From a virus, in UHGV virus genome UHGV-0311442: DNA of 64,000 nucleotides; one strand, given 5' to 3'. A model generated the notes under the pieces. The model was not told where the DNA came from. It saw nothing but the letters and a program-made list of their open reading frames with translations, and ran no database searches. The position numbers were made by a program, and so were the translations under genes. Positions within the stretch are counted from its first letter, which is position 1, and each line of letters begins with the position of its first letter. Shown here one piece after another: positions 1-64,000 of the stretch.

Positions 1-1
1 G

Positions 2-1849
2 CTCACAGGCTCTCTGTATTCGCGTACTGAGCCAATTCAGAGTATTGCAGTTGACCCTGAGCGCGGTTATATCGGCTACGTTGATATTGTTGCCGGTGAA
101 TCTTACTCGAATAAAACCGTGAGTTTTGAAACCACGTTTGATTTCGGGAAAAGTACCGAGGTTAGTGAGCACATCGACGCTCGTAAAGCACACGGACTCA
201 GTTCTGTAGACTGGACGTTAACGGATAACCCACGGTTGCCGTTATTAAATCGTGCGATTGCTGAACCGAGAACGTGTATTTTTAGAAAAGCGTTAACGGC
301 CGGTACTGGTGATGTTTTTCATCTGGTAAGTCGTGGTCTTTATACCTACGCACACAACCAAAACGTGAAGTCCAGTCTTCAATACGTTGTGATACCTGAG
401 GGTGCTACACCGTATTGCTGGTTTACACCGTTTAACCCGAAAGAAAACAACGCGCCGACGTTCGAAGGTTCGTTTGCGTTCGACGTTGACGATGTCGGTG
501 GAACACAAGCACTCACGGCTGCACCGGATTTGGTGCTGTGTACGTCAACACAAGGTAGCAGCGTTAAACGTCGTTACGTACGTATTGACCTAACTGCCAA
601 AGCGTGTAAGCTGGGGATTGGTTCTCGTTCAGATTCTGCTGTTACGGATATCCCGTTAGTGATGGAGGAATCTGGGGAAACGGCGGTGGTGGCAACGTTT
701 AAGGATGTGTTGTTCAACGGCGAGGAAACCAACGCAGCGATACTCGACTTGATAGGCTGGGGTCCAAATAAAGACAAAATCTCTGCAAACCATGCGCCAC
801 GTGGTATGATTCGTTATCGTTACAACGTAAACACTCGGGTATTACGTTTAGCACTCTCATTCTCACAGTTCGGAACGACAACAGTTAAGCAACGTCAGTT
901 GGAAATTCAATTCCCGTTTGATTTAGTGGATTACTTCACCGGTGACGGTGTAGGGTTGTCGTTTAAAGAACTGTCTGCGAAATGCCGTGTAACGATTAGC
1001 CACGCACTGATTGATCCGGTCACGACTAAAATCGATATTGATAAGTACCATTACTTACGCTCGTTATTTGAGTCGTATTTGGACGCATCTGTTGGTTATT
1101 TGGCTGATACCAAAGACGTCGACTTTAGTCAGTCTGTGATTGACCCAGCGACTTATGAGATTAGTCAGAAATACCGCGTTACCGAAAGCATTGCGCTGCC
1201 GACCGGCCAGGGAAGTGTTGCTGTTTCCCATGACGGCCAGTTACCTGCGCAGTTCTTTGACCGTAAGCTTTCTCGTGGTGCTTTGATGGCCAAGAAAGGT
1301 GAACTTCATGCCTCCTGGAACAATGAGTGGAGTACATCCAAAGCTGCCGCAAACCGGTATCGGCATAAACTCATTCTACGCTTTGCGCAAGGTGCTGATA
1401 AACAGCAGTACCGTGTTGCAAAAGTGGCAGGAACGGTGAAGTGTAACTGGCCGGGTAAGGTGATTATCGGCGATGCTGGGAAGGACGCGTATGTATCAGC
1501 TATTGATAGCGTGCCGTTTGCGCTTTCGACCAGCGCGGACACAGGTAAAGCAGTTACCCTTACGCCAAAGGATCTACGTGTAGGGCAGGATATTTATATT
1601 GTCTTAGAACCACCGGGTAATAATCCTGAAGGCTACGAGCTTAACTTTACCTGTTCGTTAGATGTCACTGACGAGAACGGTGTTCGTCAAGACCAACTCA
1701 ATGCGCAGAGCTTCGAACTCCGTAGCGGCGAAAGTCAATTCTTAATGGAGAAACGCAATCCGTACCACATCACGAGTAAAGCGTGGAAGTGGATTTTGGC
1801 TGTACTGAAACGAGAACTTAACGGGAAGCAGTTAGGGAATCGTACTTAG
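2..1849 (+). CDS. Virion structural protein, probably 5'-truncated by the window edge (ORF-track start 119 is a GTG without RBS; frame is open back to nt 2)
   Basis: Long ORF in same-strand late block; no in-frame stop between nt 2 and 119; terminator hairpin follows the stop. Confidence 0.6.
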   Translation, partial: LTGSLYSRTEPIQSIAVDPERGYIGYVDIVAGESYSNKTVSFETTFDFGKSTEVSEHIDARKAHGLSSVDWTLTDNPRLPLLNRAIAEPRTCIFRKALTAGTGDVFHLVSRGLYTYAHNQNVKSSLQYVVIPEGATPYCWFTPFNPKENNAPTFEGSFAFDVDDVGGTQALTAAPDLVLCTSTQGSSVKRRYVRIDLTAKACKLGIGSRSDSAVTDIPLVMEESGETAVVATFKDVLFNGEETNAAILDLIGWGPNKDKISANHAPRGMIRYRYNVNTRVLRLALSFSQFGTTTVKQRQLEIQFPFDLVDYFTGDGVGLSFKELSAKCRVTISHALIDPVTTKIDIDKYHYLRSLFESYLDASVGYLADTKDVDFSQSVIDPATYEISQKYRVTESIALPTGQGSVAVSHDGQLPAQFFDRKLSRGALMAKKGELHASWNNEWSTSKAAANRYRHKLILRFAQGADKQQYRVAKVAGTVKCNWPGKVIIGDAGKDAYVSAIDSVPFALSTSADTGKAVTLTPKDLRVGQDIYIVLEPPGNNPEGYELNFTCSLDVTDENGVRQDQLNAQSFELRSGESQFLMEKRNPYHITSKAWKWILAVLKRELNGKQLGNRT

Positions 1850-1887
1850 GACAGGCTGCCTGCGGGCAGTTGTGTGTCCGTAGGTAA

Positions 1888-1925
1888 CCCCTCCCTGTAA
1901 TGGGGAGGGGTATCCATTTTATTTA
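1888..1925 (+). terminator. Rho-independent terminator
   Basis: GC stem cccctccc / gggagggg with 7-nt loop followed by T-rich tract; lies between stop at 1849 and RBS aggag at 1931. Confidence 0.55.
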
Positions 1926-1943
1926 AAAGTAGGAGTCTTTACG

Positions 1944-4900
1944 ATGCCGAGAGAAGACGCGGCGCAGTTTAACGGTACGCTAAGCACAGCGACGTACCCT
2001 AACCGATTTAACGTGGTCATTCCGCCTGAAGGACCTTTTTATCGTATCGGATTAAAACTCACAGTAGCCGACGATACCGCGCCTAACGGACGTCGTACTC
2101 TGATTGAGGGGTTGGACTACTATTTAGGCTATTACTTTAAAGAACTCGCAGAAGCTGAGCAAGATCAGATTTACGGCGGGTTCATGTTGCTGACCGCAAC
2201 AGAAATCGAATATGAGATTTTAGGGGTAGCACGCCAGTATCGTGTACCACAATCTGAAATCGGAAAGTTCTTAGTTCGTACTGACCTGAAAGACCCACGT
2301 AACGTGGACTGGTCAGAGTTAATGGCGTATGCGCCAGTTATTCAACCCATCGATCCTCCTGCTAACTTAGAAGAAGCTATTCTGAGGGATGAGGTTGTTA
2401 AAGCGTTAAACGATATCCGTAAGAAAATCGTTCAACGTTCAACAGAGTTAGATGCAGCGTTTACCGAAGTCACTAACCTGATTTACGAGAACGGTAAAAA
2501 GGTTTTCGACGAGGAGTTATACCAACACCACCTTAATCCTAACGCACACCAGTATACGACCACTGATGTTGGTGCCCTTCCGGTTTTGGGACGTGCTGTC
2601 GACGCTACAAAAGCGTTTGGACTGACGATTGACGAATTGGCTACGCTGATGGGTTCGGCGGGTATTGAGCAATCAGACGTTGATCAGTTAATGGGTGAAG
2701 CCCTTGGTACCGTTTACGGTCGTTGGGGTAGCACAAACGGTAACGAGCTGACGTTTAAAACCGCAGGCGGACACATCATCAGTATCCGTGGTGATAAGTG
2801 GTTAATTACCTCACCGCAACCGTTGGTGATTAAAGCAGACCAGGACAACAACGAATCGGGTTTGGCGGTTGAATTTAGTGCGGGACTGAATACGCTTTGG
2901 GTGCACTCTGGGACAGAACAGGATGTATTAGCGCCGGTTTACAACTCTGTGTATTTGGTTACACCAGAAATGGTGAACATGTACCTGACGTCTGTAACGT
3001 TACTTGAAGCAAATGCCTATTTCAAACCATCAGACAGCGTAAAACCATACGGTACAGCGAAGCAGTCTAATCCGCTAACGTTGAACGCGAATATTCCCAC
3101 AGCAACCGAGTCGGTTTATGGGGTGTTTTCGATTACGAATATCGCAACCTCCGTAGCACTAGGCACTGCTATTTCCCAAAAGGCGGTGACCGAATTAAAA
3201 GACCGGTTAGACTTGTACGTTGACGATGACTACACGGTTAACGGTAAAGGGTTTGTTAAGACAGGCGATAAAATGGTGTTAACCTTAACGAAAACCGATT
3301 TCGGTATCGATAAGATGGATAACACCATGCCGATCGCTAAACCGGTAACAAAAGCGTTAGCGAATGTGCTGAAAAATAAAAGTGTGAAGGAGCACACGCA
3401 CACTACCGCCGATTTGGATAATGTCCCGATTGGTAGTGCGACTGTAGATGGTATTTTACAGTTGTGGGATGCGATTGATGCCACGAATGATAAAGCCGTC
3501 ACGTCTCGTCAAGGGTGGTTGTTCGCAAAAGAGATCAAGAAGGTTTCCGATAAACTGAATACCATCTTACCTGCGTGGACTGTCGGTGGGGCGAAGTTCG
3601 GTAACAAAAACTTCTTACCCATTCCGGCACTCGGTAATTATTCAGGTTTTACAAAGAACCAGTCCTATCAGAAAGGCGTTGTAGGATATCAACAAGGTAA
3701 AGTTTATTCGTTACGTAATGCTTCTAATGGTGTACCTGGTACAGAGGCTATTTATTACGGTTATGCTGATATCAATACGTCGAATGCATTTGAGAACCCT
3801 CAGCAAACTTCGGTGAAATACCATCCTGCTGGGATGAGTAAATATCCTGGAGTGACCTTAAAAGCTATTTTGATCGGTGGTCAGGAAGCGATTATTTGTC
3901 TGGGTTCTGACAATAACCGTTATCTGGTCTTGTTCAATGGCTCGATGGACCACAGTAAGCACACAGTGGTGTGCCGTGTTACAATGCCGAATTATCGCGA
4001 TAATAGTCCCACTGGTTCAAACGAGATTCCGTGGAATCCTCGGCCAGAATCTGACGATGTTGTTCTGGTTGACGACCACGTTTACCTTCTTCGCTCCACG
4101 GTAAATAACGCTGCTTATGCCGTGGCGGCATGGCGTTTACGTAAAGCCGATTTGTCTACTAATGTTGCGTTAGAATTTGAACGTGTAACGTTAAATGGTG
4201 AAATGGGACAATTCGGAGATAACCTCTGCCTAAGAATTGGCCAGAAGACCGAAGAGTCGCAGACTGGTCAATTCTTCACGTATTACCCACCCGAGGCACG
4301 GGCTAAATGGACAATCGGTCACAACTTTGTCCATGGTCCAGAATGTAACCATGCTTGTGCGGTGCGTGACAGTGTGATTCGTGTGAATCATGTACCCACT
4401 GTGTGGTTTGCGGCTGCCGACGGTTCGACGATTAATTTCCGTCAATGGTCAACAAGTTTCACAATCGATACGTTAACGGGTAGAGTTACGTTGGAGGGTG
4501 CCGAACGTTTCCCCATTAAGGCTGATACTACCACACTGACGTTCGCGGATGGTTCAACTGTAGAAACCAGTCGTAAGTGGGGCGGTGGTCAAGCAAACAA
4601 TCGTTGTTTTGCAACGTATGCTAAACCTAACGGCACCGGAATGATGCTTTCCTGTTGGCAGGTTAACGATGCGGACCAGATGCCGAATGTTTCTATTAAA
4701 GGAACGCAAGGCAAAGAGTTTTTCGATTATTTGCGTTACGATAACCCGAACAATACCTCAGGCGAAGGAACGTTTACTTGGGATAAAGGCCGTGGTTCTA
4801 TCTATACCATCGGTCTTTCTCATCCTGTCGGTATCGGTGGTTCGAATAAGGTTTGGCTATCCAATCCACGCAACCGTTATACGATCGAAGTAGAAGTTGA

Positions 4901-7127
4901 CCCAAGTAAACCTTATGACGTTCCTGGATATAGCGGTTATGGCCCGAACAACAACCGTCGAGAAGTTGATGCAACCCTTTACGAACAGTTAAGCTGTATG
5001 GCTGCTTGCATGACTCCAGAGGAGCGTCACGGCCAGTTAAACGGTTGGTATTTGACGAAAGCGGAAACCTTCCCATATCGAAACATCTACGGTAACTTTG
5101 CCCTGTCATCAGAACGGCTGACGTTAGAGGAAGCGGATCGCCAGAAGATGATTAGGATGATTGTCGATGGTGCACCATCTGGTCAGGCAAACGGTTACGC
5201 GAACGAGCGCATCAGCGCAGCACACCAAAGCGGTAACGCGTTGTTTGCGCTCTGGTTGCTAGGCATTAACACTGTTTGTGAGTTCGACTTATTACAAGTC
5301 TCATGCATGAAAATCTTGAGTAACGGACGTCGAGTTCTCGACATCTATTATTTCATGGTGAGTCCGACTAAAGAAAACGGTTATCTACGTTTTAACTCGG
5401 CTACTTTCAAACTCGTTGATTGGTTCTTAGACCTTGATTACGGCTTAAGTTATCAGTCTCTGAGGGAAGAAGCGGGTAATAAAACGCGACGTGTAGGCCA
5501 GCCAATTTTTGCTTCTGCCGACGGTGTAAACTTCGGTCTATGGCTACCTTATACGCTGACAATACGGAATATCGGGGACCTAAATGCTTTGGGTTACGCT
5601 GCGAAGTATACCTTCGACCCTGGGTCGGGTTGGACTCGCGTTCCCGGTAAGTCACAATTGCGTCGGATGGCCCCTGCTCATAATCCCGAAACAGGCTGCT
5701 ACATGGGTGCGGGTAATTGGGACAAGATGGCACTAATTTTCTCTAAAGCAGATCGTGTCTTCTGTTCAGGTAACGCATATACAGCCGAAGAGTTCGTTAA
5801 TGACACCAGATTCACAACTGGGGGACAGGCGGTTATTATCGCTGGTGTGGAAACTGCCGAAGGTTGGATTCTATATTTGACGGAAGAGGTCAGGTTAGAT
5901 TTCGGTAGTAATAGCTATACATTACCGACGTGGTTGGTGGATTTAAGCAATGAATTCCCAGAAAACCATGCTAACCAGACGTTCTATGTTCATGCTGCTC
6001 TTGTAGGTTCGAAAGCTCAATATCAGATCGGTCTGGAAAAGCTGCCGGATACGAGTTCGCGATTATTTGTTGGTACAGTTACAACCGATAAAAAGCGCAT
6101 AGTTGCTATTAACATCGATAAAGTGAAACGGTTAGGCAGGGTTCGTGAATTAGAAGAACACGCTGCTGTTAGAGATCAGCACGACGTTGCAGCGGCGTAC
6201 GATCGAAAAACGGGTCCACTCCAAACCTTGGTTAACCAACCGCTGAAAGCCCCCACGGCATCTGCGGGCAAGGGTGCAGGGTATGCCGATGGTCAGAGAT
6301 GGAATGCGTTGACCGGGATCACAACACGTCCCAAACTGCCGATACAGGAAACCTACGCAGGTTATAAAAGTATCGGTAGAGTAGCGTATGAGAACTGCGC
6401 TGATCAGTTCTGGCAGAAAGCGGTCGCTGCAAACGTTGCAGCGGCTACTGCGTCTGAGAACAGTCAAGCGGCAGCCGCGAACATGAAGTGGTTGGGCGCG
6501 TATACGAAACCGACTACAGGTGCGAATGCATATCTGGCGCTGAGTCTGCGTGTTAAAGTGCCTGGTAATCCCGGCACCGCTAATCGTAGACTAAAAATCA
6601 GGCTTGCGGCTCCGACAGGTATAACCCAAGTTCGTTACGGGTTAAACCAGTCTGGTGGCACGATGACTGAACAGACAGTAACGTTAACTGCTAACAGTTA
6701 TCTGGAAAAAGAACACGCCGGATTTAAGCCAGCCGAAGAAGTCCGTGTACATGCTACGTTTGTCATTCCAAAAAATGAATACGATAGCTACCGTACGAAG
6801 TTCGGTGCTGTTCAGCTGATTGACGTTGAGTCGAACACTGTCATTAAACAGACAGATATCGACACACCGTTTATCGTGTATACCGACACGGAGTTAGCAG
6901 CGCAATCTGGTTTGGTGTATAAAGCGGTTAAGGGTCAGTTCCATCAACTCCCGTCTCAACCTGTCGTCATTGTAACTGATGGACAGACAGGGACTACGCC
7001 ACCGGTGAAAACCTCGTTTGCTGACGGGACATTAACGGTCTACGTGGCAACCACGTACGATGCGGTTAACCCAGCACAAACCCGCGATATCGATAAGCTC
7101 CAGTTCAATCTTATGTTTACATCTTAA
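1944..7127 (+). CDS. Giant (1727 aa) tail fibre / virion structural protein
   Basis: Uninterrupted 5.2-kb ORF with RBS aggag 8 nt upstream of ATG; sits directly upstream of fibre genes; no catalytic motif recognised. Confidence 0.8.
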   Translation: MPREDAAQFNGTLSTATYPNRFNVVIPPEGPFYRIGLKLTVADDTAPNGRRTLIEGLDYYLGYYFKELAEAEQDQIYGGFMLLTATEIEYEILGVARQYRVPQSEIGKFLVRTDLKDPRNVDWSELMAYAPVIQPIDPPANLEEAILRDEVVKALNDIRKKIVQRSTELDAAFTEVTNLIYENGKKVFDEELYQHHLNPNAHQYTTTDVGALPVLGRAVDATKAFGLTIDELATLMGSAGIEQSDVDQLMGEALGTVYGRWGSTNGNELTFKTAGGHIISIRGDKWLITSPQPLVIKADQDNNESGLAVEFSAGLNTLWVHSGTEQDVLAPVYNSVYLVTPEMVNMYLTSVTLLEANAYFKPSDSVKPYGTAKQSNPLTLNANIPTATESVYGVFSITNIATSVALGTAISQKAVTELKDRLDLYVDDDYTVNGKGFVKTGDKMVLTLTKTDFGIDKMDNTMPIAKPVTKALANVLKNKSVKEHTHTTADLDNVPIGSATVDGILQLWDAIDATNDKAVTSRQGWLFAKEIKKVSDKLNTILPAWTVGGAKFGNKNFLPIPALGNYSGFTKNQSYQKGVVGYQQGKVYSLRNASNGVPGTEAIYYGYADINTSNAFENPQQTSVKYHPAGMSKYPGVTLKAILIGGQEAIICLGSDNNRYLVLFNGSMDHSKHTVVCRVTMPNYRDNSPTGSNEIPWNPRPESDDVVLVDDHVYLLRSTVNNAAYAVAAWRLRKADLSTNVALEFERVTLNGEMGQFGDNLCLRIGQKTEESQTGQFFTYYPPEARAKWTIGHNFVHGPECNHACAVRDSVIRVNHVPTVWFAAADGSTINFRQWSTSFTIDTLTGRVTLEGAERFPIKADTTTLTFADGSTVETSRKWGGGQANNRCFATYAKPNGTGMMLSCWQVNDADQMPNVSIKGTQGKEFFDYLRYDNPNNTSGEGTFTWDKGRGSIYTIGLSHPVGIGGSNKVWLSNPRNRYTIEVEVDPSKPYDVPGYSGYGPNNNRREVDATLYEQLSCMAACMTPEERHGQLNGWYLTKAETFPYRNIYGNFALSSERLTLEEADRQKMIRMIVDGAPSGQANGYANERISAAHQSGNALFALWLLGINTVCEFDLLQVSCMKILSNGRRVLDIYYFMVSPTKENGYLRFNSATFKLVDWFLDLDYGLSYQSLREEAGNKTRRVGQPIFASADGVNFGLWLPYTLTIRNIGDLNALGYAAKYTFDPGSGWTRVPGKSQLRRMAPAHNPETGCYMGAGNWDKMALIFSKADRVFCSGNAYTAEEFVNDTRFTTGGQAVIIAGVETAEGWILYLTEEVRLDFGSNSYTLPTWLVDLSNEFPENHANQTFYVHAALVGSKAQYQIGLEKLPDTSSRLFVGTVTTDKKRIVAINIDKVKRLGRVRELEEHAAVRDQHDVAAAYDRKTGPLQTLVNQPLKAPTASAGKGAGYADGQRWNALTGITTRPKLPIQETYAGYKSIGRVAYENCADQFWQKAVAANVAAATASENSQAAAANMKWLGAYTKPTTGANAYLALSLRVKVPGNPGTANRRLKIRLAAPTGITQVRYGLNQSGGTMTEQTVTLTANSYLEKEHAGFKPAEEVRVHATFVIPKNEYDSYRTKFGAVQLIDVESNTVIKQTDIDTPFIVYTDTELAAQSGLVYKAVKGQFHQLPSQPVVIVTDGQTGTTPPVKTSFADGTLTVYVATTYDAVNPAQTRDIDKLQFNLMFTS

Positions 7128-7167
7128 CGCCACGAGACAAGGACGTCTCGGATTAAGGAGAGTGGCC

Positions 7168-8367
7168 ATGGCCTCCATTGTATATCAGTACCCTTTAGAT
7201 TTAACGGGAACCCTAACCTCTAACGCCGTGGAGCGTCAGGTTACGTTAGGTACAGGTAAAGTTAACCGTGCGTTTGCTTTTCCTGACGGACCGTTTTATG
7301 CTGATACGTTCCGCTTGCGGGTTGCCAATCGACCCGACGCGACGTATGAACGCGGAACGGACTATGAGTTGATTTTTGCACACCCGGGTTACGAGAAATT
7401 GACGAAGAACCGGGAAGTGGTAATGGCGGTTGTTGTAACGAACACCGCGATTCCGACCGATATCACGGTATCGGCGCAAGTAGTCGGTGGTCCGCAGTCT
7501 GCAAACGTGACTGCGATAGAACAGGCGATTGCCGAGTTGAATCTCGATAATCGAACTGTTGGCTTTAAAGACTTGCGAAATGTGCCGGACACGTTTCCTT
7601 CGGCACCAACGTATAAAGACGTCGGCGATATTTACGGCTTCGAATATATCATTACAGTGCTCGCTGGCATCAAAGATGCGATAACGGCGGGTGATGCTGT
7701 ACAGCTTGAGAACATCAAAGCGATTCTCGAAAGCCTGAAAAACGATTTCCTGGACGCGCTGAACGCGCACATTAACGCCACGGGTAATGTCCACCATCTG
7801 GATATTCATCAGGTTAACGGGTTAACAGAAACGGAGATCCGTGCACTTATCCGTGACGTACAATCTGCCATCGATGCAACCATTACTGATATTAATGCGT
7901 TGAAGAAAGCAGACGAAGCGTTAGGAAAACGTATTGATGCTGTTGTCAAATCTTTGGAAGCGTGGAACGACCAACTTAACATCGTTGCCCAAAACTACCA
8001 GAAGATGGCATTGGCATTGGCGAACCTAAATTCGCTAGTGTTACAGTTACAGAAAAATATCAACGATCTGAACACCAAACTCAACCAAGCGATTCAGCGC
8101 ATTGCTGCGTTAGAACAACGGGGTAATGAGTCCGATCAGAAAATTGATAATCTGCAACAAAACCTGGATGCGCTTAAACAACAGGTTGCGAATAACACGA
8201 ACGCAATCAGTCAGGCGAATCAGAACCTACAAAACCATATTGCGGCGGATAACCCGCACACAGGTTATCTCCACAAGAAATACGGCGGTGTGGTTCAGGC
8301 TCCAGTGCACGTTAACGCTAACTTGACGTCCCGTGATGACGTTCAGGCAGAAGCGGGTACGAAATAA
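7168..8367 (+). CDS. Coiled-coil fibre protein (fibritin / tail-fibre-like)
   Basis: RBS aaggagag then ATG at 7168 (ORF-track start 7060 lies inside the upstream gene); C-terminal half is heptad-rich, Q/N/L coiled coil. Confidence 0.75.
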   Translation: MASIVYQYPLDLTGTLTSNAVERQVTLGTGKVNRAFAFPDGPFYADTFRLRVANRPDATYERGTDYELIFAHPGYEKLTKNREVVMAVVVTNTAIPTDITVSAQVVGGPQSANVTAIEQAIAELNLDNRTVGFKDLRNVPDTFPSAPTYKDVGDIYGFEYIITVLAGIKDAITAGDAVQLENIKAILESLKNDFLDALNAHINATGNVHHLDIHQVNGLTETEIRALIRDVQSAIDATITDINALKKADEALGKRIDAVVKSLEAWNDQLNIVAQNYQKMALALANLNSLVLQLQKNINDLNTKLNQAIQRIAALEQRGNESDQKIDNLQQNLDALKQQVANNTNAISQANQNLQNHIAADNPHTGYLHKKYGGVVQAPVHVNANLTSRDDVQAEAGTK

Positions 8368-8376
8368 CTTTATTAC

Positions 8377-8422
8377 AGGAGGAACTATGCTTATGGGCGT
8401 AGTCCTCCATTCTTTTTTATTT
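8377..8422 (+). terminator. Rho-independent terminator separating the fibre genes from the Cys-rich peptide genes
   Basis: Stem ggaggaactatgc / gcgtagtcctcc followed by ttcttttttatttt. Confidence 0.6.
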
Positions 8423-8434
8423 TAAGGATACGTG

Positions 8435-8830
8435 ATGGCGATCAGTGTTAAAAATGTACGTGACCGAATCACCAACGTAGAGAACCAAATGGCAACTGGC
8501 CCACGTGTTGATCCGCAAGTTGCGTCGAAAGCACATAATGCCGCCGACACTTTTTCGGGTTGGACGCCAAGTCGGTTAGACTGCGGGGGAAGCTGTAGCT
8601 GGACGTGCTCAAACGGTTGTACGCATGGCTGTACGAGTTGTTCGGGCACCTGTACGTCGGTGTGTGTAGGTAGCTGCTCCTCTGCGTGCGGTAACCAGTG
8701 TACTGGATGTAGTTCAACGTGTTCTGGTGGCTGTTCAGGTTGCAGTGGGACCTGTGGAGGTGCTTGCTCGGGCCGTTGTTCTACGGGTTGTTCTGGTGCT
8801 TGCTCCGGTGGCTGTTCTGGCCCAACCTAA
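8435..8830 (+). CDS. Cys-rich repeat peptide 1 (~131 aa, ~26 Cys in CxxxC / CxxC repeats of C-S/T/G); candidate RiPP precursor or crosslinked structural protein
   Basis: RBS aagga 6 nt upstream of ATG; N-terminal ~50 aa leader-like and Cys-free, then the motif Y/L-D-C-G-G-S-C-S-W-T-C-S begins the Cys repeat core. Confidence 0.75.
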   Translation: MAISVKNVRDRITNVENQMATGPRVDPQVASKAHNAADTFSGWTPSRLDCGGSCSWTCSNGCTHGCTSCSGTCTSVCVGSCSSACGNQCTGCSSTCSGGCSGCSGTCGGACSGRCSTGCSGACSGGCSGPT

Positions 8831-8840
8831 GAGGTGAAAA

Positions 8841-9239
8841 ATGGCAATTGGATTACCTGCGCTACAAGCGCGGCTAAATAACATTGACAACACTGCATTG
8901 AAGAATACGGGTGCAGTACAAAACTATATTCGTGGGAAAGCGACGAACAACGCAGACCTATTCGGTGGGCAAGCTCGCAACCACTATGACTGCGGGGGAA
9001 GCTGTAGCTGGACCTGTTCGAGCTGTTCTGGTGGTTGTACAGGGAACGCATCAGGCGGCTGTGGCTCTTCCTGTTCTGCAAACTGTGTATCAGGTTGTAG
9101 CGCGGGCTGTAGTGGATGTTCGAATACCTGTTCTGGTGGCTGCTCAGGAAGCTGTACGGGGAGTTGTTCTAACTCGTGTGTAGGAAACTGTTCTGCAGGC
9201 TGCTCTGGTGCTTGCTCCGGTGGCTGTTCTGGGAGGTAA
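8841..9239 (+). CDS. Cys-rich repeat peptide 2 (132 aa), paralog of peptide 1
   Basis: RBS gaggtg; shares the YDCGGSCSWTCS motif and a 29-bp identical 3' DNA segment (GCSGACSGGCSG) with peptide 1. Confidence 0.75.
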   Translation: MAIGLPALQARLNNIDNTALKNTGAVQNYIRGKATNNADLFGGQARNHYDCGGSCSWTCSSCSGGCTGNASGGCGSSCSANCVSGCSAGCSGCSNTCSGGCSGSCTGSCSNSCVGNCSAGCSGACSGGCSGR

Positions 9240-9241
9240 TT

Positions 9242-9448
9242 GTGATTAGCCTTAAGAACCTTCGTGATCGGTTAGTAACAGCGGAAGGGTATATTACGAC
9301 CGCTAACGCAAACAACTATATTGCAAACCAGGGCACCGTGTCTTCAACCAATAACCTTGCCGGTTTACCTTTAAGCCATTATAACTGTAACGGCGGATGT
9401 AGCTGGTCGTGCAGTGGTAGCTGTAGTAAAGGTGCGGGGGGAAGGTAA
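9242..9448 (+). CDS. Cys-rich peptide 3 (68 aa, GTG start), short paralog with 4 Cys
   Basis: RBS gggagg 5 nt upstream of GTG 9242; N-terminus ISLKNLRDRL parallels peptide 1 (ISVKNVRDRI); core YNCNGGCSWSCSGSCS. Confidence 0.6.
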   Translation: MISLKNLRDRLVTAEGYITTANANNYIANQGTVSSTNNLAGLPLSHYNCNGGCSWSCSGSCSKGAGGR

Positions 9449-9597
9449 CTAAGCCCTCCAGTGGTAGTATGTCTATTACGCAATAACCGAGTTAATCGTA
9501 CGGGTTTACTACTGAGTTTCAAGTTACCGGTAGGCAATGGTGCGGTGGTTTCTATACCCTGAATGTCCGTTTGACCGTGAAATAATTGGAGCAATCA

Positions 9598-10485
9598 ATG
9601 AAGAATGATTTACATTTAGCGTACAAAACAATTTTCAATCATCCACTTCACATTTCTTCCCCTGATTCCGTACGTGCACACTTAGCAGATGAAGTTCGTC
9701 TGTTGACTCAGTTGCCGGGCGAATGGCCTAAAGTGCGCGGACGTTTCTTTACCGATCGTAAAAACTATCGTGTGGAAAATACGTTTAAGATTCGTGATCT
9801 GACGGCAGAAAGTGTAGTGGTCTTTACCGGTGACTCCGAGTTGCGTGGTAAACTGGTTGCGGGTAAATATTTCTTTAGTGACGGGATTTTGAATAACTCC
9901 GTAGATATGGAATTGTTCTTTACCCCATTTGAAGAAATGGGCGCAAAACCAGTTGCCCGTCGTTGGTGGTCGCCGGATTACTTAGGCTCGTTCCCGTATT
10001 TCTTTACCCTGGTAACACCAGAAACGAAGAACTATTTCGATACGGAATCGTATATCGAAATTGAAGGGTACGAAGCGTTAGGGATTAATTGCTTAGCGGA
10101 TTTAATGGCGTATAGCTATAAGTTCGTGTGGGATCGTGAACGTTCCGTGTGGGTTGCCCTGACGGATGAACACGAAATTACAAAACGCATCCGTAAGCCT
10201 TGGATGCAGCATTTGATTCAAACGCGTATTGGCGAGCATCCGTCAACAGAAGCGGATCTGGCAAAACTCGTTAGTTTCTTAATGACGAAAGTCACGTTAA
10301 CTGACGAAGAGAAAGCAGCAGTGTCGGCGGTGTTGGACCGTAACGTAACGTTAGCGGATTTAGAACGTTTAAATGTCCGTTATAAAGACCTTAATCGTAT
10401 TTTGGAAGCGTATAACTCTCCATTCTTGTTAACCCCTGGTGCTAACGTAGACGACGATCCTTTGTTCGCCATTGATTATATTTAA
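9598..10485 (+). CDS. Hypothetical protein inside the Cys-peptide / radical-SAM cluster (possible accessory or recognition factor)
   Basis: ORF with RBS ggag 6 nt upstream of ATG 9598 (ORF-track TTG at 9586 overlaps the RBS). Confidence 0.65.
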   Translation: MKNDLHLAYKTIFNHPLHISSPDSVRAHLADEVRLLTQLPGEWPKVRGRFFTDRKNYRVENTFKIRDLTAESVVVFTGDSELRGKLVAGKYFFSDGILNNSVDMELFFTPFEEMGAKPVARRWWSPDYLGSFPYFFTLVTPETKNYFDTESYIEIEGYEALGINCLADLMAYSYKFVWDRERSVWVALTDEHEITKRIRKPWMQHLIQTRIGEHPSTEADLAKLVSFLMTKVTLTDEEKAAVSAVLDRNVTLADLERLNVRYKDLNRILEAYNSPFLLTPGANVDDDPLFAIDYI

Positions 10486-10506
10486 AAACGACCGGAGTCA
10501 CCTGCA

Positions 10507-11430
10507 ATGACAACCAATGCAGAACCAAGGTTATCGAATCGTTTATACGATAAACCCACCGTATTGTCCGTAGTCGCTACGTCCAAGTGTAACCTGGATT
10601 GTAGCTTCTGCGGTGGAGCCTATTACATGAATCGTGAAGATTCTCCGCGAGAGTTTCAACGTGAGCGAATTTTGGAAGCGCTGGAAGCTAATCCAACCAT
10701 TACCGAAATTCAGTGGACGGGTGGTGAGCCATTACTGGCAACCCGTAAAATTGAGGCGTTTGTTGACGAATTAAAAGTGATTCGTCCAGAACTCAAACAC
10801 CAGTTGTATACCAATGGCTTAAAGATGCGTAAATCGCATCTCCCGTTGCTAAAACAGTTTGACAATGTCTACGTTAGCATCGATGGGTTTAAGTCGTCTG
10901 AGCGCCCGTTTATGCGCTTTATTGACGAAGGCTGTTACGAAGCACTGGAAACGATCTACGAGCTGGATAATGTCCAGACTTGGGGTGTCCTGACACGGGA
11001 CCGTTTAGGGGACAAACGCTGGCACGAAGATATTATTCAGCTGCACAGCGCGATTTACCATTACGGTTTCCGTGCAATGACGTTACTCTTAGATGCGAAA
11101 ATGCCAAAACCTTTATCGCCTGACCACGTCATGAACTTTATTTACGGCTACTATCAGGTTCAGGACAACATTGAACGTCTGAATGTAGTAAATGGACGTG
11201 AATGTGGCTTTACGGTAAGTAAAGTGTTTGAAGAAGGGTGTAACGTTTGCAGCGAAAGTCTTTGGATTAATGCAGACGGTGGTGAGCACCAACTCCAGAA
11301 TGCACCTAACGTTCTGGAATCGGGATGTAACCAACTGGCCTTCTCTATCGGTGTAGAGGCGTACGAATATATTCGTCGCGTAGTGATGGCAGGACGTAAT
11401 AGAGGGGCGGCAAATGAGCCAAGCAAATGA
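10507..11430 (+). CDS. Radical SAM enzyme (CxxxCxxC), candidate peptide-modifying maturase
   Basis: N-terminal CNLDCSFCGG cluster; GGEPLL SAM-binding motif; YTNG and SIDG motifs; four C-terminal Cys (possible twitch-like auxiliary cluster). Confidence 0.8.
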   Translation: MTTNAEPRLSNRLYDKPTVLSVVATSKCNLDCSFCGGAYYMNREDSPREFQRERILEALEANPTITEIQWTGGEPLLATRKIEAFVDELKVIRPELKHQLYTNGLKMRKSHLPLLKQFDNVYVSIDGFKSSERPFMRFIDEGCYEALETIYELDNVQTWGVLTRDRLGDKRWHEDIIQLHSAIYHYGFRAMTLLLDAKMPKPLSPDHVMNFIYGYYQVQDNIERLNVVNGRECGFTVSKVFEEGCNVCSESLWINADGGEHQLQNAPNVLESGCNQLAFSIGVEAYEYIRRVVMAGRNRGAANEPSK

Positions 11431-12736
11431 ATTCCCTAAGCAGTTAACGTATCAGATCGTAACCAACCTTTCGTGTAACCTGGACTGCGAATATTGTTAC
11501 GAACGTAAGTACCCGCGTAACAACAAAGCGGCCGACATTGTTGATTTCTTACACGCCTGTTTTGAACGTGATAAAAACGAACCGAATGTTGAAGTTATTA
11601 TCGACATTATCGGCGGTGAACCGTTCATGCAGCCTAAGTTGCTGCTGGCAGCGTTTGAAACCGCAGAGCAGTTGTGTAAAGAACACAACCGTCCGTTTAT
11701 GTTTAGTATCTCCACGAACGGGACCTTGTTAGATCGTCCGTTGAACCGTGAGATTGTAGAACGTTGGAAAGACAAACTTTCGGTTGGGGTTTCGATTGAT
11801 GGCTTGCCTGAGTCCCATGACCGTTATCGTATCTTCACAACAACGCGCCAGGGTTCTTACGAAGCCGCAGTACGTGGCTATAATTACTTAAAAGAGGTTG
11901 GCATTGCAGAACTCGGCGTAAAAGCGACCTTTACGTTAGAAACACTGCCGTTCTATGCTGCAGGGATGAAGTCATTAATTGACATTACTGGCGGTGGGAC
12001 AATTTCTGGGAACGTAACCTTCGAAGACGTTATGCCACGTAGCATGGCGACGTCAATCGCTTTACAGATGATGGATGTGATAGATTATTGGGTTGAGAAA
12101 GGATTACACACCAACCCACGTAATATCTTATCGCACATCATTCCAGAAGGGTTGGATTTCGATACGATTTGGGAACCGAACTGGCGTGACCAGTTACTGT
12201 ATAATGACACCGTACGGTTGAACCCAGAACGTTTACGTCCGTTCTGTGGGACGTTAACGCACATGACGTGCTTAGGATTTGACCGTAAGATCTTTGGCTG
12301 TAACCGCTTTATGTCAACGGTAACGTCGCGTTCTGCGGTGTTTGAGTTGGTAGGTCGGGAATTCGTCAGTCTGGACAACGGTAAATTGTTAGAAGAGATT
12401 CAAACGCAATATACCAACTACCCAGAGACCTGTTTAGGTTGTCCGATGAAACACGCTTGTGGTAGCTGTGCGGCGGCTTCTTACGAGAACGGGGAAGGAA
12501 CGTTAGAAGACCGTAAAGCGTATCACGCTGAACGTCGTCAGTGTGGCTGGACGACAGCGAAACTGATGGTGGCGGAATACTGGAAACAGAAGATGGGTAC
12601 GACGTCAGCAAAAGCGTTCCACGACACGAGCATGTGTTATTGCCCACGCTGTGTTCGTGAACGTGCCCAAAAGGAAAAATTATTAAGAGAAGCCAAAGAT
12701 GAAACCAATTCTGATCAACAATATTACGAAGCGTAG
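11414..12736 (+). CDS. Radical SAM enzyme with SPASM-like C-terminal domain, candidate peptide maturase
   Basis: CNLDCEYCY cluster; GGEPFM; STNGTLL; SIDGLPESHDRYR (SxDGxxxxHDxxR as in PqqE/anSME/AlbA-type enzymes); C-terminal CLGCPMKHACGSC plus further Cys; start overlaps upstream rSAM gene by 17 nt. Confidence 0.85.
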   Translation: MSQANEFPKQLTYQIVTNLSCNLDCEYCYERKYPRNNKAADIVDFLHACFERDKNEPNVEVIIDIIGGEPFMQPKLLLAAFETAEQLCKEHNRPFMFSISTNGTLLDRPLNREIVERWKDKLSVGVSIDGLPESHDRYRIFTTTRQGSYEAAVRGYNYLKEVGIAELGVKATFTLETLPFYAAGMKSLIDITGGGTISGNVTFEDVMPRSMATSIALQMMDVIDYWVEKGLHTNPRNILSHIIPEGLDFDTIWEPNWRDQLLYNDTVRLNPERLRPFCGTLTHMTCLGFDRKIFGCNRFMSTVTSRSAVFELVGREFVSLDNGKLLEEIQTQYTNYPETCLGCPMKHACGSCAAASYENGEGTLEDRKAYHAERRQCGWTTAKLMVAEYWKQKMGTTSAKAFHDTSMCYCPRCVRERAQKEKLLREAKDETNSDQQYYEA

Positions 12737-13271
12737 AATTCGACTTCTGGATAAGTTTCTGGAAAACAGTAAGCTATTCGGTTGTTATGTGGTGATTAAC
12801 GGTGAAGATTTTACCGATGACGTAAAACGCTTACTGATTCGTCACGGTGTGACTGTAATCATCCCAATGTACTGCACCGAACTTACTGACCTGTCGGTCG
12901 CGGAAATTGAAAAACGTAACCCAGGGTTTGAAGAACGGGTATTGGATTTCCCACGTCACAAAATTGCGTTTCTACGCCGCTCTTTAAGCGAACCCAGCGC
13001 AGAATCTATCACTGTGTTGGCATTGTCCTTCCCCGGCATTACTATCTTCGCAACACGTAACCCGAACTCACCGATTGATGGGTTTTACGATGAGCGAGAG
13101 AAATTTAATACCGTGATTTTTCCTGAGCTAACGCCAGAAGAATGCCAGGGTATCCGTATCGATTGGGAATCGGACTTCGACACAAGATTCCGTCATATCG
13201 ATTTTGAACTGTTAATCGAATTAGGGTTGATTAAAGGAGACGATGAATGTCTGCTACTGGTGAAGGCTTAA
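12699..13271 (+). CDS. Hypothetical protein (cluster-associated)
   Basis: ORF overlapping the 3' end of the rSAM gene; same operon. Confidence 0.55.
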   Translation: MKPILINNITKRRIRLLDKFLENSKLFGCYVVINGEDFTDDVKRLLIRHGVTVIIPMYCTELTDLSVAEIEKRNPGFEERVLDFPRHKIAFLRRSLSEPSAESITVLALSFPGITIFATRNPNSPIDGFYDEREKFNTVIFPELTPEECQGIRIDWESDFDTRFRHIDFELLIELGLIKGDDECLLLVKA

Positions 13272-13918
13272 CGAAAGAAGAAATCCGTCGCCGTTATTTT
13301 GCGCACGATTTACCGATTGACCGTCATGGTAACTACATGGAGAAAATCGGTAGTGAAGATCACGGCCGTACAGGGTTTTGTGCGTTACTGCACTATAAGT
13401 TGATTGATGGGATGTCTGATCGCGAAGCATTGGAACAAATGCGTAACTACGACATGTCTGAAATCGAAGCACGGTTTACGCTACAGAAAGCGAAAGACTT
13501 TGTTAACGACACGTTGGGGATTGACCTGGAAGAAATTCGTGCAGGTTTACGTTCCACGGTGCGGTACATCTTTACCGATGTTCAGAAAATTCTAAGCGCT
13601 CTGGAATTCCGTTATCAGGATGCGCGCTATGCTGAGATTCAGGTAGGTGATTTCACTTTCCAGGCAGATGAGAAGTCACAGGTAGCACTGAGTCGTTATA
13701 TCCAGTCAGAAACTGCGCCAGCGTATTGGTTAACGGCTAACAACACCCGTATCGAACCGTTTACGTTAGAACAGTGCAAGACGTTGCTGGCAGCAATCGT
13801 TGAGCGCGATCAAAGACTACACCACGCAATGTCTGAGCAGAAAAGAGAAGTCAGAGCTTGGGCTGAAGCACGTGATTACGATTCAATTAAAGCGTTTGCG
13901 TTAGAGCAAGGGCTGTAA
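13247..13918 (+). CDS. Hypothetical protein (cluster-associated)
   Basis: RBS aaggaga 6 nt upstream of ATG; last gene before the bidirectional terminator. Confidence 0.65.
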   Translation: MSATGEGLTKEEIRRRYFAHDLPIDRHGNYMEKIGSEDHGRTGFCALLHYKLIDGMSDREALEQMRNYDMSEIEARFTLQKAKDFVNDTLGIDLEEIRAGLRSTVRYIFTDVQKILSALEFRYQDARYAEIQVGDFTFQADEKSQVALSRYIQSETAPAYWLTANNTRIEPFTLEQCKTLLAAIVERDQRLHHAMSEQKREVRAWAEARDYDSIKAFALEQGL

Positions 13919-13939
13919 TCGACAGCGAAAAAAAATAGT

Positions 13940-13981
13940 ATACCTACCTCCTATTACGGGAGGTAGGTATTTTTATTTTTT
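13940..13981. terminator. Bidirectional rho-independent terminator between convergent genes
   Basis: Perfect 12-bp stem atacctacctcc / ggaggtaggtat flanked by an A-run upstream and a T-run downstream. Confidence 0.65.
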
Positions 13982-13982
13982 C

Positions 13983-14513
13983 TTAGGACGTAAAACCGTC
14001 CAGCTCACCGTTGGTGGTGGCCAGGTCAATACGATTATCAACAACTTTCGGCGTAATTACGAAAGTTGCCATTACACCTGGTTTATAACGGAGGTTCTTT
14101 TCAGTAACGGTGCACGTTACCGTACGCAGAGTGACGTTTTCATGTTCGTCTTTCTGGTCTTCGGTGTTGTACACAACGTCGCCTGGTGCGATAGCATCGT
14201 TCGGTTTAACTTTATTGATGTAATATTGTAACCAAGCGCGCAGTTCATTTTCTTGAACCCAGCGAGACAGATCGTCAGTTAGTTCAATACGGCCTACAAC
14301 ACCCGGTTCCAGACGATCGTAATGCAGTTCGATTGCACCTTTGAAATTCTCAGAACCTGGTAGTGCAGTCATGGTAACTTTGGTATTCTTACCTTCGCCT
14401 TCCAGCGCAGTAGGGAGACCAAAGGACACTTCTTTATCAGTTACCTGATGTGGTAGCTCAGTGTTAGCAGCATTATAAAGCGCGACCAACATCATCTGGT
14501 TAGTAGCGGCCAT
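13983..14513 (-). CDS. Paralog family A protein (176 aa), probable fibre-associated virion protein
   Basis: Tandem paralog of 14579..15109; both share architecture and C-terminal GELDGFT. Confidence 0.7.
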   Translation of the reverse strand: MAATNQMMLVALYNAANTELPHQVTDKEVSFGLPTALEGEGKNTKVTMTALPGSENFKGAIELHYDRLEPGVVGRIELTDDLSRWVQENELRAWLQYYINKVKPNDAIAPGDVVYNTEDQKDEHENVTLRTVTCTVTEKNLRYKPGVMATFVITPKVVDNRIDLATTNGELDGFTS

Positions 14514-14548
14514 TATCTTAAATCCTCAATAGTACGAGTTAAAGAAAT

Positions 14549-14574
14549 ATCGGGGAGGTTACCCCCCCCCCGAT
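14549..14574 (-). terminator. Hairpin terminator containing a C10/G10 homopolymer
   Basis: Stem atcgggg / ccccgat with a 10-nt C run (14562-14571); T-rich on minus strand after the stem. Confidence 0.45.
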
Positions 14575-14578
14575 TTAA

Positions 14579-15109
14579 TTATTCTTTAGGAGACGGTGCG
14601 GTGAAGCCATCCAGTTCACCTTCCAAACCGCTCAGTGCTACTTTCTCAGGAGCCGGAGGAGTAACTTTATACGTCGCGACAGTACCAGGCAGGAACTTCA
14701 AGTGGCCAGCCACAACCGTTACCACGTAAATGGTTTTGCCTTCTTCTTCACGAGAAATAGTTTGCAGGTCGTTTTCACCGAACTCGTCATCGGTGTACCC
14801 TTTCTCAGCCATGGCTGCGTTAACTTTCGCCAGGATCTTCGTTGGTGAATCGAAATCGGTAGTAGGTGCAGTTACTTCAACTTCACCAACGATGTCGCAG
14901 GAAAGACGAGTATAGTGGAATTCTTTCTCGCCTTTGAAGTTCTGGCTTTCTGCCTTGGCGGTCAGAGTAATTTTAGTGTTGCGGCCAGCTTCTCCGGTGA
15001 ACTCAGCGACAGCACTAAAATTAACATCATTTACAGTCAACTTAGAAGCAGTTTGGTTGTTTTTAGCAATTACAATCTCGATAAGCTGCTGTTGAAAAGT
15101 TTTAGCCAT
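14579..15109 (-). CDS. Paralog family A protein (176 aa)
   Basis: Paralog of 13983..14513. Confidence 0.7.
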   Translation of the reverse strand: MAKTFQQQLIEIVIAKNNQTASKLTVNDVNFSAVAEFTGEAGRNTKITLTAKAESQNFKGEKEFHYTRLSCDIVGEVEVTAPTTDFDSPTKILAKVNAAMAEKGYTDDEFGENDLQTISREEEGKTIYVVTVVAGHLKFLPGTVATYKVTPPAPEKVALSGLEGELDGFTAPSPKE

Positions 15110-15248
15110 TGTTTTACCTCGTAAGTAGTATGGGTGGTTTGCATAGTATTGTTCGGATTATAGAAGTGTTGTTAATAGTTATGACAGACAGCAGTAAGGG
15201 TTGTCTGTAAAATTATTATTTTTTAACTTTTTATAGAAGGGTGAAAAC

Positions 15249-15728
15249 ATGCTAAAACGTTTTCTACTTGTTGTAACTGCAGCACTTTCGTTGGCAAGCT
15301 GTGCCCTACAACCCACCGCTAACGGTCAATTCTCGACTGTACCCGTAGAGCCACACGACATGGTTATTTACACCTGTATGGGTGTTGAGCAAGATTTTGC
15401 AAATTACAAACCTGTCGTCAGTTCGACTAACCTAATGTTAGGTTCAGTAACTGTAGTCGATACTGGTGCTAACTGGGTAGCCACTTGGCCAAACGGTAAG
15501 ATTGAATCACCACAACTTTATAAAGATCTATTAGGTAAAGTTAATGGGAATATCGATCCTATCACGGGACAACGTTACTACCGTGTAAATGGACTACTTT
15601 CAAAAACGCCAACATTTGCGTATTCTACTTTAGAATATAAAACGGGCGATGGTAAAGGCATTACTTTCTTCCACTGTAAGGAAGGTGTAGCTCCTGACAG
15701 TGGAACAATGCTCCATCCTGCGGAATAA
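15249..15728 (+). CDS. Predicted lipoprotein (159 aa), moron-like gene on the opposite strand
   Basis: Signal peptide MLKRFLLVVTAALSLASC with lipobox L-A-S-C; RBS gaagggtg; own terminator downstream; only plus-strand gene within the minus-strand block. Confidence 0.7.
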   Translation: MLKRFLLVVTAALSLASCALQPTANGQFSTVPVEPHDMVIYTCMGVEQDFANYKPVVSSTNLMLGSVTVVDTGANWVATWPNGKIESPQLYKDLLGKVNGNIDPITGQRYYRVNGLLSKTPTFAYSTLEYKTGDGKGITFFHCKEGVAPDSGTMLHPAE

Positions 15729-15737
15729 TAAAAACTA

Positions 15738-15773
15738 CCCTACTCCCGATAAGGAGTAGGGTATATTGATTTT
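15738..15773 (+). terminator. Rho-independent terminator of the lipoprotein gene
   Basis: Stem ccctactcc / ggagtaggg followed by tatattgatttt. Confidence 0.6.
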
Positions 15774-15846
15774 AACCGTCAAATCGTGCGTAAAACGCAT
15801 TCTAAGCGTCTTTATACAAAATAAGGTATAAACGCCTTAGAAATAG

Positions 15847-16362
15847 TTAAATCTCGACTAAAGCGCTCCAATCGATTGGTTTTTGCTTAACCACTTTCAC
15901 AGTACCACGATTTGGTGACCAGAAAGTAATGTTAGGTTGATTACGAACGTCGATGTGTAACCAGCTGATGTCACATTCAATAAAGTGAATGAACGGAAAC
16001 TCATCAGGGTTAGCAGCGATATAGTCGTGAACCTGTTTTACGGTGCTATCCAACAACGTTGCATCAATTGCGTTACCGAATTTGTGTTGACTTCCTGAAT
16101 CGGCGTAAAGCTGTAACGCACGTTGTTTATAACTACCGCCCTTAGGCTTTTCTTGATTAATAAAGAAATCTAAAGTTCTTAGTCCGCGTTGTTGCGCAGC
16201 GGTTGAGTTAATCACCATTCTACCGAAACGGTTACGAATCTGTTGCAGTGAAATCATTAGCAACGGGTTCATAAACCGGATTGCAGAATCGCCGTATTTG
16301 GCAATATAAGACTGTGGTACTAACTCTCTGAGTTTAAAATTACTCGGATTTGGATGAAACAT
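15847..16362 (-). CDS. Peptidase M15-family cell-wall hydrolase (L-Ala-D-Glu / D-Ala-D-Ala peptidase-like)
   Basis: SQHKFGNAID (H-x3-G-x-A-x-D zinc-ligand motif) and downstream WLHIDV histidine, as in T5-type endolysins and VanY-like enzymes. Confidence 0.6.
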   Translation of the reverse strand: MFHPNPSNFKLRELVPQSYIAKYGDSAIRFMNPLLMISLQQIRNRFGRMVINSTAAQQRGLRTLDFFINQEKPKGGSYKQRALQLYADSGSQHKFGNAIDATLLDSTVKQVHDYIAANPDEFPFIHFIECDISWLHIDVRNQPNITFWSPNRGTVKVVKQKPIDWSALVEI

Positions 16363-17014
16363 CTTCCCTCCCAGACAGAAAAGCGCGTTTGATGTTCAGG
16401 TATTTGACATTAACGGGCTGATCTGTGGTGATATCAATACGTTCGTGGTCAGGGATTGCAGGTTCCTTAAACTCGCGAACGAATAAATAGTTTCGATTAT
16501 AATCTAACGTACGAAACGCGTTAGTGTTGTAGGATGGCTTTGCATTAGGATCTACGTAGGAATCCCAGCCGAATTCAACGACGGCCTTATAAAATGTTTG
16601 GCAGATATAAGGTGAGATTTCCAACGACTGCATAATACGCAGGAACGTTAAATCAGAGAACTCTTTATCGATAATACGCGAAACGTTACCACCCGGTGTC
16701 ATGGGATAGCTACGCTCCGTGTTACATTTTTGATAGAGTAGGTCGTGAATGCAGGCCGCAGGTGCCCACGGTCCGTCAGGATGGAAAATTCCCTGGAGGT
16801 GTTCAGGAATTGACGCTAAATCGGTAACGAACCCTTTCGGTGCTGTTAACCACAGTTGCGTGTCAGGCAATACACCCGTTAAATAAACCGCACGGTCTAA
16901 GTGTACGTGGTCGTGATAAATCTCACGTAACGTAAACGGATAATGGTAATCCTCCGTTAATACAAACCACTTATTGTCTAAACGTTTATATTGAAACTTC
17001 TCCATTACCCACAC
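16340..17014 (-). CDS. Hypothetical protein; TDLASIP...HDLLY motifs are reminiscent of DUF1353-type proteins
   Basis: ORF; probable ATG at 17005 with RBS ggaagg upstream. Confidence 0.6.
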   Translation of the reverse strand: MWVMEKFQYKRLDNKWFVLTEDYHYPFTLREIYHDHVHLDRAVYLTGVLPDTQLWLTAPKGFVTDLASIPEHLQGIFHPDGPWAPAACIHDLLYQKCNTERSYPMTPGGNVSRIIDKEFSDLTFLRIMQSLEISPYICQTFYKAVVEFGWDSYVDPNAKPSYNTNAFRTLDYNRNYLFVREFKEPAIPDHERIDITTDQPVNVKYLNIKRAFLSGREDVSSKSE

Positions 17015-17020
17015 CTTCCC

Positions 17021-17125
17021 TTATAGAAACCAGAAAAATTCGCATCCACGCTTTTCGTCTTTACGTTTTCGTCCAGACGTTAACGCTTTCCACAATAGTG
17101 CTAAGAGTTTAGCAAACCAGTTCAT
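17021..17125 (-). CDS. Small ORF (34 aa, MNWFAKLLALLWKALTSGRKRKDEKRGCEFFWFL), possible lysis-associated membrane peptide
   Basis: ATG overlaps the endolysin stop codon (ATGA coupling); amphipathic/hydrophobic N-terminus and basic C-terminus; below the 60-aa ORF-track cutoff. Confidence 0.3.
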   Translation of the reverse strand: MNWFAKLLALLWKALTSGRKRKDEKRGCEFFWFL

Positions 17126-17712
17126 TTTACTAACCCCGCCTTCACTACATAATCCGGCATTTCCCTGAACACACGTGCGTACCAGCCGTAAGCGAATTTT
17201 TCATTCTTCTTACGCTTTTCGGAGATTTCTGTGTAGTAGGTTACCTGGTGTGAGATTAACGCAAAGATTAAGATGCCTAACCCCTCGTCTTTACGGTAAT
17301 TCAGATAAGCATTCAGGGCACCTAGCGTTTTAGGTCCCATACCGCCGTCGGTGTCAATATCTGCGTAAAGTTTCCCTTCGTTATTTAAAACGTTCAGAAT
17401 ACGTTGTAACGATTTCACACAGTTAACGCGGCCAGAGTTAATAGCAAAATCAAACATCCGGTCTGCGAGTAAGGGTGAAATAGCTAAAATCTCATCGAGT
17501 TTAAGTTTCTTCCACCAACCGCGATCGTAAATATCAAACGCCTGCGCACGGGTCAGATCCTTCATTTTTCCTTTATACCCGTATTCGCGTGCAGTTGTTA
17601 GTGTTACACCGTGACAGGTTTCCCCACCTTTATCGTCAGGGTCGTTTACGTACCCGCCTTCTAAATCTGTTTTCGAAGCAATAATACCTTCTTTAGTCCA
17701 ACGTTCGGCCAT
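17122..17712 (-). CDS. Endolysin: GH108-family muramidase with C-terminal peptidoglycan-binding domain
   Basis: N-terminal EGGYVNDPDDKGGETCHGVT signature of glycoside hydrolase family 108; C-terminal region typical of the PG_binding_3-type domain. Confidence 0.8.
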   Translation of the reverse strand: MAERWTKEGIIASKTDLEGGYVNDPDDKGGETCHGVTLTTAREYGYKGKMKDLTRAQAFDIYDRGWWKKLKLDEILAISPLLADRMFDFAINSGRVNCVKSLQRILNVLNNEGKLYADIDTDGGMGPKTLGALNAYLNYRKDEGLGILIFALISHQVTYYTEISEKRKKNEKFAYGWYARVFREMPDYVVKAGLVK

Positions 17713-17773
17713 TTTGTTTAACTCCTCTTTTACACAAAAAAAGAAAAGAGGGTGGGATTACCCCACCCTGTCG

Positions 17774-18250
17774 TTATTTCTTCTTAGCGCGTGATGGCTT
17801 AGCTGGCGGTGTTTCAACAGTCGGTTTACGCGCAACGCGCACTGTAAAACCACCGACCCAGGTTAGGCACTCAGGACGGAAGAAAATGCCGTGCTCGATT
17901 GCACTGCCGCCCAGCGGTAACTCACCAACCTGCTCTACCCATACGTCGTCTTCAGTAAGGGTTAAGCCATACTGTTCGTTAATTACAGGCAACAGGTCCG
18001 CAGTCGTGGTGGCTGTTTCAACTAACAGTTTCGGCAATACGTTGAGGAAATACAAACCGGCATCGATGCGGTTATACTGGAACGTTTGCTTATTAGCATA
18101 ACCGAGATTCTTAACCGCCACAACCGTAATTTCGGTATTGTACGCACCGGTACTTACGACGGGCTCACCCAATGTAACTTTGGCGGTGTCGAACTCAGCG
18201 TCTGGGTTAGCCTTTTTAATAAGGTCGAAGATAGTTTCTTGACTGGTCAT
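17774..18250 (-). CDS. Paralog family A protein (158 aa)
   Basis: Shares the FQYNRID and ADLLPVINEQYGLTLTEDDV motifs with the other family members. Confidence 0.65.
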   Translation of the reverse strand: MTSQETIFDLIKKANPDAEFDTAKVTLGEPVVSTGAYNTEITVVAVKNLGYANKQTFQYNRIDAGLYFLNVLPKLLVETATTTADLLPVINEQYGLTLTEDDVWVEQVGELPLGGSAIEHGIFFRPECLTWVGGFTVRVARKPTVETPPAKPSRAKKK

Positions 18251-18263
18251 TACTGTAATCCTC

Positions 18264-19112
18264 TTAATCTAAGAATCCCGGTAAGACCGAATTAGTTTTA
18301 GCTAATTCAATCTTCGACTTCGGACGATCGGTACCGTTAAAGTGGATTAACAGATTACCGGTCAGGTTAGCACACAGTCCACTGAGTGCGAGTACCAGCA
18401 CACGTGTGTACTTTGTGTTTGCGCCTTCGTAACCTGCGGTAGGCCCATCGTAGATAACCTTAGCACCGTAGAGGTTATTAGCAGCGTTCTTAGGTACGCT
18501 TACCCATATCTCATCAACGACGTTAGTCAGTTTAGTGGCTAACTCAGCCAGGTCGACGGTGTCGTTAATGGTAATCGGATCAAGGTAATCTTTTTCTGCT
18601 GTGAAATCAATTGGATAAGAATAAACCGCAGCGTTACCTTTCTTAGTGGACGGATACTCTACCAGGTTTTCTAATTGAGTAACAGGTAACAGTTTAGCCA
18701 GATCAATAGGATCGCGTAGCGTAAGTGTTACTTCGCCACACCACTCGTAGGATTTCTCGTTAGCGGTAAGCTGATGGGTTTCACCTTCAACTTTCGCATC
18801 AACGATATCCGACGGCAGAATATTTAAATCGTATTTTGCATTGATTGCATTAAGCAAATCTGCAGCGGTTACAACACCGTCGTTACCAAACACCAACTCA
18901 CCTGTTAGGTATTCGGGCAAATTACGACGATGGTAAGTCACAGTTAAAGTAGTAGACTCATCGCCTTTGAGTTTAGAAGTCAGAACCACCTGGGTATCAA
19001 CCCCAGTACCAGTAGGTTCGCCGATATCAACATCACTGAAGGTCAATGGCGGAACAATATTGTTTTCAGTGTTGATGAGTTTTAGCAGTTTCTGTTTTGA
19101 CGTAAGAGACAT
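18264..19112 (-). CDS. Paralog family A protein (282 aa, extended C-terminus)
   Basis: TYHRRNL and AADLLNAINAKYDLNILPSDIV motifs. Confidence 0.65.
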   Translation of the reverse strand: MSLTSKQKLLKLINTENNIVPPLTFSDVDIGEPTGTGVDTQVVLTSKLKGDESTTLTVTYHRRNLPEYLTGELVFGNDGVVTAADLLNAINAKYDLNILPSDIVDAKVEGETHQLTANEKSYEWCGEVTLTLRDPIDLAKLLPVTQLENLVEYPSTKKGNAAVYSYPIDFTAEKDYLDPITINDTVDLAELATKLTNVVDEIWVSVPKNAANNLYGAKVIYDGPTAGYEGANTKYTRVLVLALSGLCANLTGNLLIHFNGTDRPKSKIELAKTNSVLPGFLD

Positions 19113-19244
19113 CGCGTTAACTCACAATAAGTAAAAAGGTTTAAGAGGTCGTTTTACATCCCTCAGCCAGCATAGGAATAGTCGAGTAGAGGGTAAGCAA
19201 AGTAGTGTCGAAATAACAAAAAAGAAAAGGGAAAGAAAATTAAT

Positions 19245-19272
19245 TCCGCTATAGACCGAAGCCTATAGCGGA
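19245..19272 (-). terminator. Rho-independent terminator
   Basis: Stem ccgctatag / ctatagcgg; T-run on minus strand after the stem. Confidence 0.55.
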
Positions 19273-19278
19273 GAGAGG

Positions 19279-19710
19279 TTAGCGAACGTTATGTGCTAAG
19301 TACATCAGAGAACGAGTGTCGGTGTCACGATAAGTTTGTGACATCTGGCTCAGTAACTTGTTGGCGGTAGGATCGCTATAAAGACGTTTTAACCATTCGT
19401 CAACCATTTCTGGTACAGTGTCGACCAGCAGTGGATAGTTAAGATTTTCCAGTGTGTATTCAACGAATTCGTGCATCAGATTCTGGTCACGATGCATGGT
19501 GTCACCTAACTCACCTGCGGGATACTCTTCACGAGGACGTTTACCCCAGCTGCAAATCTCCATATAGGCCGTGTTTACAATCTCTTTGTATTCCTCTAAC
19601 TTAAGTAAATCGAAGCCAGCATTCGGGCGGCAGAAACCTACTAAAACGCTCAGAGCAATAGGGTTGTTACGAACGTAGTTACGGATTTCATCATTTAATA
19701 CGAAAAACAT
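19279..19710 (-). CDS. Hypothetical protein (paralog of 20914..21342)
   Basis: Similar N-terminus and length to 20914..21342. Confidence 0.65.
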   Translation of the reverse strand: MFFVLNDEIRNYVRNNPIALSVLVGFCRPNAGFDLLKLEEYKEIVNTAYMEICSWGKRPREEYPAGELGDTMHRDQNLMHEFVEYTLENLNYPLLVDTVPEMVDEWLKRLYSDPTANKLLSQMSQTYRDTDTRSLMYLAHNVR

Positions 19711-19779
19711 TTTAATACTCCTTTAGGTAAATACAATAATGGAGGGGTGGTTTACCACCCCTTGTACGATTTTAGTTAA

Positions 19780-20892
19780 TTAACGAAATTTTTGACAAGC
19801 AGGGCAATCGCAGCCTATGCCAGATGATATTTCTCTAAAGATCGCGTCGATCGAGTGCTCATTATTCTTAAGAAAACGAGCTCCCGCCAAGTCACGCAGA
19901 TGAGTTTTTAACTTTCCGATAATACCGGGTTCATAGTTGAGTAGAATGGTAAGTGTATTGTCTGTGTAAGTCCACTGACGGACTTTCTCAGGAAACCAAC
20001 GAGCGATATCACGCATAAACTTATCGGCATCTTCTTTCCCAATAGTAGTGATTGTCAGAAGACGTAGACGATTGTCAACAATCTCATTAATGAGGTTGCT
20101 AATTTCTTCGTCAAGAGCAGCGTCCCACCATTTCCATTTAATGATGAGTTTTTCGCCCTCGAGTTTAGTCTCTACTTTGGTAGGATAGAAAGCTGTCAAG
20201 GTATCATTAATCGCTTCGGCCTCTGGGCCAGTGTAAGTAAAGGAATACGGTTCTTCGAACCATTTAATAACGTCAGGATCATTATCAACAAGCACGGTTA
20301 GCGTGCCGTCGACATAATTAGACCCACGAATTTTCTCCTTGTATTCGTGAACAGCACTACGCATGAGTTCATCAGCGGTATCTTTTCCGATACCATGAAT
20401 CGAAATAAGTCGAACGGCATCGTTATCGATCAGCTCAGCGATAGAACTAATTTCTTCCATGAGATTACGATCGTCTTTCTTCAATCGAACGACGATCTTA
20501 TCGTTATCCGAATAAATGCCTAAATCGTCGGGATAGAGGGTCTCTAACGCTTCTTTAATTTCCTTAATCTTCTTACCTTCGTACCAGAGGACGTGTGGTT
20601 CGTCTTTCTGCTGTTCTTCTACTTTCGGTTGTTCAGTCTCGGTCGTTTCCACCCGAGTGTTCGTGGTACCTTCTGCTGGGTTGAGTAACTCACCGATTTC
20701 TTTCGCGATAGTGTCGCAAAGATAATCGTTGCAGTGAGTCCAGTAGAATACGATGCTTTCATCGTTGACCTGCTCTACACGGAAATGTACACCTTTATCC
20801 AGGAATATGCGATAAAGTTGATCAAGTAACTGTGCTTCAGGAACCGGACGGATTTCAGTTTTAACGAGCGGGGTAATTTCGATATTAAACAT
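19780..20892 (-). CDS. Hypothetical protein with internal tandem domain duplication
   Basis: Two ~110-aa repeats (..RLISIHGIGKDTADELMRSAVHEYKEKIR.. and ..RLLTITTIGKEDADKFMRDIARWFPEKVR..). Confidence 0.7.
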   Translation of the reverse strand: MFNIEITPLVKTEIRPVPEAQLLDQLYRIFLDKGVHFRVEQVNDESIVFYWTHCNDYLCDTIAKEIGELLNPAEGTTNTRVETTETEQPKVEEQQKDEPHVLWYEGKKIKEIKEALETLYPDDLGIYSDNDKIVVRLKKDDRNLMEEISSIAELIDNDAVRLISIHGIGKDTADELMRSAVHEYKEKIRGSNYVDGTLTVLVDNDPDVIKWFEEPYSFTYTGPEAEAINDTLTAFYPTKVETKLEGEKLIIKWKWWDAALDEEISNLINEIVDNRLRLLTITTIGKEDADKFMRDIARWFPEKVRQWTYTDNTLTILLNYEPGIIGKLKTHLRDLAGARFLKNNEHSIDAIFREISSGIGCDCPACQKFR

Positions 20893-20913
20893 GTCATTTT
20901 TCCTTTTGGTAAA

Positions 20914-21342
20914 TTAGCTGTAATTGTGCTTAAAGAACTCTAAAGCACGCTGGTCGTTTGTAATCGCCGTTGTGGACATTCGTTTTAACGCCTGGCGGCA
21001 GTAAGGGTCGTTCAGAATACGTTGCTGCCAAGCGTTGACTATTTCCGTCACTGTTTCCCCTTCTACAGCAGTGTTAAGTTTATCGAGGCAGTGCCGTCCT
21101 AACAGAAACGCAACTGCGTAATCGGTAAACATCTCGGTGCCGAAATCCCCGTCGGGATAATCGCAACGTTTACGTACCGACGTTGCGGTAATGGAGTTAT
21201 AAGCGGTTTTTATTATCTCGTGGAACTGTTCCACCGTTAAGATGTTAACGTCAGTACCTGAAAGCGTAAGCGATGCCAGTACAGGAATACTGGCTGGGTA
21301 CTGACGGATGTAATCACGCAAATCTGAATTGAGCGTTTTCAT
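20914..21342 (-). CDS. Hypothetical protein (paralog of 19279..19710)
   Basis: ORF. Confidence 0.65.
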   Translation of the reverse strand: MKTLNSDLRDYIRQYPASIPVLASLTLSGTDVNILTVEQFHEIIKTAYNSITATSVRKRCDYPDGDFGTEMFTDYAVAFLLGRHCLDKLNTAVEGETVTEIVNAWQQRILNDPYCRQALKRMSTTAITNDQRALEFFKHNYS

Positions 21343-22090
21343 TCATGAACCCTTTTGTTTTTATCCAATATAAGCAATTTGCACCAACCTGAACTGGCTC
21401 GATCCTATCAAGTTCTTCCATCAGAGCCAGATAAGTTTGCCAAACGGTTTGACGTTCGAAGAAAAATGATGTTGTGCCATTAGACCTAAGACATGCACGT
21501 ACTAAGTGCTCGGTTTGTGAAAACTGTATATTAACGTTGTTCAGGACACGTTGTATAGTATCAGAGTCGTAATGCGCGAAACGATCTTTGTGTACCAGAA
21601 CCATCTCTATAGGCGAGGAATCGTCATTGACTGAAAAAGGTTCGTCAATGCGAATAAGGTTATTCCGGTGAGGTACCCCATCGTAACCGAGCGTATAGAC
21701 ATCCATACCTTCCCCCGGGTTACAGTCGAAATACTCCAGAATTTTATCAGCGTTTTTCTCCGCCGAACGTTTAAAGTAAACAATATAAACGGTATGACTA
21801 ATCTTCTCAACTTCGTATACTTTTTCGGAGAACGATCTGAAAATTGCCATGACGTTTAATCTTCCTTTGTCTTTAGCAACGTAACTTGCAACTAAACACG
21901 TTGCTTCACCACGAAGAACATCGTCAATGAACTCTTTTGCTCGTTTTAATTCATCCTCGTTAAAACCACCGATAGTGAGCTCATTCCCATAAATCTGATA
22001 AGCAAGATGTGGAGTAACGTTTTTCAGGAAACTCGTAATGATGTGCGTGTATGCCCAAAGACTACTATTCTTAAACTCGATAGTTTTCAT
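21314..22090 (-). CDS. Hypothetical protein
   Basis: ORF in same-strand array. Confidence 0.6.
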   Translation of the reverse strand: MKTIEFKNSSLWAYTHIITSFLKNVTPHLAYQIYGNELTIGGFNEDELKRAKEFIDDVLRGEATCLVASYVAKDKGRLNVMAIFRSFSEKVYEVEKISHTVYIVYFKRSAEKNADKILEYFDCNPGEGMDVYTLGYDGVPHRNNLIRIDEPFSVNDDSSPIEMVLVHKDRFAHYDSDTIQRVLNNVNIQFSQTEHLVRACLRSNGTTSFFFERQTVWQTYLALMEELDRIEPVQVGANCLYWIKTKGFMNENAQFRFA

Positions 22091-22134
22091 TTTATTTTCC
22101 TTTTGGTTTTACAAGCTGAAACGTTAATTTACGC

Positions 22135-22629
22135 TTAGAGGTGTTTTCCGATAACTTCCGAAACTAATTCGTAAAGGTCATCGTCACTGCACACGTCTAC
22201 GCTAATTCCGATATCGATACTACGACTGCGGAACCCTACTTTGAGCGTTTTACCGAATTCGGTTTGTAGGGCTTTATAGAGTCTATTCTTATCTTCTTTA
22301 AAGAGAGGAACAGGTAGTCTAACAGTGAACTTGTAATGTTCTTTCGAAACAAGTTCGTTAGAATAATTAAAACGTTTAGCCACACGGGTTCCGACAATCT
22401 GTGTTATCAGCTTAAACATTTCTTCGTCACTATACGGAGTTGCGCCATAACCGATATCAATAGAATTTCTACGGAATCCTGCGCAGAATAATGCACCGAA
22501 TTGCTCACGGAATTCTTTGTATAGAACATCTTTTTCTACATCCCACAGCCCGTAACCCAAGTCAACAGTGAATTTGTATTTTTCTTTGTCAACTAATTCG
22601 TTAGTGTAATCAAGTCTAGTGAAGTTCAT
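22135..22629 (-). CDS. Hypothetical protein made of two tandem ~80-aa repeats
   Basis: Repeat NELVxKExYKFTVxL...FRxRSIDIG present twice; RBS ggag. Confidence 0.7.
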   Translation of the reverse strand: MNFTRLDYTNELVDKEKYKFTVDLGYGLWDVEKDVLYKEFREQFGALFCAGFRRNSIDIGYGATPYSDEEMFKLITQIVGTRVAKRFNYSNELVSKEHYKFTVRLPVPLFKEDKNRLYKALQTEFGKTLKVGFRSRSIDIGISVDVCSDDDLYELVSEVIGKHL

Positions 22630-22659
22630 GGTATATTCTCCTAAAATGGTTTTCGTTAA

Positions 22660-22713
22660 GTGAGAGCTTTTGTACTCTCACCTAAGTAATATATATCTGA
22701 AATTATTTTTATT
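22660..22713 (-). promoter_or_regulatory. Conserved promoter-like motif plus 5'-UTR hairpin (copy 1 of 4)
   Basis: Plus-strand gtgagag..ctctcac hairpin followed by CTAAGTAATATATATCTGAAATTATTTTT; near-identical motif at 26566-26623, 46526-46579 and 41221-41263. Confidence 0.45.
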
Positions 22714-22993
22714 AAAAACCCGCAATAAAACTGCCTAGCGAGACACGTTGCAAGTATTTTGGTTTGCGTGCCAGGTAACAGTTCTTAGGATTACCTATTG
22801 CCATCTGTGCAACTGCACGTTCTAAACGCGGCGCTTCTAAGATGGCACGATAGTTCCCTTCGTAGTGCATCAACCACGCACACTCTTCAACAAAACGTTT
22901 TGCTTCTCGGTATTCTAACGTACGAATTAACTTCTTGCCCCGGTATTGTTTTACATCACCGTTTTGACAAAATACAATAGTTTCACGCTTCAT
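22712..22993 (-). CDS. Hypothetical protein
   Basis: ORF. Confidence 0.55.
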   Translation of the reverse strand: MKRETIVFCQNGDVKQYRGKKLIRTLEYREAKRFVEECAWLMHYEGNYRAILEAPRLERAVAQMAIGNPKNCYLARKPKYLQRVSLGSFIAGF

Positions 22994-23330
22994 TGATAAT
23001 CTCCCAGTTCGCTCTTATAATCTCACGTTTACAGTCTTCAATATCTTTACGGTAAAACGTCGTTTTTTCTTTTAATAGCTTTAATATCTCCTCTTTAGGC
23101 AATTTCCCCTCACAACCCAATTCAGCAATAGCACAAACGAGAACAGTCAAATATTCTACTGAACCGGTTTTCGCACGATATTCAGAGATAAGTTCTTGTT
23201 GTGTTTCAACGGTTTCTTCTAATAACTTGATATATTCTTCGTGCTTTGCGCACGCTTTGCATTTTCCGAAACCTAGCAATTTAAAAACCACTATTACCTC
23301 CTTTGGCAATCCAGGTCGCCACACGCACAT
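22983..23330 (-). CDS. Hypothetical protein
   Basis: ORF. Confidence 0.55.
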   Translation of the reverse strand: MCVWRPGLPKEVIVVFKLLGFGKCKACAKHEEYIKLLEETVETQQELISEYRAKTGSVEYLTVLVCAIAELGCEGKLPKEEILKLLKEKTTFYRKDIEDCKREIIRANWEIINEA

Positions 23331-23592
23331 GAGCGTCTTGAAAAGACGATATGAGCAAGATCACACCGCCTAACGTACGAGGGACGCGTAAGGCTTCGTA
23401 ACGACGGCAGTAAGAACGTACGCAATACTCGGAACCTAAGATAACGATTTCGCAGTATTCTGAACGAATAGGTAGTAGTTGAGAAACGAGTTTATCGCAC
23501 GTTTCTTTATTGTCTTCTAACAACCCACCACGGAGAATATAGTTGACAATGTTCTCAGGTACCGATGTGTTTGTGATTTTACTTTCCATCAT
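23281..23592 (-). CDS. Hypothetical protein
   Basis: ORF. Confidence 0.5.
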   Translation of the reverse strand: MMESKITNTSVPENIVNYILRGGLLEDNKETCDKLVSQLLPIRSEYCEIVILGSEYCVRSYCRRYEALRVPRTLGGVILLISSFQDAHVRVATWIAKGGNSGF

Positions 23593-23978
23593 TAAACTCC
23601 TATAGTGATCTCCGTAATGTGCATTCTTCGCATCTCACGGGTCATTCTGTCTATTGCTCGTTGACACTCGAATAAATTGTCGTAGTATTTCTGGGCGGTA
23701 ACGTTGAATATAATCCGACCTTCTTTCAATTGTTTAGCAACGACTTTTGTAGTTTCCGATTCAAACAGCAAACCACCTTCCCTGCCGATCTTAACTAAAA
23801 CGTCACGAATGATAACGTTTATAAGCTCACCATTTGGGGAAACCACGATTTCCGTATACCAATCGCCCTCGCTAACGATACGTTGTACCCTTTCACCGCA
23901 TAGCCAGTTTTTAACTTTCCCGTTAACATACAGTTGGGCTTTCAGTAACAAACGTCTTTTAATGTAAGATAAACGCAT
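23592..23978 (-). CDS. Hypothetical protein (tandem paralog pair, member 1)
   Basis: Shares SGDWYTEI...GREGG...NGTAQ motifs with 23982..24356. Confidence 0.65.
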   Translation of the reverse strand: MRLSYIKRRLLLKAQLYVNGKVKNWLCGERVQRIVSEGDWYTEIVVSPNGELINVIIRDVLVKIGREGGLLFESETTKVVAKQLKEGRIIFNVTAQKYYDNLFECQRAIDRMTREMRRMHITEITIGV

Positions 23979-23981
23979 CTT

Positions 23982-24356
23982 TTAAACCTCCACCGTAGTT
24001 CGTTCAGTTTCTTTAATAAACTTACTAAGCGATTCATTTAAACGTTTTACTCTTTCACCAAACTTAACTACTGTATCGTAAAGGCATTGTGCTGTACCGT
24101 TAAATAAAATCGGACCGTTTTTTAACTCCAGGGCAGAAACTTGATAGTATTCAGAGTTGAAGATTGCTCCTCCCTCGCGTCCTATTCTAACAACTACGTT
24201 ACGAACTTGTATGTTTTGTAACCCACCGTTTGCTAACGTAATAATCTCTGTATACCAGTCACCCGATTTAACTACCGTTGTGACATTCTTGCCGCAAGCC
24301 CAGGTTTTAAACGAAGTGTCTAGCCAACATCTGAATTTGTATAACAGTAATGACAT
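23982..24356 (-). CDS. Hypothetical protein (tandem paralog pair, member 2)
   Basis: Paralog of 23592..23978. Confidence 0.65.
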   Translation of the reverse strand: MSLLLYKFRCWLDTSFKTWACGKNVTTVVKSGDWYTEIITLANGGLQNIQVRNVVVRIGREGGAIFNSEYYQVSALELKNGPILFNGTAQCLYDTVVKFGERVKRLNESLSKFIKETERTTVEV

Positions 24357-24398
24357 ATCGTTACTCCTCCCTCTCAGGATTTCCTGAGAGGGGTTATA

Positions 24399-24680
24399 TC
24401 ACAGTTTCTCTTCTATTGTATCTAATCGAACTAACGCATCGTGACTGACTTTCCGTGCGTGTCCGATTGTCCCACCGAGGGCTTTTGTTGTTGGGTCTAA
24501 GGTATTCAGACGGTGATACTGATAATCGATATCACGTATACAACGCGCCTGTTGTTTTACCATCCGAATTAATAGTCGTTTGGTTTGACGATTGTTACTA
24601 AGCTCCTGCCGTAATCGCGTGTTTTCTTTATAAAGCTCCTGTTGACGTGAGTTAATTAAACCCAACAACCAATCTAACAT
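24399..24680 (-). CDS. Hypothetical coiled-coil protein
   Basis: ORF. Confidence 0.55.
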   Translation of the reverse strand: MLDWLLGLINSRQQELYKENTRLRQELSNNRQTKRLLIRMVKQQARCIRDIDYQYHRLNTLDPTTKALGGTIGHARKVSHDALVRLDTIEEKL

Positions 24681-24682
24681 TT

Positions 24683-25198
24683 TTACCCCCGGTGCAAGAA
24701 AATACGGTTAGTGTTTTCGAATTTCGGTTCTGTCCACTCTAGTTCCCAGTAAGCCTGGTTAATATCGCGAGACGTGAGTTTCAAATTCGAAACACCGGGG
24801 ATATCGATCTGCTGCAGTAAATTAATAATCGTCACCAGCTCTTTACGAGGACGGTTCCAGATAACTTCAAGATACTCTTTCAGACGCTCCGGATAAGCGA
24901 CAGGTCGAATATAAACTAGTCCAGCGGGATACTCAATTGCTGAGGGTGTTCTAGGCACTAACCAAACCCAGTCTTTTAATAACGGTCCTGGGTGATAGTT
25001 AGAGAGTTGAGTAAGCGCGTTTGCGACCGAACAACAACGGAAGTAGGTGATATCCCAATCGTGTTCATGGCAATTTCGCGCAACGATAACTTTTAAACGG
25101 TCAATAGGTTTACCGTCGATGGTCGTAACACCAGGTTGATTCGCCAGAATCTGACGTTCACGTTTAGTGTAAAGATTCATGTTAATATTTACTGACAT
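24683..25198 (-). CDS. Hypothetical protein
   Basis: ORF. Confidence 0.6.
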   Translation of the reverse strand: MSVNINMNLYTKRERQILANQPGVTTIDGKPIDRLKVIVARNCHEHDWDITYFRCCSVANALTQLSNYHPGPLLKDWVWLVPRTPSAIEYPAGLVYIRPVAYPERLKEYLEVIWNRPRKELVTIINLLQQIDIPGVSNLKLTSRDINQAYWELEWTEPKFENTNRIFLHRG

Positions 25199-25244
25199 TT
25201 AATGCTCCTTTAGGTAAATGGTGGGGTAATTAAGCTACGGTTCC

Positions 25245-25688
25245 TTAAATCATGCCTGGGAATTCGAAATCGATTTTATCTAAAAGTTTGTAGTCGTCTT
25301 TTAGCTGAAGCATTAGCGTATTCTTAAACAGTTCAAGCGAACCGATAAAGTAAGCCGTATAGCAGCTACCACGAACAGAAGAGGAAAGACCCAAGTCTCT
25401 TAAACACTGTTTCAAGATTTCATGTTCTTCAGCGGTACCGAAAAGTTGGAAATTGATAACGGTAATCTGTTTATTAATGATTGCCGATAACCATTCTTTA
25501 ATTCTTCTCGTGGTTATTCTTTCTTTGAAATCACTAGCTTCTGGCAGCCAGGTAATGTGAACAAACGGTGCATCGTAATCCACGAGAACTTTCTGCTGCC
25601 AACGTACTTGCATCAAACCACGAATACGGTTTGCTAACGTTTCAGAATCACAAAGTAGCATAATGCCGTTGGTAGTATTTGGTTTCAT
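25245..25688 (-). CDS. Hypothetical protein
   Basis: ORF. Confidence 0.6.
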   Translation of the reverse strand: MKPNTTNGIMLLCDSETLANRIRGLMQVRWQQKVLVDYDAPFVHITWLPEASDFKERITTRRIKEWLSAIINKQITVINFQLFGTAEEHEILKQCLRDLGLSSSVRGSCYTAYFIGSLELFKNTLMLQLKDDYKLLDKIDFEFPGMI

Positions 25689-26536
25689 AATTGCCCTTCC
25701 TTCTTAATGTAATCTTCAACCAACTTATCAAACACGATTTTTATCTTCTCGCGTTCTTCTTCGCCCAATTCACCGGAACAGGTTAGTCCGTTTATCTTTC
25801 CGTACCGTAATTCCAACACATACTTCAACCGATGACGTAAGGCTTGTTCAAAATGCGTTGGAATATAAATTGGTTCGAAGTTGTGCAATAAAATAAAATC
25901 GTCTTCGGTGTGTTTAGGAGGTTCGAATTTTACTCTATCTAAGATAGTAAGCCAGCGTTGTCTGTCGACTAGCCGATCGTCCCAATAAACAGGTTTTGTC
26001 TTAGAGGGGGTAAGTGTATTGTAGTCACTGGAATCGGAGATACGGAAATTTGCTGTGACGTAAGTCTTCGAGAGTAACGAGAGAAGACAAATCGTGCCTT
26101 CTTTAGGGTAGCTTAAAAGCTCTCCGAGTACGTCTTTAGCTTTCTTGAAGTAGTCTCTAATATAGTCTTCAGCAATTGGTTGAATTTCTACTTCCATACA
26201 GCTAATTTGGGGCCCGTCTATCCGTAAAGGAATTTTTAGTTCAGCAATATACTGCCTATCAGATGTATAAGCTCGCGTAATAATAGGGTACGTAACAGGC
26301 TTGGCCAAATGACGATATTCATCATTTCTAATGACTGAGTAACGTCCAAACCCGCCTTTATTCGATTTTGAAAAAGCGTAAAGGTCTTTTAGATACTCTA
26401 GATACTGGTCATCGGTCATTTCGTCGGTATTAAATTCACGAATGTAAAGTCGTTCAACAAATCCCTTTGTTTGTTCGTAGTAATAACTGGGGTCCCTATT
26501 TGCTAGAATGTGCGGGAGATAATACGGGTGTGACAT
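25685..26536 (-). CDS. Hypothetical protein
   Basis: ORF with RBS aaaggagg; preceded by the conserved promoter-like motif. Confidence 0.65.
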   Translation of the reverse strand: MSHPYYLPHILANRDPSYYYEQTKGFVERLYIREFNTDEMTDDQYLEYLKDLYAFSKSNKGGFGRYSVIRNDEYRHLAKPVTYPIITRAYTSDRQYIAELKIPLRIDGPQISCMEVEIQPIAEDYIRDYFKKAKDVLGELLSYPKEGTICLLSLLSKTYVTANFRISDSSDYNTLTPSKTKPVYWDDRLVDRQRWLTILDRVKFEPPKHTEDDFILLHNFEPIYIPTHFEQALRHRLKYVLELRYGKINGLTCSGELGEEEREKIKIVFDKLVEDYIKKEGQL

Positions 26537-26565
26537 CTAATCCTCCTTTCGGCTATAACTAATGG

Positions 26566-26623
26566 AGTGAACGTAAATTTCACTCTCCCCTAGGTAATAT
26601 ATATCTGAGAAAAAATATAAAAA
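26566..26623 (-). promoter_or_regulatory. Conserved promoter-like motif plus 5'-UTR hairpin (copy 2)
   Basis: Hairpin gagtgaa..ttcactc then TAGGTAATATATATCTGAGAAAAAATATAAAAA. Confidence 0.45.
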
Positions 26624-26652
26624 CCGTAGGATGGACTTAGTCCATCCTACGG
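26624..26652 (-). terminator. Rho-independent terminator of the tailspike gene
   Basis: Perfect stem ccgtaggatggac / gtccatcctacgg; T-run follows on minus strand. Confidence 0.6.
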
Positions 26653-26658
26653 TTTAAA

Positions 26659-28785
26659 TTAAATAACTACCCAGCTTTTACCATCGGAGCCAACTTGCAT
26701 TAGCGTAATACTTTCAGTGGTCTCAATGGGTTTGGCAAGACCTTCCGTCCCACCCTTTGGAGTGATGAGAACGTTCGAATTTTGCGGTTTAACGGTGATC
26801 GAACCAGCCTTATTTGCCACGATCTGTATATTTCTACCCACGCTATATTCTAGATCAGGAATAGTAAGTTGGCCGCCACGGTTGGTGGCTGGGAAATACA
26901 CATAAGACGATACATCTTCCTCAGATAACACTATACTACCAGAATCACGATTGACCGAGATCTCAAACTTAGAAATATCGATATCGTAGGCAGTAACTTT
27001 CGTAATATCTGTCAGAACCAATTCGTTCAAATTGGTCTTAGCTGTACTGTTCGCCAGATCAAATGGAGTGCCATTCTTGCCGTCAAGCACAGGCGTGACT
27101 TTGATTTTATTGTCACCCGGATAAATGATTTCAAACGTATGCCAGTTATTATCGTACGCACCAAAAGTTCCTAATTGCACATTCTGCTTTTTATGATGCA
27201 TCAGATAAAGATTCGTACCGTCGGTCTGTAAGAAAAAAGACATTAAGTACGGGTTCGTATCAGCCACACCAGCGTCAGCAAGTGTAGTACCAGAAGGTAG
27301 GTCGGACGCGGAAATACGCCAATAAAGTCCTAATCCGAAACGATCTGCTGCTAAATCACCTTTTAGTCTAAAAGTAACGGTCAGACGTCCACCGTAACGT
27401 ATCATGTCCGCAGCAGATGTCATTGACTTAGTTACATTCCAAGGTTTCATCGTTACAGCCTTTCTTAATTCGACGAAATGCCCGTTTCCATCCTCAGAAT
27501 CTTGCACGGTTACGTTACAATCAACGATATTGTTCCAACCCTGCCCTTTCAGGGAACCATCTCCACGACGTCCGTTATAACCCACAGACTCTACTAATGG
27601 GGTATAGCTTCTTACCACATTCATATTGTCTTTGAGCTCTTTAGTGTCGTTCTTCGTCAGGAGCATTGCACCATTCGCTGTTCTTGATAATATCTCAGCA
27701 GCTATTCTCTCTGAGATAATACCGCGTCGTGCCCAAGAACTGAAATGGCTATTCCTTGTTTCAGACGTCCAGTTTTTATTACTACGGGTGGCAGCACCGT
27801 AGTAGGCAGCACCAGCGATATCAGGATCGTCAGTGGGATCATTAGTCGGTACACGTTGGCCATTATCGTCGTACATGAATGGAACAAAAAAGATATTTTT
27901 TTGTTCATTGTTACGATAATTACCGTATATGGTTTCATATTGAACAGGATATTTTTCCTTCCAATAGTAGGTAGTGTCCCCGCAGATCCATGGTACTTCG
28001 GCGGTGTCGTACTCGGGCATCTGAGAGAGATGGTCAGAGAGATCAGTTCGGAAACGCTCTACCATTGCCATAAATAACGCTGGTTGTTGTGCGTAACCTA
28101 CTTTAGTCAGATCATACTCCCCCTGCATCCACACTACAGCCAAGAGTTTATTTTTAGGATTAACGTCCAGAGCTTTTTTGGTCCGGCTAACTAAATCTTT
28201 ATAAAGAGGTTTTTCCACCCCCCATACCGATGACGTCGCAGAGGCTCCTGTGGCTTCATCGAAGGTACCTTCTGCACCACCCGTGAAAGCAGAACCGCCG
28301 CGTGCGCAGGGTACTAGTAAGATACCAGCGTTGCTAGGAATATACGGGAGAAGACGCTTCGCGATGTGTAGACCTTGACCCACACATCCGTATTCACCTT
28401 TGTCCAAATTGGCTTTGGGGTGCGAGAATACGGACATATCTTGCACGTCGTGCAGACAGTGATCCGCTGGAATGACGTCGTTATACTTACAATCAGCACC
28501 ATTAGGCGTTACCTTCGCACGGCGCGCCATTTGTTTAATCCGCGGATCGGGAGCGTCCAACGTCGCTGGTAAAGGCAATCCTTCACCATAACTCATCGCA
28601 TTAGATTGCCCGGCTATAGGGATCACGAAGTAATAATCCGGTTCCGTCACCCCCCCCCCTTGAAGTTCTGCAATATCAATTTTATATTCTTTTTCTTCCT
28701 TAGAAAGGAGAACTACCGCACCTTTGAGATCGCCAGAGAAATTGTCGAGTTCATGGATACGTTTCTTTCCAATTGGTTGAACCAT
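26659..28785 (-). CDS. Tail fibre / tailspike with N-terminal SASA/SGNH-type carbohydrate O-acetylesterase domain
   Basis: IAGQSNAMSYG (GQSN block of sialate-O-acetylesterase-like esterases) near the N-terminus; ~700 aa; RBS ggagg before ATG 28785 (ORF-track TTG at 28797); G10 tract in codons for QGGGV. Confidence 0.7.
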   Translation of the reverse strand: MVQPIGKKRIHELDNFSGDLKGAVVLLSKEEKEYKIDIAELQGGGVTEPDYYFVIPIAGQSNAMSYGEGLPLPATLDAPDPRIKQMARRAKVTPNGADCKYNDVIPADHCLHDVQDMSVFSHPKANLDKGEYGCVGQGLHIAKRLLPYIPSNAGILLVPCARGGSAFTGGAEGTFDEATGASATSSVWGVEKPLYKDLVSRTKKALDVNPKNKLLAVVWMQGEYDLTKVGYAQQPALFMAMVERFRTDLSDHLSQMPEYDTAEVPWICGDTTYYWKEKYPVQYETIYGNYRNNEQKNIFFVPFMYDDNGQRVPTNDPTDDPDIAGAAYYGAATRSNKNWTSETRNSHFSSWARRGIISERIAAEILSRTANGAMLLTKNDTKELKDNMNVVRSYTPLVESVGYNGRRGDGSLKGQGWNNIVDCNVTVQDSEDGNGHFVELRKAVTMKPWNVTKSMTSAADMIRYGGRLTVTFRLKGDLAADRFGLGLYWRISASDLPSGTTLADAGVADTNPYLMSFFLQTDGTNLYLMHHKKQNVQLGTFGAYDNNWHTFEIIYPGDNKIKVTPVLDGKNGTPFDLANSTAKTNLNELVLTDITKVTAYDIDISKFEISVNRDSGSIVLSEEDVSSYVYFPATNRGGQLTIPDLEYSVGRNIQIVANKAGSITVKPQNSNVLITPKGGTEGLAKPIETTESITLMQVGSDGKSWVVI

Positions 28786-28820
28786 TGTAACCTCCAATTT
28801 TTAAACCAATACTCTTCCGG

Positions 28821-29069
28821 TTAGCGCGACATGCCGTTCTGTGATAAGGCAGTACTAACGATAAGTTTAACCGGGGTTTGTTCTTCCGTAATAGGGATTT
28901 CATCGAGATTGTTGATATCAATAGTAACATCATGGACTTTAGGCATTGTTACCAAGATAGTCAACATTACCACCGATGCTTTTGTGGAAGTATCCGCAAC
29001 GTAATATTTAACGTCCAGTAATTCGTTACTTTCAGATAAGTAGAGTATTTGCGGATAGATTGTTATCAA
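28821..29069 (-). CDS. Possible small ORF (82 aa) in the 320-nt gap between fibre genes
   Basis: Only ORF filling the gap; TTG start without a clear RBS. Confidence 0.25.
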   Translation of the reverse strand: MITIYPQILYLSESNELLDVKYYVADTSTKASVVMLTILVTMPKVHDVTIDINNLDEIPITEEQTPVKLIVSTALSQNGMSR

Positions 29070-29106
29070 TGTAAAAAAAATACCAACGCCATTTAAGTTT
29101 TAGCCA

Positions 29107-29622
29107 TTAATGATCTCCGAAGGTTAATGCACAATTATCTGCGGTAACGATTAAATCGTCGTCTTTTGTTACTGCGGCTTCTTCACTGTTACCGAAAACC
29201 AGAACAGAGAATTGACCTTTATAACCTAATGAATTAGGTGATACCTGTAACGTTACCGCGTCTTTTCCTACAGTGAAAGAATCATCTGTTAGATCTTCAG
29301 CTTGTAAGTTACTGCCACAAGCTGCGTTAATCGCTTCGATTAAATCGTGTGTGGTAAACCCTTCCCCGGCTACTTTTACCAGAATAGGTTGCTGGTTTAA
29401 CCACCGCTCTGCGGTTAAACGGTTGTAATAGATCTGCAACGTTCTGTTTCCAGGACGCTTAATCTTTACAACGGCAGTGGTATCACGATTCATTTCTTCA
29501 GTAGGATTTACGTTGCTGAACTCAACCTCGTTTTCTTGCAGATCGAGCTGAAGGTCGTAGTTGATCAGCGATATAACCATGTTAGTTGAAGTTAATGATA
29601 AATCTGGTGTGAATTGCCCCAT
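29107..29622 (-). CDS. Paralog family A protein (~171 aa)
   Basis: PDLSLTS...LINYD...IYYNRL...HDLIEAINAACGSNLQAEDL motifs; RBS ggagg before ATG 29622. Confidence 0.65.
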   Translation of the reverse strand: MGQFTPDLSLTSTNMVISLINYDLQLDLQENEVEFSNVNPTEEMNRDTTAVVKIKRPGNRTLQIYYNRLTAERWLNQQPILVKVAGEGFTTHDLIEAINAACGSNLQAEDLTDDSFTVGKDAVTLQVSPNSLGYKGQFSVLVFGNSEEAAVTKDDDLIVTADNCALTFGDH

Positions 29623-29720
29623 AAAGTTTACCTCCAACGGTTAGGGGAGTCATAAAATGTTGGCTAAAACATTTCACCCCTCCCCCGATTATGTTTTCAG
29701 GCACTATGACTTGAAAATAA

Positions 29721-30224
29721 TTAACTAATTCTCAAATCACGTAGTGCGCCTGTTGACTTCATCACGTTTTGGAACGCAGCGCTGATGTTATTAGTCCAGT
29801 AGTAATGCTGTCCGTTAATAACCTGCTGATAGGCCAGCGCGCAGGTGTTGCCACCTAAATTTACGGTAATGTTAGAGGCTCTGCCTCCTTGTAAGTAAAC
29901 CGCTAAAGTAGGCTTTGCGTTGGTAAATATCGTCGTTAGCATTAACTCGATACCTATTAAAGTCCCCACCCCGCAGTTACCCGCGTTTTGAATGGTCCCC
30001 TGATTTTTCTGGTTTAACGGCCAGCTTGGTCCTACTGCGCCCCATTTATTACCTAAAGAATCGCTATATGCAGCGGTTGCAATTTTACAGCCCATAGATC
30101 GTCCCACCATTTGACTCATCATAAAAGGTCTACCCAATCCTAATTTACTACCCGCAGCGCTCATCCATTGTTGGCCAGTTTCATTCTTAGCTGAAGATCC
30201 GTCCCATCCTGACGCTACCCCCAT
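29721..30224 (-). CDS. Tail-fibre tip / receptor-binding protein sharing its N-terminal module with 30241..31032
   Basis: N-terminus GWDGSSAKNETGQQWMSAAGSKLGLGRPFMMSQMVGRS parallels the N-terminus of the Gly-rich protein. Confidence 0.6.
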   Translation of the reverse strand: MGVASGWDGSSAKNETGQQWMSAAGSKLGLGRPFMMSQMVGRSMGCKIATAAYSDSLGNKWGAVGPSWPLNQKNQGTIQNAGNCGVGTLIGIELMLTTIFTNAKPTLAVYLQGGRASNITVNLGGNTCALAYQQVINGQHYYWTNNISAAFQNVMKSTGALRDLRIS

Positions 30225-30240
30225 CTACCCTCCTTTTTAA

Positions 30241-31032
30241 TTAAACACGTGAACCGTATATTGCACCTACTGCGTCCCATCTTGGCGCATTACCAGTAAC
30301 AGCTGCACCAGCTGCTCCGCCGTTATATTCTGTACCGTTACCTTGAGTATTACATCTTCCTCCACCAGCACCGACATTACCACCCGAACCGCCTGTATAT
30401 GCACTAAGAGACCCCTCACCAACAGATCCTCTACCAGGAGCGGAAATAGTACCAGCAGCCGCACCGGAACTCATATGAGAGGAAGACCCACCAGCACCGA
30501 ATGGGCGACCACCGCCACCACCAAATATTAGTCTACCCCTGTTACCGCCGCCACCGCCGCCACCGCCTCCGGCAATAGCGCCACGGTTGGTTATACGCAG
30601 TCTGTTTCCTATTCCGTTCTGTACTGCGGTTCCACCTGCACCGCCTGGCGAGTTAGAACCACCGTTGCCTCCTCTGCCGTATACTGTAACCCCAGGATTG
30701 ATGATGAGTGTAATATACGAATTTGGAAGATTGCTAGGGAATTCTAAACAAGGAACCCCGCTACTATAAGACACTAAATCCCCTGTAATGGTCACAACGA
30801 CAGCAGTAGAGCCTAAAGAACGTAAATAGTTAATAAGCGTATCTTTATTGTAATTGTGATTAGCTCCGATCGAATACTGAACCTCTTTTGATTTTCCCGC
30901 CAATTGCGACATCCAGCCTGGAACCGGCACACCGAGTGTGCGCATCGCGCCAGACATCCAACCATTACCAGCTTCAGCTTTTGCTGAAGAACCAATCCAT
31001 CCGGGAGTCGCTGATACAGACAAAATAACCAC
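30241..31032 (-). CDS. Glycine-rich adhesin-like protein (gp38-like glycine-rich motifs)
   Basis: Multiple poly-Gly tracts (GGGGGGGGGNRG, FGGGGGRPFGAGG) separated by variable segments; shared N-terminal module. Confidence 0.65.
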   Translation of the reverse strand: MVILSVSATPGWIGSSAKAEAGNGWMSGAMRTLGVPVPGWMSQLAGKSKEVQYSIGANHNYNKDTLINYLRSLGSTAVVVTITGDLVSYSSGVPCLEFPSNLPNSYITLIINPGVTVYGRGGNGGSNSPGGAGGTAVQNGIGNRLRITNRGAIAGGGGGGGGGNRGRLIFGGGGGRPFGAGGSSSHMSSGAAAGTISAPGRGSVGEGSLSAYTGGSGGNVGAGGGRCNTQGNGTEYNGGAAGAAVTGNAPRWDAVGAIYGSRV

Positions 31033-31078
31033 CTTATAACGTACTTGTGAGTCAGTGAGGGGAACCCCTCACTGATAA

Positions 31079-32170
31079 TTATAACTTGTTCTCGATTATC
31101 TCCGCCAACTCCTTTATTGCCTCAATAAGTAGAGCTATTTGGGCAGAGTTAGAGACCGTTAAAACGTCCTCACCATTAGCGTCTTTATAAGTAGAAACTG
31201 CTTCAGGTAACACTTTTTGTAAGGTCTGTGCTACAACGCCAGCCTCACGATGAACATTAGTGGATTTAAAGTTCTCCTTTTTGTCGTATATTAAACCTGA
31301 CAATTCCTTTACCTTCTCCAATGCATTAGTTATTGGAGAGAAATTACTTTTCAGCCGGGCGTCAGATCGTATATAAACGTCGTTAAAGTTACCGTTCCCA
31401 CCACAAACCCAAGTACCGTCGTTTTGCAAATAAGCATTGGCATCGGTGCCATTATCAGTACGTGAGTTGTTTATCATGTAAAAGCCGAATTGATAGTTAC
31501 CTAAACCACCAACAAAAAATTTCCTATCAGCATGGTCTTGTCTTAACAATGCCTGAGCAGAACTGGTTCCTACCGGATTAAGACCAAAAATAACGTTATG
31601 GTCTCTCATGCTAATCCAAGAACCTGAGTTGCTGTTAATAGAATATCTATTTGCATAAACCCAAGTATTGGTTCTTATATCTCCGGTAACGTTGAGAGGT
31701 TTATTGCTTTGAACAGCCCCACTCGTAAAGCGTAAAACATGAGCATTATTGGCGTAAACATCTAGAACGCCATCCCCGTTCTGCTTAAAGCCGGTGTCAT
31801 TATCCCCTAAAACTATGGAGTTCCCACCTAAAGCATTGGCGGTTCCAATACCCAATGCTCCATTCAATTGACCGCCAGATAATGGCAACGCCCCAACGTC
31901 GGCAGCAGTTGGCTTGTTTCTCGTATTGTACACGCGACGCCAACCTGGTGAGTAAGTATCGCCGTTAAATACGTAGATAAACTCCGCATTAGTGAGTGCG
32001 CCGGAGACGCTCGTCGTTGTGGCGGTCGTTATACGGATCGTGTAGTTGTTTGTGCTATTGCCATTACTAATCACTTCTATAACGGCCCCAGCTAACGGAA
32101 TAGCCCCCACAACCCGTCTCGCTGTGTGGTATGTGCGCACTAGCGGCATAAGCCCATGCACAGCGAGCAA
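31079..32170 (-). CDS. Tail-fibre distal segment with C-terminal intramolecular-chaperone (peptidase S74-like) domain
   Basis: C-terminus SDARLKSNFSPITNALEKVKELSGLIYDKKE...VSNSAQIALLIEAIKELAEI matches the auto-cleaving chaperone domain of phage fibres and endosialidases; no RBS-supported start; overlaps the upstream fibre ORF by ~100 nt. Confidence 0.65.
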   Translation of the reverse strand: MLAVHGLMPLVRTYHTARRVVGAIPLAGAVIEVISNGNSTNNYTIRITTATTTSVSGALTNAEFIYVFNGDTYSPGWRRVYNTRNKPTAADVGALPLSGGQLNGALGIGTANALGGNSIVLGDNDTGFKQNGDGVLDVYANNAHVLRFTSGAVQSNKPLNVTGDIRTNTWVYANRYSINSNSGSWISMRDHNVIFGLNPVGTSSAQALLRQDHADRKFFVGGLGNYQFGFYMINNSRTDNGTDANAYLQNDGTWVCGGNGNFNDVYIRSDARLKSNFSPITNALEKVKELSGLIYDKKENFKSTNVHREAGVVAQTLQKVLPEAVSTYKDANGEDVLTVSNSAQIALLIEAIKELAEIIENKL

Positions 32171-35100
32171 CCCACGATCTTGTGGTAAATGCGCCGTTAT
32201 TTTTCAATAACGTCACTAGCTGTGCTGTAGTTATTGCAGCGCCATCAGCGCCAGTTTCTAACCAACCACTAGGTGATGCCGGGCAACCTATATCGGCAGG
32301 CCCTAACGATATATTTCTAGTGCCGTCAAATGCGATACCGTTAATGGTACGAGCTGTCTGCAACTTTGTGGCCGTGGCTGCGTTTCCGGTAGTCGACTGA
32401 TTACCAGTCTGGTTTACACCAGGTAAACTGATGTCTTTAGTACCATCAAAAGCCACACCGCCTATATTTCGCGCAGTCTGAAGTTTAGTCGCTGTCGCAG
32501 CATTACCTGACGTATTCTGGTTACCGGCTTGGTTAACCCCCGGTAAATTGATATCCCCAGTACCGTCAAAGGTAACGCCACCTATTCTTCGAGCGGTTTT
32601 CAGTTTCGTCGCGGTAGCGGCATTGCCGGTAGTATCTTGATTACCTGTGGCATTTACGCCAGGAATGCTGTCACGGGCAGTATAAACTTGTGCCCAATCT
32701 GACCACGGTGCATCGTTAGTGTCTCGACGACTACGAATATAAACTGGCGCGTGCGCACCGCTCGTGCCAGACCAACCGATTAACAGTTCACCTTCACCCA
32801 CTGCGGTAGAGCCACCCAAATGCAGCAAGTTACCATAAGCGGTCGGATAACCGTTATTGTAAACTTCGTACATCTGAATACCGGGTGTACCTTTGTTTGA
32901 ACCGGATAGAGCAGTAACCCGACCACGGCCCACCAGGGTGTTGATATTGATGTCAGCAGAACCATCGAATCTCACGCCGTTAATATTTCTGGCAGTTTGA
33001 AGTTTAGTGGCTGTACCAGCATTACCCGTGGTGTTTTGATTACCCTGTTGGTTAACACCTGGGAGGTTAACGTCGCCGCTACCATCGAAGGCGACCCCAC
33101 CAATTCTACGCGCCGTCTTTAATTTAGTGGCGGTTGAAGCGTTGCCTGTTAACTCACCTGCTAACCCTTTTGCAAAGGTCTGTTTTTCTGCCCAGGTGTG
33201 CGAAGCGCTCAATACAGGCATCTGCCGTGGAGTAATAGTACGGTTACCTGGATTACCCGCAAGGCGAACAGCAAAGAATCGATAGTTGGCGGTAGACACT
33301 GTACTACGCCAAACCAACATACTCCGACCTGAGGATGCGCCATCTGATGGACCAACCAGAATGCTAACTAAGTTACCGTCAATAACACCCCAATCCATTC
33401 CCGCAGGAATGTTTTTCATGGTGTTAAGTGGTGTACAGATTAACTCGCCCGGTTTAAAGTCATAGGTTTGCCAGTCTAAAGGATCAACATTCGCGCGTTC
33501 ACCGCCGATACCTAATACCAACGGAAGCGAATACGATGTGAAAACCTCACGCCAGTCACTCCAAGCGTTACCCGTACGGATACGTTGGAATTTACGACCT
33601 TTAGTTTCTGCACCCGTACCGTATGTAGTATAATTCTGTTCGACCCCTGTACCGTCTAAGCGTAAGGTAACTTCACAAACGCCTAATATGGTTTCGCCAG
33701 AAGAACCGGTAAGTGGGCCGTTAGTTGCCTCACCAGTAACACTGAAACGACCCGGTTTAACGAGATCGTTAAAATTGGCTTTAAAGAAAGCACCGTCAGT
33801 CTGATAACCAACCTGAATCCAATCTTCCCATTGTGGGTTTGATGAATCCCACGTTGCAGTCAAACCACGGACATACATTGTACCACGACGCGTAGTGTAT
33901 CGCTGCAACCGTCCGAAAAGACCACCTTCCATTACTTCTAGTACGCCTTGCGCACCACCACCTTCTTCAGGGTAATGTCTGCTAAACACAGCCAGCGAAC
34001 TGCTTGAGTTTCGCCAGTTACCCATATGCTCAGCGCCACCCAGAGAGTTCAAGTCTATAGAGGTAGATAACGGACGTACACCAGTAGTTACCATTCTCCA
34101 CGGTGACCAGGGTCCATTGGCACCATTCCACGCACCTGACAACATACGGTTGTACACGTTACCATTACGACAGGTAAAACGTTGCGCACCGCTATAATTA
34201 CCGGCTTTATACACTTCCAGATAACCGACCGCACCGTCTTCTGGGAAGTGTTTTGCCATCGACGCATTGGTTGATGTCGACTTAGCCCACGTTCCTGTGT
34301 AATTGGCATCTGGAGCAAATGTGTTAATATCAGCATCTACAGGCATTTCGCCACGGAAACGCAGATAGGTATCAGGAGATAGGCCGATGTTTCGAGCAAA
34401 AGTTTCTTTATCTGGGATATCAGCGCCGTTAGAGTTTTTCTGTAACGCACCATTCGCTTTATCTACGGTGGTTCTTAATCCCAAGAAATTGATGATATCC
34501 GCAGTTGACCCTTTCGCTAACAAGGATCTGGCCGTTTCTGTAAAATCCGTTAATCCGACATTATTACTGCCGGTGAAATACATGAGTTTGTTTGCCGCTG
34601 TGGTGACTGCGGCAATAGCGGTGAGTAACGGACTGAGAGGTTGTTTCTGCGCAAGCTCCTCAGTAATCGTTGTTGCGAAGTTAGGGTCATTACCTAACGC
34701 CTCAGCTAATTCCGCTAAGGTATTTAGCGTCTCGGGTGAAGAACCAACCAATTCCGCGATTGCGTCACGCACCCAGGACGTTGTGGAGATACTCGTGTCG
34801 TTCGAGTCCTTCGGCGGTTTTGGGGATGTCGGCTTACCCGTAAAATTCGGCGAATGTTTATTGGCTTTTAACTGTAATTCGTCGTTCAGCTGTTTAACCG
34901 TGGACGGTGTGGCGGCCTCAGTCACAGATTCGCTAGTCAGTGTATTGTTAAGTTTAACAATGCCTTTACCGGTTGTAGTAGCGTCAACTAAACCCTGTGC
35001 AGCGATTTTCTCCGCACGTAGGGCGGCTGATTCCGATCGCGTTGCTGCACCTTCTGAACTTTCCTTATCTTTCGTGACCTGTGCAGCAATCTTCTCCACT

Positions 35101-35639
35101 GCGCCTTTACTGGCCTCAACTGAAGCCGCAGTATTTTCAACGCTGGTAGCCGTCTGTTGAACTTGTCCGGCCTGTTGCGTAACCGTTTCTGCTTTCTTAG
35201 TTACATCAGCCGCTGCAGCCGTCACCGATTGTTCGCTTGTAGCGATAGCTTGAGCTTTCTCATTTACCGACTGTAATACACTATCTACGGCAGTTTTCGC
35301 GGCTAAAACTTCAGCGTGTTTTTTGCTAACCTCAGCAGTTTTAGTGGCAACGGTTCCCGCTTGCTCGCTAACTGTGGAAGCTAACGTGTCAGTTTGTTGC
35401 TTCGCTGTTTCTGCTAAGTCTTTTGCTTGTGTGGCTTCTGTTGCAGACTGTTGCGATTTGGCCGCCGCCGTTTGTGCGTCAGCAACCGCGTTTCTGACGG
35501 TGTCAATATCCGCAACAATCTCGCGGACAGGTAACTGATAATCCCTTTCGTCTTTCGAAAAAAGTAAAACGCCTTCACCGATATCCCCGGTGTATGGACG
35601 TAAATCGTGTAAACGAATTTTCTTTACCGCTTTAGCCAT
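32067..35639 (-). CDS. Long tail fibre protein (1190 aa)
   Basis: N-terminal coiled coil; HSPNFTGKPTSP...TSWVRDAI side-fibre motif; five or more GNAxTATKLxTAR-IGGVxFDGSxDI repeats typical of myovirus tail fibres. Confidence 0.8.
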   Translation of the reverse strand: MAKAVKKIRLHDLRPYTGDIGEGVLLFSKDERDYQLPVREIVADIDTVRNAVADAQTAAAKSQQSATEATQAKDLAETAKQQTDTLASTVSEQAGTVATKTAEVSKKHAEVLAAKTAVDSVLQSVNEKAQAIATSEQSVTAAAADVTKKAETVTQQAGQVQQTATSVENTAASVEASKGAVEKIAAQVTKDKESSEGAATRSESAALRAEKIAAQGLVDATTTGKGIVKLNNTLTSESVTEAATPSTVKQLNDELQLKANKHSPNFTGKPTSPKPPKDSNDTSISTTSWVRDAIAELVGSSPETLNTLAELAEALGNDPNFATTITEELAQKQPLSPLLTAIAAVTTAANKLMYFTGSNNVGLTDFTETARSLLAKGSTADIINFLGLRTTVDKANGALQKNSNGADIPDKETFARNIGLSPDTYLRFRGEMPVDADINTFAPDANYTGTWAKSTSTNASMAKHFPEDGAVGYLEVYKAGNYSGAQRFTCRNGNVYNRMLSGAWNGANGPWSPWRMVTTGVRPLSTSIDLNSLGGAEHMGNWRNSSSSLAVFSRHYPEEGGGAQGVLEVMEGGLFGRLQRYTTRRGTMYVRGLTATWDSSNPQWEDWIQVGYQTDGAFFKANFNDLVKPGRFSVTGEATNGPLTGSSGETILGVCEVTLRLDGTGVEQNYTTYGTGAETKGRKFQRIRTGNAWSDWREVFTSYSLPLVLGIGGERANVDPLDWQTYDFKPGELICTPLNTMKNIPAGMDWGVIDGNLVSILVGPSDGASSGRSMLVWRSTVSTANYRFFAVRLAGNPGNRTITPRQMPVLSASHTWAEKQTFAKGLAGELTGNASTATKLKTARRIGGVAFDGSGDVNLPGVNQQGNQNTTGNAGTATKLQTARNINGVRFDGSADININTLVGRGRVTALSGSNKGTPGIQMYEVYNNGYPTAYGNLLHLGGSTAVGEGELLIGWSGTSGAHAPVYIRSRRDTNDAPWSDWAQVYTARDSIPGVNATGNQDTTGNAATATKLKTARRIGGVTFDGTGDINLPGVNQAGNQNTSGNAATATKLQTARNIGGVAFDGTKDISLPGVNQTGNQSTTGNAATATKLQTARTINGIAFDGTRNISLGPADIGCPASPSGWLETGADGAAITTAQLVTLLKNNGAFTTRSWVARCAWAYAASAHIPHSETGCGGYSVSWGRYRSD

Positions 35640-35841
35640 GATATTTAATTCTCTATCGGGAGCTAAAAGATCTGAGGAAGTGTTTTACCCCTCAACATTT
35701 TTATAAGCGGATTATTATACTGGTTTTAATCCATCATCTTCTAACGTGAAAGTGATGCCCAACTCCGCGCTTCATGATTTGGGATTTTTAAGTTTTGATA
35801 AAAGTTTGCTTTGGCCTCCATTACCGGTAAAACGGTCAAGT

Positions 35842-36402
35842 TCATGTAGCCGGGTTTTCTTCAGCTGTGTCGTCATCTGGAACCTCAAAGGTAAGAACGG
35901 CATCATCACCAATACAGAAGATCGCATCATCTTCGTTTGCTAATGCTCGTTCTGTTGTATCGAATAACGTCACCATAAACGCATTCATCCACGCAGGAGA
36001 ATCGTCAGCAACGTTAACAGCAATGGGTTCGTTACCTAAGGTGATATCTGCAGCACGTAAATCTTCGGGTTGTAAGTTCGTTCCGCAGAATTCATTTACA
36101 ACACCTAAAATGTCACGAAGGTTGTCTTCAGTACCGTCTAACGAAATCAAAATAGGTTCAGACGCTAACACTTCGTCCGCATCCAAACGGTCGTAATAAA
36201 CAACCACAGAAGCACCATCAGGTTTCCTGATTTTTGTAATCTCTGTCAGTGTGTTACGACGCGAAGTGGTCGGGGACGGGTTTGCCATAGTGTTGCTAAT
36301 ACGGATTTCGTTTAGAGACAACCGTGAACCGTTATCGTGGTTGATTAAAGCGACCACTAATTCGGCTGAGGCCAGACTTAAATCAGGTACGTAAGTAGTC
36401 AC
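35842..36402 (-). CDS. Paralog family A protein (~186 aa, GTG start)
   Basis: RBS gggagg 5 nt before GTG 36402 (ORF-track ATG 36447 reads through the upstream terminator); VYYDRL and CGTNLQPEDL motifs. Confidence 0.65.
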   Translation of the reverse strand: MTTYVPDLSLASAELVVALINHDNGSRLSLNEIRISNTMANPSPTTSRRNTLTEITKIRKPDGASVVVYYDRLDADEVLASEPILISLDGTEDNLRDILGVVNEFCGTNLQPEDLRAADITLGNEPIAVNVADDSPAWMNAFMVTLFDTTERALANEDDAIFCIGDDAVLTFEVPDDDTAEENPAT

Positions 36403-36439
36403 TAAAACCTCCCAGATCAAAAAAAAATAAAAACACCTA

Positions 36440-36460
36440 CCGCCCATAGAATCGGGCGGT
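36440..36460 (-). terminator. Rho-independent terminator
   Basis: Stem ccgccc / gggcgg followed by T9 on minus strand. Confidence 0.5.
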
Positions 36461-36489
36461 AGGCGGTCATTTTACAGCTAAATATCAAA

Positions 36490-36864
36490 TCAGACCGTTA
36501 GTTCTCCACATAACTCAACGTCGATACCGAACGTCATTCCCACTTCTTGAAGTTTGTTCGCCAGTAGGTGACGATGACAAAACTTACCTGCGGGACAATA
36601 GCACATCAAAACCAAATCTTCGTGTCTAAGCAACGAGACCAACGTTTCGGCATCGGTATCTAACAGTCGTTCGAGTTTGTACAAATACTTTACCGTGTAT
36701 TCACGCTCAGCGGCAGCGTCTTGGGCAGAATTTTTATACGCCATTAGGAAATCCCAGTCGGGGGCGAGTTCCTTTCGCCCTGACTTCACAGTGATATCCA
36801 CTGCGTGAAATCCTTTTTGCTTAGCTAACCGCCACTTAGCGAGTTGTAGCGTCCAGATACGCAT
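36490..36864 (-). CDS. Small conserved hypothetical protein with CYCPAGKFCHR Cys/His motif
   Basis: ORF; motif suggests possible metal binding; family not assigned. Confidence 0.55.
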   Translation of the reverse strand: MRIWTLQLAKWRLAKQKGFHAVDITVKSGRKELAPDWDFLMAYKNSAQDAAAEREYTVKYLYKLERLLDTDAETLVSLLRHEDLVLMCYCPAGKFCHRHLLANKLQEVGMTFGIDVELCGELTV

Positions 36865-37064
36865 TAGGAACGAGTCTGCGATTCAGCCATCAGCGCACAA
36901 CTTTTTACAGCCTGTGCATGAAGCTCTGTACCTGGTGTGTAATCCTTTATACAATCCTGATACAATTCACGTTTTGTTTCTAGAACACGATTATCGTACT
37001 CAGCACTTGCTAGTGCACCTGCGATAAGGATAAAAACTAGAATCGGCAACCAAATTTTCATCAT
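36864..37064 (-). CDS. Small secreted/membrane protein (66 aa)
   Basis: N-terminal hydrophobic signal-like segment MMKIWLPILVFILIAGALASA; paralog of the adjacent 69-aa ORF. Confidence 0.5.
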   Translation of the reverse strand: MMKIWLPILVFILIAGALASAEYDNRVLETKRELYQDCIKDYTPGTELHAQAVKSCALMAESQTRS

Positions 37065-37270
37065 CCATCTCCCATACGTTTAGCGTATTCCGTACACGCC
37101 ATTACTAATTCGGCGTAACGTGGATTATCTACAGTAGTACCTGACATACATTCACGGTAAAGGGTCTCTCTACGTGATTCGTCAGACGTCTTAACGTAGA
37201 ACATCAGCATCGATACAATCAGCGCAGTTGAAACAATTGCCGAGATGATATATCCGTCATTTATTTTCAT
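37061..37270 (-). CDS. Small membrane protein (69 aa)
   Basis: TM segment IISAIVSTALIVSMLMFYV; shares the LY..C...(9-13)...A...AC..A pattern with the neighbour. Confidence 0.5.
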   Translation of the reverse strand: MKINDGYIISAIVSTALIVSMLMFYVKTSDESRRETLYRECMSGTTVDNPRYAELVMACTEYAKRMGDG

Positions 37271-37787
37271 CTATAAAACACCATGGTTCTGGATAAAACT
37301 CTGTAAGTAAATCAACGTAAAAACTATGTAAATTTGTTAGCGTTATAACACGCCCTAACAAATCATGCTCAGTACGGTGATAAATCACTACAGAAGTTTC
37401 TGATACACGTTTAACATGTATATGGCCCACATCTTTAATGCTCTGATACAATCGTCCGAAATCGACCGTACCGACCGCATCAGATGAGTCCGTAACCGAG
37501 TACCGTATACGTGGGGTTTCATTCCCCACCATCGATAAAAATTCCGCTGCTGTTATTGCATAAACCTGCCCTGAAAAGGATAGGTGGGGAATTACCTCTT
37601 TACGTAATGCACTACTTGAAATCTTAGCAAAGACCTGAGTTTCCTTTAGGCGCATTATTTCGCCCAATTTCTTCAAGTCTTTGTTATAATTCAGAAAAGC
37701 AACCACCTTTTCATCGTGCGTAATCGGCGGCCATTCGACCGCCTTTGCCCGACATTGCCTAAACCAACTCACAAGTCGCGCTATCAC
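37257..37787 (-). CDS. Hypothetical protein
   Basis: ORF. Confidence 0.6.
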   Translation of the reverse strand: MIARLVSWFRQCRAKAVEWPPITHDEKVVAFLNYNKDLKKLGEIMRLKETQVFAKISSSALRKEVIPHLSFSGQVYAITAAEFLSMVGNETPRIRYSVTDSSDAVGTVDFGRLYQSIKDVGHIHVKRVSETSVVIYHRTEHDLLGRVITLTNLHSFYVDLLTEFYPEPWCFIDENK

Positions 37788-37789
37788 GT

Positions 37790-38482
37790 TTAGTAATCCT
37801 CTTCCTGATTCACTACCGATTGGATACGGGTTGCGACTTCGTTAGTGTCCAGGTCAGTTTCGTCTACTTTATCCACGAGCTTCTGTACTTTACGTACATG
37901 GGATTCAGTAACATCAAAACGACCACGATCGGCTAACAGCAACGTTACCATATCCTTACGCGAAACCATCAGTTCTTCTTCAGGTAAGTGTAAGGATTTG
38001 TCTAACAGACCCGAATGCATGAAGTTTTCCAGTAAGCGTTCTTCTCCCTGGTCAAAATCATAACGTTCGTTAGGTGCAGCAACAAAAGCGTAACCGAAGT
38101 AGTTTTCTTCCGTCTCACGTAGCGACTTGATGATCTTGTCACCGTGTTGACAGAAATCACTTAACGTGTAGTCGTCAAGCGTTGCCACGATGGTTTCTGC
38201 TTGCACGCCGTTATCTGTTTCGTACAGATGCGCAACCCAGAGTTTCCAGTTACGTGGCTCGTCAAACAAACCACCGATTAACATATCGGTAGCCGCCATG
38301 CGCATACGCGGTGACGTTGTAAACTGGAAACCACGACCTGCGTACGGACCGATAGGACGAATAGAGCTACCGACGAAAGTAATGCGGTTTAACGCATTCT
38401 CAGCAATAGTGTGCGCAGTGCGCTTAGCGGCTGCTTTCGGGTTATACTTTTTGTTACGAGGTTTCTTTTGTTTGGTAGCCAT
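37790..38482 (-). CDS. Hypothetical protein (basic N-terminus)
   Basis: ORF. Confidence 0.6.
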   Translation of the reverse strand: MATKQKKPRNKKYNPKAAAKRTAHTIAENALNRITFVGSSIRPIGPYAGRGFQFTTSPRMRMAATDMLIGGLFDEPRNWKLWVAHLYETDNGVQAETIVATLDDYTLSDFCQHGDKIIKSLRETEENYFGYAFVAAPNERYDFDQGEERLLENFMHSGLLDKSLHLPEEELMVSRKDMVTLLLADRGRFDVTESHVRKVQKLVDKVDETDLDTNEVATRIQSVVNQEEDY

Positions 38483-38964
38483 TATTTATTCTCAACTAAT
38501 ACGGTGTGAAATGCTTTATAAAGAGCTTGACGTGTCTCAACTAACGCAGGGCGATTAATCAAGCACATGTATCCGATTTTCCAAGACCAGTAAGAAGTGT
38601 CATCGGTATTTAATCCATAGTCAGGTTCAAGATATACCAAATCCGTGTATGCATCTGGTATATAAAGACGACACAAACTAAGATTCCAGAAATTCGGTAA
38701 ATCTGATTTTGCAAGTTCGGTCATAACCTGCATTGGAATCTGACTTCCAATAGCGTCTGTTGCAAAAACGATATGCAAATTTCCAGGTGACTTAGAATAC
38801 ATACCGTGACCTTCACAACTCCACATTGTCGCCAAGTGCGGATGGTCGTTGATTAGCTTGCAGGTGTCACGAACACCTTTTTCAATATAGCCGTTTTTAA
38901 CTGCAAACTGAGCACGCTCTTTAAATGACGCCAACCTTTCTGCATCAACAGAAAATTGATTCAT
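38482..38964 (-). CDS. Hypothetical protein
   Basis: ORF. Confidence 0.6.
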   Translation of the reverse strand: MNQFSVDAERLASFKERAQFAVKNGYIEKGVRDTCKLINDHPHLATMWSCEGHGMYSKSPGNLHIVFATDAIGSQIPMQVMTELAKSDLPNFWNLSLCRLYIPDAYTDLVYLEPDYGLNTDDTSYWSWKIGYMCLINRPALVETRQALYKAFHTVLVENK

Positions 38965-39467
38965 GTTGGGTTCTTCCCTAAAATTATCTCACGCATTTCC
39001 AGGTAGGTGTCAAACGGCACCACGGTGTCTTTATAACGTAGCGTTACGTAGGTTACAAAATGTTGGGGTGCCAGGAAAGGACGTTTTGGTGACCCGTCGT
39101 GATTGTAATACTGCTTCGGACGATATTTGTTGAAAATATCTTCCCGTGGGAACAATGATTTCTGAATAACCACTTCCCAACGGTGTGGCGTTTCCAAGAG
39201 CCCAATACGGATCAGCATACCGTCTACCCACCGGCTCATGTTTTCGGTTAATACGAAACTGACGTGGTGGTGCTGTACCTCTGCTAACGCGACTTCGGGT
39301 TCTTTATCCAGTCGCATTAATACCGCAAACAGTGGGCGATAATCAGAATCGTACAAGTCACGGAAAGCAGTTTTCTCACGCTGTTTAAACAACTCAACAA
39401 TTTCTTTAGATTCGAAGTAATTCATTTTGAAATCCCCAATTCGTAAGTAACTAAATCGAACAAACAC
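38961..39467 (-). CDS. Hypothetical protein
   Basis: ORF. Confidence 0.6.
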   Translation of the reverse strand: MFVRFSYLRIGDFKMNYFESKEIVELFKQREKTAFRDLYDSDYRPLFAVLMRLDKEPEVALAEVQHHHVSFVLTENMSRWVDGMLIRIGLLETPHRWEVVIQKSLFPREDIFNKYRPKQYYNHDGSPKRPFLAPQHFVTYVTLRYKDTVVPFDTYLEMREIILGKNPT

Positions 39468-39817
39468 ATTTCCAGCATCGCTTGATACAACGTGTGTTCC
39501 CCATTACCCACAAAACCATTGTTCAACATTTTATACGTATCTATTCCAAACATCGTCTTTACGTCTATAGGACGTTTTTCGAGAATACGTAATAGCGATA
39601 TTTCCATTACAATCCAATAAGCAGGCTCAACCTTAATTCTGAATAACGGATTGATTTTACTTATTGTTTTATCCCAAATATTAAACCAGCGAACCCATTC
39701 TGTGCTATTCTGGGGTTTACGCAATCTAAGACGCGTATACGGTGAGTTGTTATATTGGTCGATAAATGTCCTAACGACATCAGCTTTTCTTGACATTATA
39801 CCTATTATTGCGGTCAT
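39422..39817 (-). CDS. Hypothetical protein
   Basis: ORF. Confidence 0.55.
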   Translation of the reverse strand: MTAIIGIMSRKADVVRTFIDQYNNSPYTRLRLRKPQNSTEWVRWFNIWDKTISKINPLFRIKVEPAYWIVMEISLLRILEKRPIDVKTMFGIDTYKMLNNGFVGNGEHTLYQAMLEMCLFDLVTYELGISK

Positions 39818-39863
39818 CTCTATATTCTCCTAATCATTAAAATAGCCGCAGTTGTAAAAAAGA

Positions 39864-40385
39864 CTACGGGTTAAAAGGCAGCGGTTTGCAATCCCGCTTT
39901 TTCAACTCCTCTACTAACTCAGGTAATGTACACCAACGTTTAAATTGGTTGTTAGCTTTAAAGTGGCTGAGAATCTCCTCAATGCGCTCAATAGACCACT
40001 TCCCTTTCCCTACGTTGTCTAGATCCTTACGTACCGAGAGCGTCTCAATGGTAAACGCTAACTCTGAACTATCCGAGTGGTCGTACAACAATCTTACTGG
40101 TGTTGGTTGGTGTAGCGTAACACGCCACCCTGACTCTTTAGCCCAGTAGACGTCTTTAATTCGACCGCTGACGTCAATTACGGAACTGATATAAGTCCAA
40201 TCACTATCCAGTTTGTTCTTTTCGGCGGTTAATGCATCTTCTAATCGTAAGGAGTTAGGGGACGGAATCCACCAACCGTACTTACCGTAATAATCGTCTA
40301 TTACAGTAATACCTTCGTAATACAAATATTGTGTTTTTGTATTAACGAATATTTCATCGCCAATTAAAACCGCGTTTATCTTCAT
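39864..40385 (-). CDS. Hypothetical protein
   Basis: ORF. Confidence 0.6.
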   Translation of the reverse strand: MKINAVLIGDEIFVNTKTQYLYYEGITVIDDYYGKYGWWIPSPNSLRLEDALTAEKNKLDSDWTYISSVIDVSGRIKDVYWAKESGWRVTLHQPTPVRLLYDHSDSSELAFTIETLSVRKDLDNVGKGKWSIERIEEILSHFKANNQFKRWCTLPELVEELKKRDCKPLPFNP

Positions 40386-40870
40386 CGTAAGTGCTTCCTG
40401 TAAAACAAGTCATAGGCGGTCGAGCTAGATGGATCAATAGAACCTACCAATGGCATAATTTTCTTTTCTGATATTCCAGTTGCCCAAGCAGCTCGCGCAA
40501 AACCTCCGCCAGAACCCGTTGTCCAAACCGCATTTTTATTTATTACAAACGTTTTAAACTTATCTGCTACTAATGTCAGCCAATGTGTTTCTTTAGCCGT
40601 AAAAATGACGATTTGATCGTATATTCGCTCTTTTTCGATAAGATCCGCAAGCAAGGGCTCAACCTTCTTACGTTTATCCTCGTCTAAATATTCTTCTATA
40701 GCAGCGGTAATCGACATTTTCCAAAACTCGGTGTCCAGTACACGTTCACCTGTATAGAAAACAAACTTGTTTTTGTGTTTATGCAGTTTGGGCAATTCTT
40801 TAACCGTACCAGCATAATCCACAAGTCGGTCAGCTAAAATGTAATCCTTTGTTACCAATACCGTTGTCAT
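40382..40870 (-). CDS. HslV-like Ntn-hydrolase (proteasome beta-subunit homolog)
   Basis: RBS gaggtg before ATG 40870 gives N-terminus MTTVLV (Thr at +2 as in HslV MTTIV); C-terminal TGSGGGFARAAWATG matches HslV IGSGGPYAQAAARAL; ORF-track start 40984 reads through the upstream terminator. Confidence 0.55.
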   Translation of the reverse strand: MTTVLVTKDYILADRLVDYAGTVKELPKLHKHKNKFVFYTGERVLDTEFWKMSITAAIEEYLDEDKRKKVEPLLADLIEKERIYDQIVIFTAKETHWLTLVADKFKTFVINKNAVWTTGSGGGFARAAWATGISEKKIMPLVGSIDPSSSTAYDLFYRKHLR

Positions 40871-40897
40871 CACACACCTCGAAGAAAAATAAAAGTA

Positions 40898-40922
40898 CCC
40901 TCTCTCCAGACGGAGAGAGGGG
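40898..40922 (-). terminator. Rho-independent terminator (repeated hairpin, copy 1)
   Basis: ccctctctccagacggagagaggg palindrome with T-run on minus strand; near-identical copy at 41963-41988. Confidence 0.6.
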
Positions 40923-40928
40923 CACTGC

Positions 40929-41198
40929 TTAAATCTTACGGCTGCTACCGTAGCAGCCACAACCTGCTGTCGTTTTCGCAGCACTGACCGGTGCTAACGC
41001 AGCCATCGTACCATCGGCCTTAACAATGTGTAAGTTATTTACGCGAGTCAGACCTTTAAAGGTAATCTTCACACCCTTGCGTAAACTCTTCACATCAAAA
41101 CCGTCGAGTTTGAGTGTTTTAACCTTTTCAGGTTTACCTTCTTCGTAATAGGAAAGAACATTACCTGCACGTTTTTCAACAATATAAATCTTACCCAT
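40929..41198 (-). CDS. Hypothetical protein (89 aa)
   Basis: ORF preceded by the promoter-like motif. Confidence 0.55.
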   Translation of the reverse strand: MGKIYIVEKRAGNVLSYYEEGKPEKVKTLKLDGFDVKSLRKGVKITFKGLTRVNNLHIVKADGTMAALAPVSAAKTTAGCGCYGSSRKI

Positions 41199-41220
41199 TT
41201 TAGATTACTCCATTTAGTTA

Positions 41221-41263
41221 AGTGAGAATTCTCACATAGATGAAATATATCTTAAATTTTTTA
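41221..41263 (-). promoter_or_regulatory. Conserved promoter-like motif plus hairpin (copy 4, diverged)
   Basis: gtgagaattctcac palindrome then ATAGATGAAATATATCTTAAATTTTTT. Confidence 0.35.
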
Positions 41264-41271
41264 GACAATTA

Positions 41272-41592
41272 TCAGCATAGCGCGATGTTAACCGACTTAC
41301 CAGGTAGCGGGAAATGCTGAAGTTCTATCGATAGAAGTTTCCTGTCAATAGTCAGTATTTCATCAACGTTGGGCGTAAGACGGAATACAGCGCGCGGTAA
41401 CGTGAATGGCACATTCGACGAGCAGTTGTTTAACAGTATCTGATCCTGAGAATAGTCAATTTCTACCACCCTCGCAATTACCCAACGTTCGTGAATCTCA
41501 CCACCTAGAGGTGCGGCGAGTACCCGTTGCAAGCGCTGTGAATTCGTTTCATCGGTATTAGTGTGGTTTTGGTTCGACATAAGTTTCCCCAA
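41272..41592 (-). CDS. Hypothetical protein
   Basis: ORF. Confidence 0.55.
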   Translation of the reverse strand: MGKLMSNQNHTNTDETNSQRLQRVLAAPLGGEIHERWVIARVVEIDYSQDQILLNNCSSNVPFTLPRAVFRLTPNVDEILTIDRKLLSIELQHFPLPGKSVNIALC

Positions 41593-41893
41593 ACACGTAT
41601 ACGTGTTCAGTCACGTATGCAGATTCTGTTTCAAGCGTCGGTTTAGCGACACGCCACTTCCATGCGCCGGTTTCAGGATCTTGCCAGGACAACAAAAGAG
41701 AACCCTCACAAATTTCAGAGGTATCGACCTCAGGGTGGAACAACATGAATTCGTTTTCGTTGTCGTCCACTACGACGAATTGGCCTTCTTCTACCCTTTC
41801 GAACTTAGCAACACCTACTACAGTTGCCGGTTCCCCAACGGTAAACACCATTTCTTGTTTTGGTAAATCACGGTGAATCGCACTTAACCACAT
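41558..41893 (-). CDS. Hypothetical protein
   Basis: ORF. Confidence 0.55.
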   Translation of the reverse strand: MWLSAIHRDLPKQEMVFTVGEPATVVGVAKFERVEEGQFVVVDDNENEFMLFHPEVDTSEICEGSLLLSWQDPETGAWKWRVAKPTLETESAYVTEHVYVFGETYVEPKPH

Positions 41894-41962
41894 TTAAGCT
41901 GTTCCTCAATTAATTTTTGTTTACGTGTGCATAATTAGACACGAAAGCGTAAAAATAAATAC

Positions 41963-41988
41963 TCCCTCTCTCCAAACGGAGAGAGGGA
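41963..41988 (-). terminator. Rho-independent terminator (repeated hairpin, copy 2)
   Basis: tccctctctccaaacggagagaggga with T-run on minus strand. Confidence 0.6.
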
Positions 41989-41992
41989 AAGT

Positions 41993-42499
41993 TTACAGTA
42001 CGTTTTCTTCGCGATCGTCTACTAAAATAGAAGTAATCACATAGCGCGCTAAGCGACTGCGTGCTTCTTCCGTTTCTTCTTCAGAAGGTAGCTGTTCGCC
42101 CGCAGGTGCACACAACGTTAGCCCAGACTCACGAAGCTGTTCGGTATAGTCTTCCACGGCGGAGTCGAACGTACCGCGAATACCTGCTACCGCATCCATA
42201 ATCTCGTCGTTCGGAATAATGGATTCTTTTAGCACAGCGTGAGCATCCGTAGGCTCTACCATTTGCAGGTTCTGTTCTACCAGCAACGCCTGTTTCGCTA
42301 AGCTGTCGGTGATAAAGCAAGACAGAATCTTTTCGAAATCGTCTAACGAGAATTCGGTGTCTTCAGATGCCCCGGTAATCAGTTGCCCGTAGCGATTAAA
42401 GAATTCTTTACAACGTGTTTCGTAGTCAGCTTCTAAGTCGCGAACACCGAGATCAAAATCGTGCTGCTCAAGCTGATTAAAATCCAGAGTCTCTTTCAT
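41993..42499 (-). CDS. Hypothetical acidic protein
   Basis: ORF. Confidence 0.6.
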   Translation of the reverse strand: MKETLDFNQLEQHDFDLGVRDLEADYETRCKEFFNRYGQLITGASEDTEFSLDDFEKILSCFITDSLAKQALLVEQNLQMVEPTDAHAVLKESIIPNDEIMDAVAGIRGTFDSAVEDYTEQLRESGLTLCAPAGEQLPSEEETEEARSRLARYVITSILVDDREENVL

Positions 42500-42537
42500 C
42501 TCTAAGTCTCCAGTTAAGAGGTCATATTACCTGCTGG

Positions 42538-42765
42538 TTAGAGTGCCAACGTTAACCCGGTATGGGTTTCTACTGAACCAACACCGTCACGCGCTTTTGC
42601 TTTGGCGATGAGTTTGTCAATCACGCGCTGATGGCTACGAGTAATGACTTTACCTGGATAACCGATAATCAGCACGTTCTCAGTATTAATAACCGCCGAG
42701 AATTCGTTATCACCTGCGACGTAAGTAATCTTTTTGTCTTTGGTTACAATACGTTTGATTTCCAT
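42538..42765 (-). CDS. Hypothetical protein (75 aa)
   Basis: ORF. Confidence 0.5.
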   Translation of the reverse strand: MEIKRIVTKDKKITYVAGDNEFSAVINTENVLIIGYPGKVITRSHQRVIDKLIAKAKARDGVGSVETHTGLTLAL

Positions 42766-42774
42766 TCAATGTCC

Positions 42775-43548
42775 TTAAAAGATAAAATGGCCAGTTAATG
42801 CTTCTACTTCAACACCAGACATTGCTGGAGGTGCTGAGTATGGAAAAGTAAGACGCACGGTTGCACCCTTTAAATACGCAATACGGCAGTATGCGGTCAA
42901 GAGCGCATTCCCGTAAGTACGGTCGTTATAGAAGAAACCTTCGGTTGCAAACGTCTTTTCGTTGATTTTCGAATAGACTAAAATACCTTCAACTTTACCG
43001 TCTTTACGACAGCACAGCCCTTCGGCAGCCCCAATAGCTAACAATCCCAGGGAGTACGTATCCAAACTGACATTAGCCACCTTAGGAATCGTAAACGTTT
43101 CTTCTAACGTTAGAGATTCAATGTCAACTACATCAGGTAAATCGGTGGGAACTTCGGGTTCTTCAGTAAACGTCAGGTCATAGTCGATAGACGTCGGCTG
43201 CATACCCAAAAACGCCATTAACTGATCACGATGATTTAGGTCATTGGCAGGGTAGGCGACATCAAACATCTCCACATTTAACAACCGTTTGAGTTGTGCG
43301 AAATTGATGTTCTTCTTCGCAAACACAACGATTGCTGACATGTAGAAAATCTTACCGTCAGTGCGGCCGGAGAAGATTCCTTGCAGCTGATTCGTGTTCG
43401 AAAGAATGATAAAGGTCGGATCTTCAGATTCGCGAATGACGTCCTTTTCCAGTAACCCTTTCCGTACACGGGTTAGTGAAACCATTTTCCCGTCCACACC
43501 AATTGCTAAATGGTCATTACGATAATCGTGGATATCCACTATGCGCAT
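42775..43548 (-). CDS. Hypothetical protein
   Basis: ORF. Confidence 0.6.
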   Translation of the reverse strand: MRIVDIHDYRNDHLAIGVDGKMVSLTRVRKGLLEKDVIRESEDPTFIILSNTNQLQGIFSGRTDGKIFYMSAIVVFAKKNINFAQLKRLLNVEMFDVAYPANDLNHRDQLMAFLGMQPTSIDYDLTFTEEPEVPTDLPDVVDIESLTLEETFTIPKVANVSLDTYSLGLLAIGAAEGLCCRKDGKVEGILVYSKINEKTFATEGFFYNDRTYGNALLTAYCRIAYLKGATVRLTFPYSAPPAMSGVEVEALTGHFIF

Positions 43549-44363
43549 TAGAGCACTCCCAGTAATTCAGTCACTGTTTTCCGAGCGGCACCAGACGCAC
43601 CCATATAGCGACCAACTTCAATACTACGCCACTCAAAACCGTAATAAATTTCTCGGGTGAGTAGGGTGTCTGCATTTGACAAAACGACGCTGTTGCCACG
43701 TTCCACCTGCTGCTGTAGTAACTTGGCTAATTCACGATGATCCGTTTGTGAGAATTCTTTACGGTGGTATTGCGCATGTTTCGCGGTATCCGATAACGGA
43801 ATATAAGGAGGATCAGCATAAATCACGGCATCCTCAGGTGTCCGTGCTAATACAGAACGAAAGTCCTCACAAACAATTTCCAGATACTCAACTTCTGCGC
43901 AACGTTTAGCCCAATCCCGAATTTCTTCTAATGGATAATAAACGCCGTTCGGGTAACGTCCAAACGGAACATTGAACCCACCACTACTGTTATAACGACA
44001 CATCCCGTTATAACCGTGACGCATTAAGTATAAAAACATTGCAGCACGTTCAACTTCGGTCATCGTTTTACCGCTATTAAACAGTTCACGACGTTCCATA
44101 TACTTTACAGTGGTATTGCCGTCTAAGAACAACGGTTGCGATGCAGCGATCAGTTCTTCAGGCTGTTCACGCGCAACACAAAGTAAGCGTATCAAATCGG
44201 GGTTAGAATCCGATAGAATATACCGGCTGTAATTCGTATTTAGGAAAACAGACCCTGCGCCCACAAACGGTTCTACAAAGGTTGTACGTTTAGGTAAGAC
44301 CTTTTGTAATTCACCCAAAACGCGCGTTTTCCCACCCATCCATTTAATTATCGGTTTCCGCAT
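43548..44363 (-). CDS. dam: DNA adenine methyltransferase (Dam-type, GATC N6-adenine MTase)
   Basis: VEPFVGAGSVFLNT (SAM binding), LFLYLMRHGYNGMCRYNSSGGFNVPFGRY and catalytic DPPY motifs, co-linear with E. coli Dam. Confidence 0.9.
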   Translation of the reverse strand: MRKPIIKWMGGKTRVLGELQKVLPKRTTFVEPFVGAGSVFLNTNYSRYILSDSNPDLIRLLCVAREQPEELIAASQPLFLDGNTTVKYMERRELFNSGKTMTEVERAAMFLYLMRHGYNGMCRYNSSGGFNVPFGRYPNGVYYPLEEIRDWAKRCAEVEYLEIVCEDFRSVLARTPEDAVIYADPPYIPLSDTAKHAQYHRKEFSQTDHRELAKLLQQQVERGNSVVLSNADTLLTREIYYGFEWRSIEVGRYMGASGAARKTVTELLGVL

Positions 44364-45342
44364 TATATCCGCCTTGTAACGATGACACTTCGTCGACTAA
44401 CACCAATTTGACATGATTTTTCTGACGCTCCCAACTGACGACGTTTTCGTCACGCACTAAAACAAATTCGTATTCGTAGGGGCGGAATTTAAATAATTCG
44501 ACGGCCAGGTGCCTGAATGCAGGGTTGTTATTGAAACACCCTATCTCTAATGGTGCCGCTGTTGTCGATGCAATTTGTAGAGCACGATACAATAAAGTCC
44601 GTCCGATACCACGACCCCGATGTGTCTCACTTACCGCAATGGCTTTTAATTCACATTCGTTAAGATTACGCAATTTAACTTGCACCGCGCCCACAACATC
44701 GTTGCCGTCCATCCAAACGTAGGTGTGGTGGTTGACATGACGTACTAACTCCACCAACGTTTCGACTTGTGGCATGATTTGACGTGAGCGACTCACAGGG
44801 TCAGCGTTGATGTTTTCAACGACACTCGTACCCAAAAGCAACATAAGCTGTTCACGTTGTGCAGCGGTTAGCTCTTTATAAAAATCGCCGGAAATGTTCT
44901 TCACGTTTGTTGGTAGAGCGATATCCAATAACGAGCGTGTACCTAAACGATACGTAGTGTGGGTGTGTCTAAATCCTAAGTCATTAAGCTCAGCGATTTC
45001 TTCTACACCACTGGCGATTCGATTAAGATACGTAAAACCGGTATAGTCGAGTACCAGTAGCAGGTTCAGTTTGTTCAAACAACCCGGTACAATTTCATGC
45101 ATATACAAACAGTGTAACGTTGGGTCGCCGTAAATGTGTTTTGTGATGATAAACCCTTGGATTGTTTTTCCTTTTTGTAAAGAGAACGTATTCAGTTCAC
45201 TATTGCACAACGCCTCACGAATCACCGCGCCGTTAGGGCCCGATAAACATGCCTGAAGTTGAGGGTTGCGAATATCTCTACGTGCTAACCGACCTACTGT
45301 TAAATCCGTGGCGGTATGTTTTATAATCTTCATAAAAGCCAT
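44344..45342 (-). CDS. Protein with C-terminal GNAT acetyltransferase domain
   Basis: HRGRGIGRTLL acetyl-CoA binding motif (R/Q-x-x-G-x-G/A) near the C-terminus. Confidence 0.6.
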   Translation of the reverse strand: MAFMKIIKHTATDLTVGRLARRDIRNPQLQACLSGPNGAVIREALCNSELNTFSLQKGKTIQGFIITKHIYGDPTLHCLYMHEIVPGCLNKLNLLLVLDYTGFTYLNRIASGVEEIAELNDLGFRHTHTTYRLGTRSLLDIALPTNVKNISGDFYKELTAAQREQLMLLLGTSVVENINADPVSRSRQIMPQVETLVELVRHVNHHTYVWMDGNDVVGAVQVKLRNLNECELKAIAVSETHRGRGIGRTLLYRALQIASTTAAPLEIGCFNNNPAFRHLAVELFKFRPYEYEFVLVRDENVVSWERQKNHVKLVLVDEVSSLQGGYNAETDN

Positions 45343-45406
45343 GTTAATTACTCCTTAAAAGGTCGTCTCAAAACAATACGCTAAAGTTGTAAAAACAAAA
45401 AAGAAA

Positions 45407-45424
45407 GGGGAACCGAAGTTCCCC
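45407..45424 (-). terminator. Rho-independent terminator
   Basis: ggggaaccgaagttcccc hairpin with T-run on minus strand. Confidence 0.55.
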
Positions 45425-45436
45425 AATTATTAAACA

Positions 45437-46108
45437 TCATGCAGAAGGGGCAGAGTTTGTAAAAGCAAGATTGGGTGTCAAGCCAGCTTTCCCTAATTTT
45501 TCATACAGGTAATTGAAAAATCTGAGATGGGCGTCGTAGTGGCCAGCCGCTACTCGCTGACCGTAAACTTCTACCAAGTCAGGCGAAAACTTAATATGGC
45601 AGTTTTGTCTAGAGAACAAAGGTTGTTGCACCCCACCCTTAATTAAGATGCGATACTTTTTACCGTCGTCTGTTACGGCGTGAAGAATATTTGTACTGAA
45701 ATGGAAATAGATAGAAGGGTTAAAACACAACCAGGTGGCGGCAGTGATTAGTAAGTCAGCTAACTTAACAGCGATTTTGTCAAGTTCAGGCCCTTCAAAC
45801 TTATGCATTAACCGCAGAAGAATTTCAGTAATAACCGTGCCTGTAAGTAATTTGTCTCTATTGAGACCAGGTGCAACCGCCAAAACATCACCATTATAAG
45901 TGCAGACAAGTGTGAATAAGTTGAAAGGCTGGTCTTGATAAAGTTCGAAAACCAGGTCAGTATACGGGCTAAAAGTTAAGAATTTCACCCCGAGTATTTC
46001 ATTAACGCAGGGTAAAAGCTCAACTTTCACAGGCGGTTGTGCTTCGTTAACTTTAGTCTCGTTCTTTACAGTTTCTTCAATTACAGTTTTACCAATTTTC
46101 GGTGGCAT
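45437..46108 (-). CDS. Hypothetical protein
   Basis: ORF. Confidence 0.6.
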   Translation of the reverse strand: MPPKIGKTVIEETVKNETKVNEAQPPVKVELLPCVNEILGVKFLTFSPYTDLVFELYQDQPFNLFTLVCTYNGDVLAVAPGLNRDKLLTGTVITEILLRLMHKFEGPELDKIAVKLADLLITAATWLCFNPSIYFHFSTNILHAVTDDGKKYRILIKGGVQQPLFSRQNCHIKFSPDLVEVYGQRVAAGHYDAHLRFFNYLYEKLGKAGLTPNLAFTNSAPSA

Positions 46109-46129
46109 GATAATACTCCTTCAGGTTGA

Positions 46130-46489
46130 TTAGTGCGTTGCGGTGTTAGTGATAAAACGCACATTCTTCGTGGTGCGTTTAATGGACGTGTTTGCAACGT
46201 AGTCCAACGCTGATTCTACGTGAACGGTTACTGAGCAACGACCCTTAACGGAATTAAAACTAATCTGGTATTTCAGACGAATCGCATCAGCAACTTTCAT
46301 CATAATCGGCAAGCTTAAACGTTCTGAGTGATCGTTCTTAATAGACGAGATAACAGGTTGTGAAACTTTCGCAAGCTGGGCAAGTTCACGCTGGGTAATG
46401 TCTTTTGTGGTCAAGTGACGAATTACGTAAGACAAGTGAAGACCGAATTTACGTTTTGCCAGAACGATGGAATTGTGATTGTAAGCCAT
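46130..46489 (-). CDS. Putative HTH DNA-binding protein
   Basis: ITQRELAQLAKVSQPVISSIKN resembles an XRE-type helix-turn-helix; preceded by the promoter-like motif. Confidence 0.5.
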   Translation of the reverse strand: MAYNHNSIVLAKRKFGLHLSYVIRHLTTKDITQRELAQLAKVSQPVISSIKNDHSERLSLPIMMKVADAIRLKYQISFNSVKGRCSVTVHVESALDYVANTSIKRTTKNVRFITNTATH

Positions 46490-46525
46490 TGTAAATACTC
46501 CTTTAGGTTAACAAGTCGGTGTAAA

Positions 46526-46579
46526 GAGTTAGTTGTAACTCTCATCTAAGTAAAATATATCTGAGAAAAAATAAAATAT
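46526..46579 (-). promoter_or_regulatory. Conserved promoter-like motif plus 5'-UTR hairpin (copy 3)
   Basis: Hairpin gagtta..taactc then TCTAAGTAAAATATATCTGAGAAAAAATAAAATAT. Confidence 0.45.
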
Positions 46580-46603
46580 AGGTACCACCCAACGGTGGTA
46601 CCT
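46580..46603 (-). terminator. Rho-independent terminator
   Basis: aggtaccaccc / gggtggtacct hairpin with T-run on minus strand. Confidence 0.55.
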
Positions 46604-46609
46604 AAGCGG

Positions 46610-47233
46610 TTAGTTTGCTAAAATGTGCGTAACAATCTCAGCGGCTTTCAAACGGTAATCGTCATTCTGCGTTACTGGTAATAATGCGTGAAGACAACCA
46701 CCTTCTGTTAAGATGTGATGCGCGAAACGATAATGGTCGCGTAGGCCATCCCAACATTGATTGTCCATTAGATACTTAACCGTAAGTACCTCATCGTCCC
46801 AATTCTTACCTTGTTCTTCTACACGTTTCTTAAATCGCGCTAACGCTGTTGGGTAATCAACATCAGTCCAAACATAAAGGTCGGGTGCGTGGAAATGACG
46901 AGTTAGCTTACGTTGGAAAACTACGTCCTTGCCATCTGTCCCCTGATAAACAATCGTTGAAGGGCAAAAACGATCGAAAATGACGACATCGTACTCGTCA
47001 ACAACATGGTCTAACGTGTGAAGGAAGTCATCACACATTGCTTCAGCAATTTTTGTTTTCGAAGCAGACTGTACAACCAAGCTACGTGCACGAATACCCG
47101 CCTCGGTTTCAGACGTCGGATGGTTCCGAATACACACTTTTAATCCTGCGGACTCCAACATCGCTTTTACCATTTTACACAACGTTGATTTCCCAGAAAA
47201 ATCAGGACCATCAATAGACACGGTCTTAAGCAT
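46610..47233 (-). CDS. P-loop nucleoside-monophosphate (thymidylate-type) kinase
   Basis: Walker A IDGPDFSGKST and DRF (TMK DRY-like) motif. Confidence 0.6.
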   Translation of the reverse strand: MLKTVSIDGPDFSGKSTLCKMVKAMLESAGLKVCIRNHPTSETEAGIRARSLVVQSASKTKIAEAMCDDFLHTLDHVVDEYDVVIFDRFCPSTIVYQGTDGKDVVFQRKLTRHFHAPDLYVWTDVDYPTALARFKKRVEEQGKNWDDEVLTVKYLMDNQCWDGLRDHYRFAHHILTEGGCLHALLPVTQNDDYRLKAAEIVTHILAN

Positions 47234-47295
47234 TATTGTTTTACCTTTACGCGCTTTTAGATAAAAGGGGTGTAAAAAACACCCCTTAGTTTTAC

Positions 47296-47910
47296 TTACA
47301 ATTCAAAATATGTGGAAATTAAGCTCTCAAGGTTACGTTCTTCGTACACTTCCTTACTCGTAGGGTAACCGACGGTATGGTATTTCGCTGTAAAAGAAAT
47401 GGCCTTGTTTGCAACGACGTACCGGTCATCGATACTCACCTTTTCAGGATGCTTGAGGCTGAGCGTGACGGTACGTATATGGGTCACCTCAAAATCTTTG
47501 ATGATAACGCGATCTCTGTGTCGTGAGATAGCAAAATTGCTACTGCCCGCCACGAACTCCTCATAACCGCCGACCAATTTAAGAGCTGCTAAACATGCAG
47601 TATAAGCGGGATATTTATCAGCCAATAGTTGTTCTTTTGTTACAAAGAGTTTATAGTCTTCCTCATCGCGAAGGTATCTCAGCAATAATTGGGAACGGAA
47701 TTTCGACAACAGTCTTTCGTACTGCGATTCCCAGAGTTTTCCATTTTCAGTGAAGAGATGACCAACGGTATACTTTAATTTCTCACCTTCATAAATCAAA
47801 AGCGAATTTTTCGAGACAAAGCCCGCATTCTTTCTATTTTCGCCAATTTCATTTTCAGCAACTTCAACTAAAGTGTAGTTGTTAGGGAGTTCAAAGCGCT
47901 TAATTTCCAT
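47296..47910 (-). CDS. Hypothetical protein
   Basis: ORF. Confidence 0.6.
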   Translation of the reverse strand: MEIKRFELPNNYTLVEVAENEIGENRKNAGFVSKNSLLIYEGEKLKYTVGHLFTENGKLWESQYERLLSKFRSQLLLRYLRDEEDYKLFVTKEQLLADKYPAYTACLAALKLVGGYEEFVAGSSNFAISRHRDRVIIKDFEVTHIRTVTLSLKHPEKVSIDDRYVVANKAISFTAKYHTVGYPTSKEVYEERNLESLISTYFEL

Positions 47911-48038
47911 AATTTATCTCTCTTTAAATTGGTGAGTTACCGACTCACTACGGTTGTCACATTGATAATATCAATCTGTAATAAAATTTAGGGTAAAAAA
48001 AAAGAAACCCGCCCCTACCGTTAAGTAGGGGTAAGGTT

Positions 48039-48644
48039 TTATTGGTGATCAACAATCGGACCACTCCACACTTCTGACGTTTGTGGTGCGGTGAGGTTAG
48101 CAGCCTGTGCAGACGTTACGCACAGCAAGACTAACCCTTGTTTAGCAAGATAGTGTTGCATTCTTGCTGCCTCCACGGAGGTGTCCACAATAACGAGCTC
48201 AGCGCCACGTAGAAGCGTTAGAGCCGCTTGTCCCTCCTGTGGCGTGGTTAAAGCATCACTGTCGTCCAGAATGCGTTTAAGGCGGTTATACGCCAACCCA
48301 GTTACATTACTCCGACCTGCACGAAGATCAACAACCATATCGTTATATTCCCCCACCACTTGTTGCGTCGAATTGGGATAAAATCGAAACGCGGCACGGC
48401 GGCGTTTACGACGCACCTCAGAAATCGCGCGTTGTAAAACCAGCAAAACGTATTTCGGTGCCGCTTCGCTATTCGGTCGACGCATCTTGGCTAAACGCGC
48501 AGCTAAATCCAAAATTTTCGTTAAGGGATAGCGATGTTTAAACCCGTCACGTTCGATAGTAACGCCACGTTTAGGCAACTTGCCCGTTTTGTTGATATAC
48601 GATACTGTAATCAATAGTAATGAATCGAGAATCATCTCTGACAT
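48039..48644 (-). CDS. Hypothetical protein
   Basis: ORF followed by a terminator hairpin (48011-48030). Confidence 0.6.
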   Translation of the reverse strand: MSEMILDSLLLITVSYINKTGKLPKRGVTIERDGFKHRYPLTKILDLAARLAKMRRPNSEAAPKYVLLVLQRAISEVRRKRRRAAFRFYPNSTQQVVGEYNDMVVDLRAGRSNVTGLAYNRLKRILDDSDALTTPQEGQAALTLLRGAELVIVDTSVEAARMQHYLAKQGLVLLCVTSAQAANLTAPQTSEVWSGPIVDHQ

Positions 48645-48658
48645 TACAAGGCCCTCTC

Positions 48659-49030
48659 TTAGAACCCCTCAAGAACAGCTTTCACAAATTCGTAAACCGT
48701 GCGTCGGTGTTCTTCAAGCGGATAAACAAACTTAGAATAATCGTTGTTCCAGACAACCGGATAGAGGTCGCCATCACAACTTAAATAGCTCTTACGAACC
48801 ATGTAATAATCTAAACCTACACGGAAGTTTAACGACAGACTACCGTGTTTACTACAAACGTGTAACTGGAGCGATTTCACACCGTCGTGAGTTGGTGATT
48901 CAATCGTTTCCGCATACAATACATCCGAACACTGTTCTATAGCGCTAACGACATCTCTGAGGTTGTTGTCTGCATCGATGGTCGCTTTTCGGAGAGCGTC
49001 GGTGTATTGCTGAAGTTCTCGATAGAACAT
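48659..49030 (-). CDS. Hypothetical protein
   Basis: ORF; overlaps upstream gene by 94 nt. Confidence 0.5.
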   Translation of the reverse strand: MFYRELQQYTDALRKATIDADNNLRDVVSAIEQCSDVLYAETIESPTHDGVKSLQLHVCSKHGSLSLNFRVGLDYYMVRKSYLSCDGDLYPVVWNNDYSKFVYPLEEHRRTVYEFVKAVLEGF

Positions 49031-49569
49031 CCTGCTAATCTCCTGTCTCTACCGTATGGCAGAGGAAATGCTTTGTGTTCAAATTCTGCAACGACATACG
49101 CAGGATAGAACAAAAGGTATTTATAGAACGTAGACAACGTAACGTTTTTCTGGGTGGCTAAAAAGTAATTAAGATCGGGGTTGTCTGGAAAAGCAAAATG
49201 CAACCCTGTGTATACCTGACCTTTATACTCCCCATTAAAGGGTGTGACTGCACATCGTGGGTGTGTCGGCTCGACGTGTAACCAACGACTTCTTACGTGA
49301 TAAACGCCACGGACTGTCGCGTTTCGTGTTTTACCCAAATAACGGCAACGGATATTCTTTTCCCACGCCGCACGTTGAGTGGGTGAACCCAGAGAAACAA
49401 ACCGCGTTAAAGCTTCAGGTGTAAAGTAATCAAAAATGCCGGTCGGTAAACACCAACACGCTTTATCGATTCGTACCACTCTCCAACCAGGACGAAAACC
49501 CACAGCGTAACGCTCTACACCAAAAGTATATCTAGACCCGTCATGAAACGGTACTAATCTTGCAGCCAT
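48937..49569 (-). CDS. Hypothetical protein
   Basis: ORF. Confidence 0.55.
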   Translation of the reverse strand: MAARLVPFHDGSRYTFGVERYAVGFRPGWRVVRIDKACWCLPTGIFDYFTPEALTRFVSLGSPTQRAAWEKNIRCRYLGKTRNATVRGVYHVRSRWLHVEPTHPRCAVTPFNGEYKGQVYTGLHFAFPDNPDLNYFLATQKNVTLSTFYKYLLFYPAYVVAEFEHKAFPLPYGRDRRLAGCSIENFSNTPTLSEKRPSMQTTTSEMSLAL

Positions 49570-49570
49570 T

Positions 49571-50038
49571 TTAGATTTCCTTTATCATTTCCCTGCATTC
49601 GGTACGGAATCCCATTTTCTCATACAAGGAGATAGCTTTAACGTTGTTGTCTAACACATCCAGACTCATCCAACCACAACCTTTGGACTTTCCGTATTCA
49701 CGAACTTTGTCCATAAGCGCACGTCCTACCCCTTGAGAACGTGCTTCGGGAATCACATAGTAGTTCCCAATATAAACAAATGTGTCCTTCGAGCAAGAAC
49801 CTATTGAGAACGTCATGAAACCCAGAAGTTGTTCGTTGTCATCCACGGCACACGCACAGAGATAATCTTGGGGCCAAATCTCTTCTAAGTGTTCAATTGG
49901 GTTGAACGTGTCGCGACCGGTTAACTGACTAATACGCACTTTTTCTTCTGCGAACAGCATGTTGTGCAGTTTGAGTACCTGGTCGCCGTATAACTTTCCG
50001 TATTTACTGTCGGGTTTGAGAATAATAGTAATACGCAT
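49571..50038 (-). CDS. GNAT-family N-acetyltransferase
   Basis: ARSQGVGRALM motif A and typical ~155-aa length. Confidence 0.7.
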   Translation of the reverse strand: MRITIILKPDSKYGKLYGDQVLKLHNMLFAEEKVRISQLTGRDTFNPIEHLEEIWPQDYLCACAVDDNEQLLGFMTFSIGSCSKDTFVYIGNYYVIPEARSQGVGRALMDKVREYGKSKGCGWMSLDVLDNNVKAISLYEKMGFRTECREMIKEI

Positions 50039-51171
50039 TATTTAACCTCAATCAGCGACAACCTGCACCACACCAGTAACCCTTCCGCAACGCGCACTAA
50101 CGAGGTAGTAAACGCATCTTCTAAACGCAGTGCGTTTTTATAACGTACGGTAGCGTCGCGTAACTCCCGCCCTTCAAGCGACTTAAGTTCCTTACGCATA
50201 CGCTGAATTTCGTCATAAATTCCTGTATACCCTACACTACGTCGTTTCGCACCACGCTGACGTAACGCTCGGATAATGTTTCTAACGGCGTCGAGTGCTG
50301 AACCGATTTCGTGCAAGTTCAGAGATTTGATTGTGTGGCCAAAATCACCGTCGCGAGCAATCGCCCACTCAATCTTACCGTTGTTGTGTTCAACGACCAC
50401 CACGTTACCTGGCCACGGGTATGCTTTCACCGTTTTAAACGGATCGATAATACCGAACAGCCCTGCGCTTCGTTTAATCGCCCAGTTCGTTGACCGGCCC
50501 ACTTTCTCCAAACCACTCTCGGTAACTTTCTTGCTCTTACCGATTAACGTACGTGTTTTAACAGTATACTCGTTGACCATCGCATCCATTGCACTCAGGT
50601 TCTTACTGAACTCAATACATGCTTTTACGTTAGGCTTGTCTTCTAAACAAACTTTGGTTGTCCAACTTCCCGTGTCACAGTCAACCGGTTCTAAAGTGTC
50701 CTTGATACCGAGTAAACTTAAACGTGCTTCTAACTTCTGTAGCTTGCGCTCTAACGACGATGCTTTGGACGTCGCTTCTTTCAGTTCATTAATAACTTCT
50801 TTACCGGCGGCTTCCGCGAAGTCGATAAAACGTAAGGCCAATTGCTTAGAATGTTTACCTGCGAATTTTCCAGACGCTTTGGCTCCCGCCACTGCTGCTT
50901 TTCCAGCAACGCGTCCAACTCCCTTAACCGCTCTGCCGGTCGCACGCGCGACCGCTTTACCTACCCCTGCGTAAGGCTCGGTGTCCGCAACAAATTGCGC
51001 GCGTTCCATCATCGCTGCAGACTCCAACGCAACGTGGACATCATCTAAAGCCCACCGTTTTCGGATAGCGACAACCGCCGGATAATTGTCTTTAACATTA
51101 AGCGATTCTAACGCGACCAAACGATCGTAGTCATCGCAAAGGACTTCTAAATCGGAATCTAATGTTGACAT
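50038..51171 (-). CDS. Hypothetical protein
   Basis: ORF. Confidence 0.6.
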   Translation of the reverse strand: MSTLDSDLEVLCDDYDRLVALESLNVKDNYPAVVAIRKRWALDDVHVALESAAMMERAQFVADTEPYAGVGKAVARATGRAVKGVGRVAGKAAVAGAKASGKFAGKHSKQLALRFIDFAEAAGKEVINELKEATSKASSLERKLQKLEARLSLLGIKDTLEPVDCDTGSWTTKVCLEDKPNVKACIEFSKNLSAMDAMVNEYTVKTRTLIGKSKKVTESGLEKVGRSTNWAIKRSAGLFGIIDPFKTVKAYPWPGNVVVVEHNNGKIEWAIARDGDFGHTIKSLNLHEIGSALDAVRNIIRALRQRGAKRRSVGYTGIYDEIQRMRKELKSLEGRELRDATVRYKNALRLEDAFTTSLVRVAEGLLVWCRLSLIEVK

Positions 51172-51221
51172 CCTTTACCCCATTTTAAGCTAAAGCGGGG
51201 AGAAGCCCGCCCTGACTAACT

Positions 51222-51770
51222 TCATAATAAGCGTAGGTCTTCTAACCACTTAGATGCATCCGTAACATGATAATAACAAGGGATGTTCAGTGACTGTGCG
51301 TAGCGGACACCCATCGCCGTACCCCCTTTTGGATTTCCCTTTTTATCATGCTCAGCGTAATAATAGACGGCGTCTACATGATCGTCCAAAGAATCACCTG
51401 ATACAATATTTAAGTTTCGTCCATGCAACACCCAAGCTATTTCCGATAGCTTATCAGGATTAGGGTGAAGCGATGCCACAATCCCACGATAACGGACGTC
51501 TTGTGGAATAACGCGAAAATCCACATTCGGATGTAACTTACGTAACCACAACTTACGTTCGTCAGGCAAATAACAAATATGTGGTCCTGGTTCAGTACGT
51601 GCTAACATAAACTGTAATTGGTCTGGTCCTTTGTAACAACCGCCTGACCGCGTTTCGATACTGTGCTGTTTATTACGAAGAATTTTGAACCCGCGTTGCA
51701 ACACATCCAACATTTCATGCATCGTGTCTTCGGGCGTTTCTCGAGAACCAATAATAGCAATTTTATACAT
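51222..51770 (-). CDS. Hypothetical protein with N-terminal IAIIGSR Rossmann-like motif (SLOG/DprA-like fold?)
   Basis: ORF; motif only; followed by terminator hairpin 51816-51843. Confidence 0.4.
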   Translation of the reverse strand: MYKIAIIGSRETPEDTMHEMLDVLQRGFKILRNKQHSIETRSGGCYKGPDQLQFMLARTEPGPHICYLPDERKLWLRKLHPNVDFRVIPQDVRYRGIVASLHPNPDKLSEIAWVLHGRNLNIVSGDSLDDHVDAVYYYAEHDKKGNPKGGTAMGVRYAQSLNIPCYYHVTDASKWLEDLRLL

Positions 51771-51857
51771 TTGTCACCTCCATACTGAAGTTGTGAAGTG
51801 AAAAAAAAAGAAAGCAGGAGAGAACCTTTTCAGGGTTCTCTCCTATCGGTGATGTTA

Positions 51858-52520
51858 TCACGCTTCTAAACCACTTAAAACGACGGTCTCGAGTAACGCT
51901 TTGCCCATCCAGACGTCCAACTCACCATCTAAGCCCCCTAAAGGACGTTTATTCAGTTCGTTGTTGTAATTAAGTCCGTCAAGGGTTTTATTCGTAATAA
52001 TTTGCCCAATATGAAGCGGTAGAATAAATCGATTTCGTGCGCTATAAATAAACGAATCACATTCGTAAATTACCACATAGCGCTCGAGATCCTCATCATA
52101 CTCAACGTGACACTGCGAGCCCGTGTCCCATGCACGCGACAAAACCATACCACGGTCTTGACACATCTTCTCCACCGACACTTTCGCGGACTCTGCCCAT
52201 TTATCGTAATTTTTAGGTTGGCCGTTTTCGAAATCGAACCAATCCAGATACTTACCGGGAATATCAAGAAAGTCGTTCAATTGAAGTTTCGTGTAAGATA
52301 TCATCACCGCGTCGTTAATATCATTGCGGTTAGTTAACTTTACTCGATACCGACCTTCCGGTGTGGGTGCGCCTATTAAAGAAACATCCACTTTCTCAGC
52401 CGAAAGCTTTTTACGTACACTGCCGCTATTACAGTAACTAACGAGGTTGAGTAAGTTCTGTCTATGACCAACTTCAAAATCAATTACAAAAGACATACAA
52501 ACTCCGCGGGGGTTAATCAC
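51858..52520 (-). CDS. Hypothetical protein
   Basis: ORF. Confidence 0.6.
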   Translation of the reverse strand: MINPRGVCMSFVIDFEVGHRQNLLNLVSYCNSGSVRKKLSAEKVDVSLIGAPTPEGRYRVKLTNRNDINDAVMISYTKLQLNDFLDIPGKYLDWFDFENGQPKNYDKWAESAKVSVEKMCQDRGMVLSRAWDTGSQCHVEYDEDLERYVVIYECDSFIYSARNRFILPLHIGQIITNKTLDGLNYNNELNKRPLGGLDGELDVWMGKALLETVVLSGLEA

Positions 52521-52912
52521 TAATACCCGTATAATGGGTACCGTGCGGTGATCTCATCACCAACATAGAAAGTTAAACGTTGAACATTAATACTTTTATT
52601 TGCGTAGGGTACAGTTTCTAACGTTACCTTTACACTGGCAGAACAACTACCCGGATCAACAAACTGATATGTACGCCGTTTGATGTTTACCAAATAGTAG
52701 CCGCCTGCCGGGCACAATTCGGTTTTACCGTAATTTACCGTGGCGAACTCATCGTTTTGAACTGCAACAACTGGCTGGTCGGTAGATTTAAAAACGACGG
52801 GTTTATCGCCCGGCACTGTAGGTTCAAAACGACTAATATCGTGCGGTTTAAATTCCGCGAACGCGGAAAATGAAAGTAACGTTAGAAATAGGGTAATGAC
52901 AGTTCGTTTCAT
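52520..52912 (-). CDS. Secreted protein (signal peptide)
   Basis: N-terminus MKRTVITLFLTLLSFSAFA is a typical Sec signal peptide. Confidence 0.6.
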   Translation of the reverse strand: MKRTVITLFLTLLSFSAFAEFKPHDISRFEPTVPGDKPVVFKSTDQPVVAVQNDEFATVNYGKTELCPAGGYYLVNIKRRTYQFVDPGSCSASVKVTLETVPYANKSINVQRLTFYVGDEITARYPLYGY

Positions 52913-53388
52913 CGGTCTACCTCATCAAGATGATCGCGTAGCCATGGCATCGACTCTAAGCGCGGAATCATATTCCGTGTGTTCGGCGAAAACCATAGCG
53001 CTTCACGATATTTCTTTTTGAAACGTTCCCAGTGATACGAGAAAGGTTTGGGTGTAAAACCGCGCTCTTTTAGCACCTCCTCCCAAACCAAGTCTTTAAT
53101 AAAATCGTCCACTAAAATTAATACCAACACTTTCCATTTACTGCGTCGGTAGTGCCGTGTAAAAGATTTGCGGAGATCAGAAAAGTCCTCTCGACGACGA
53201 GAACGTACTGCTGGAGTTGCCTTCTCTTTAAATTGCGAACAAGGATTATGTTGTAGTATCGTTACAGGAACTCCCCGAACACGGCCTGTACGTAAATCAA
53301 CCTCGTGTGCGGGGATAACTTCAACGCAACGTAACACTTTTGCTTTATTGCCTTCCAAGCACCGCGTCTCATATTCGACACGAATCAT
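52909..53388 (-). CDS. Hypothetical basic protein
   Basis: ORF. Confidence 0.55.
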   Translation of the reverse strand: MIRVEYETRCLEGNKAKVLRCVEVIPAHEVDLRTGRVRGVPVTILQHNPCSQFKEKATPAVRSRRREDFSDLRKSFTRHYRRSKWKVLVLILVDDFIKDLVWEEVLKERGFTPKPFSYHWERFKKKYREALWFSPNTRNMIPRLESMPWLRDHLDEVDR

Positions 53389-53407
53389 TTTGGGCTCTCA
53401 ACTGTTT

Positions 53408-53884
53408 CTAATAAATCTTATCCGCAACAGAGAGAAAGATGGGGGTGTTTTCAATAAAATCCACCAAATATCCTTCTTCCGGCGGGGCGTATGACGAATC
53501 AACGTTACTGTTCGTCATACGAAAATACCGACGGGAGTCACTGGCAATAAACCATCGGTCTATTTGGAAGCCTTTTTTGGAAAAGAAACACAGTCCGTCA
53601 ATGTTTGAGGGATGCACACGACACATCACCATTTGACGATCTGAATTAAGTTGAACGTATTTCAGTAAAAAGGAACCTACACCGCTACGACGAGAACCTT
53701 CGGCCACTACCAGATAGATAAGATTCCCCGGCTCCCAGATTGCAACCCCATGTGTAATATCATCTTCAACGGCCAACGTAATTTTAACTGGCGTTTCTCG
53801 AATCGAATTTAAGTCTTTGACGTATTCACGTAATTCAGGAAATTTAGCGGAAATTTTGTCTTCGGTAATATCTAACTGCTGCAT
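53408..53884 (-). CDS. GNAT-family N-acetyltransferase
   Basis: RRSGVGSFLL motif A. Confidence 0.6.
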   Translation of the reverse strand: MQQLDITEDKISAKFPELREYVKDLNSIRETPVKITLAVEDDITHGVAIWEPGNLIYLVVAEGSRRSGVGSFLLKYVQLNSDRQMVMCRVHPSNIDGLCFFSKKGFQIDRWFIASDSRRYFRMTNSNVDSSYAPPEEGYLVDFIENTPIFLSVADKIY

Positions 53885-54564
53885 TATTGTTCCCCTATCG
53901 ATAAAACGTTTTTAACAAATTCATCCCACGTGGTGTTCCCACCAGAAGTAAATAAACTGCTAAGTGGAACGTTTCGATGCTGTGGAATAATCGCATCGAG
54001 TTTCGTTACTGGAACTTCGGCCCATAAAGCCCAACCGTACAACCCCTCCACTGTTTTTCTCTCACCACGTAGGGACGGCACCCACCAGGTAAACTGTATG
54101 AATCTTTTACCACGACAGATTTTAAGGCTGGTAGTAAAACCGTGGTCTAACATCCGAACGTCGTCAAACTTACAATTAATCGAGAAAAGACCATAACGGG
54201 CAAGCAATCTCCTTATCTGTAACATTAGGTCGTTTTGGTATTTGTTCAGTGTGACAGTGTCTACAAAAACCTGTCCCTTCCCGACCCCAAACCCTTTCTT
54301 TTCTAAATGCTCCGCCATTAAGGCAGACGTACTCCCCTCTACACCCGGACAATCTAGACTGCCGGATAAAGGTACTGCACGATAATAGCGATGGAGCGTC
54401 TCTTGAAAAGCCGCCGTAACAATTTTTTCCTCTTTAACGAAATCAACAATTTCCCCATTGGAGGTGACCAACGGTCCAACCTTCAGATCCTGAATAGGTA
54501 TCAGTAACGTTCTGGTCATTAAGCGTAATGGTTCCACAATAGCACTCCTTCTTTTAAGTCTCAC
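53884..54564 (-). CDS. Hypothetical protein
   Basis: ORF. Confidence 0.6.
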   Translation of the reverse strand: MRLKRRSAIVEPLRLMTRTLLIPIQDLKVGPLVTSNGEIVDFVKEEKIVTAAFQETLHRYYRAVPLSGSLDCPGVEGSTSALMAEHLEKKGFGVGKGQVFVDTVTLNKYQNDLMLQIRRLLARYGLFSINCKFDDVRMLDHGFTTSLKICRGKRFIQFTWWVPSLRGERKTVEGLYGWALWAEVPVTKLDAIIPQHRNVPLSSLFTSGGNTTWDEFVKNVLSIGEQ

Positions 54565-54626
54565 AGTATGTTTAAAAATTGTAAAAATAAAAAGAAGTAA
54601 CCTCTACCCGAAGGTAGAGGTTAATG

Positions 54627-55205
54627 TTATTTCGTTGTTGGGCTTTCTGTCTTCGACTTAAGCTGGCCTGATTTCTCAAGCTTCTTCTCAACAACTTTTG
54701 TGGCTATCTCAAGAGACTTATAAGCCAACGTTTTAATCGGCCAAGTCGCAAAAACAACCAATGCAAAGAACGGTACCAATGTCACAATCAGAACATCTAA
54801 ACTGTCTTCTGGAAAATGCTGGTGCGTGTCGTAACCCAGGAACCCGGTTACAATAACCGTCGCCAACGTCAGGAGGACAATAATGAACTTCTGGGGACCG
54901 GCTAATTTCGGCCATAAGGTTAGCATGGTTTCTTTGCTAATCTCATCCCCTAGAGATTCCACAGCGTCAGTTGCCTGCTGATGGAATTGTTCTGATATTT
55001 TGCCTAAGTTATCGATTAGCGTCGGGCGTAAGTCGGAAAGAATCTTTGTTCCCGAACGGGTAACGTCAACGTCGACGTCATCCCCATACGCCGCTTTCAA
55101 GAGTTTCGTTAACTGTTCAGACTGTTCTTTACTTAACTTTCTGTTTCCAGCTTGGATCAATAAGTCAAGTATTTCAGTGGGTAGTGCTTGTGTGCTCGGT
55201 TCCAT
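54627..55205 (-). CDS. Membrane protein (2 predicted TM helices)
   Basis: Hydrophobic segments FIIVLLTLATVIVTGFLGY and IVTLVPFFALVVFATWPI; terminator hairpin 54601-54620 downstream. Confidence 0.6.
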   Translation of the reverse strand: MEPSTQALPTEILDLLIQAGNRKLSKEQSEQLTKLLKAAYGDDVDVDVTRSGTKILSDLRPTLIDNLGKISEQFHQQATDAVESLGDEISKETMLTLWPKLAGPQKFIIVLLTLATVIVTGFLGYDTHQHFPEDSLDVLIVTLVPFFALVVFATWPIKTLAYKSLEIATKVVEKKLEKSGQLKSKTESPTTK

Positions 55206-55849
55206 TATCGTTTTCTCCGACGCCTTCTCCGCCTGGAGGTCTTAGTCGACTTTTGTTTAGGCGGTAGCAGGCTGTTTAAGTTTAACAGATTTACCCTGAC
55301 GAAAATATTTCCCACCGCCACAGCATCAATACTGTGCTCATCTAACGTTGTAATATCAAACAAAGCATGTTCGCGATAGAGCTTGGTCACGGCCCGAAAC
55401 ATATCGGTTTTATCCGTCCCCTTCGCTTCCACCCCAACGAATGATTTTACAATGATAGGATTGAAGCCGTGTAAAATTTTCTCCGGGTAAACGTCCCACA
55501 AAGTACGTCGCAACATTAATTGTAGTTCGACACCAGATTCATAAGCGGAGAGTTTTGCTCTCCGCATAAACGGTGTCTCTGTTGCAACGAAAGTTGGGCA
55601 GGCAATCCGAAGAAATTCACGGTAACAAGCTTCGAGCTTAACTAAACGATCGTCACGTTTACCGACACACTCTGCAAACGCATTTGGATGCGTTGGGTCT
55701 AATACATGCATGGTATCAGCCCAAACCACTTCGGCTTGATCGCTGCCGTATTCCCAATCCAATACTGCCATACCAAGATGGCTCGTACCGGGGTCTATTG
55801 CCGCGATTCTTACCATCTTATCTGGAAGTCTCGGCTCGGGTATCAACAT
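55205..55849 (-). CDS. RuvC-like Holliday-junction resolvase with poly-Arg C-terminal tail
   Basis: N-terminal RIAAIDPGTSHLGMAVL (RuvC-fold xIDPGxxxxGxAV motif); C-terminus KTSRRRRRRRKR. Confidence 0.65.
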   Translation of the reverse strand: MLIPEPRLPDKMVRIAAIDPGTSHLGMAVLDWEYGSDQAEVVWADTMHVLDPTHPNAFAECVGKRDDRLVKLEACYREFLRIACPTFVATETPFMRRAKLSAYESGVELQLMLRRTLWDVYPEKILHGFNPIIVKSFVGVEAKGTDKTDMFRAVTKLYREHALFDITTLDEHSIDAVAVGNIFVRVNLLNLNSLLPPKQKSTKTSRRRRRRRKR

Positions 55850-56736
55850 CAGTTAGCTGTCCCCAGGAAGAACGGTGCAGGCTGTCCGATACGAATGGTC
55901 AAAGACAATTTGTCATTCGTCTGTGCCAGGTTGGTAAACATCGAAATATAGTACAACGCCTGAACACCGATCGCCTCGTTATAGCTGAATTTAGACCCAG
56001 TTGCAGAATCCCCGGACGCGACCTGGTCTAACCCTGAGCAGAGCGCCAGTTCAGAGATAATTGAACTACGCGGGCTACCACGCATAATGCTCGTTACGTT
56101 CATATATTCCTGAACATCAAAGTCTGTCCACGGAATAACCAGGTCAGCACCTGACTCCACATAACGGCCATCTGGGATTGCAACGGTACCATCGTCGTCG
56201 TAATCGTAGTCCGGCAATACTTTCGGTACGGGGTTTAATTCCGTGTCTGTGTACACAAAGTCTTCGACGGTCTCAACACCGTTCTCACGCCTGATATCGT
56301 AATCGGTGGTTTTTACAGCGCGCATGTCGATGCGTTTTAAATAATACGCCCAGTATTCGCGTTTGTTAAACGTTTCCAAAGTACGAAAAGCGTAGTTCTT
56401 ACGTTGTTCGTCAGACAGATCATTGTCTTTTGTACGCAGGACAAACGGAACGCGGGAAAACATCCCGGAAGCAATAGGTTCTTTACCTACAGGCACAACG
56501 TCAGCCACCACATCAGAGGTGTCGACCATATGGCCACGGTTGCCAATTGCCATGTACTGCAAATGAGGACGCGCTTTACCGTCCGGCACTGGCGTTTGCA
56601 TGAGTTTATAAAACTCATTCAGTGTGGATTTTTGCGGGTATTGCACGTCAGCACCGGTAATTAATGCGGTAGCCAAACGCATCGCATTAAGCGTTACCGT
56701 CGAGAGTTTACCGTCGTAAACTTTGACATTAGACAT
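55849..56736 (-). CDS. Hypothetical protein, possibly virion structural
   Basis: ORF adjacent to a family A paralog. Confidence 0.55.
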   Translation of the reverse strand: MSNVKVYDGKLSTVTLNAMRLATALITGADVQYPQKSTLNEFYKLMQTPVPDGKARPHLQYMAIGNRGHMVDTSDVVADVVPVGKEPIASGMFSRVPFVLRTKDNDLSDEQRKNYAFRTLETFNKREYWAYYLKRIDMRAVKTTDYDIRRENGVETVEDFVYTDTELNPVPKVLPDYDYDDDGTVAIPDGRYVESGADLVIPWTDFDVQEYMNVTSIMRGSPRSSIISELALCSGLDQVASGDSATGSKFSYNEAIGVQALYYISMFTNLAQTNDKLSLTIRIGQPAPFFLGTAN

Positions 56737-57256
56737 TGATTAATTCTCCTGGGCGGAACCCATCCAACGCCAATTTCGTCACAAGAGACGCCAATTTGCG
56801 TGGGGTGGAATCAGTAAATACGACCGGAATCGTTCCTTTAAAAGACAAATGATTCGGGACGAGACGAACATCATAAGAATCCAGCTCCTCTGAAATCGGC
56901 TCAATCATAATGTCGTCGGCACGCAGGTCAATCCCTGTTTGCGCAACGATATAATCAGCCAACTCTTCGCTGGACGTTACTGCGCCTTTCGGTACACTCA
57001 CCGGTTCATCGGCCAGGAACGTTGCCAAATCAACGCGAGTTAAAATGAATTCCTGGTTTCCGACAACGCCGTTACGGAAGACGGCAGCAACCTTTGATTC
57101 TAGTCCGTAACGTTGACGTTCTGCTAAAGTTAGTGGTTGAACGCCGTTTGCGTTAAACTCGATGTTATCAGCAGTATAGGATAGACTAAATACGTAGTTA
57201 ATCCGGTCTACTAAAATTTGTTTAGGTGCTTTCGTTAAATCGACACGATATGCCAT
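56729..57256 (-). CDS. Paralog family A protein (175 aa)
   Basis: FILTRVDL and SSEELADYIVAQTGIDLRADDIM motifs. Confidence 0.6.
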   Translation of the reverse strand: MAYRVDLTKAPKQILVDRINYVFSLSYTADNIEFNANGVQPLTLAERQRYGLESKVAAVFRNGVVGNQEFILTRVDLATFLADEPVSVPKGAVTSSEELADYIVAQTGIDLRADDIMIEPISEELDSYDVRLVPNHLSFKGTIPVVFTDSTPRKLASLVTKLALDGFRPGELINV

Positions 57257-57263
57257 GATTCTC

Positions 57264-59447
57264 TCACTTAGGTAGCTGGTCTAACGTAAACCCTTCGAGA
57301 TCGTTAATTTTCACCTGTTCGTTTAACGCCCAGTCGTCAAGTGAAGACTTGACCTTAACAACCCCGGTGGTCGGTTCATTAATATCCACCACGACTTGCT
57401 GATTCACTCTCACACGGATACCCATGTAAATGTTCATCCGTAGTTTGATGTGTTGCGGCATGGACAACTCTTTAATCACCGGCGCAGCGGGAAGCACTTT
57501 GTCCGTCGTCATGTGTTGATGTCGCGTAACTGACTGTACGCCTAAGAGAGGTTCAATGATGGTAACTGTACCCTCCCCACTCATAGGGATATCCCCTAAG
57601 ATCGGACAAAGCGGGTCCATAACGTCGTAAGAATCTGACCCCATCCGCGCAGCAAAATGTACGGTATACGACGAAAGCTTGGTCATCAATCGAACCATCG
57701 CGCGCTGTATTTCAGATTGCGAAATGGTTGCACGCGTTTCAAGGTTTGTTGCGGTGTTCAATGCATCGACTGCAATATCTTGCCACGTCTCTGCAGAGAC
57801 CAACGTATAGTCTAACCCAAAGGTCTTAAAGAACTCGTCGTAGTTACGATACTTTAACTTTAAATCACAGCGATAATCGCGATAATGGTAATCGAACAGC
57901 ATTAAACCCGCAGCACGATCGGGAATCTTACGGCGGTTTTGGCTGTAACGCCAACGGCGTCGCTTCTGTAAGATAATTTCATTAATCGTATCGTAAAGTT
58001 CGTCGGCACTGAGAATGGTCCCGACTACCTCGGTGTGGGTGTCGGTGTAGTAGTTAATCAGCGCATCGAAACGGTGTTCCCAACTCGGGATAAGATGTTG
58101 TTCCATTTCATCGAAGGGCACCCAACGTTTAATCAACACATCAAAAACGTTAAATACGGGGATTTCTTCAAGGGCAACATCGGAGTAACCTTTATACGCC
58201 GCGTACAAAAACAGTGCCAACAGTTCTTTCGAACTTAACTTTAATGTATCGCCGTTCGTTGGGTTAAGAATCTCGTGGTAGATGTTGTATTTTCCCTTCG
58301 CTACCAAATGTACCCATTCATTAAAGAGGTTATGTGTGTATTCAAAACGCTCAATAGCTTCTGGGTCAACGGCGGTTACTTCTACGAGCTTCGTCGTTAA
58401 GTTAGGATATTGTGTCAGACTCAGTCGCGTGTCTAAGTCTTCTTGGTACTCTGGTTCGTACGCCGGGTTGTTATACGCTAACCCCACCTCTTTTTGGATT
58501 ATGTCCGTAGTGGTAACAATATCCAAATCGCGTCCAGAGTCTTTCTCTGTGTAGTTTAAAGATTGCTGATAACCGATAGGCAACGGTGTTAAGGTTGAAT
58601 CGTCATCATCTTTCGGTTCGTGAATCTGCTGCGCAACATTATACCCAACCGCAGGCATTCCCCAGCCTGTCAGTAGCGCATCGATTTGCCAATCGAAGAT
58701 CTCCTCTTTCCCTGAATTGCGTTCCCAGTATCGAATATTTCGATAAAGAATGAATTTTTGTTTCTGAGTCAGGTACGGCATAAACTCATGCAGTTCCTGG
58801 TGCGAAGCTAAAAATTCGGTAACGAAGAAAGAGTGTGTTTCTGTCGTATGCTGTAAAGAAGAACGAATATAACCAATTATGCCCGGTAGCTGCGGAAACA
58901 ACATGCAGTAGAAAGCTAACACAAACGCATCGTTGTGGACCTTCCAACCCTCAGCCATGTACCGGACGTGGGCTGCACGAATTCTCGCTTCCAGTCGGCT
59001 AATCAATGACGTCTCTTGTGATTCTACTAACGAACTGTCGTAGTACAAAATAGAACAATCGTCTACACGTAACGCGTAATTTAAATCGATTGGCGTAAAG
59101 ACGCCGCGAATATAAACCGCGTATTCGGGATAAGTTGCGATCAACGCCTCGATATACTCGACATTCGAACGAAAAACGTTAGAGGTCTTTTTATGACGGG
59201 ACAGGTTGGCTGTCGTTAATTCTATCTGCTCTTGCGTGTCGAGCGACGTGATGTAAATGGGTTTATCCATTTCGTGACGTTGTCCTGCTAAATGCAGGTA
59301 GTATCGCCACGTACTACGGTTATCGGAAACGAAACCGCCGTTCTCGGTTATTGCCAGATTCATCTGTTGTGCGATTGATTCTGATTTAATAATCAGCGAT
59401 TTCGCCAACGCGATGTTCTGATCACGAAATATGTTAAATCTCTGCAT
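57264..59447 (-). CDS. Hypothetical large protein (~727 aa), possibly virion structural
   Basis: ATG at 59447 (ORF-track TTG at 59459); 11 nt from the divergent plus-strand gene. Confidence 0.65.
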   Translation of the reverse strand: MQRFNIFRDQNIALAKSLIIKSESIAQQMNLAITENGGFVSDNRSTWRYYLHLAGQRHEMDKPIYITSLDTQEQIELTTANLSRHKKTSNVFRSNVEYIEALIATYPEYAVYIRGVFTPIDLNYALRVDDCSILYYDSSLVESQETSLISRLEARIRAAHVRYMAEGWKVHNDAFVLAFYCMLFPQLPGIIGYIRSSLQHTTETHSFFVTEFLASHQELHEFMPYLTQKQKFILYRNIRYWERNSGKEEIFDWQIDALLTGWGMPAVGYNVAQQIHEPKDDDDSTLTPLPIGYQQSLNYTEKDSGRDLDIVTTTDIIQKEVGLAYNNPAYEPEYQEDLDTRLSLTQYPNLTTKLVEVTAVDPEAIERFEYTHNLFNEWVHLVAKGKYNIYHEILNPTNGDTLKLSSKELLALFLYAAYKGYSDVALEEIPVFNVFDVLIKRWVPFDEMEQHLIPSWEHRFDALINYYTDTHTEVVGTILSADELYDTINEIILQKRRRWRYSQNRRKIPDRAAGLMLFDYHYRDYRCDLKLKYRNYDEFFKTFGLDYTLVSAETWQDIAVDALNTATNLETRATISQSEIQRAMVRLMTKLSSYTVHFAARMGSDSYDVMDPLCPILGDIPMSGEGTVTIIEPLLGVQSVTRHQHMTTDKVLPAAPVIKELSMPQHIKLRMNIYMGIRVRVNQQVVVDINEPTTGVVKVKSSLDDWALNEQVKINDLEGFTLDQLPK

Positions 59448-59458
59448 CGGAGACCCCA

Positions 59459-62176
59459 ATGGACGATATTAGTAAATTAACGGGCGACCCCGCCGTAGCT
59501 GCAATTCTTCGTAAAACTACGGGCCCAGCACCCCAGCAACAACGCGGTACGCGTAGCGAGGGTGGTTCTACGCCAACACGTCAGGAACTTGCAGGAATTG
59601 TAAGTTCGCGTATTCGTACTATCAAAAATGCGGAACGTATCTTTGATGCGTTACCTGAACTCGAAACGATTGTTACCATTGCAACTTCGAGCTTGCTGTC
59701 GACAAAAGACTTAATCAACACCACGTTGATTTACGACAACATCGCAGACATTCCAATTGACTTACGCAATGACCTACTGACACCAACGCGTGATTATCAT
59801 GATAACGTACGTCAATTACCTAAGAAATTATATCAGTGGATTTACGACGCGTTAAAAACAAAAGGCGCAAGTCCAGTGATGATAATCTCGGACAACGGAT
59901 TTGACCAGTTGTTCGGTTTAGACGCCAAAGTCGCTACCGAGTCCGTACGTCGTTCTCAAGCTGCCTTTTTCGAAGACCAGCTCGGTATTCTCGGCCCAAT
60001 CAACGGGCAAGAAGACGGGCAACGCGTAGGTGTGGAATCTATACTGAGTCGTGTTCGTGGCCCTGTTAAAGGACCACAGTCGCTGAAAATCAATTTCAGT
60101 AACCACGATAAGATGTTCTCAGATAAGTTCGAAATGGACATCTCGATCACCGACAACCCACGTATCACGTTACTACCCCATGCTTATCGTCGAATCGCTC
60201 ATGAGAACGCACGTACTGGTCTCTACGGCCAATTAGAGCAAGCCGCATATGAAAAGCCTGCCACACCGACAGGTGCTACGCCGTATGAAGTTAATCAACA
60301 GTTTAACGATCGTCAGCGTGACGCGGCTGAAAAAGGCTTCATTAACTTAGGCGATCTGAACGAAGCGTACAAAGGTACACCAAAAACTCAGACTTATGGT
60401 GATATTCCGATTATTTCGATGAATGAAAACAACCAAATCGAATATTTCGAATGTCTATTGCCTGCTGAGTCTACCGCACCGTTGGTTATCGGCGACGACG
60501 TTCGTAACCCTATTGGGTTTCTGACCATTATTGACGATATGGGTAACTTCATCAACTCACGTTCTTCACTTTACGGGGACGCGAACTTTATGAACTACCT
60601 TAATAACGATGGCATGACGGACAGTATTATCAACCGCTCTAATTTAGGTTTGGGTAATACCTCTCGTATAACGCCAGAGATCGCCAACCGTTTAAGTGCC
60701 CGTTGTAGCGAGATTGCTGAGAACGAATTTACCCGTGCGTTAAGCCAGGCATTGGGTGGAGCTGAAATCAGCATGAAAATTACCGAAACTTTCGGTCGTA
60801 TTCTGCTGGCACGTCACCTCGCAAAACGTCACACACAGGTTGTCTATATCCCGGCTAATAACTTGTGCTACTTTGCAACGGACTTTAACGAAGATGGTAT
60901 TGGGGTGTCTATCACCGAACGTTCCTTTATCATCTCTACGGTCAGGATGGCACTGTTGTTCGCAACGATGAACTCCTCAGTGTTGAACTCAGCACGTCAC
61001 ATGCAATACGACATTGAGTTATCGCCAGACGATATGAACGGTCAGAAAACGGTTGACCAAGTTAAATCAGATATTCTCAACTCCTATAACCGTCGTTTAC
61101 CGATGTGGGGTGATATCAATGACGCTTGGTCAATGGGGGCTAATGCCGGGATTGCATTTAACGTGACGGGTAACGAATACTACGCCAGTCATAAAGTGTC
61201 GGTTTCGGACACAACGCCTGAGTATAAAGTGCCCGATCAACAAATCGATGAAAACTTACTCCGTCGTACTTGTCACATCGCGTGTGTAGACCCGGATCTT
61301 GTTTTGACGCCGGAAAACCTGGAATTTGCTTCACAGATTTATTCCAAGTCACTGCTGGTGACTCAGCAAATCGTGAAAAAACAAGAAATTCTGTCTACGC
61401 CGTTAACACGCTACGTGACAAACAGTTTGCAAGCCTCTCCTAAGTTACAAGCAGAGCTGATTCGTGTTATCGTTGAATATATTCGCAATCAAAATCCTAA
61501 TGTAACAGGTGAAGACTTGACCAAACAAACGTCAGAGTATCTGGCGAAGTTCATCAATGGCATGAAGGTCACCTTACCACCACCAGACACATCAGCTTCT
61601 TCTTCACAAGCGGATCTGTTTGATAAACGCTATGAGTTCATTGAGAAACTGGCGGATCTGGTTGTTACCGACGATATTTCGAATATGCTTCAGAATGAAG
61701 GTATCGAAATGCAGCCTGATGATCTCAAGACGATGATTAAATCGTTCTATACGCGTAACTGGCTACGCAATCAGGGCATCGAAACCGATCTGTTTGATTT
61801 GATCTACGACGAAGATAAGCGTGGTGAAAACGTCAAGATGATTTCTGATGAAATCGCAGCAGCATCGAAGACGCTGATTCAGTTAGCTAAGCGAACAACA
61901 GGTAAAGTTGAAACCTTAGCAAAAGCGGCTGATTTGAATCCTGAGGACGCCAATAGCTTCGGCGGGGGTAGCGACTTCGGTGGCGGCTCTGAAGACGACG
62001 GTGGCTTAGGGGGCGATGAGGACTTAGGTGGCGACGATATGGGCGGTGATGAAGACTTGGACATGTCTGATGATGAAACGACGGAAACCGATACGACAAC
62101 GGAAGAAGACGTTTCTGCTGAAGACACAGACGAGACGGATACCGGTACAGACGACAACGCCGACGAAACTCTCTAA
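59459..62176 (+). CDS. Large protein (905 aa) with poly-acidic Gly/Asp/Glu/Thr C-terminal tail
   Basis: Long ORF; last ~90 aa are GGGSDFGGGSEDDGGLGGDEDLGGDDMGGDEDLDMSDDETTETDTTTEEDVSAEDTDETD; bidirectional terminator follows. Confidence 0.75.
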   Translation: MDDISKLTGDPAVAAILRKTTGPAPQQQRGTRSEGGSTPTRQELAGIVSSRIRTIKNAERIFDALPELETIVTIATSSLLSTKDLINTTLIYDNIADIPIDLRNDLLTPTRDYHDNVRQLPKKLYQWIYDALKTKGASPVMIISDNGFDQLFGLDAKVATESVRRSQAAFFEDQLGILGPINGQEDGQRVGVESILSRVRGPVKGPQSLKINFSNHDKMFSDKFEMDISITDNPRITLLPHAYRRIAHENARTGLYGQLEQAAYEKPATPTGATPYEVNQQFNDRQRDAAEKGFINLGDLNEAYKGTPKTQTYGDIPIISMNENNQIEYFECLLPAESTAPLVIGDDVRNPIGFLTIIDDMGNFINSRSSLYGDANFMNYLNNDGMTDSIINRSNLGLGNTSRITPEIANRLSARCSEIAENEFTRALSQALGGAEISMKITETFGRILLARHLAKRHTQVVYIPANNLCYFATDFNEDGIGVSITERSFIISTVRMALLFATMNSSVLNSARHMQYDIELSPDDMNGQKTVDQVKSDILNSYNRRLPMWGDINDAWSMGANAGIAFNVTGNEYYASHKVSVSDTTPEYKVPDQQIDENLLRRTCHIACVDPDLVLTPENLEFASQIYSKSLLVTQQIVKKQEILSTPLTRYVTNSLQASPKLQAELIRVIVEYIRNQNPNVTGEDLTKQTSEYLAKFINGMKVTLPPPDTSASSSQADLFDKRYEFIEKLADLVVTDDISNMLQNEGIEMQPDDLKTMIKSFYTRNWLRNQGIETDLFDLIYDEDKRGENVKMISDEIAAASKTLIQLAKRTTGKVETLAKAADLNPEDANSFGGGSDFGGGSEDDGGLGGDEDLGGDDMGGDEDLDMSDDETTETDTTTEEDVSAEDTDETDTGTDDNADETL

Positions 62177-62202
62177 ATAGCAAAAAAAATAATTCGAGCT
62201 TA

Positions 62203-62243
62203 CTCCGACCCTTCTGGGGTCGGAGTGGCTTTTCTTTTTTTTC
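62203..62243. terminator. Bidirectional rho-independent terminator
   Basis: Stem ctccgaccc / gggtcggag flanked by an A-run upstream and T-run downstream. Confidence 0.6.
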
Positions 62244-62541
62244 ACCACGCTATCTCGTCTTTCTTAATAGCAAGGTCTAGCATCACTCCTATTGCTAAGG
62301 GATCGTTATCGTACGCCGTCAGTTTCGCTAACAGTTCCGACTGACCTGATTTCTTGACGGCTTTCAGTAGCTCATTACGGGCATTATAGTAGATAAGCCA
62401 GTATCTACCGTGATTGATTTTGGTGTTTGAATGCTCTAATAAGTAGCGATTAAACTCCATGGTTGCTTTGGTTTCAGGTAACTCAAAACGAAAACGTGGG
62501 CTACGTTCGTAGTCTACATTAATAACGACATATTTAATCAT
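62242..62541 (-). CDS. Hypothetical protein
   Basis: ORF. Confidence 0.55.
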   Translation of the reverse strand: MIKYVVINVDYERSPRFRFELPETKATMEFNRYLLEHSNTKINHGRYWLIYYNARNELLKAVKKSGQSELLAKLTAYDNDPLAIGVMLDLAIKKDEIAW

Positions 62542-62628
62542 TTCCTCATTCCCTCACTATAGTGGGCGGCTATAATAAATTGGGGAATAAAAATAAAGGA
62601 GGAGAGCCGAAGCTCTCCTGTGGGGCGA

Positions 62629-62913
62629 TTAGACAATAGCGGCAATACGTTCTTCTAACAACAACTTCTCTGCGGCCATTACCTCCAGTTCCGCAGTGAT
62701 CAGTTTCACTTGGCGATCGTCAATGAAAATTGGGCGTTTTTCAATGAACTGTTCGCGTTCGTGCATCCGAACTTGGAGTTGGTATAATTCCAGATTAAGT
62801 TGTTGCTTTAAACGAGCGGCGGTATCAATCTCCTTTAACTCAATTTTTGTATTACTATAATCAACATAGGCTGCCATGTTACTGTCCTGTGGTGTCTGTA
62901 GATTAGGGGGCAC
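62629..62913 (-). CDS. Hypothetical coiled-coil protein
   Basis: ORF (GTG start with aagggg RBS); terminator hairpin 62598-62619 downstream. Confidence 0.55.
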   Translation of the reverse strand: MPPNLQTPQDSNMAAYVDYSNTKIELKEIDTAARLKQQLNLELYQLQVRMHEREQFIEKRPIFIDDRQVKLITAELEVMAAEKLLLEERIAAIV

Positions 62914-62921
62914 GAAGCCCC

Positions 62922-63968
62922 TTAGTAACGCACTGGTGCGGTAATTTCACCATTGCTAAGCAGTGTATACGATGCCGACGGGGTAGCCAGCTTCACAATA
63001 GCTTCAGGTGCGCGTTGGTTAATTGCTTCATAGATACCGACAATAGGTTCAAACGCATTACCGAAGGAGGAAATCTCTACGATATTGCGTCCTTTTGCAG
63101 ACGGGTAATCCGCAGGCAGCTGGATAGTGTAAGTTACGCGGCAAATTTCAATAGCACGATCGTTAGATTTCAGACGGAAGTGCAGCTTACGAACAGAACG
63201 TGCAACCAGCAAGCACAGTTCGCGGAAGAAATCCGCAGCCGTGGTTACGCCATTTTCACCGATAGTGCGCGGGAACAGCGTGTCACGGAAGTATTCGAGA
63301 TCGCTTAAGTTACAATCGAATTGTACAAATTTCGTACCTGGAATTCCTTTACCGTAGTTTGTCGCAACAGAAATCGCGTTATGAACCAAAACCGTGAGTG
63401 TTGCGTTAAACTGCTGACAAAACTCCACACAGCTTTGTTTCAGTGTATCCGGCTCCTCTGCCTGAGTATTGAAATATTGCAGTAGGCGCTCAGACATTTT
63501 ACGGATGCGGAACACCTCATCGATCGTACGCTTCAGCATTTCTTCCGGATCGTCAATATCGCGAATATCTTCGATACCATCGATTGCCTGGCGGGTGGCA
63601 GTATAAAATTCTTGAAGGTAAGTTTTGCTCGAATCCGTACTCACCATCGGGAACAATTTATACTCGCTTTCGGTTTTCACCATCACATCCGCTTCATCAT
63701 AAACGCAATAATCGACGTCTTCATTATCGATGATTTCGTCAACCTTTTCTGACCAATTGTGATGGCTAGAATACGGTGAATTTTTGATGCGTTCATTGAG
63801 TTCTTTCGGCGTAAGAATATTTTTCTTAATCTGTTCTCTAAGTTCGTGATCTAAATAGTCTTCCACAATTTCCACCCGGAAATGATCGATGATAGGTTTA
63901 TTGTAACGTTCGACAAGTTCTTCGATAGTTTTCTCGTCGAGCTCACGCGGCTTGTTAGCTTCCACCAT
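62922..63968 (-). CDS. Hypothetical protein, possibly virion structural; may extend past the window end
   Basis: ATG at 63968 lacks a clear RBS and the frame stays open to nt 64000. Confidence 0.6.
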   Translation of the reverse strand: MVEANKPRELDEKTIEELVERYNKPIIDHFRVEIVEDYLDHELREQIKKNILTPKELNERIKNSPYSSHHNWSEKVDEIIDNEDVDYCVYDEADVMVKTESEYKLFPMVSTDSSKTYLQEFYTATRQAIDGIEDIRDIDDPEEMLKRTIDEVFRIRKMSERLLQYFNTQAEEPDTLKQSCVEFCQQFNATLTVLVHNAISVATNYGKGIPGTKFVQFDCNLSDLEYFRDTLFPRTIGENGVTTAADFFRELCLLVARSVRKLHFRLKSNDRAIEICRVTYTIQLPADYPSAKGRNIVEISSFGNAFEPIVGIYEAINQRAPEAIVKLATPSASYTLLSNGEITAPVRY

Positions 63969-64000
63969 AGACTGCGAAACAGTCGGTTTAGGCTGTGCCT

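Follow-up and report, generated by a model that had tools for sequence, protein, structure and literature searches.

Gene content of the operon downstream of the fibre genes

The window, that is, the whole stretch of 64,000 nucleotides of giant-phage DNA that was analysed, contains at positions 8378-13970 a single, tightly packed plus-strand operon with a hairpin terminator at each end (Table 1). The operon comprises three paralogous Cys-repeat genes (pepA, pepB and pepC), the accessory gene unk295, two overlapping radical-SAM genes, the conserved unknown unk190 and a gene for a DUF4376 protein. A sequence-only reading had outlined this cluster beforehand, and most of its outline held: both flanking terminators, the position downstream of fibre genes (now recognised as homologues of SPN3US gp168 and gp167), the 295-residue unknown and the radical-SAM pair with overlapping start and stop were all recovered, and the queuosine or ribonucleotide-reductase neighbours that it had found lacking are not annotated within ~8 kb in SPN3US either. 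Of the two further unknowns that it listed, unk190 remains one, but the other carries DUF4376. Three Cys-rich peptides are indeed present, but the figure of about 26 Cys given for these products of about 130 residues was too high, as they have 21, 20 and 4 Cys, and the third is much shorter.

Table 1. Features of the operon and of the fibre genes upstream of it
Feature	Position	Strand	Evidence and remarks
Large baseplate/tail-fibre protein, 1727 aa, SPN3US gp168 homologue	1944..7127	+	Synteny with SPN3US_0168; context gene, outside the cassette core
Fibre-like virion protein, ~400 aa, SPN3US gp167 homologue	7162..8367	+	phrog_2163 virion structural protein, 9.5e-103
5' hairpin and U-run	8378..8422 (hairpin 8378-8408)	+	Intrinsic-terminator-like punctuation between fibre gene and pepA
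pepA, 131 aa, 21 Cys	8435..8830	+	ORF with Shine-Dalgarno; phrog_6085, 1.5e-40
pepB, 132 aa, 20 Cys, pepA paralogue	8841..9239	+	ORF with Shine-Dalgarno; phrog_6085, 2.5e-39
pepC, 68 aa, GTG start, 4 Cys	9242..9448	+	ORF with Shine-Dalgarno; phrog_6085, 2.3e-24
unk295, accessory protein, 295 aa	9598..10485	+	phrog_8030; without recognisable fold
rSAM1, small radical-SAM enzyme, 307 aa	10507..11430	+	PF04055, 53 bits (GA 29.5)
rSAM2, SPASM-type radical-SAM enzyme, 440 aa	11414..12736	+	PF04055, 57 bits; 17-nt overlap with rSAM1
unk190, conserved unknown, 190 aa	12699..13271	+	phrog_7988; SPN3US_0162 homologue; 38-nt overlap with rSAM2
DUF4376 protein, 223 aa	13247..13918	+	PF14301, 4.8e-11; phrog_8169
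Bidirectional intrinsic terminator	13940..13981 (hairpin 13940-13970)	.	13-bp stem, T-runs on both strands

The 5' hairpin with its U-run, which a simple terminator scan had missed, folds well beyond shuffled sequences (-20.8 kcal/mol, z = -4.4; as good in 0 of 200 shuffles). The terminator at the other end serves both the operon and a convergent minus-strand gene. As to the genes upstream, mass spectrometry (MS) identifies SPN3US gp168 as a tail protein of the virion, missing from tailless mutant particles; gp167 was likewise detected in virions by MS, and the table of SPN3US virion proteins does not list it as a head protein. The gp167 homologue starts at GTG 7162 or ATG 7168 (a relative uses GTG) and gave coiled-coil-type matches alongside phrog_2163. 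SPN3US genes 161-167 are the syntenic counterpart of the cassette, which is conserved in the genera Seoulvirus, Derbicusvirus and Wellingtonvirus and in the other SPN3US-like Erwinia phages. Most of the Cys genes of these jumbo phages either lack an annotation or have been called in the wrong frame.

The Cys ORFs are real genes and not chance reading frames. A Shine-Dalgarno sequence precedes each of them, they are kept in every SPN3US-like genus examined, and they are under purifying selection, with amino acid identity exceeding nucleotide identity and dN/dS values of 0.035-0.15 where dS was measurable. They contain no DNA tandem repeat, and their periodicity is therefore maintained at the protein level. 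In pepA, which was found in all relatives examined, a (C-x3)n domain comes after an N-terminal segment of ~49 residues; this domain begins with DCGGSCSWTCS, and its Cys residues are spaced by 4 in 17 cases and by 3 in 3 cases. The junction of pepB (NNADLFGGQARNHYDCGGSCSWTCS) has a motif that is common to fibre proteins of other phages, and pepB scored 19.4 bits against TIGR04114 (cut-off 20). The N-terminal module of pepC is as in the other two, and its core has only 4 Cys (NCNGGCSWSCSGSC); it is nevertheless the most conserved of the three, with 90% amino acid identity to SPN3US at 74% nucleotide identity, and its matches (50 phage records) all lie inside groups that carry the radical-SAM genes. 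The cores contain hardly any residues other than Cys, Gly, Ser and Thr, with no Asp or Glu in those of the window, and are hypervariable in length behind a conserved N-terminal part and a junction with the consensus L-x-G-Q-x4-Y-x-C-x-G-x-C-S-W-T/S-C. AF2 modelled the Cys domain with low confidence only (pLDDT 49.5) and gave no predicted fold.

Among the remaining genes, an HMM of unk295 matched only the ORF directly upstream of the radical-SAM pair, in all two-rSAM loci. This protein, in which neither an RRE nor a chaperone fold was recognised, is proposed to be a substrate-presenting or fibre-assembly helper. The overlap of unk190 with rSAM2 makes translational coupling probable; beyond the jumbo phages this gene is outside the conserved core. 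The DUF4376 protein has a weak match to the tail-fibre family phrog_1807 and is likely a fibre-assembly-type protein, and a DUF4376 gene likewise follows the radical-SAM pair at another locus (L012). Searches of the operon genes with domain, family and PHROG profiles revealed no gene for a protease, an exporter or immunity, and a signal peptide is lacking from the Cys-repeat peptides.

The radical-SAM enzymes and their closest known relatives

The small enzyme rSAM1 has the motifs C28-x3-C32-x2-C35 and GGEP, and a C-terminus with just two or three conserved Cys, a twitch-like pair or triad (C245, C248, C274). Its matches to curated families were confined to the N-terminal core; its best PDB match was the thioether-forming SkfB (3e-6), and orthologues of rSAM1 are present in all two-rSAM loci. 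In rSAM2, the invariant Cys residues are C21/C25/C28, followed by C286, C296, C340, C343, C349, C352 and C377, with an additional C-terminal CxCxxC motif. The motifs listed earlier for the pair were thus partly correct: CxxxCxxC and GGEP do occur in rSAM1, but SIDGxxxxHDxYR and CxxCx5CxxC are found in rSAM2 only. The curated families nearest to rSAM2 were PapB (116.8 bits, 1.2e-33; cut-off 340) and TIGR04115, the CXXX-repeat maturases (114.7 bits, 6.5e-33; cut-off 350), to which it aligned over its full length, and the nearest solved structure was CteB (5wgg, 5.8e-14). Judged by these sequence matches, rSAM2 is a SPASM-type peptide maturase. Neither enzyme passed a curated family cut-off, and since rSAM2 stayed far below them any transfer of chemistry is by analogy. 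In the HMM searches that had been suggested as a check, neither enzyme fell into a non-peptide family: models for QueE, NrdG, MoaA, viperin and anSME reached 30-60 bits against cut-offs of 130-350, through the N-terminal radical-SAM core only. In one related protein (P0109) the small and the large enzyme are fused in one chain.

The known system that resembles the cassette most directly is the CXXX-repeat system of NCBIfam/TIGRFAMs (TIGR04115 with its TIGR04114/TIGR04117 targets), in which a SPASM radical-SAM gene likewise lies beside a gene for a Cys-x-x-x repeat protein. The score of rSAM2 on TIGR04115, however, places it in a separate clade, and the second small radical-SAM enzyme and the fold-less unk295 of the cassette are both absent from TIGR04115-type loci. 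To our knowledge, this family has been defined by comparative genomics only; our literature search found no paper on it and no described link to phage tail fibres. PapB/freyrasin (NF047865) and CteB/SCIFF (TIGR03974; 5wgg) are SPASM enzymes that form Cys thioethers in repeated Cys motifs, and the CxxCx5CxxC cluster of rSAM2 is in register with the equivalent motif of CteB. Nevertheless, rSAM2 fell far short of both families (59.6 bits on the SCIFF model, cut-off 425). In its CX3D motifs PapB uses Asp or Glu as the acceptors for Cys, and these residues are lacking from the Cys cores of the window. Unlike the targets of PapB and CteB, the putative substrates here, with 20-65 Cys, either belong to structural fibre proteins or are homologous to parts of them.

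Two further systems share single traits with the cassette. In QhpD/QhpC, a SPASM radical-SAM enzyme installs several intramolecular Cys thioethers in a subunit that is retained in its complex and is not a released product; rSAM2 matched the QhpD model TIGR03906 at 9.8e-17 (60.7 bits, cut-off 453), but substrate and context are unrelated and the cassette has no quinone cofactor genes. The His-Xaa-Ser system (HxsB/HxsC) also combines a short-period repeat substrate with paired radical-SAM enzymes, one large SPASM enzyme and one small, and both enzymes of the window matched their counterparts far below the cut-offs (rSAM2 to HxsB, 3.7e-21, 75 versus 370; rSAM1 to HxsC, 5e-10, 39 versus 268). The repeat of the cassette is CXXX and not HXS, however, and homologues of HxsA and HxsD are lacking.

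Linkage of enzymes and repeats, and fusion of the repeat to tail fibres

Of 80 viral loci with an rSAM2 relative, 76 have a CXX(X)-repeat ORF on the same strand, with a median separation of ~1 kb, compared with one of 68 control loci with other SPASM enzymes; elsewhere in the 64-kb window there is no such ORF. Every related jumbo-phage genus that was checked also has both the Cys and the radical-SAM gene sets, as do unrelated prophages, so that the co-occurrence proposed as a test of the sequence-only reading bears it out and, together with the family matches of the two enzymes, supports its peptide-maturation interpretation. In the linked ORFs Cys residues are spaced by 4 in 2230 cases and by 3 in 298, repeat length varies across loci (20-65 Cys in the putative substrates), and each locus has one to four dedicated radical-SAM enzymes. 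Among the viral loci that the rSAM2 profile retrieved, L029 has a true TIGR04115 member (430.9 bits) beside a CXXX-repeat protein, and L041 has a near-threshold match (309 bits) that adjoins a CXXX-repeat protein, both genes of L041 following baseplate genes. At one bacterial locus at least (L101), three CXXX peptides of 59-70 aa near a related enzyme look like ordinary RiPP precursors. The radical-SAM cluster of Campylobacter phage CP220 lies beside amidinotransferase- and glycosyltransferase-like genes; it has no CXXX ORF and is therefore distinguishable from the Cys-repeat cassette.

Genuine tail-fibre proteins of Deferribacter and Campylobacter prophages and of metagenomic phages end at their C-terminus in the repeat, and the fibre gene is followed by homologues of unk295 and of both enzymes, which are thus kept across these phages. 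The Deferribacter prophage has a 302-aa fibre with HxH/YYTETE repeats and the C-terminal sequence GGQAGSYYRCSDCSWTCSSSC...; its HxH repeats, and those of the L011 fibre, resemble metal-binding fibre shafts. In the P2-like prophage of Campylobacter pinnipediorum, a fibre with a P2-type N-terminus (PF12571, 1.8e-40; tail-fibre PHROGs to ~1e-55) ends in the Cys-repeat tail, and the unk295-type protein occupies the position of gpG. The same arrangement was found at L011, L013, L026 and L014. In addition, the family of the window peptides, phrog_6085, aligned to C-terminal parts of longer fibre proteins, covering the region equivalent to the N-terminal segment of the peptides. The position inside a fibre and fibre-assembly block is kept across myovirus, P2-like and lambda-like architectures, and the gene order (fibre, a helper at the chaperone position, further assembly genes) is like that of P2 gpH/gpG and T4 gp37/gp38/gp57A. 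We know of no fibre tip that consists of CXXX repeats or needs radical-SAM enzymes, and a literature search for such tips found nothing. The jumbo phages encode the module as a separate small protein, like classical RiPP precursors, which is a point against a fibre assignment.

A candidate cross-linked fibre tip and the alternatives

Since the same repeat forms the distal fibre end in other phages, the module looks like a means of chemically cross-linking the host-binding fibre, and one that appears to be undescribed, as our search found no paper on a radical-SAM-matured Cys-repeat tail-fibre module. On balance, we think it probable that the cassette encodes a tail-fibre tip module cross-linked by radical-SAM enzymes and not a secreted RiPP. 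The products of pepA, pepB and pepC would be detached versions of the C-terminal fibre module, each with a short helical shaft-like segment, the conserved junction and a run of Cys-x-x-x repeats. In the infected cell, unk295, which sits at the gene position of fibre-assembly chaperones, may bind and present the Cys module. With a presumed division of labour, the SPASM enzyme rSAM2 and the twitch-like rSAM1 would use SAM-derived radicals to convert Cys thiols into carbon-sulfur cross-links along the repeats; by analogy with the neighbouring maturases, we infer that the repeats are the substrate and that the links are probably thioethers. The resulting compact domain would withstand reduction and proteolysis, a stability that disulfides could not provide in the cytoplasm, and it would either make up the distal end of gp167/gp168-type fibres or attach to it, and so enter the virion.

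The sequence-only reading had left the choice between a virion or fibre component and a secreted peptide. We consider it unlikely that the first 50 residues of the three peptides are a leader and that phage-encoded RiPP cores are freed at lysis to act outside the virion as a toxin, signal, metal chelator or anti-defence factor. Their small size, with a conserved N-terminal part and a core of hypervariable length, is consistent with such a product, as are enzymes closest to RiPP maturases and the bacterial locus with three small CXXX peptides. However, genes for a leader peptidase, an exporter or immunity are missing from the cassette, the supposed leader has its homologues in shaft segments within fibres that bear the same Cys tail, and the fibre-block position is conserved in all three architectures. 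The pep proteins are also missing from the reported SPN3US virion proteins, but this weighs little, because the real ORFs were misannotated and absent from the annotation behind the search database; the absence of gp161-gp165 from the virion MS list fits the expectation for assembly enzymes. The fibre fusions and the lack of a protease or exporter thus favour the fibre half of the earlier alternative over the secreted half, and the RiPP label, in the sense of a leader-cleaved, released product, is not supported.

It is quite improbable that the module is a temporary device, an intramolecular-chaperone-like or metal-templated trimerisation tag that aids fibre folding at the C-terminus or in trans and is then processed or removed by the radical-SAM enzymes, leaving mature virions without it. 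Cleaved C-terminal chaperone domains occur in endosialidase and T5 fibres, and the module lies at this extreme C-terminal site, adjoins DUF4376 and chaperone-position genes, and has not been reported in virions. Against this, no protease domain was found, one to four dedicated enzymes are hard to see for a disposable tag, and a large, variable repeat of up to 65 Cys suits a structural rod better. We regard as very improbable indeed that the Cys proteins are metallothionein- or scaffold-type binders of metal or iron-sulfur clusters, with the enzymes acting on a fibre residue, a sugar or a nucleotide. This would agree with the high Cys density, the missing fold, the Fe-S requirement of radical-SAM enzymes and the generic matches of the core to viperin, MoaA and QueE models, but those matches are far below cut-off and confined to the core, and the CP220 cluster is distinguishable from the cassette. 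Moreover, curated models define a radical-SAM target family (TIGR04114/04117) by just this strict CXXX periodicity, and both the linkage of repeat and enzyme and the fusion of the repeat to fibres speak against the metal-binding reading.

Organization of the operon and its Cys-repeat genes

Downstream of the tail-fibre genes, positions 8378-13970 form a single compact operon on the plus strand (see table), in which successive genes from rSAM1 through the DUF4376 protein are joined by overlaps of 17, 38 and 25 nt, an arrangement that suggests coupled translation. No Rfam family matched within 8300-14100. The spacer between pepC and unk295 measured 150 nt, versus 22-23 nt in the syntenic Salmonella jumbo phage SPN3US and in the closest relative of the window (L025); it contained no ORF and had no Rfam match, and its fold was ordinary (z = 0.42).

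Coordinates of the cassette, of misannotated Cys-gene regions in related loci, and of additional features
Feature	Sequence	Position	Strand	Details
Hairpin with U-run	window	8378-8422		precedes operon; fold -20.8 kcal/mol, z = -4.4
pepA	window	8435-8830	+	131 aa
pepB	window	8841-9239	+	132 aa
pepC	window	9242-9448	+	68 aa, GTG start
Spacer pepC-unk295	window	9449-9597		
unk295	window	9598-10485	+	295 aa
rSAM1	window	10507-11430	+	307 aa
rSAM2	window	11414-12736	+	440 aa
Extra Cys motif of rSAM2	window	12640-12670		residues ~410-420
unk190	window	12699-13271	+	190 aa
DUF4376 protein	window	13247-13918	+	223 aa
Bidirectional terminator	window	13940-13970		13-bp stem; closes operon
gp160 paralogue	window	13983-14513	-	176 aa
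gp160 paralogue	window	14579-15109	-	176 aa
ORF past cassette	window	15249-15728	+	
ORF past cassette	window	15847-16362	-	
ORF past cassette	window	16340-17014	-	
Misannotated Cys genes	L001 (SPN3US)	6950-7979		
Misannotated Cys genes	L002	6952-7974		
Misannotated Cys genes	L004	4136-5172		
Misannotated Cys genes	L005	4142-5167		
Misannotated Cys genes	L006	4115-5172		
Apparently scrambled cassette	L007 (SPFM14, LR535912.1)	10302-11047		
S-AdoMet lyase genes	L012	1234-3502		two genes, PF23780
Other Cys-repeat style	L014	818-2392, 5804-5962		
Additional small rSAM	L025	3576-4487		303 aa
Cys-rich protein	L027	5871-6176		97 aa
Cys-repeat proteins	L092	3493-4715		two proteins

The three paralogous Cys-repeat proteins pepA, pepB and pepC contained 21, 20 and 4 Cys, fewer than the approximately 26 per peptide proposed in the sequence-only reading, whose length estimate of about 130 aa held for pepA and pepB but not for the much shorter pepC. 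The commonest Cys-to-Cys spacing was 4, which corresponds to Cys-x-x-x repeats, and the cores consisted almost exclusively of Cys, Gly, Ser and Thr, with no Asp or Glu in any of the three. No DNA tandem repeat was found beneath the peptide repeats. Each gene was preceded by a Shine-Dalgarno sequence, and amino acid identity exceeded nucleotide identity in all three (for pepC against SPN3US, 90% and 74%, respectively). The dN/dS of pepA was 0.035-0.15, a ratio given for this gene only since dS was saturated in most comparisons. All three genes were also found in SPN3US, Erwinia phage pEa_SNUABM_29, CR5, Phobos, Kwan and all other SPN3US-like loci examined. Together, this conservation, the Shine-Dalgarno sequences, the excess of amino acid identity and the low dN/dS of pepA show that the Cys ORFs are real genes on which purifying selection acts.

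Most deposited genomes lack a correct annotation of these genes, which were called in the wrong frame or strand or were missing altogether (SPN3US, CR5, phiEaH2-like and others). SPN3US_0166, for example, is an out-of-frame ORF inside the real pepB, and antisense ORFs have been annotated over the Cys genes in pEa_SNUABM_29 (00267/00268), CR5 (CR5_157), Phobos (PHOBOS_167/168) and Kwan (gp183). The bias towards Cys, Gly and Ser codons keeps several frames open in these genes. In SPN3US (JN641803), the three unannotated ORFs are on the reverse strand, at the equivalents of L001 6950-7342, 7353-7757 and 7773-7979. With the NCBIfam CXXX-repeat model TIGR04114 (cut-off 20 bits), pepB was borderline at 19.4 bits, pepA scored 14.5 bits, also below the cut-off, and pepC gave no match; the CXXX proteins of the viral loci L041 and L029 scored 31-34 on this model. 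The N-terminal part of pepC matched 50 phage records, all in groups that carry rSAM2. An AF2 model of pepB from a 23-sequence alignment (pLDDT 49.5) contained N-terminal helices only and yielded no usable model of the Cys domain. In precomputed annotations, the Pfam family PF27846.1 is assigned to many pepB homologues (P0172-P0200) and may be an existing description of the Cys-repeat domain.

Family tests of the radical-SAM enzymes and their linkage to Cys repeats

Both enzymes passed the PF04055 threshold (GA 29.5; rSAM1 53.0 bits, rSAM2 57.0 bits) and carried the CxxxCxxC motif, as C28-x3-C32-x2-C35 in the small rSAM1 and C21-x3-C25-x2-C28 in the large rSAM2; the two overlapping radical-SAM genes proposed earlier were thus confirmed. 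The best curated matches of rSAM2 were PapB (NF047865; 1.2e-33, 116.8 bits) and the CXXX-repeat family TIGR04115 (6.5e-33, 114.7 bits), the latter aligned over nearly the whole model (residues 10-371 against model positions 3-345 of 359), followed by geopeptide, HxsB, QhpD, SCIFF and anSME models. These scores fell short of the cut-offs of 350 bits for TIGR04115, of which L029 is a true member (430.9) and L041 a near-threshold one (309.2), and of 340 bits for PapB, a family that also calls for a Cys-X3-Asp/Glu substrate. None of the SCIFF, CcpM and sactisynthase models was passed (rSAM2 59.6, 56.8 and 50.9 bits; rSAM1 30.9 on SkfB), with cut-offs of 425 bits for the SCIFF maturase TIGR03974, 500 for CcpM TIGR04068, 300 for SkfB TIGR04403 and 720 for RumMC NF035951. 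The anaerobic sulfatase maturase model TIGR03942 (cut-off 349 bits) gave 59.2 bits; its targets carry a C/S-x-P-x-R motif, and CxPxR was absent from the peptide sequences. Since every curated score lay far under its cut-off, rSAM2 is a member of none of these families.

The solved structures nearest to rSAM2 were CteB (5wgg, 5.8e-14) and then anSME. Among 17 diverse homologues, C286, C296, C340-x2-C343-x5-C349-x2-C352 and C377 were invariant and C278 was nearly so. These C-terminal Cys align with the CteB motif and come close to the seven-Cys SPASM pattern of two auxiliary 4Fe-4S clusters (Cx9-15Gx4C ... Cx2Cx5Cx3C ... C), but the spacing at the end of the Cx2Cx5Cx3C part is x2 instead of x3; no SPASM model matched rSAM2 in a Pfam search, and the arrangement is best described as SPASM-like. 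The CxxCx5CxxC cluster that had been attributed to the enzymes was therefore retained for rSAM2 but not for rSAM1, which has just two or three C-terminal Cys (C245, (C248), C274), a set that appears twitch-like at best. The nearest solved relative of rSAM1 was SkfB (3e-6), a thioether-forming twitch enzyme. Beyond the SPASM region, rSAM2 carries an extra Cys motif (MCYCPRC) that may be an additional metal site; it reads CNCYQC, CQCPNC or CNCAKC in jumbo-phage relatives and is missing from the prophage homologues.

Curated-family matches of rSAM1 were confined to its N-terminal core. This included non-peptide families of the kind whose assignment had been set beforehand as evidence against a peptide-modifying system; all scored far below threshold (QueE 35.5 bits against 260, NrdG2 33.9 against 131, MoaA 43.7 against 284, viperin 38.9 against 180), so that this ground for refutation did not arise. 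In line with the proposed absence of queuosine or ribonucleotide-reductase partners, the SPN3US annotation shows neither Que nor Nrd genes in the surrounding 8 kb. A viperin or defence identity was rejected, as the PADLOC pVip matches represented the generic radical-SAM core and covered the first half of the model only.

To assess the linkage between enzyme and repeat, a profile of rSAM2 homologues was used to collect 80 viral loci, which were searched for an ORF with at least 6 Cys spaced 2-3 residues apart. Such an ORF was present in 76 of them, always on the strand of the enzyme, at a median distance of about 1 kb and upstream of it in 65; Cys spacings were 4 in 2230 cases and 3 in 298. By contrast, only 1 of 68 control loci had one; these came from a scan of bacterial genomes, carried other SPASM families with N-terminal similarity only, and were not counted as relatives. 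The co-occurrence of enzyme and Cys genes in relatives, on which the sequence-only reading depended, was thus upheld. In the rest of the window there was no such ORF besides pepA and pepB. The pairing with a neighbouring Cys-Xaa-Xaa-Xaa repeat protein, which marks the TIGR04115 family, holds in the window, where pepA-C lie 1.1-2.1 kb upstream of rSAM2 on the same strand.

An HMM of the family of unk295, the accessory protein, found exactly one ORF in each two-rSAM locus, directly upstream of the rSAM genes, and no match in single-rSAM loci; the family is tiny, with 44 cluster representatives among 1.84 billion proteins. The small rSAM accompanied the large one in all two-rSAM loci, and in the 668-aa metagenomic protein P0109 a small rSAM domain and a SPASM rSAM are naturally fused in one polypeptide, in support of joint action by the two enzymes. 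On this basis, two cassette types can be distinguished. Type A, found in the window, combines the Cys-repeat module with the accessory protein, a small twitch-like rSAM and a SPASM rSAM. Type B, common in metagenomic phage contigs, pairs a single SPASM rSAM with a Cys-repeat protein that is 150-390 aa long and has as many as 65 Cys; it includes L029 as well as L041, where the cassette is located after baseplate-wedge genes.

Several loci with related rSAM genes carried other Cys arrangements: CNCNYSCTC-type repeats in two proteins of L092, fibres ending CSDCSDCSDYCSDDHC in L014 and a 97-aa protein ending GCESCAMGCHGPQ in L027. The principle may reach beyond strict CXXX. The number of enzymes varied with the number or kind of Cys-repeat substrates, with three rSAMs in L011 and four to five in L092. 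In the type A contig L012 (170 kb), two S-AdoMet lyase genes were present a few kb upstream, a curious neighbourhood for SAM-consuming enzymes.

Cys repeats at the ends of tail fibres

In prophages, distant homologues of rSAM2 (33-40% identity) are encoded directly after a fibre gene. The Deferribacter abyssi prophage has a lambda-type GpJ tip protein and then a 302-aa protein with HxH...YYTETE fibre repeats, the final 100 residues of which contain '...NADQLGGQAGSYYRCSDCSWTCSSSCTGSC...'; this fibre is followed by a 250-aa protein, to which the C-terminal half of unk295 is homologous (3e-10), a small rSAM and a SPASM rSAM. Similarly, the 384-aa fibre of a P2-like prophage of Campylobacter pinnipediorum (PF12571 1.8e-40, tail-fibre PHROGs to ~1e-55) ends 'GCNGCSGSCSGSCSSGCTACSGCSGSCSG...', and the gene order is baseplate J and I, fibre, a 250-aa protein in the position of the gpG chaperone, two rSAMs, DUF1353, sheath and tube. 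The same arrangement of fibre and then rSAM recurs in the metagenomic loci L011, L013 (P2-type fibre), L012 (plus a DUF4376 gene), L026 and L014. The L026 protein is 568 aa long (ATG start) and has the junction 'LGGQPPDFYTCGGSCSWSC'. In L014, a short Cys-rich ORF forms the end of one of two fibres and comes after the other, and an rSAM of its own lies behind each fibre. A junction of the form L-x-G-Q-x4-Y-x-C-x-G-x-C-S-W-T/S-C is common to the fibres, to pepA-C and to many 120-230-aa homologues with longer N-termini, two of which had a weak tail-fibre PHROG match. Since phrog_6085, the PHROG to which pepA-C belong, matches longer proteins in their C-terminal parts, including those with a PF12571 or tail-fibre-PHROG N-terminus, the N-terminal 'leader' of pepA-C corresponds to an internal shaft segment.

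In the jumbo phages, pepA-C follow homologues of the fibre genes gp167 and gp168. In SPN3US, for which virion mass spectrometry covers the wild type as well as a tailless mutant, 64_112(am27) (PMC5694885), gp167-170 are tail-associated virion proteins. No gp161-165 were detected, as would be expected of assembly enzymes. This proteome covers annotated gene products only, and the real pepA-C ORFs are not among them, which is likely why the Cys proteins have not been seen in virions.

The best-supported reading of these data, and one we consider reasonably probable, is that the cassette is a fibre-tip maturation module. In such a module, unk295 would present the Cys repeats, the presumed substrate, to both radical-SAM enzymes, rSAM1 and rSAM2 would turn Cys thiols into carbon-sulfur (thioether) cross-links, and the cross-linked repeats would form a compact, reduction-proof distal domain of the fibre. 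The jumbo phages would supply this module as separate small subunits that are probably incorporated into the virion. Counting against this are the failure to reach any curated threshold, the lack of a structural model for the Cys domain and the cores without Asp/Glu acceptors, which are the acceptors used by PapB. In addition, at least one bacterial locus (L101) has small, classical-looking CXXX precursors. The small size and precursor-like appearance of pepA-C could likewise point to a released RiPP, but we found no peptidase, exporter or RRE-like fold in the cassette, and in the fused versions the counterpart of the 'leader' is an internal segment of the fibre, so that this alternative seems unlikely. 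That the repeats act as a disposable assembly tag is, in our view, quite improbable, and it would be very surprising if they were metal-binding Cys proteins to which the radical-SAM enzymes are unrelated. 

The maturation of fibre tips may extend well beyond the window. We regard the chances as evenly balanced that a Cys-x-x-x repeat domain, cross-linked covalently by dedicated radical-SAM enzymes inside the host cell, terminates the tail fibres of many phages. Among these would be the SPN3US-like jumbo phages that infect Salmonella, Erwinia and Cronobacter, prophages of P2-like and lambda-like type, and numerous phage contigs that are mainly metagenomic.

The pairing of a SPASM enzyme with a CXXX-repeat protein is already curated in NCBIfam (TIGR04114, TIGR04115, TIGR04117); to our knowledge, this curation was based solely on comparative genomics, and we know of no product of the family. 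The cassette of the window differs in belonging to a separate enzyme clade and in having a second enzyme and a fold-less accessory protein. We found no paper on the CXXX-repeat/TIGR04115 pairing, nor did we find the system described in the literature on SPN3US, on phage ranthipeptides or on radical-SAM, SPASM or thioether chemistry in tail fibres, and its tail-fibre link appears to be new. Published notes on Aeromonas phage 332-Vera merely call radical-SAM genes in phage structural clusters 'highly unusual'. The rSAM cluster of Campylobacter phage CP220 was considered and set aside as a different system, as it lacks a CXXX ORF and its neighbours are amidinotransferase- and glycosyltransferase-like genes.

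If true, the wider reading of fibre tips would make their Cys-repeat proteins the first virion structural components for which maturation by radical-SAM chemistry is known, and would place a new covalent post-translational chemistry in phage virions beside the HK97 isopeptide chainmail, at the part that decides host range. Much of the uncharacterised 'CXXX-repeat RiPP' family would then be phage receptor-binding hardware, and other unexplained clusters of radical-SAM genes within the structural modules of phages, for instance the eight genes of 332-Vera, might be accounted for. It would also explain how a heavily cross-linked extracellular domain is made despite the reducing conditions of the cytoplasm, which keep disulfides from forming. 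The radical-SAM/RiPP field would gain a large, genetically tractable substrate class, SPN3US having an amber-mutant system, and fibres hardened against proteases and reduction would, together with their maturation enzymes, be relevant to the engineering of therapeutic phages and tailocins.

Relatives of the window and neighbouring genes

The region shared ~72% DNA identity with SPN3US and its relatives and was syntenic with SPN3US_0161 to 0168. Its nearest relatives are uncultured, namely a 99%-identical protein from sequencing-run assemblies and a 224.8-kb IMG/VR contig at 93%. The closest relative (L025, IMGVR_UViG_3300045988_078609) has an additional small rSAM gene between pepA and pepB, 61% identical to rSAM1 in its protein product, a copy that the window lacks. 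Many NCBI assemblies labelled 'Salmonella enterica' or 'E. coli' include ~240 kb contigs with this rSAM gene (P0012, P0015-P0037), which implies that SPN3US-like jumbo phage genomes have been deposited as parts of bacterial assemblies, owing either to a carrier state or to contamination. In Salmonella phage SPFM14 and the SPFM1/5-10/14/15/20 records the cassette was apparently scrambled locally: the Cys ORFs read as block-shuffled SPN3US versions, the rSAM and unk295 proteins gave short-fragment matches only despite high scores, and the DNA matched over just 42 nt. The pattern resembles an artefact of the sequence or of its deposition.

On the minus strand, two tandem paralogues of SPN3US gp160 converge on the cassette terminator. 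In virions gp160 is very abundant, with an estimated >300 copies, and has been assigned to the head; at this position SPN3US has one such copy and an Erwinia relative has three. The three ORFs further on comprise a lipoprotein-like ORF (signal sequence ...LSLASC), a homologue of a Phobos protein annotated as peptidase M15A, and a protein that the SPN3US annotation names tail assembly chaperone.

Follow-up and report, generated by a model that had tools for sequence, protein, structure and literature searches.

Cysteine-repeat genes beside radical-SAM enzymes in a jumbo phage: candidates for enzymatically cross-linked, fiber-like proteins

Results

Three Cys-repeat genes head a same-strand block

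The window, i.e., the whole 64 kb stretch of viral DNA analyzed here, carries three tandem Cys-rich genes on the + strand. Peptide gene 1 (p1, positions 8435–8830) encodes 131 amino acids from an ATG and has an in-frame GTG at 8432; p2 (8841–9239) encodes 132 amino acids, likewise from an ATG; and p3 (9242–9448) encodes 68 amino acids from a GTG. All three are preceded by a Shine-Dalgarno-like sequence. The peptides contain 21, 20 and 4 Cys, respectively; p3, described as a short 4-Cys version in an earlier note on this DNA, has just the entry motif of the Cys-rich part. In p1, a Cys-free N-terminus of 49 amino acids is followed by the 21 Cys in a C-x3-C / C-x2-C register. The Cys-to-Cys spacing is four residues in 17 of the 20 steps of p1 and in 16 of the 19 steps of p2, with an occasional spacing of three and a single one of eight, in p2. 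The peptides share the entry motif Y/L-D/N-C-G/N-G-S/G-C-S-W-T/S-C and the C-terminal end GCSGACSGGCSG. The tandem genes, shared motifs and identical DNA segments reported earlier were all found again; the repeats said to follow the entry motif in peptides 1 and 2 are present as well, only their number, given as about 20 further Cys, came to about 17–18 in our count. The cores of p1–p3 contain no Lys and almost no Arg, and Asp and Glu are absent except for the D just before the first Cys. Beginning with the entry motif, Cys continue as far as the C-terminus, leaving no Cys-free C-terminal half. No signal sequence was found on the window peptides, which start with MAISVKNVRDR.

Upstream, outside the cassette, synteny with Salmonella phage SPN3US identifies a gp168 ortholog (1727 amino acids, 1944–7127, + strand), followed by a coiled-coil protein of about 400 amino acids at 7165–8367 (+ strand, longest ORF from 7060), the gp167 ortholog. 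In SPN3US, gp168 was detected in virions and is a baseplate/tail-fiber candidate, and gp167 is a non-head virion protein with an SC/M of 1.90 in the mass spectrometry table (PMC5694885). The gp167 ortholog is the last proven structural gene ahead of the cassette. Between it and p1 lies a terminator-like hairpin with a U-run (8378–8422, + strand; fold −21.4 kcal/mol, z = −5.2 versus shuffles), which a simple scan had overlooked, probably because of its imperfect stem.

Downstream of p3, and still on the + strand, follow an accessory protein of 295 amino acids (9598–10485; phrog_8030, SPN3US gp165, fold unknown), radical-SAM enzyme 1 (307 amino acids, 10507–11430) and radical-SAM/SPASM enzyme 2 (440 amino acids, 11414–12736). 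The co-oriented 190-amino-acid protein encoded next (12699–13271; phrog_7988, SPN3US gp162), of uncertain cassette membership, is confined to the SPN3US-like clade and absent from virions. The + strand block ends with a gene (13247–13918; SPN3US gp161) for a 223-amino-acid DUF4376 protein (Pfam, 4.8e-11) with weak tail-fiber PHROG matches (phrog_1807, tail fiber, 2.5e-4), also not in virions, and a strong bidirectional terminator-like hairpin with 13 pairs and T-runs on both strands (13940–13970) closes the block. p1–p3 thus head a same-strand block flanked by terminator-like hairpins, with the 295-amino-acid protein and the two radical-SAM enzymes next. The downstream proteins gp161–gp165 are all non-virion in SPN3US proteomics; for gp165 and the radical-SAM enzymes, this absence is as expected of maturation factors. 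Profile searches found no protease or transporter family in the block, nor was one present among the SPN3US neighbor genes, and a leader-binding (RRE) domain, a leader protease or an exporter was not found in the cluster.

p1–p3 are conserved genes

Comparative sequence evidence identifies p1–p3 as genuine genes under purifying selection. A six-frame scan of the whole 64 kb window for runs of at least 6 Cys at a spacing of 3–4 residues returned p1 and p2 as sole matches, and its controls, the opposite strand and the remainder of the window, gave no match. The reversed sequence, tried as a further control, gave 16 matches and is invalid because TGT is identical when read backwards. The p1/p2/p3 trio was found in each of the 14 SPN3US-like jumbo phages that were compared, with Cys numbers fixed per paralog across the clade (21; 20–23), and all 21 Cys of p1 align invariantly in 12 related genomes. 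Between p1 and its counterpart at locus L017, substitutions by codon position number 14/6/65, dominated by the third position, and 59 synonymous stand against 11 nonsynonymous codon changes. Scan result, invariant Cys and third-position bias together argue that p1–p3 are more than chance.

In a PHROG search, p1–p3 matched phrog_6085 only, a family of unknown function (E 1.5e-40, 2.5e-39 and 2.3e-24, respectively), and no tail-fiber PHROG. No match to the PDB was found for p2 by sequence, and an AlphaFold model of p2 with 22 homologs gave no confident fold (pLDDT 49.8 for the whole chain, about 44 for the Cys tail).

It might be objected that p1–p3 are chance open frames in repeat-rich DNA and that the true gene runs in another frame. 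In SPN3US, RefSeq and GenBank indeed show nothing over gene 1 and call a different frame over gene 2 (gp166 / ACQ60_gp100), and further frames at p1–p3 are likewise open. However, it is the Cys frame that shows the third-position bias and synonymous excess and keeps its Cys columns over the 12 genomes; ribosome-binding sites precede it, the PHROG and NCBIfam matches fall in it, and its homologs occur in unrelated phages. At the level of sequence, the objection is already contradicted, and we give it practically no weight. In SPN3US (NC_027402, locus L001), the three ORFs lie at 7950–8342, 8353–8757 and 8773–8979. They are also missing from the SPN3US protein list used for virion mass spectrometry. 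Three conserved genes could be added to a reference annotation in which they are missing or misframed.

Identical DNA patches point to gene conversion and an old triplication

Alignment of the three genes at the DNA and protein level brought out the shared motif and end, and between genes 1 and 2 identical DNA patches of 29 bp (8792–8820 and 9204–9232), 26 bp (8579–8604 and 8988–9013) and 14 bp (8720–8733 and 9129–9142). Elsewhere, the longest identical p1/p2 patch measures 32 bp at locus L017 and at most 10–20 bp in SPN3US and others, where the peptide ends are alike despite these short patches. Long identical patches are hence confined to the lineage of the window, including L017, which fits local gene conversion between genes 1 and 2. 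The recombination proposed in the earlier note can be retained in this local form at most. Its recent duplication cannot, as each of the three paralogs has its own ortholog, with a fixed Cys number, in 14 of 14 SPN3US-like genomes; the triplication is therefore older than the clade. The variable cores described there hold in small part. The majority-residue fraction at non-Cys positions is 0.65 in the middles versus 0.71–0.75 at the ends, and the x positions of the repeats drift among S, G, T, A and N, slightly more than the ends, whereas the Cys scaffold is invariant.

Two radical-SAM enzymes and a third component

Enzyme 1 matches Pfam Radical_SAM (6e-14) and has a CxxxCxxC motif at C28/C32/C35 as well as three further conserved C-terminal Cys (C245, C248, C274). 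Its closest solved relative is SkfB (6EFN), a weak match (3e-6) restricted to the core. At locus L017, an extra enzyme 1 paralog is inserted between p1 and p2, and at L003 the two enzymes are fused. In enzyme 2, the CxxxCxxC Cys (C21/C25/C28) are invariant in 16 sequences, and so are C278, C286, C296, C340, C343, C349, C352 and C377 in a SPASM-like pattern. Its closest solved relative is CteB (5WGG, 5.8e-14). The alignment starts at CteB residue 105; enzyme 2 begins at the radical-SAM core and is missing about 100 N-terminal residues.

The CXXX-repeat system is a bioinformatically defined set of a target (TIGR04114 / PF27846), a radical-SAM maturase (TIGR04115) and a second maturase (TIGR04119). 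Enzyme 2 aligns with TIGR04115 over its full length (model positions 3–345 of 359) at 114.7 bits, under the cut-off of 350. PapB ties with it as best NCBIfam match (NF047865, 116.8 bits, cut-off 340), and the SCIFF maturase model reaches 59.6 bits (cut-off 425). The TIGR04115 scores in relatives form a series, from 634.6 bits in a bacterial operon (L089) over 430.6 (L021), 290.5 (L048), 202 (L086) and 157 (L018) to the 114.7 of the window, and this continuum links enzyme 2 to the family. On the target side, TIGR04114 scores 14.5 bits for p1 and 19.4 for p2, just under the cut-off of 20, and does not match p3; the target of phage homolog L048 reaches 26.3 bits, and relatives carry PF27846. Enzyme 2 is CXXX-repeat-maturase-like and likely the principal modifier. 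It may plausibly also be leader-independent, given that it lacks the N-terminal region of CteB and that the N-terminal domains of its targets are very diverse.

Neither the 295- nor the 190-amino-acid protein gave any NCBIfam match, and a TIGR04119 second maturase was not found. Enzyme 1 as its replacement was rejected for lack of similarity to the TIGR04119 protein of L089. The 295-amino-acid protein is a conserved third component of a subtype with two radical-SAM enzymes. In gut phages, a protein of about 194 amino acids sits between target and enzyme; it was rejected as a relative of the 295-amino-acid protein (HHalign probability 0.1%).

Repeats and enzymes are paired in other viruses

Cys-repeat homologs were found in unrelated phages and in bacterial operon L089. 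Among 80 viral loci retrieved via enzyme 2, 76 have a C-x3-C-repeat ORF nearby on the same strand, at a median distance of about 0.9 kb and a maximum of 2.9 kb from the enzyme 2 relative, and in several the repeat gene and the enzyme gene are 3 nt apart or overlap. No repeat ORF was found on the opposite strand in 1.07 Mb of viral loci. With two radical-SAM enzymes encoded directly downstream of p1–p3, the term precursor-like cassette used earlier is apt for the window, and the pairing extends through the family. A Cys spacing of 4 dominates family-wide, and Gly occupies the x1, x2 and x3 positions of the repeats with frequencies of 14%, 53% and 31%. Since Gly occurs at all three x positions, the units cannot all use an acceptor at a fixed beta- or gamma-carbon.

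The repeat genes of other viral loci usually lie downstream of baseplate or tail-fiber genes, with baseplate-wedge/tail-fiber placement at L003, L048 and L058. Their products contain up to 78 Cys, and some are larger than the window peptides; in these, the repeats form the C-terminus of proteins of 185–568 amino acids with tail-fiber domains, the longest being a fiber-like protein at L018, and N-terminal domains ahead of the repeats match tail-fiber or tail PHROGs (1.2e-7, 6e-12). In the T7-like phage L003, a paralog with the same N-terminal domain bears collagen repeats in the position of the Cys repeats. Homologs P0012 and P0021 contain DADTLDGQH literally, an instance of the common tail-fiber motif D-A-D-T-L-D-G-x-H, the position of which is contained in the N-termini of p1–p3 as well. 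From this position, together with a maturase without the leader-binding region of CteB, it follows that the leader-like N-terminus may be a fiber anchor rather than a cleaved leader. Close relatives of p3 (P0034, P0203, P0207) have different extra C-terminal domains beyond the Cys motif. The giant proteins of 865–2602 amino acids that p3 also matched, in up to 10 stretches, were rejected as homologs: they carry Bacteroidetes-type repeats with ...VTCNGANDGT... units, and we treat these matches as motif-level or compositional.

The earlier note had set against a modified cassette the notion that the ORFs are simply the Cys-rich knob of a fiber protein with characterized homologs free of modification. 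Its first half is borne out in that homologous repeats are C-terminal parts of fiber-like proteins. Characterized, modification-free homologs did not turn up, and the fiber-fused homologs are likewise paired with radical-SAM genes.

Discussion

We favor, with modest confidence, the view that p1–p3 are fiber-like proteins with Cys tails cross-linked by radical-SAM enzymes and not a cleaved, secreted peptide. Encoded by a jumbo-phage relative of SPN3US, these small proteins would each combine a helical N-terminal part, ending at the site of the common tail-fiber motif, with a tail rich in Gly, Ser and Thr in which each fourth residue is Cys. The tails would be substrates of the enzymes encoded directly downstream, mainly of enzyme 2, a diverged representative of the CXXX-repeat maturases, with enzyme 1 and the 295-amino-acid protein assisting. 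Most likely, each Cys thiol would be joined to a neighboring residue by a carbon–sulfur (thioether) cross-link; the lead to this chemistry is that the nearest named or solved relatives PapB, CteB and SkfB are thioether synthases. Cross-linking would take place in the cytoplasm, a reducing milieu that precludes disulfides, and a tail for which no fold is predicted with confidence would become a rod or knob that is stapled covalently and insensitive to redox conditions. The product would probably keep its N-terminal part and be neither cleaved nor exported, as no protease or transporter lies in the block or in the SPN3US neighborhood. That it acts in or on the tail-fiber/baseplate apparatus, and hence is present in the virion, we infer from the virion neighbors gp168 and gp167, the repeat fusions to tail-fiber domains and the C-terminal domains of p3 relatives.

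Short length and a leader-like N-terminus would equally fit a classical ribosomal natural product, in which a leader of about 50 residues precedes a radical-SAM cross-linked core that is freed by a host or unrecognized protease and released at lysis, as an antimicrobial, signal or metal binder benefiting phage or host. Tandem paralogous "precursors" with a Cys-rich core beside radical-SAM/SPASM enzymes would be in agreement with this, as would cores without Lys and nearly without Arg, like those of many such peptides, and the bacterial counterpart is exported, its target bearing a Tat signal and its operon dedicated TatA/TatC genes. We nevertheless regard such a product as rather unlikely: protease and transporter are missing, the maturase has no recognizable leader-binding domain, the genes sit in baseplate/fiber modules, and the same repeats end fiber-domain proteins of up to 568 amino acids, while p3 relatives have folded domains beyond the Cys motif. 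These fusions and distal domains suggest a permanent structural role and thereby also weaken a reading of the Cys-repeat proteins, possibly modified, as a transient scaffold, ruler or chaperone that is absent from the finished particle. The non-virion status of gp161–gp165, a strictly conserved, ruler-like Cys number and length (21, 20–23) and the terminator-like hairpin that separates p1 from the last proven structural gene speak for an assembly factor, but with no similarity to known tail-fiber assembly proteins we consider it improbable.

A further possibility dispenses with enzymatic modification altogether. As a Cys-rich knob, the repeats would bind metal ions or iron–sulfur clusters or, once the cell has lysed, form disulfides, and the enzymes would serve another substrate. 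The Cys density does resemble that of metal-binding proteins, AlphaFold gave an unstructured model in the absence of ligands, and our literature search found neither an experimental study nor a demonstrated modification of the CXXX-repeat family. Yet same-strand pairing at 76 of 80 loci, often with abutting genes, would be difficult to account for unless the repeats were direct substrates of the enzymes, and curators list TIGR04114/PF27846 as a radical-SAM target family. Moreover, metallothioneins show C-x-C and C-C patterns, unlike the strict period of 4 seen here. We thus judge unmodified repeats very improbable.

Repeats paired with radical-SAM genes are found in many unrelated phages and suggest that enzymes cross-link fiber-like phage proteins, which was previously undescribed; a full-text literature search returned no paper on this Cys-repeat/radical-SAM system, in phages or elsewhere. 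We may tentatively speculate, with the balance still somewhat against it, that many phages, among them jumbo myoviruses, T7-like podoviruses, gut phages and TAG-recoded phages, staple fiber tails with a Cys at each fourth residue into a ladder of thioether rings. In the clade of the window, the paralogs with 21, 20 and 4 Cys might then form a joint assembly. If true, such a fibrous protein architecture, built by enzymes, would be new, and it would mark the first time that radical enzymes are seen to cross-link a virion component. Phages would then make part of the apparatus by which they recognize their hosts using carbon–sulfur cross-links introduced post-translationally in the cytoplasm. It would join radical-SAM peptide chemistry to phage structure, two fields hitherto unconnected, and the phage context would suggest a substrate and a role for the uncharacterized CXXX-repeat family. 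Long, regular, enzyme-stapled repeats and a probably leader-independent maturase could be useful for stable scaffolds and peptide stapling. SPN3US, for which genetics and proteomics exist, is a tractable model.

Like the CXXX-repeat system, the window has targets with a Cys at each fourth residue and small residues in between, beside a same-strand gene for a SPASM-type enzyme that aligns with TIGR04115 throughout; phage relative L021 even exceeds the family cut-off. Unlike that system, both the window enzyme and p2 score under the cut-offs, a second radical-SAM enzyme and the 295-amino-acid protein take part in place of a TIGR04119 protein, and the targets have fiber-like N-termini and lie in a tail-fiber module. 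The target of the bacterial CXXX operon L089 carries the Tat signal QSRRQFFKKAAK, whereas the window has neither a Tat signal on its targets nor TatA/TatC genes.

The ranthipeptide maturases PapB (freyrasin) and CteB (SCIFF/thermocellin) are radical-SAM/SPASM enzymes that form thioethers from Cys sulfur to carbon in Cys-rich peptides. Enzyme 2 shares with them the radical-SAM core and a SPASM domain whose Cys serve as ligands of two auxiliary clusters, although it scores far under their family cut-offs and lacks the N-terminal region that binds the leader in CteB. In PapA, C-x3-D units are repeated at a ring spacing identical to the one here. In contrast to PapA (C-x3-D/E) and SCIFF (Thr), the window cores have no fixed side-chain acceptor, their x positions often being Gly, and in homologs the substrates, with their many Cys, are fused to large proteins. 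The low TIGR04115 and PapB scores of enzyme 2 and the missing PapA-type Asp/Glu acceptors run counter to the favored reading. As to the carbon used, sactipeptide maturases (SkfB, AlbA) form their thioethers at an alpha-carbon, a chemistry that would be compatible with Gly at every x position, and SkfB is the nearest solved relative of enzyme 1. In the hairpin of a sactipeptide, the Cys donors occupy one half, and the other half, free of Cys, supplies the acceptors; such an acceptor half is missing from the window peptides. A match of the Cys spacing to known ranthionine or sactionine acceptor patterns, considered in the earlier note, was hence not obtained, neither Asp/Glu acceptors nor the hairpin layout being present.

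With collagen-like tail fibers the window proteins have in common their place in a tail-fiber module and a low-complexity repeat after an N-terminal anchor, and with the isopeptide cross-links of the HK97 capsid the idea of a covalently stabilized virion protein. Collagen-like fibers and HK97 fold or cross-link unaided, whereas dedicated radical enzymes are encoded here, and in place of the collagen-like Gly-X-Y the period is 4, with Cys.

Results

On the + strand of the window, three tandem ORFs, each preceded by a ribosome-binding site, encode peptide 1 (8435-8830, 131 aa, 21 Cys), peptide 2 (8841-9239, 132 aa, 20 Cys) and peptide 3 (9242-9448, 68 aa, GTG start, 4 Cys). An earlier note on this DNA had described the three genes, and the entry motif that they share, the end GCSGACSGGCSG common to peptides 1 and 2, and the identical DNA patches of 29 bp and 26 bp all agree with it. 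Cys-to-Cys spacing is 4 at nearly every step and now and then 3, and the residues in between are almost exclusively Ser, Gly, Thr, Ala and Asn. On comparative sequence grounds, peptides 1-3 are genuine genes. The three ORFs occur in unchanged order in each of the 14 genomes or contigs of relatives that were compared, and all 21 Cys of peptide 1 are invariant in the alignment of related genomes. Differences from orthologues lie mainly at third codon positions; between peptide 1 and its counterpart in L017, the closest relative of the window (radical-SAM enzyme 2 93% identical), the counts by codon position are 14/6/65, with 59 synonymous versus 11 non-synonymous codon changes. All three peptides match the function-unknown family phrog_6085 (E between 1e-40 and 2e-24), and peptide 2 scores 19.4 bits against TIGR04114, which groups Cys-rich repeat targets of radical-SAM enzymes (cut-off 20). 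For the Cys tail, AlphaFold gave no confident structure and a PDB search found no similar solved one. In three more distant jumbo-phage relatives (L014, L015 and L016, ~4940-5170), peptide-3 orthologues retain no more of the entry motif than its Trp and first two Cys, e.g. YRCNGSCSWTSSGG, which reduces what is minimally conserved in peptide 3 to C-x3-C-S-W.

The source of the window is a jumbo phage akin to Salmonella phage SPN3US (genus Seoulvirus). Region 7000-14000 shares ~72% nucleotide identity with SPN3US-like genomes across the radical-SAM genes, and the closest relatives of the window's proteins sit on ~225 kb contigs. The three paralogues, with 21, 20 and 4 Cys, are retained throughout this clade. 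From 14000 to 64000, the ORF listing shows a long series of mostly - strand genes with lower G+C (~0.40-0.46).

Because each paralogue clusters with its positional orthologue, the triplication is old, and the recent duplication that had been proposed is not supported. The identical patches are lineage-specific: 29 and 26 bp in the window, 32 bp at the entry motif in L017, and at most 10-20 bp in SPN3US and others, though the peptide ends are the same. Judged from sequence, they are best explained by local gene conversion. In this local sense the proposed recombination-driven diversification finds partial support. The cassette is not hypervariable; the middles are only slightly less conserved than the ends (0.65 versus 0.71-0.75 at non-Cys positions), so that the contrast of conserved ends and variable cores survives in a mild form.

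Just before peptide 1 stand orthologues of SPN3US gp168 (1727 aa) and gp167. Both SPN3US proteins were detected in virions, and gp168 was named a baseplate/tail-fibre candidate (PMC5694885). Downstream of the gp167-like gene lies a strong terminator-like hairpin with a U-run (8378-8422, z = -5.2), and a perfect bidirectional one between convergent gene blocks (13940-13970) closes the + strand block. The two hairpins thus flank a block in which the Cys genes are followed by a 295-aa protein (phrog_8030), the radical-SAM enzymes 1 and 2 (307 and 440 aa), a 190-aa protein and a DUF4376 protein. In SPN3US virions gp167-gp173 were detected and gp161-gp166 were not; this suits maturation or assembly factors but does not bear on the Cys proteins, which that search database did not include. 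The 295-aa protein gave a good predicted model, yet no PDB match. L017 carries an additional 303-aa enzyme-1 paralogue between peptide genes 1 and 2 (3576-4487), which the window lacks.

Enzyme 1 has a CxxxCxxC motif and three conserved C-terminal Cys; among solved structures, SkfB is nearest to it (3e-6). Enzyme 2 combines CxxxCxxC with eight more invariant Cys in a SPASM-like layout; its best NCBIfam matches, both under cut-offs, are PapB (116.8 bits) and, over full length, TIGR04115, the family of radical-SAM maturases for CXXX-repeat targets (114.7 bits). TIGR04115 scores fall from 634.6 in a bacterial operon through 430.6, 290.5, 202 and 157 (phage L021, then L048, L086 and L018) to the window's 114.7, and this graded series marks enzyme 2 as a divergent branch of the TIGR04115 lineage. 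The closest solved relative of enzyme 2 is CteB (5.8e-14), whose N-terminal region is leader-binding. Enzyme 2 begins at the radical-SAM core and hence lacks these ~100 residues.

Relatives of enzyme 2 were aligned and the alignment used to search IMG/VR; 80 loci were kept and scanned in six frames for runs of 6 or more Cys spaced 3-4 residues apart. A run was present in 76 loci, always on the strand of the enzyme and at a median distance of ~0.9 kb (maximum 2.9 kb); the opposite strand had none across 1.07 Mb. By this sequence survey, pairing of Cys-repeat gene and enzyme is general. Repeat proteins hold up to 78 Cys; target and enzyme genes abut or overlap in some loci, and a ~194-aa protein intervenes in others. 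The most extreme member seen lies on a 246-kb viral contig (L078, 8798-11260), where adjacent giant ORFs of 387 aa/52 Cys and 421 aa/78 Cys adjoin several radical-SAM-like ORFs. In two ENA metagenome contigs (L005 and L006, 87.6 and 34 kb), the phage carrying the pair reads TAG as a sense codon: 26 in-frame TAGs fall in 7 genes that all terminate in TAA or TGA, and the database protein shows Gln where one of these TAGs stands. Upstream, a giant protein containing Mtd_N is encoded.

The bacterial CXXX-repeat operon (L089, 6001-11374) differs from the phage version in that it encodes a target with a Tat signal, a 197-aa protein, the TIGR04115 enzyme, a TIGR04119 maturase, a 91-aa protein, TatA and TatC; its product appears to be exported folded via this dedicated Tat system. 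In a T7-like phage (L003/L004), a protein with a tail-fibre N-terminal domain is followed by a 118-aa protein, a 206-aa Cys-repeat protein, a 238-aa protein and a 668-aa protein in which an enzyme-1-like half is fused to an enzyme-2-like half. In its C-terminal half the fusion is 36% identical to enzyme 2 of the window (E 1e-61), and HHalign matches the 238-aa protein to the 295-aa protein's profile (probability 80%, E 1.4e-5). It follows that a four-part cassette of target, 295-like protein, enzyme 1 and enzyme 2 is common to a jumbo myovirus and a podovirus.

Discussion

Several observations connect the Cys proteins with tail fibres. Among the homologues of peptide 2 are proteins of 185-230 aa with N-terminal matches to tail-fibre PHROGs (1.2e-7, 1.5e-4), one with a tail-protein or galactose-binding-like N-terminus, and a 568-aa fibre-like protein with 30 Cys that ends in GGQPPDFYTCGGSCSWSC and more C-x3-C units. 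Ahead of the first Cys, the sequence can be aligned to a widespread tail-fibre motif, literal in P0012 and P0021 (DADTLDGQHGSYYRC), and the 118-aa paralogue in L003 continues from the same N-terminal domain into collagen repeats. In gut-phage loci the Cys gene comes after baseplate-wedge and tail-fibre genes. Receptor-binding proteins typically join a conserved anchor to swapped distal parts; close peptide-3 relatives (P0034, P0203, P0207) carry differing 80-150 aa domains after the 4-Cys motif. Peptide 3 also gave multi-stretch matches to 865-2602-aa repeat proteins (P0211, P0216, P0218, P0223) with units ...TNVTCNGANDGTI...YEYSINNG..., a resemblance that is probably motif-level around C-N-G and not homology.

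We hence slightly favor peptides 1-3 being fibre proteins with thioethers. The Cys tails would be substrates of enzyme 2, with enzyme 1 and the 295-aa protein as helpers. By analogy, the product is most likely a series of thioether cross-links, since the characterised proteins closest to the two enzymes form Cys-sulfur-to-carbon bonds. Gly is frequent at every x position of the C-x3-C units and acidic acceptors are absent from the cores, which makes a fixed beta- or gamma-carbon acceptor per unit impossible; linkage might involve the alpha-carbon or the next Cys residue, or modification might be partial. We infer that such a staple, covalent and insensitive to redox conditions, could be put in place in the cytoplasm and would serve a fibre where disulfides cannot. 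A classical peptide, cleaved and released, seems unlikely: neither in the block nor among its SPN3US neighbours is a protease or exporter encoded near the Cys genes, and this counts against a peptide that is cleaved and secreted. What weight remains is shared by a transient role in assembly, an unmodified metal-binding knob and, with hardly any probability, non-coding sequence.

The target and maturase families are already catalogued (TIGR04114/04115, PF27846, phrog_6085); literature searches returned no experimental work on them and nowhere a mention of a phage tail-fibre context. Reference annotation misses or mis-frames the SPN3US trio (locus L001 of NC_027402; 7950-8342, 8353-8757, 8773-8979). 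In GenBank and RefSeq, its sole CDS is a wrong-frame ORF on peptide 2 (gp166/ACQ60_gp100, 8426-8761), with nothing annotated for peptides 1 and 3. For Erwinia phage pEa_SNUABM_29 (locus L002 of MW812339), peptide 3 alone is annotated, and two opposite-strand CDSs cover the missed peptides 1 and 2 (7952-8344, 8354-8755).

What the first reader, a model, noticed from the sequence alone, without database searches (positions are those of the whole stretch)
9598..10485. Unknown 295-aa protein between the peptides and the maturases
RiPP clusters usually carry a leader-recognition element, protease or transporter next to the precursors. This protein has no motif I could recognise but its position makes it the best candidate for a recognition or processing partner; the two genes after the rSAM pair (12699-13918) are likewise uncharacterised cluster members.
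Basis: inference. Interest (0 to 1): 0.5.

Follow-up and report, generated by a model that had tools for sequence, protein, structure and literature searches.

The report
Partner protein for phage fibre-tip maturation
This 295-residue protein of unknown fold always sits between a tail-fibre-type protein with a tail of regularly spaced cysteines and the radical-SAM enzymes predicted to modify that tail, in many unrelated phages, so it is most likely a non-enzymatic helper for an undescribed chemical maturation of phage fibres.

Summary
The ORF is real: 9598-10485, + strand, 295 aa, with a GGAG ribosome-binding site. It is the orthologue of gp165 of the giant Salmonella phage SPN3US (75% identity).

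It matches no Pfam, NCBIfam or PDB entry. A confident AlphaFold model (pLDDT 88.7) has no structural neighbour. No RRE/PqqD, peptidase or known chaperone fold was found.

An exhaustive profile search found only 42 cluster representatives. Every genomic context I could read carries the family next to radical-SAM genes: the SPN3US-like jumbo phages plus 15 other phage or prophage loci. Wherever enough flanking DNA was available, the module also holds a protein ending in a Cys-every-4th-residue tail. That protein lies directly upstream of the gp165-like gene in most loci. In several loci it is a bona fide tail-fibre protein. The minimal conserved set is a Cys-tailed fibre protein, the gp165-like protein and one PapB/CXXX-repeat-type SPASM maturase.

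SPN3US gp165 was not among 86 virion proteins. The family conserves no Cys, His or Ser.

Best reading: a non-catalytic substrate-binding adaptor or chaperone. It would stand in for the RRE domain that these maturases lack.

It is wrong in expecting a known recognition fold, and probably wrong in calling this a classical RiPP cluster.

The parts
9598..10485 (+). The finding: gp165-like protein (295 aa), PHROG 8030. New fold. Proposed adaptor or chaperone of the Cys-tail maturation module.
   Evidence: Conserved synteny.
8435..8830 (+). Cys-repeat protein 1 (131 aa). A ~50-aa N-terminal part carries a fibre-type motif (NAADTFSG...). An 82-aa tail follows, with 21 Cys spaced 4 (sometimes 3) residues apart.
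   Evidence: PHROG 6085 at 1.6e-40. Weak TIGR04114 match.
8841..9239 (+). Cys-repeat protein 2 (132 aa, 20 Cys in the tail). Junction motif NNADLFGGQARNHYD|CGGSCSWTC.
   Evidence: PHROG 6085 at 2.5e-39. TIGR04114 at 19.4 bits against a cut-off of 20.
9242..9448 (+). Short paralogue (68 aa, GTG start, GGGAGG ribosome-binding site). It keeps the N-terminal part and the junction motif (…LSHYNCNGGCSWSCSGSC) but has no long repeat tail. It is conserved directly upstream of every gp165 orthologue.
   Evidence: A similar 60-aa ORF occurs in L050.
10507..11430 (+). Short radical-SAM protein (307 aa; gp164-like). Its CxxxCxxC motif is at the N-terminus and it has no RRE extension. It is absent from the minimal modules (L029, L034) and fused to the long rSAM in L027 and L042.
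11414..12736 (+). Long radical-SAM/SPASM maturase (440 aa; gp163-like). It aligns full length to TIGR04115 (CXXX-repeat target family) and to PapB ranthipeptide maturase, but scores below both cut-offs. It overlaps the short rSAM gene by 17 nt.
   Evidence: Relatives sit in all gp165-like loci.
12699..13271 (+). gp162-like protein (190 aa, PHROG 7988). A lineage-specific module member, also found next to the long rSAM in L050 and L052.
13247..13918 (+). gp161-like protein with DUF4376 (223 aa). It has weak similarity to tail and tail-fibre PHROGs. It is the last gene of the + strand block.
13940..13970 (.). Strong bidirectional terminator-like hairpin (13 pairs followed by a T-run) that closes the gene block. 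The scan lists no + strand terminator-like site between 8368 and 13918.
7165..8367 (+). gp167-like virion protein (400 aa, coiled coil), directly upstream of the Cys-repeat genes. Homologues accompany the module in L050 and L052. It is a candidate shaft or attachment partner.

Best explanation
The protein is the conserved non-catalytic accessory subunit of a phage module that post-translationally matures the Cys-every-4th-residue C-terminal tail of tail-fibre-type proteins.

**Proposed mechanism (inferred).** It binds the substrate and hands the tail to the radical-SAM/SPASM maturase(s). It may also keep the low-complexity Cys tail soluble and reduced.
- The likeliest binding site is the conserved junction just before and at the start of the Cys tail: N-x-x-L-x-G-x5-Y-Y-x-C-x-G-x-C-S-W-x-C.
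- The maturases start directly with their catalytic core and lack an N-terminal recognition domain of their own.
- The long PapB/CXXX-type enzyme then installs repeated cross-links along the tail, most plausibly thioethers.
- The helper is released and does not enter the virion.

**Shown versus inferred.** Shown: gene linkage, absence from the SPN3US virion, lack of conserved catalytic residues, a fold with no known neighbour, and the absence of an RRE-sized N-terminal domain in the maturases. Inferred: physical binding, what it binds, and the chemistry.
For: **1. Strict linkage.**
- A profile search of 1.84e9 representatives found only 42 clusters.
- Every context read has rSAM genes adjacent. 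These are the SPN3US, Erwinia and Cronobacter jumbo phages and L008/9/10, L011, L027-L030, L032-L034, L042 and L049-L054.
- A Cys-repeat-tailed ORF is present wherever enough flanking DNA is available, directly upstream of the gp165-like gene in most loci.
- These contexts include siphovirus-like tails with GpJ, a Synergistaceae MAG and single-rSAM prophages.
- tblastn hit counts by host genus in isolate phages are nearly identical for gp165 and for the long rSAM.

**2. It is more 'core' than the short rSAM.** L029 and L034 hold only the Cys-tailed fibre, the gp165-like protein and one long rSAM.

**3. Full-length homology between close and distant groups.** hhalign gives probability 99.8%, E 8.6e-30.

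**4. No catalytic signature.** Family-wide conservation is mostly hydrophobic core positions plus G212 and the polar residues D168, K200, D220, K223, K231, E238 and R261. No Cys, His or Ser is conserved.

**5. The maturases lack an N-terminal domain.** The long rSAM aligns from its residue ~10-20 to position ~85-120 of SCIFF, CcpM, CefB, HxsB and RumMC-type maturase models. It therefore lacks their N-terminal ~80-100 residues. By established knowledge, that region is the RRE in such enzymes.

**6. Not a virion protein.** SPN3US gp165 (correctly annotated) is absent from the 86-protein virion proteome, while neighbours gp167-173 are present.

**7. Tight packing.** There is a 21-nt gap to the first rSAM gene, the downstream genes overlap, and one terminator closes the block.
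Against: - No RRE-like or any other known binding fold was detected, so the role rests on guilt by association.
- Nothing shows physical contact with the substrate or the enzymes.
- Absence from the virion is a negative result from aerobic laboratory lysates of one phage.
- A related gut-phage module (L045) has a near-TIGR04115 maturase but uses two unrelated small proteins instead. The gp165-like protein is therefore not universally required for this chemistry.
- Conserved Asp, Glu, Lys and Arg residues could still form an unrecognised active site.
Confidence: 0.55

Rival explanations
1. It is a dedicated tail-fibre assembly chaperone, in the manner of lambda Tfa or T4 gp38/gp57A. It would fold or trimerise the Cys-tailed fibre proteins and would not work through the radical-SAM enzymes.
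For: - In most loci it is encoded immediately downstream of the fibre-type gene, the classical position of fibre assembly proteins.
- The upstream proteins match tail-fibre PHROGs.
- It is absent from the virion.
- It shows no catalytic signature.
Against: - It is never found with a fibre gene lacking the Cys tail and the rSAM genes (and all contexts read).
- It has no similarity to any Tfa, gp38, gp57 or DUF4376 family.
- The window already encodes a DUF4376 protein.
- In L050 and L052 it is separated from the Cys genes but still abuts an rSAM gene.
Confidence: 0.2
2. It is a tailoring enzyme of a new kind. Examples would be a protease that trims the N-terminal part from the Cys tail, or a further cross-linking or cyclising activity.
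For: - RiPP-type clusters normally need a protease, and none is recognisable here.
- The fold has no known neighbour.
- Several charged residues are conserved family-wide.
Against: - No Ser, Cys or His nucleophile or metal-binding residue is conserved.
- No hydrolase-like structural neighbour was found.
- Where the tail is fused to a 250-480 aa fibre protein, cleavage would detach it from the fibre.
Confidence: 0.1
3. It is a low-copy structural or adhesin partner that caps the Cys-rich fibre tip in the virion, like gp38 of T2-type phages.
For: - Its position after the fibre gene fits.
- The N-terminal half is variable and the C-terminal half conserved, which could reflect host adaptation.
- The true Cys-repeat proteins were missing from the SPN3US annotation, so their virion status is unknown.
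Against: SPN3US gp165 is 34 kDa with 35 Lys and Arg residues and is correctly annotated. It was not detected among 86 virion proteins, although proteins with as few as 4 spectra were listed.
Confidence: 0.07
4. It is an unrelated hitch-hiking gene whose linkage to the module is historical only.
For: No direct functional data exist.
Against: Linkage survives between phages that share almost nothing else. It also survives gene-order rearrangements and reduction to three-gene modules.
Confidence: 0.03

Closest known systems
RiPP recognition elements (RRE; PqqD-like domain, PF05402), free-standing or fused to radical-SAM/SPASM maturases
   Same: The proposed role is the same: a non-catalytic protein encoded beside the substrate and the rSAM maturase that presents the substrate. 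The maturases here lack the N-terminal RRE-sized domain.
   Different: - No sequence or structural similarity.
- Three times larger, at 295 aa against ~85-90 aa.
- A mixed beta-sheet plus helical-bundle fold with no known neighbour.
CXXX-repeat peptide / radical-SAM maturase system (NCBIfam TIGR04114 + TIGR04115) and the PapB ranthipeptide (freyrasin) maturase family (NF047865)
   Same: - The substrate has Cys every fourth residue.
- The long rSAM aligns over its full length to TIGR04115 and PapB.
- PapB-type enzymes make repeated thioether rings in repeat substrates (established knowledge).
   Different: - Scores are far below the family cut-offs: 115-183 bits against 350 and 340.
- The substrate tail sits on phage tail-fibre-type proteins.
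- One or two extra rSAM genes are often present.
- The gp165-like protein has no counterpart model in NCBIfam.
- The nearest true TIGR04115-like phage module (L045) uses other accessory proteins.
His-Xaa-Ser system (HxsA-D): a repeat peptide, a pair of rSAM maturases (HxsB/HxsC) and an uncharacterised accessory protein
   Same: The architecture is alike: repeat-containing substrate, paired long and short rSAM enzymes, and one protein of unknown role. The two rSAMs give weak hits to HxsB (3.7e-21) and HxsC (5e-10).
   Different: - A different repeat (Cys rather than His-x-Ser).
- No similarity of the target to any Hxs model.
- A phage tail context.
Phage tail-fibre assembly proteins (lambda Tfa, T4 gp38/gp57A)
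   Same: - Encoded right after the fibre-type gene.
- Not, or not necessarily, part of the virion.
- Lineage-specific.
   Different: - No homology.
- Always coupled to radical-SAM genes.
SPN3US gp165 (SPN3US_0165 / YP_009153459) and PHROG 8030
   Same: Direct orthologue: 75% identity with the same neighbours. The PHROG 8030 match is at E 1.3e-141.
   Different: None in kind. These entries are annotated only as hypothetical protein or unknown function.

Membership tests
PHROG 8030 (SPN3US gp165-like, unknown function) | Full-length match to the family HMM | tested here: met
   E 1.3e-141, residues 1-293 against profile positions 1-293 of 295. Distant members L028, L029 and L008 also hit it.
RRE / PqqD-like recognition element | PqqD-like sequence signature (PF05402 or related) | tested here: not met
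   No Pfam hit at E <= 0.1 for the target. No consistent hit at E <= 1 for 21 distant members.
RRE / PqqD-like recognition element | Winged-helix fold (three-stranded sheet plus three helices, ~85 aa) detectable by structure comparison | tested here: not met
RRE / PqqD-like recognition element | Binds the leader or recognition sequence of the substrate | not testable with these tools
   Needs binding assays or multimer structure prediction.
CXXX-repeat target rSAM system (TIGR04114/TIGR04115), for the module | Maturase scores above the TIGR04115 cut-off (350 bits) | tested here: not met
   Window long rSAM scores 114.7 bits with a full-length alignment. Relatives score 163-183 bits. L045 scores 300.6 bits.
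CXXX-repeat target rSAM system (TIGR04114/TIGR04115), for the module | Substrate carries the CXXX repeat (TIGR04114 cut-off 20 bits) | tested here: inconclusive
   19.4 and 14.4 bits for the two long window proteins. Direct counting shows 20-21 Cys at a spacing of 4, occasionally 3.
PapB family ranthipeptide maturase (NF047865), for the long rSAM | Score above 340 bits | tested here: not met
   116.8 bits.
Peptidase / leader protease | Conserved nucleophile or metal ligands and a hydrolase-like fold | tested here: not met
   No conserved Ser, Cys or His. No hydrolase neighbour. No Pfam or NCBIfam peptidase hit.
Tail-fibre assembly proteins (Tfa, gp38, gp57A) | Homology to a known assembly-protein family | tested here: not met
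   No Pfam or PHROG hit other than PHROG 8030. In BFVD only its own orthologue matched.
Tail-fibre assembly proteins (Tfa, gp38, gp57A) | Encoded directly downstream of the fibre gene it serves | tested here: met
   It lies immediately downstream of the Cys-tailed fibre-type ORF in L008, L011, L027-L030, L034, L042, L053, L054 and the window.
Virion structural protein | Detected in purified particles | tested here: not met
   SPN3US gp165 is absent from the list of 86 virion proteins. gp167-173 are present (PMC5694885 Supplementary Table 1).

The most novel reading that the evidence does not exclude
Phages of several unrelated lineages build a radical-SAM cross-linked 'cysteine ladder' at the tip of a tail fibre. 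This would be RiPP-type radical chemistry applied to a virion structural protein. The gp165-like family would then be a new-fold substrate-recognition subunit that replaces the RRE. Because the enzymes are oxygen-sensitive, such fibres might mature only in anaerobic hosts, for example in the gut. That would explain why no product of this block downstream of gp167 has been seen in aerobically grown SPN3US virions.
Probability: 0.35. Interest if true: 0.85.

Novelty: new variant of a known kind. Interest (0 to 1): 0.62.

Why it matters
Radical-SAM/SPASM maturases with Cys-rich repeat substrates are known from bacterial peptide natural-product clusters. Here the same logic is wired into phage tail-fibre loci, and the Cys repeat is the C-terminal tail of fibre proteins.

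If the reading is right:
- The target defines a new family, with a new fold, of substrate-handling partners for RRE-less maturases.
- The module points to covalently cross-linked fibre tips as an unrecognised way to build or stabilise host-recognition organelles.

It is directly testable in SPN3US, which already has amber-mutant genetics and virion proteomics. It also gives a concrete function to a block of 'hypothetical' genes conserved in about 70 sequenced jumbo phages that are under study for biocontrol of Salmonella, Erwinia and Cronobacter.

Tried and rejected
**Searches that found nothing for the target.**
- Pfam, NCBIfam and PDB sequence searches, with the single sequence and with a profile.
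- RRE, peptidase, Tfa and kinase-like readings are rejected on these results.
- The afdb50 library was unavailable.

**Loci searches that failed or needed a workaround.**
- The search for related loci with distant alignments failed for lack of a conserved stretch.
- I replaced it with a hand-made degenerate DNA pattern for the A-D-Y...F-L-L-S-K helix. That pattern also gave 8 chance matches and one 49-aa fragment among the 11 genome hits.
- A word-indexed search with the distant alignment returned only 2 proteins.

**Comparison with the L045 module.** I tested whether the 202-aa accessory protein of the near-TIGR04115 gut-phage module L045 is a hidden homologue. It is not: hhalign probability is 0.3%.

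**Literature.** Nine full-text searches found no description of these genes or of rSAM-modified fibres. Terms included SPN3US with radical SAM, phage with cysteine-rich and tail fibre, thioether, SPASM, CXXX repeat, TIGR04115 and gp165. The Haft & Basu 2011 paper could not be read.

**Other checks.**
- The sigma-70 promoter scan was no better than shuffles, and these phages use their own RNA polymerases.
- There are no tRNA or Rfam hits in the window.
- Multimer prediction of gp165 with substrate or enzyme could not be run with the tools.

Full report
**1. What is there**

The window is part of a giant phage related to Salmonella phage SPN3US (genus Seoulvirus). The region 8400-14000 is about 72% identical in DNA to SPN3US and its relatives. 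An IMG/VR contig of 225 kb carries a 100% identical copy of the target protein (L012).

The finding's ORF is real.
- The mechanical ORF starts at a TTG at 9586.
- The ATG at 9598 has a GGAG 7 nt upstream.
- All orthologues begin MKN(D/E) there.
- The product is 295 aa, 34.2 kDa, pI 5.4, with a single Cys.
- It is the orthologue of SPN3US gp165 (SPN3US_0165; 75% identity).

The local gene order is conserved in Seoulvirus, Wellingtonvirus, Derbicusvirus and Cronobacter phage CR5:

| Order | Gene | Window coordinates |
|---|---|---|
| 1 | gp168-like giant baseplate or fibre protein | 1944-7127 |
| 2 | gp167-like virion protein | 7165-8367 |
| 3 | Cys-repeat ORF 1 | 8435-8830 |
| 4 | Cys-repeat ORF 2 | 8841-9239 |
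| 5 | Short Cys-repeat paralogue | 9242-9448 |
| 6 | The target (gp165-like) | 9598-10485 |
| 7 | Short rSAM | 10507-11430 |
| 8 | Long rSAM/SPASM | 11414-12736 |
| 9 | gp162-like | 12699-13271 |
| 10 | gp161-like (DUF4376) | 13247-13918 |

A strong bidirectional hairpin terminator follows at 13940-13970. The scan lists no + strand terminator-like site inside the block. The last four genes overlap one another.

**2. What the protein looks like**

Sequence searches give no annotation.
- No Pfam or NCBIfam family matches.
- PHROGs gives only family 8030, 'unknown function', at E 1.3e-141.
- No PDB sequence matches with the single sequence or the family profile.

AlphaFold2 with a 41-sequence alignment gives a confident single-body model (mean pLDDT 88.7, pTM 0.85).
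- The N-terminal two-thirds are dominated by beta strands with short helices.
- The C-terminal third (191-272) forms a helical bundle.

The model has no meaningful structural neighbour.
- Foldseek against the PDB gave no hit at E <= 0.001.
- In BFVD only its own Erwinia-phage orthologue matched.

In a 44-sequence family alignment, conserved positions are mostly hydrophobic core residues along the whole chain. The others are G212 and the polar residues D168, K200, D220, K223, K231, E238 and R261. No Cys, His or Ser is conserved. This argues against a hydrolase or a metal or Fe-S protein, and for a binding or scaffolding role (inference).

**3. Where the family occurs**

This is the decisive evidence. 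The word-indexed search found 48 proteins, all from SPN3US-like jumbo phages or metagenomic relatives.

A filter-only HMMER search of 1.84 billion cluster representatives with the family profile found just 42 clusters. About half are 230-290-aa proteins that match mainly the C-terminal half. hhalign shows that these distant proteins are homologous over the full length (probability 99.8%, E 8.6e-30, 234 columns).

I then read every genomic context I could reach:

| Locus | Context | Module content |
|---|---|---|
| L008/L009/L010 | 167-kb contig with siphovirus-type tail genes (DUF2460, Phage_tail_L, NlpC/P60, GpJ) | 258-aa fibre-repeat protein ending in a 13-Cys tail, then gp165-like, then three rSAM genes |
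| L011 | Short contig | 221-aa protein with a Cys tail, then gp165-like, then rSAM |
| L027 | 284-kb contig | 451-aa tail-fibre protein with a Cys tail, then gp165-like, then a 686-aa fused short+long rSAM |
| L028, L030/L032 | GpJ confirmed upstream in L028; L030/L032 share its layout | ~250-aa Cys-tailed protein, then gp165-like, then two rSAM |
| L029, L034 | Prophage-type contig and a gut Synergistaceae MAG | Cys-tailed fibre protein, then gp165-like, then one long rSAM only |
| L042, L053, L054 | Bacterial genome or metagenome contigs | Cys-tailed ORF, then gp165-like, then rSAM (two genes in L053 and L054, one fused 672-aa gene in L042) |
| L033, L049 | Truncated contigs | rSAM adjacent |
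| L050-L052 | Nearer relatives of SPN3US | All parts present, including gp162-, gp161- or gp167-like genes; the order is shuffled in L050 and an extra short rSAM precedes the gp165-like gene in L052 |

No gp165-like gene was found without an adjacent rSAM gene. None was found without a Cys-tailed ORF in the module where the flanking DNA was available.

In the isolate-phage collection, tblastn hit counts by host genus are nearly the same for gp165 and for the long rSAM:

| Host genus | gp165 | Long rSAM |
|---|---|---|
| Erwinia | 34 | 34 |
| Salmonella | 30 | 27 |
| Escherichia | 2 | 2 |
| Cronobacter | 2 | 2 |
| Enterobacteria | 1 | 1 |
| Proteus | 1 | 1 |

 The minimal conserved set is therefore a Cys-tailed protein, the gp165-like protein and one long rSAM. 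The target is more 'core' than the second rSAM.

**4. What the neighbours are**

*The long rSAM.* It aligns end to end with NCBIfam TIGR04115 ('radical SAM peptide maturase, CXXX-repeat target family'; 6.5e-33) and with the PapB ranthipeptide maturase family (1.2e-33). Both scores are well below the family cut-offs. Its relatives in the distant loci behave the same way.

Against maturase families that carry an N-terminal recognition domain (SCIFF, CcpM, CefB, HxsB, RumMC and others), its residue ~10-20 aligns to model position ~85-120. It therefore lacks that domain. By established knowledge, that domain is the RRE in many SPASM maturases.

*The Cys-rich ORFs.* They have about 50 N-terminal residues with a fibre-type motif. 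A strictly C-terminal tail follows, of 33-87 residues made almost only of Cys, Gly, Ser and Thr, with Cys every fourth (sometimes third) residue.

In L027, L029 and L034 the carrier proteins match 'tail fiber protein' PHROGs at E 1e-24 to 1e-40. Their tails match PHROG 6085, the family of the window's Cys proteins, in L027, L008, L028, L011 and L042.

The junction N-x-x-L-x-G-x5-Y-Y-x-C-x-G-x-C-S-W-x-C recurs in the window, L008, L028, L030, L042 and L050.

The window's 'peptides' are therefore homologues of tail-fibre tips, and no protease or exporter accompanies them. This looks like a fibre-maturation module rather than a secreted natural-product cluster.

**5. Virion data**

In the published SPN3US virion proteome (86 proteins; PMC5694885, Supplementary Table 1), gp167-gp173 are present but gp161-gp165 are not. 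For gp165 this is informative, because it is correctly annotated, 34 kDa and rich in Lys and Arg.

For the Cys proteins it is not informative. The annotated SPN3US gp166 is an out-of-frame shadow ORF. The three real Cys-repeat ORFs (L001 7950-8342, 8353-8757, 8773-8979) are not annotated. A search against the annotated proteome could not have found them.

**6. Most likely mechanism**

The target is a non-catalytic adaptor or chaperone. It recognises the Cys-tailed substrate, most plausibly at the conserved junction. It presents the tail to RRE-less SPASM maturases, which then install repeated cross-links. Thioethers are the likeliest, by analogy with PapB-type enzymes. The helper then leaves and is not in the virion.

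- Shown: linkage, absence from the virion, no catalytic signature, RRE-less enzymes, a fold with no known neighbour.
- Inferred: binding, the binding site, the chemistry.

I put this at 0.55.

Rivals:
- A fibre-assembly chaperone acting independently of the rSAMs (0.2). Its position after the fibre gene fits, but it never occurs without rSAMs.
- A new tailoring enzyme or protease (0.1). No conserved nucleophile.
- A virion tip partner or adhesin (0.07). Not in the virion proteome.
- A hitch-hiker (0.03).

One caution: a related gut-phage module with a near-TIGR04115 maturase (L045, 300.6 bits) has two unrelated small proteins in place of gp165-like. The accessory function is therefore not tied to a single family.

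**7. Comparison with the known, and novelty**

In function it resembles an RRE. In architecture the module resembles the CXXX-repeat/TIGR04115, PapB and HxsA-D systems. In gene position the target resembles fibre-assembly proteins. It fails the membership tests for all of these and belongs only to the unannotated PHROG 8030.

Nine full-text literature searches found no description of these genes or of radical-SAM-modified phage fibres. Subscription literature is largely not covered.

I rate it a new variant of a known kind. The kind is an rSAM/SPASM repeat-substrate maturation system. The new elements are a new accessory family and a new substrate class, phage tail fibres.

**8. Verdict**

The protein is a genuine and obligatory partner of the Cys/rSAM genes. 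It has no known recognition or processing fold. The cluster is better read as tail-fibre tip maturation than as a classical RiPP.
- Interest is 0.62.

Noticed in passing
L001 (SPN3US NC_027402, reverse strand) 7950-8342, 8353-8757, 8773-8979; annotated gp166 = L001 8426-8761: The annotated SPN3US gp166 is an out-of-frame shadow ORF (MCKTTFAIKLRITL...). The three real Cys-repeat ORFs are not annotated. Published virion proteomics searched against the annotation could not have detected them.
   Followed up: yes
window 9242-9448 (+); L001 8773-8979; L002 8768-8974; L004 7780-7989; L005 7779-7988; L006 7781-7990; L050 5808-5990: A 60-72-aa paralogue of the Cys-repeat proteins lies directly upstream of every gp165 orthologue examined. 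It keeps the N-terminal part and the junction motif (…YxCxGxCSW…) but has only 2-5 Cys and no repeat tail. It is better conserved than the long paralogues. Its role is unexplained. It could be a minimal substrate, a cap, or a recognition sequence supplied in trans.
   Followed up: partly
L007 (Salmonella phage SPFM14, LR535912.1 88419-106706), and by similar hits SPFM5, 7, 8, 12, 15, 20: These GenBank records consist of ~60-nt blocks 100% identical to SPN3US but in reversed block order (224 such HSPs). This looks like a line-order file artefact. It creates spurious 'divergent' proteins such as P0044-P0048.
   Followed up: partly
L045 (MT835573.1, human-gut phage) 4448-7251: A second kind of phage module follows a tail-fibre-like gene. 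It has a 193-aa CXXX-repeat protein (passes TIGR04114), two unrelated small proteins (202 and 94 aa), and an rSAM scoring 300.6 bits to TIGR04115. There is no gp165-like gene.
   Followed up: partly
L027 7423-9483; L042 3655-5673; L008 10840-13668; L052 5030-8984: The number and fusion state of the rSAM genes vary: one, two, three, or a short+long fusion of 672-686 aa. The gp165-like gene stays single and unfused.
   Followed up: partly
window 8469-8717 (-), 8719-8877 (+), 8727-8837 (+), 8911-9183 (+), 9176-9448 (+, 5' part): The Cys-repeat DNA produces long shadow ORFs in other frames and on the other strand, because of its periodic composition. Such ORFs are easily mis-annotated, as happened in SPN3US and in Erwinia phage pEa_SNUABM_29 (minus-strand CDS 8050-8262 and 8497-8769 of L002).
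   Followed up: partly
window 15249-15728 (+): A 159-aa ORF starts MLKRFLLVVTAALSLASC, which looks like a lipoprotein signal peptide with a lipobox. Its function was not examined.
   Followed up: no
window 13983-14513 (-) and 14579-15109 (-): Two tandem 176-aa paralogues of the SPN3US gp160 head-protein family (PHROG 4862). SPN3US has one copy here and Erwinia phage pEa_SNUABM_29 has three. The copy number varies just beyond the module's terminator.
   Followed up: no
window ~8377-8418: By eye there is a hairpin (AGGAGGA…TCCTCC) followed by a T-run just after gp167 and before the first Cys-repeat gene. Its loop is too long for the terminator scan. It could be a partial terminator that sets the expression level of the module.
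   Followed up: no
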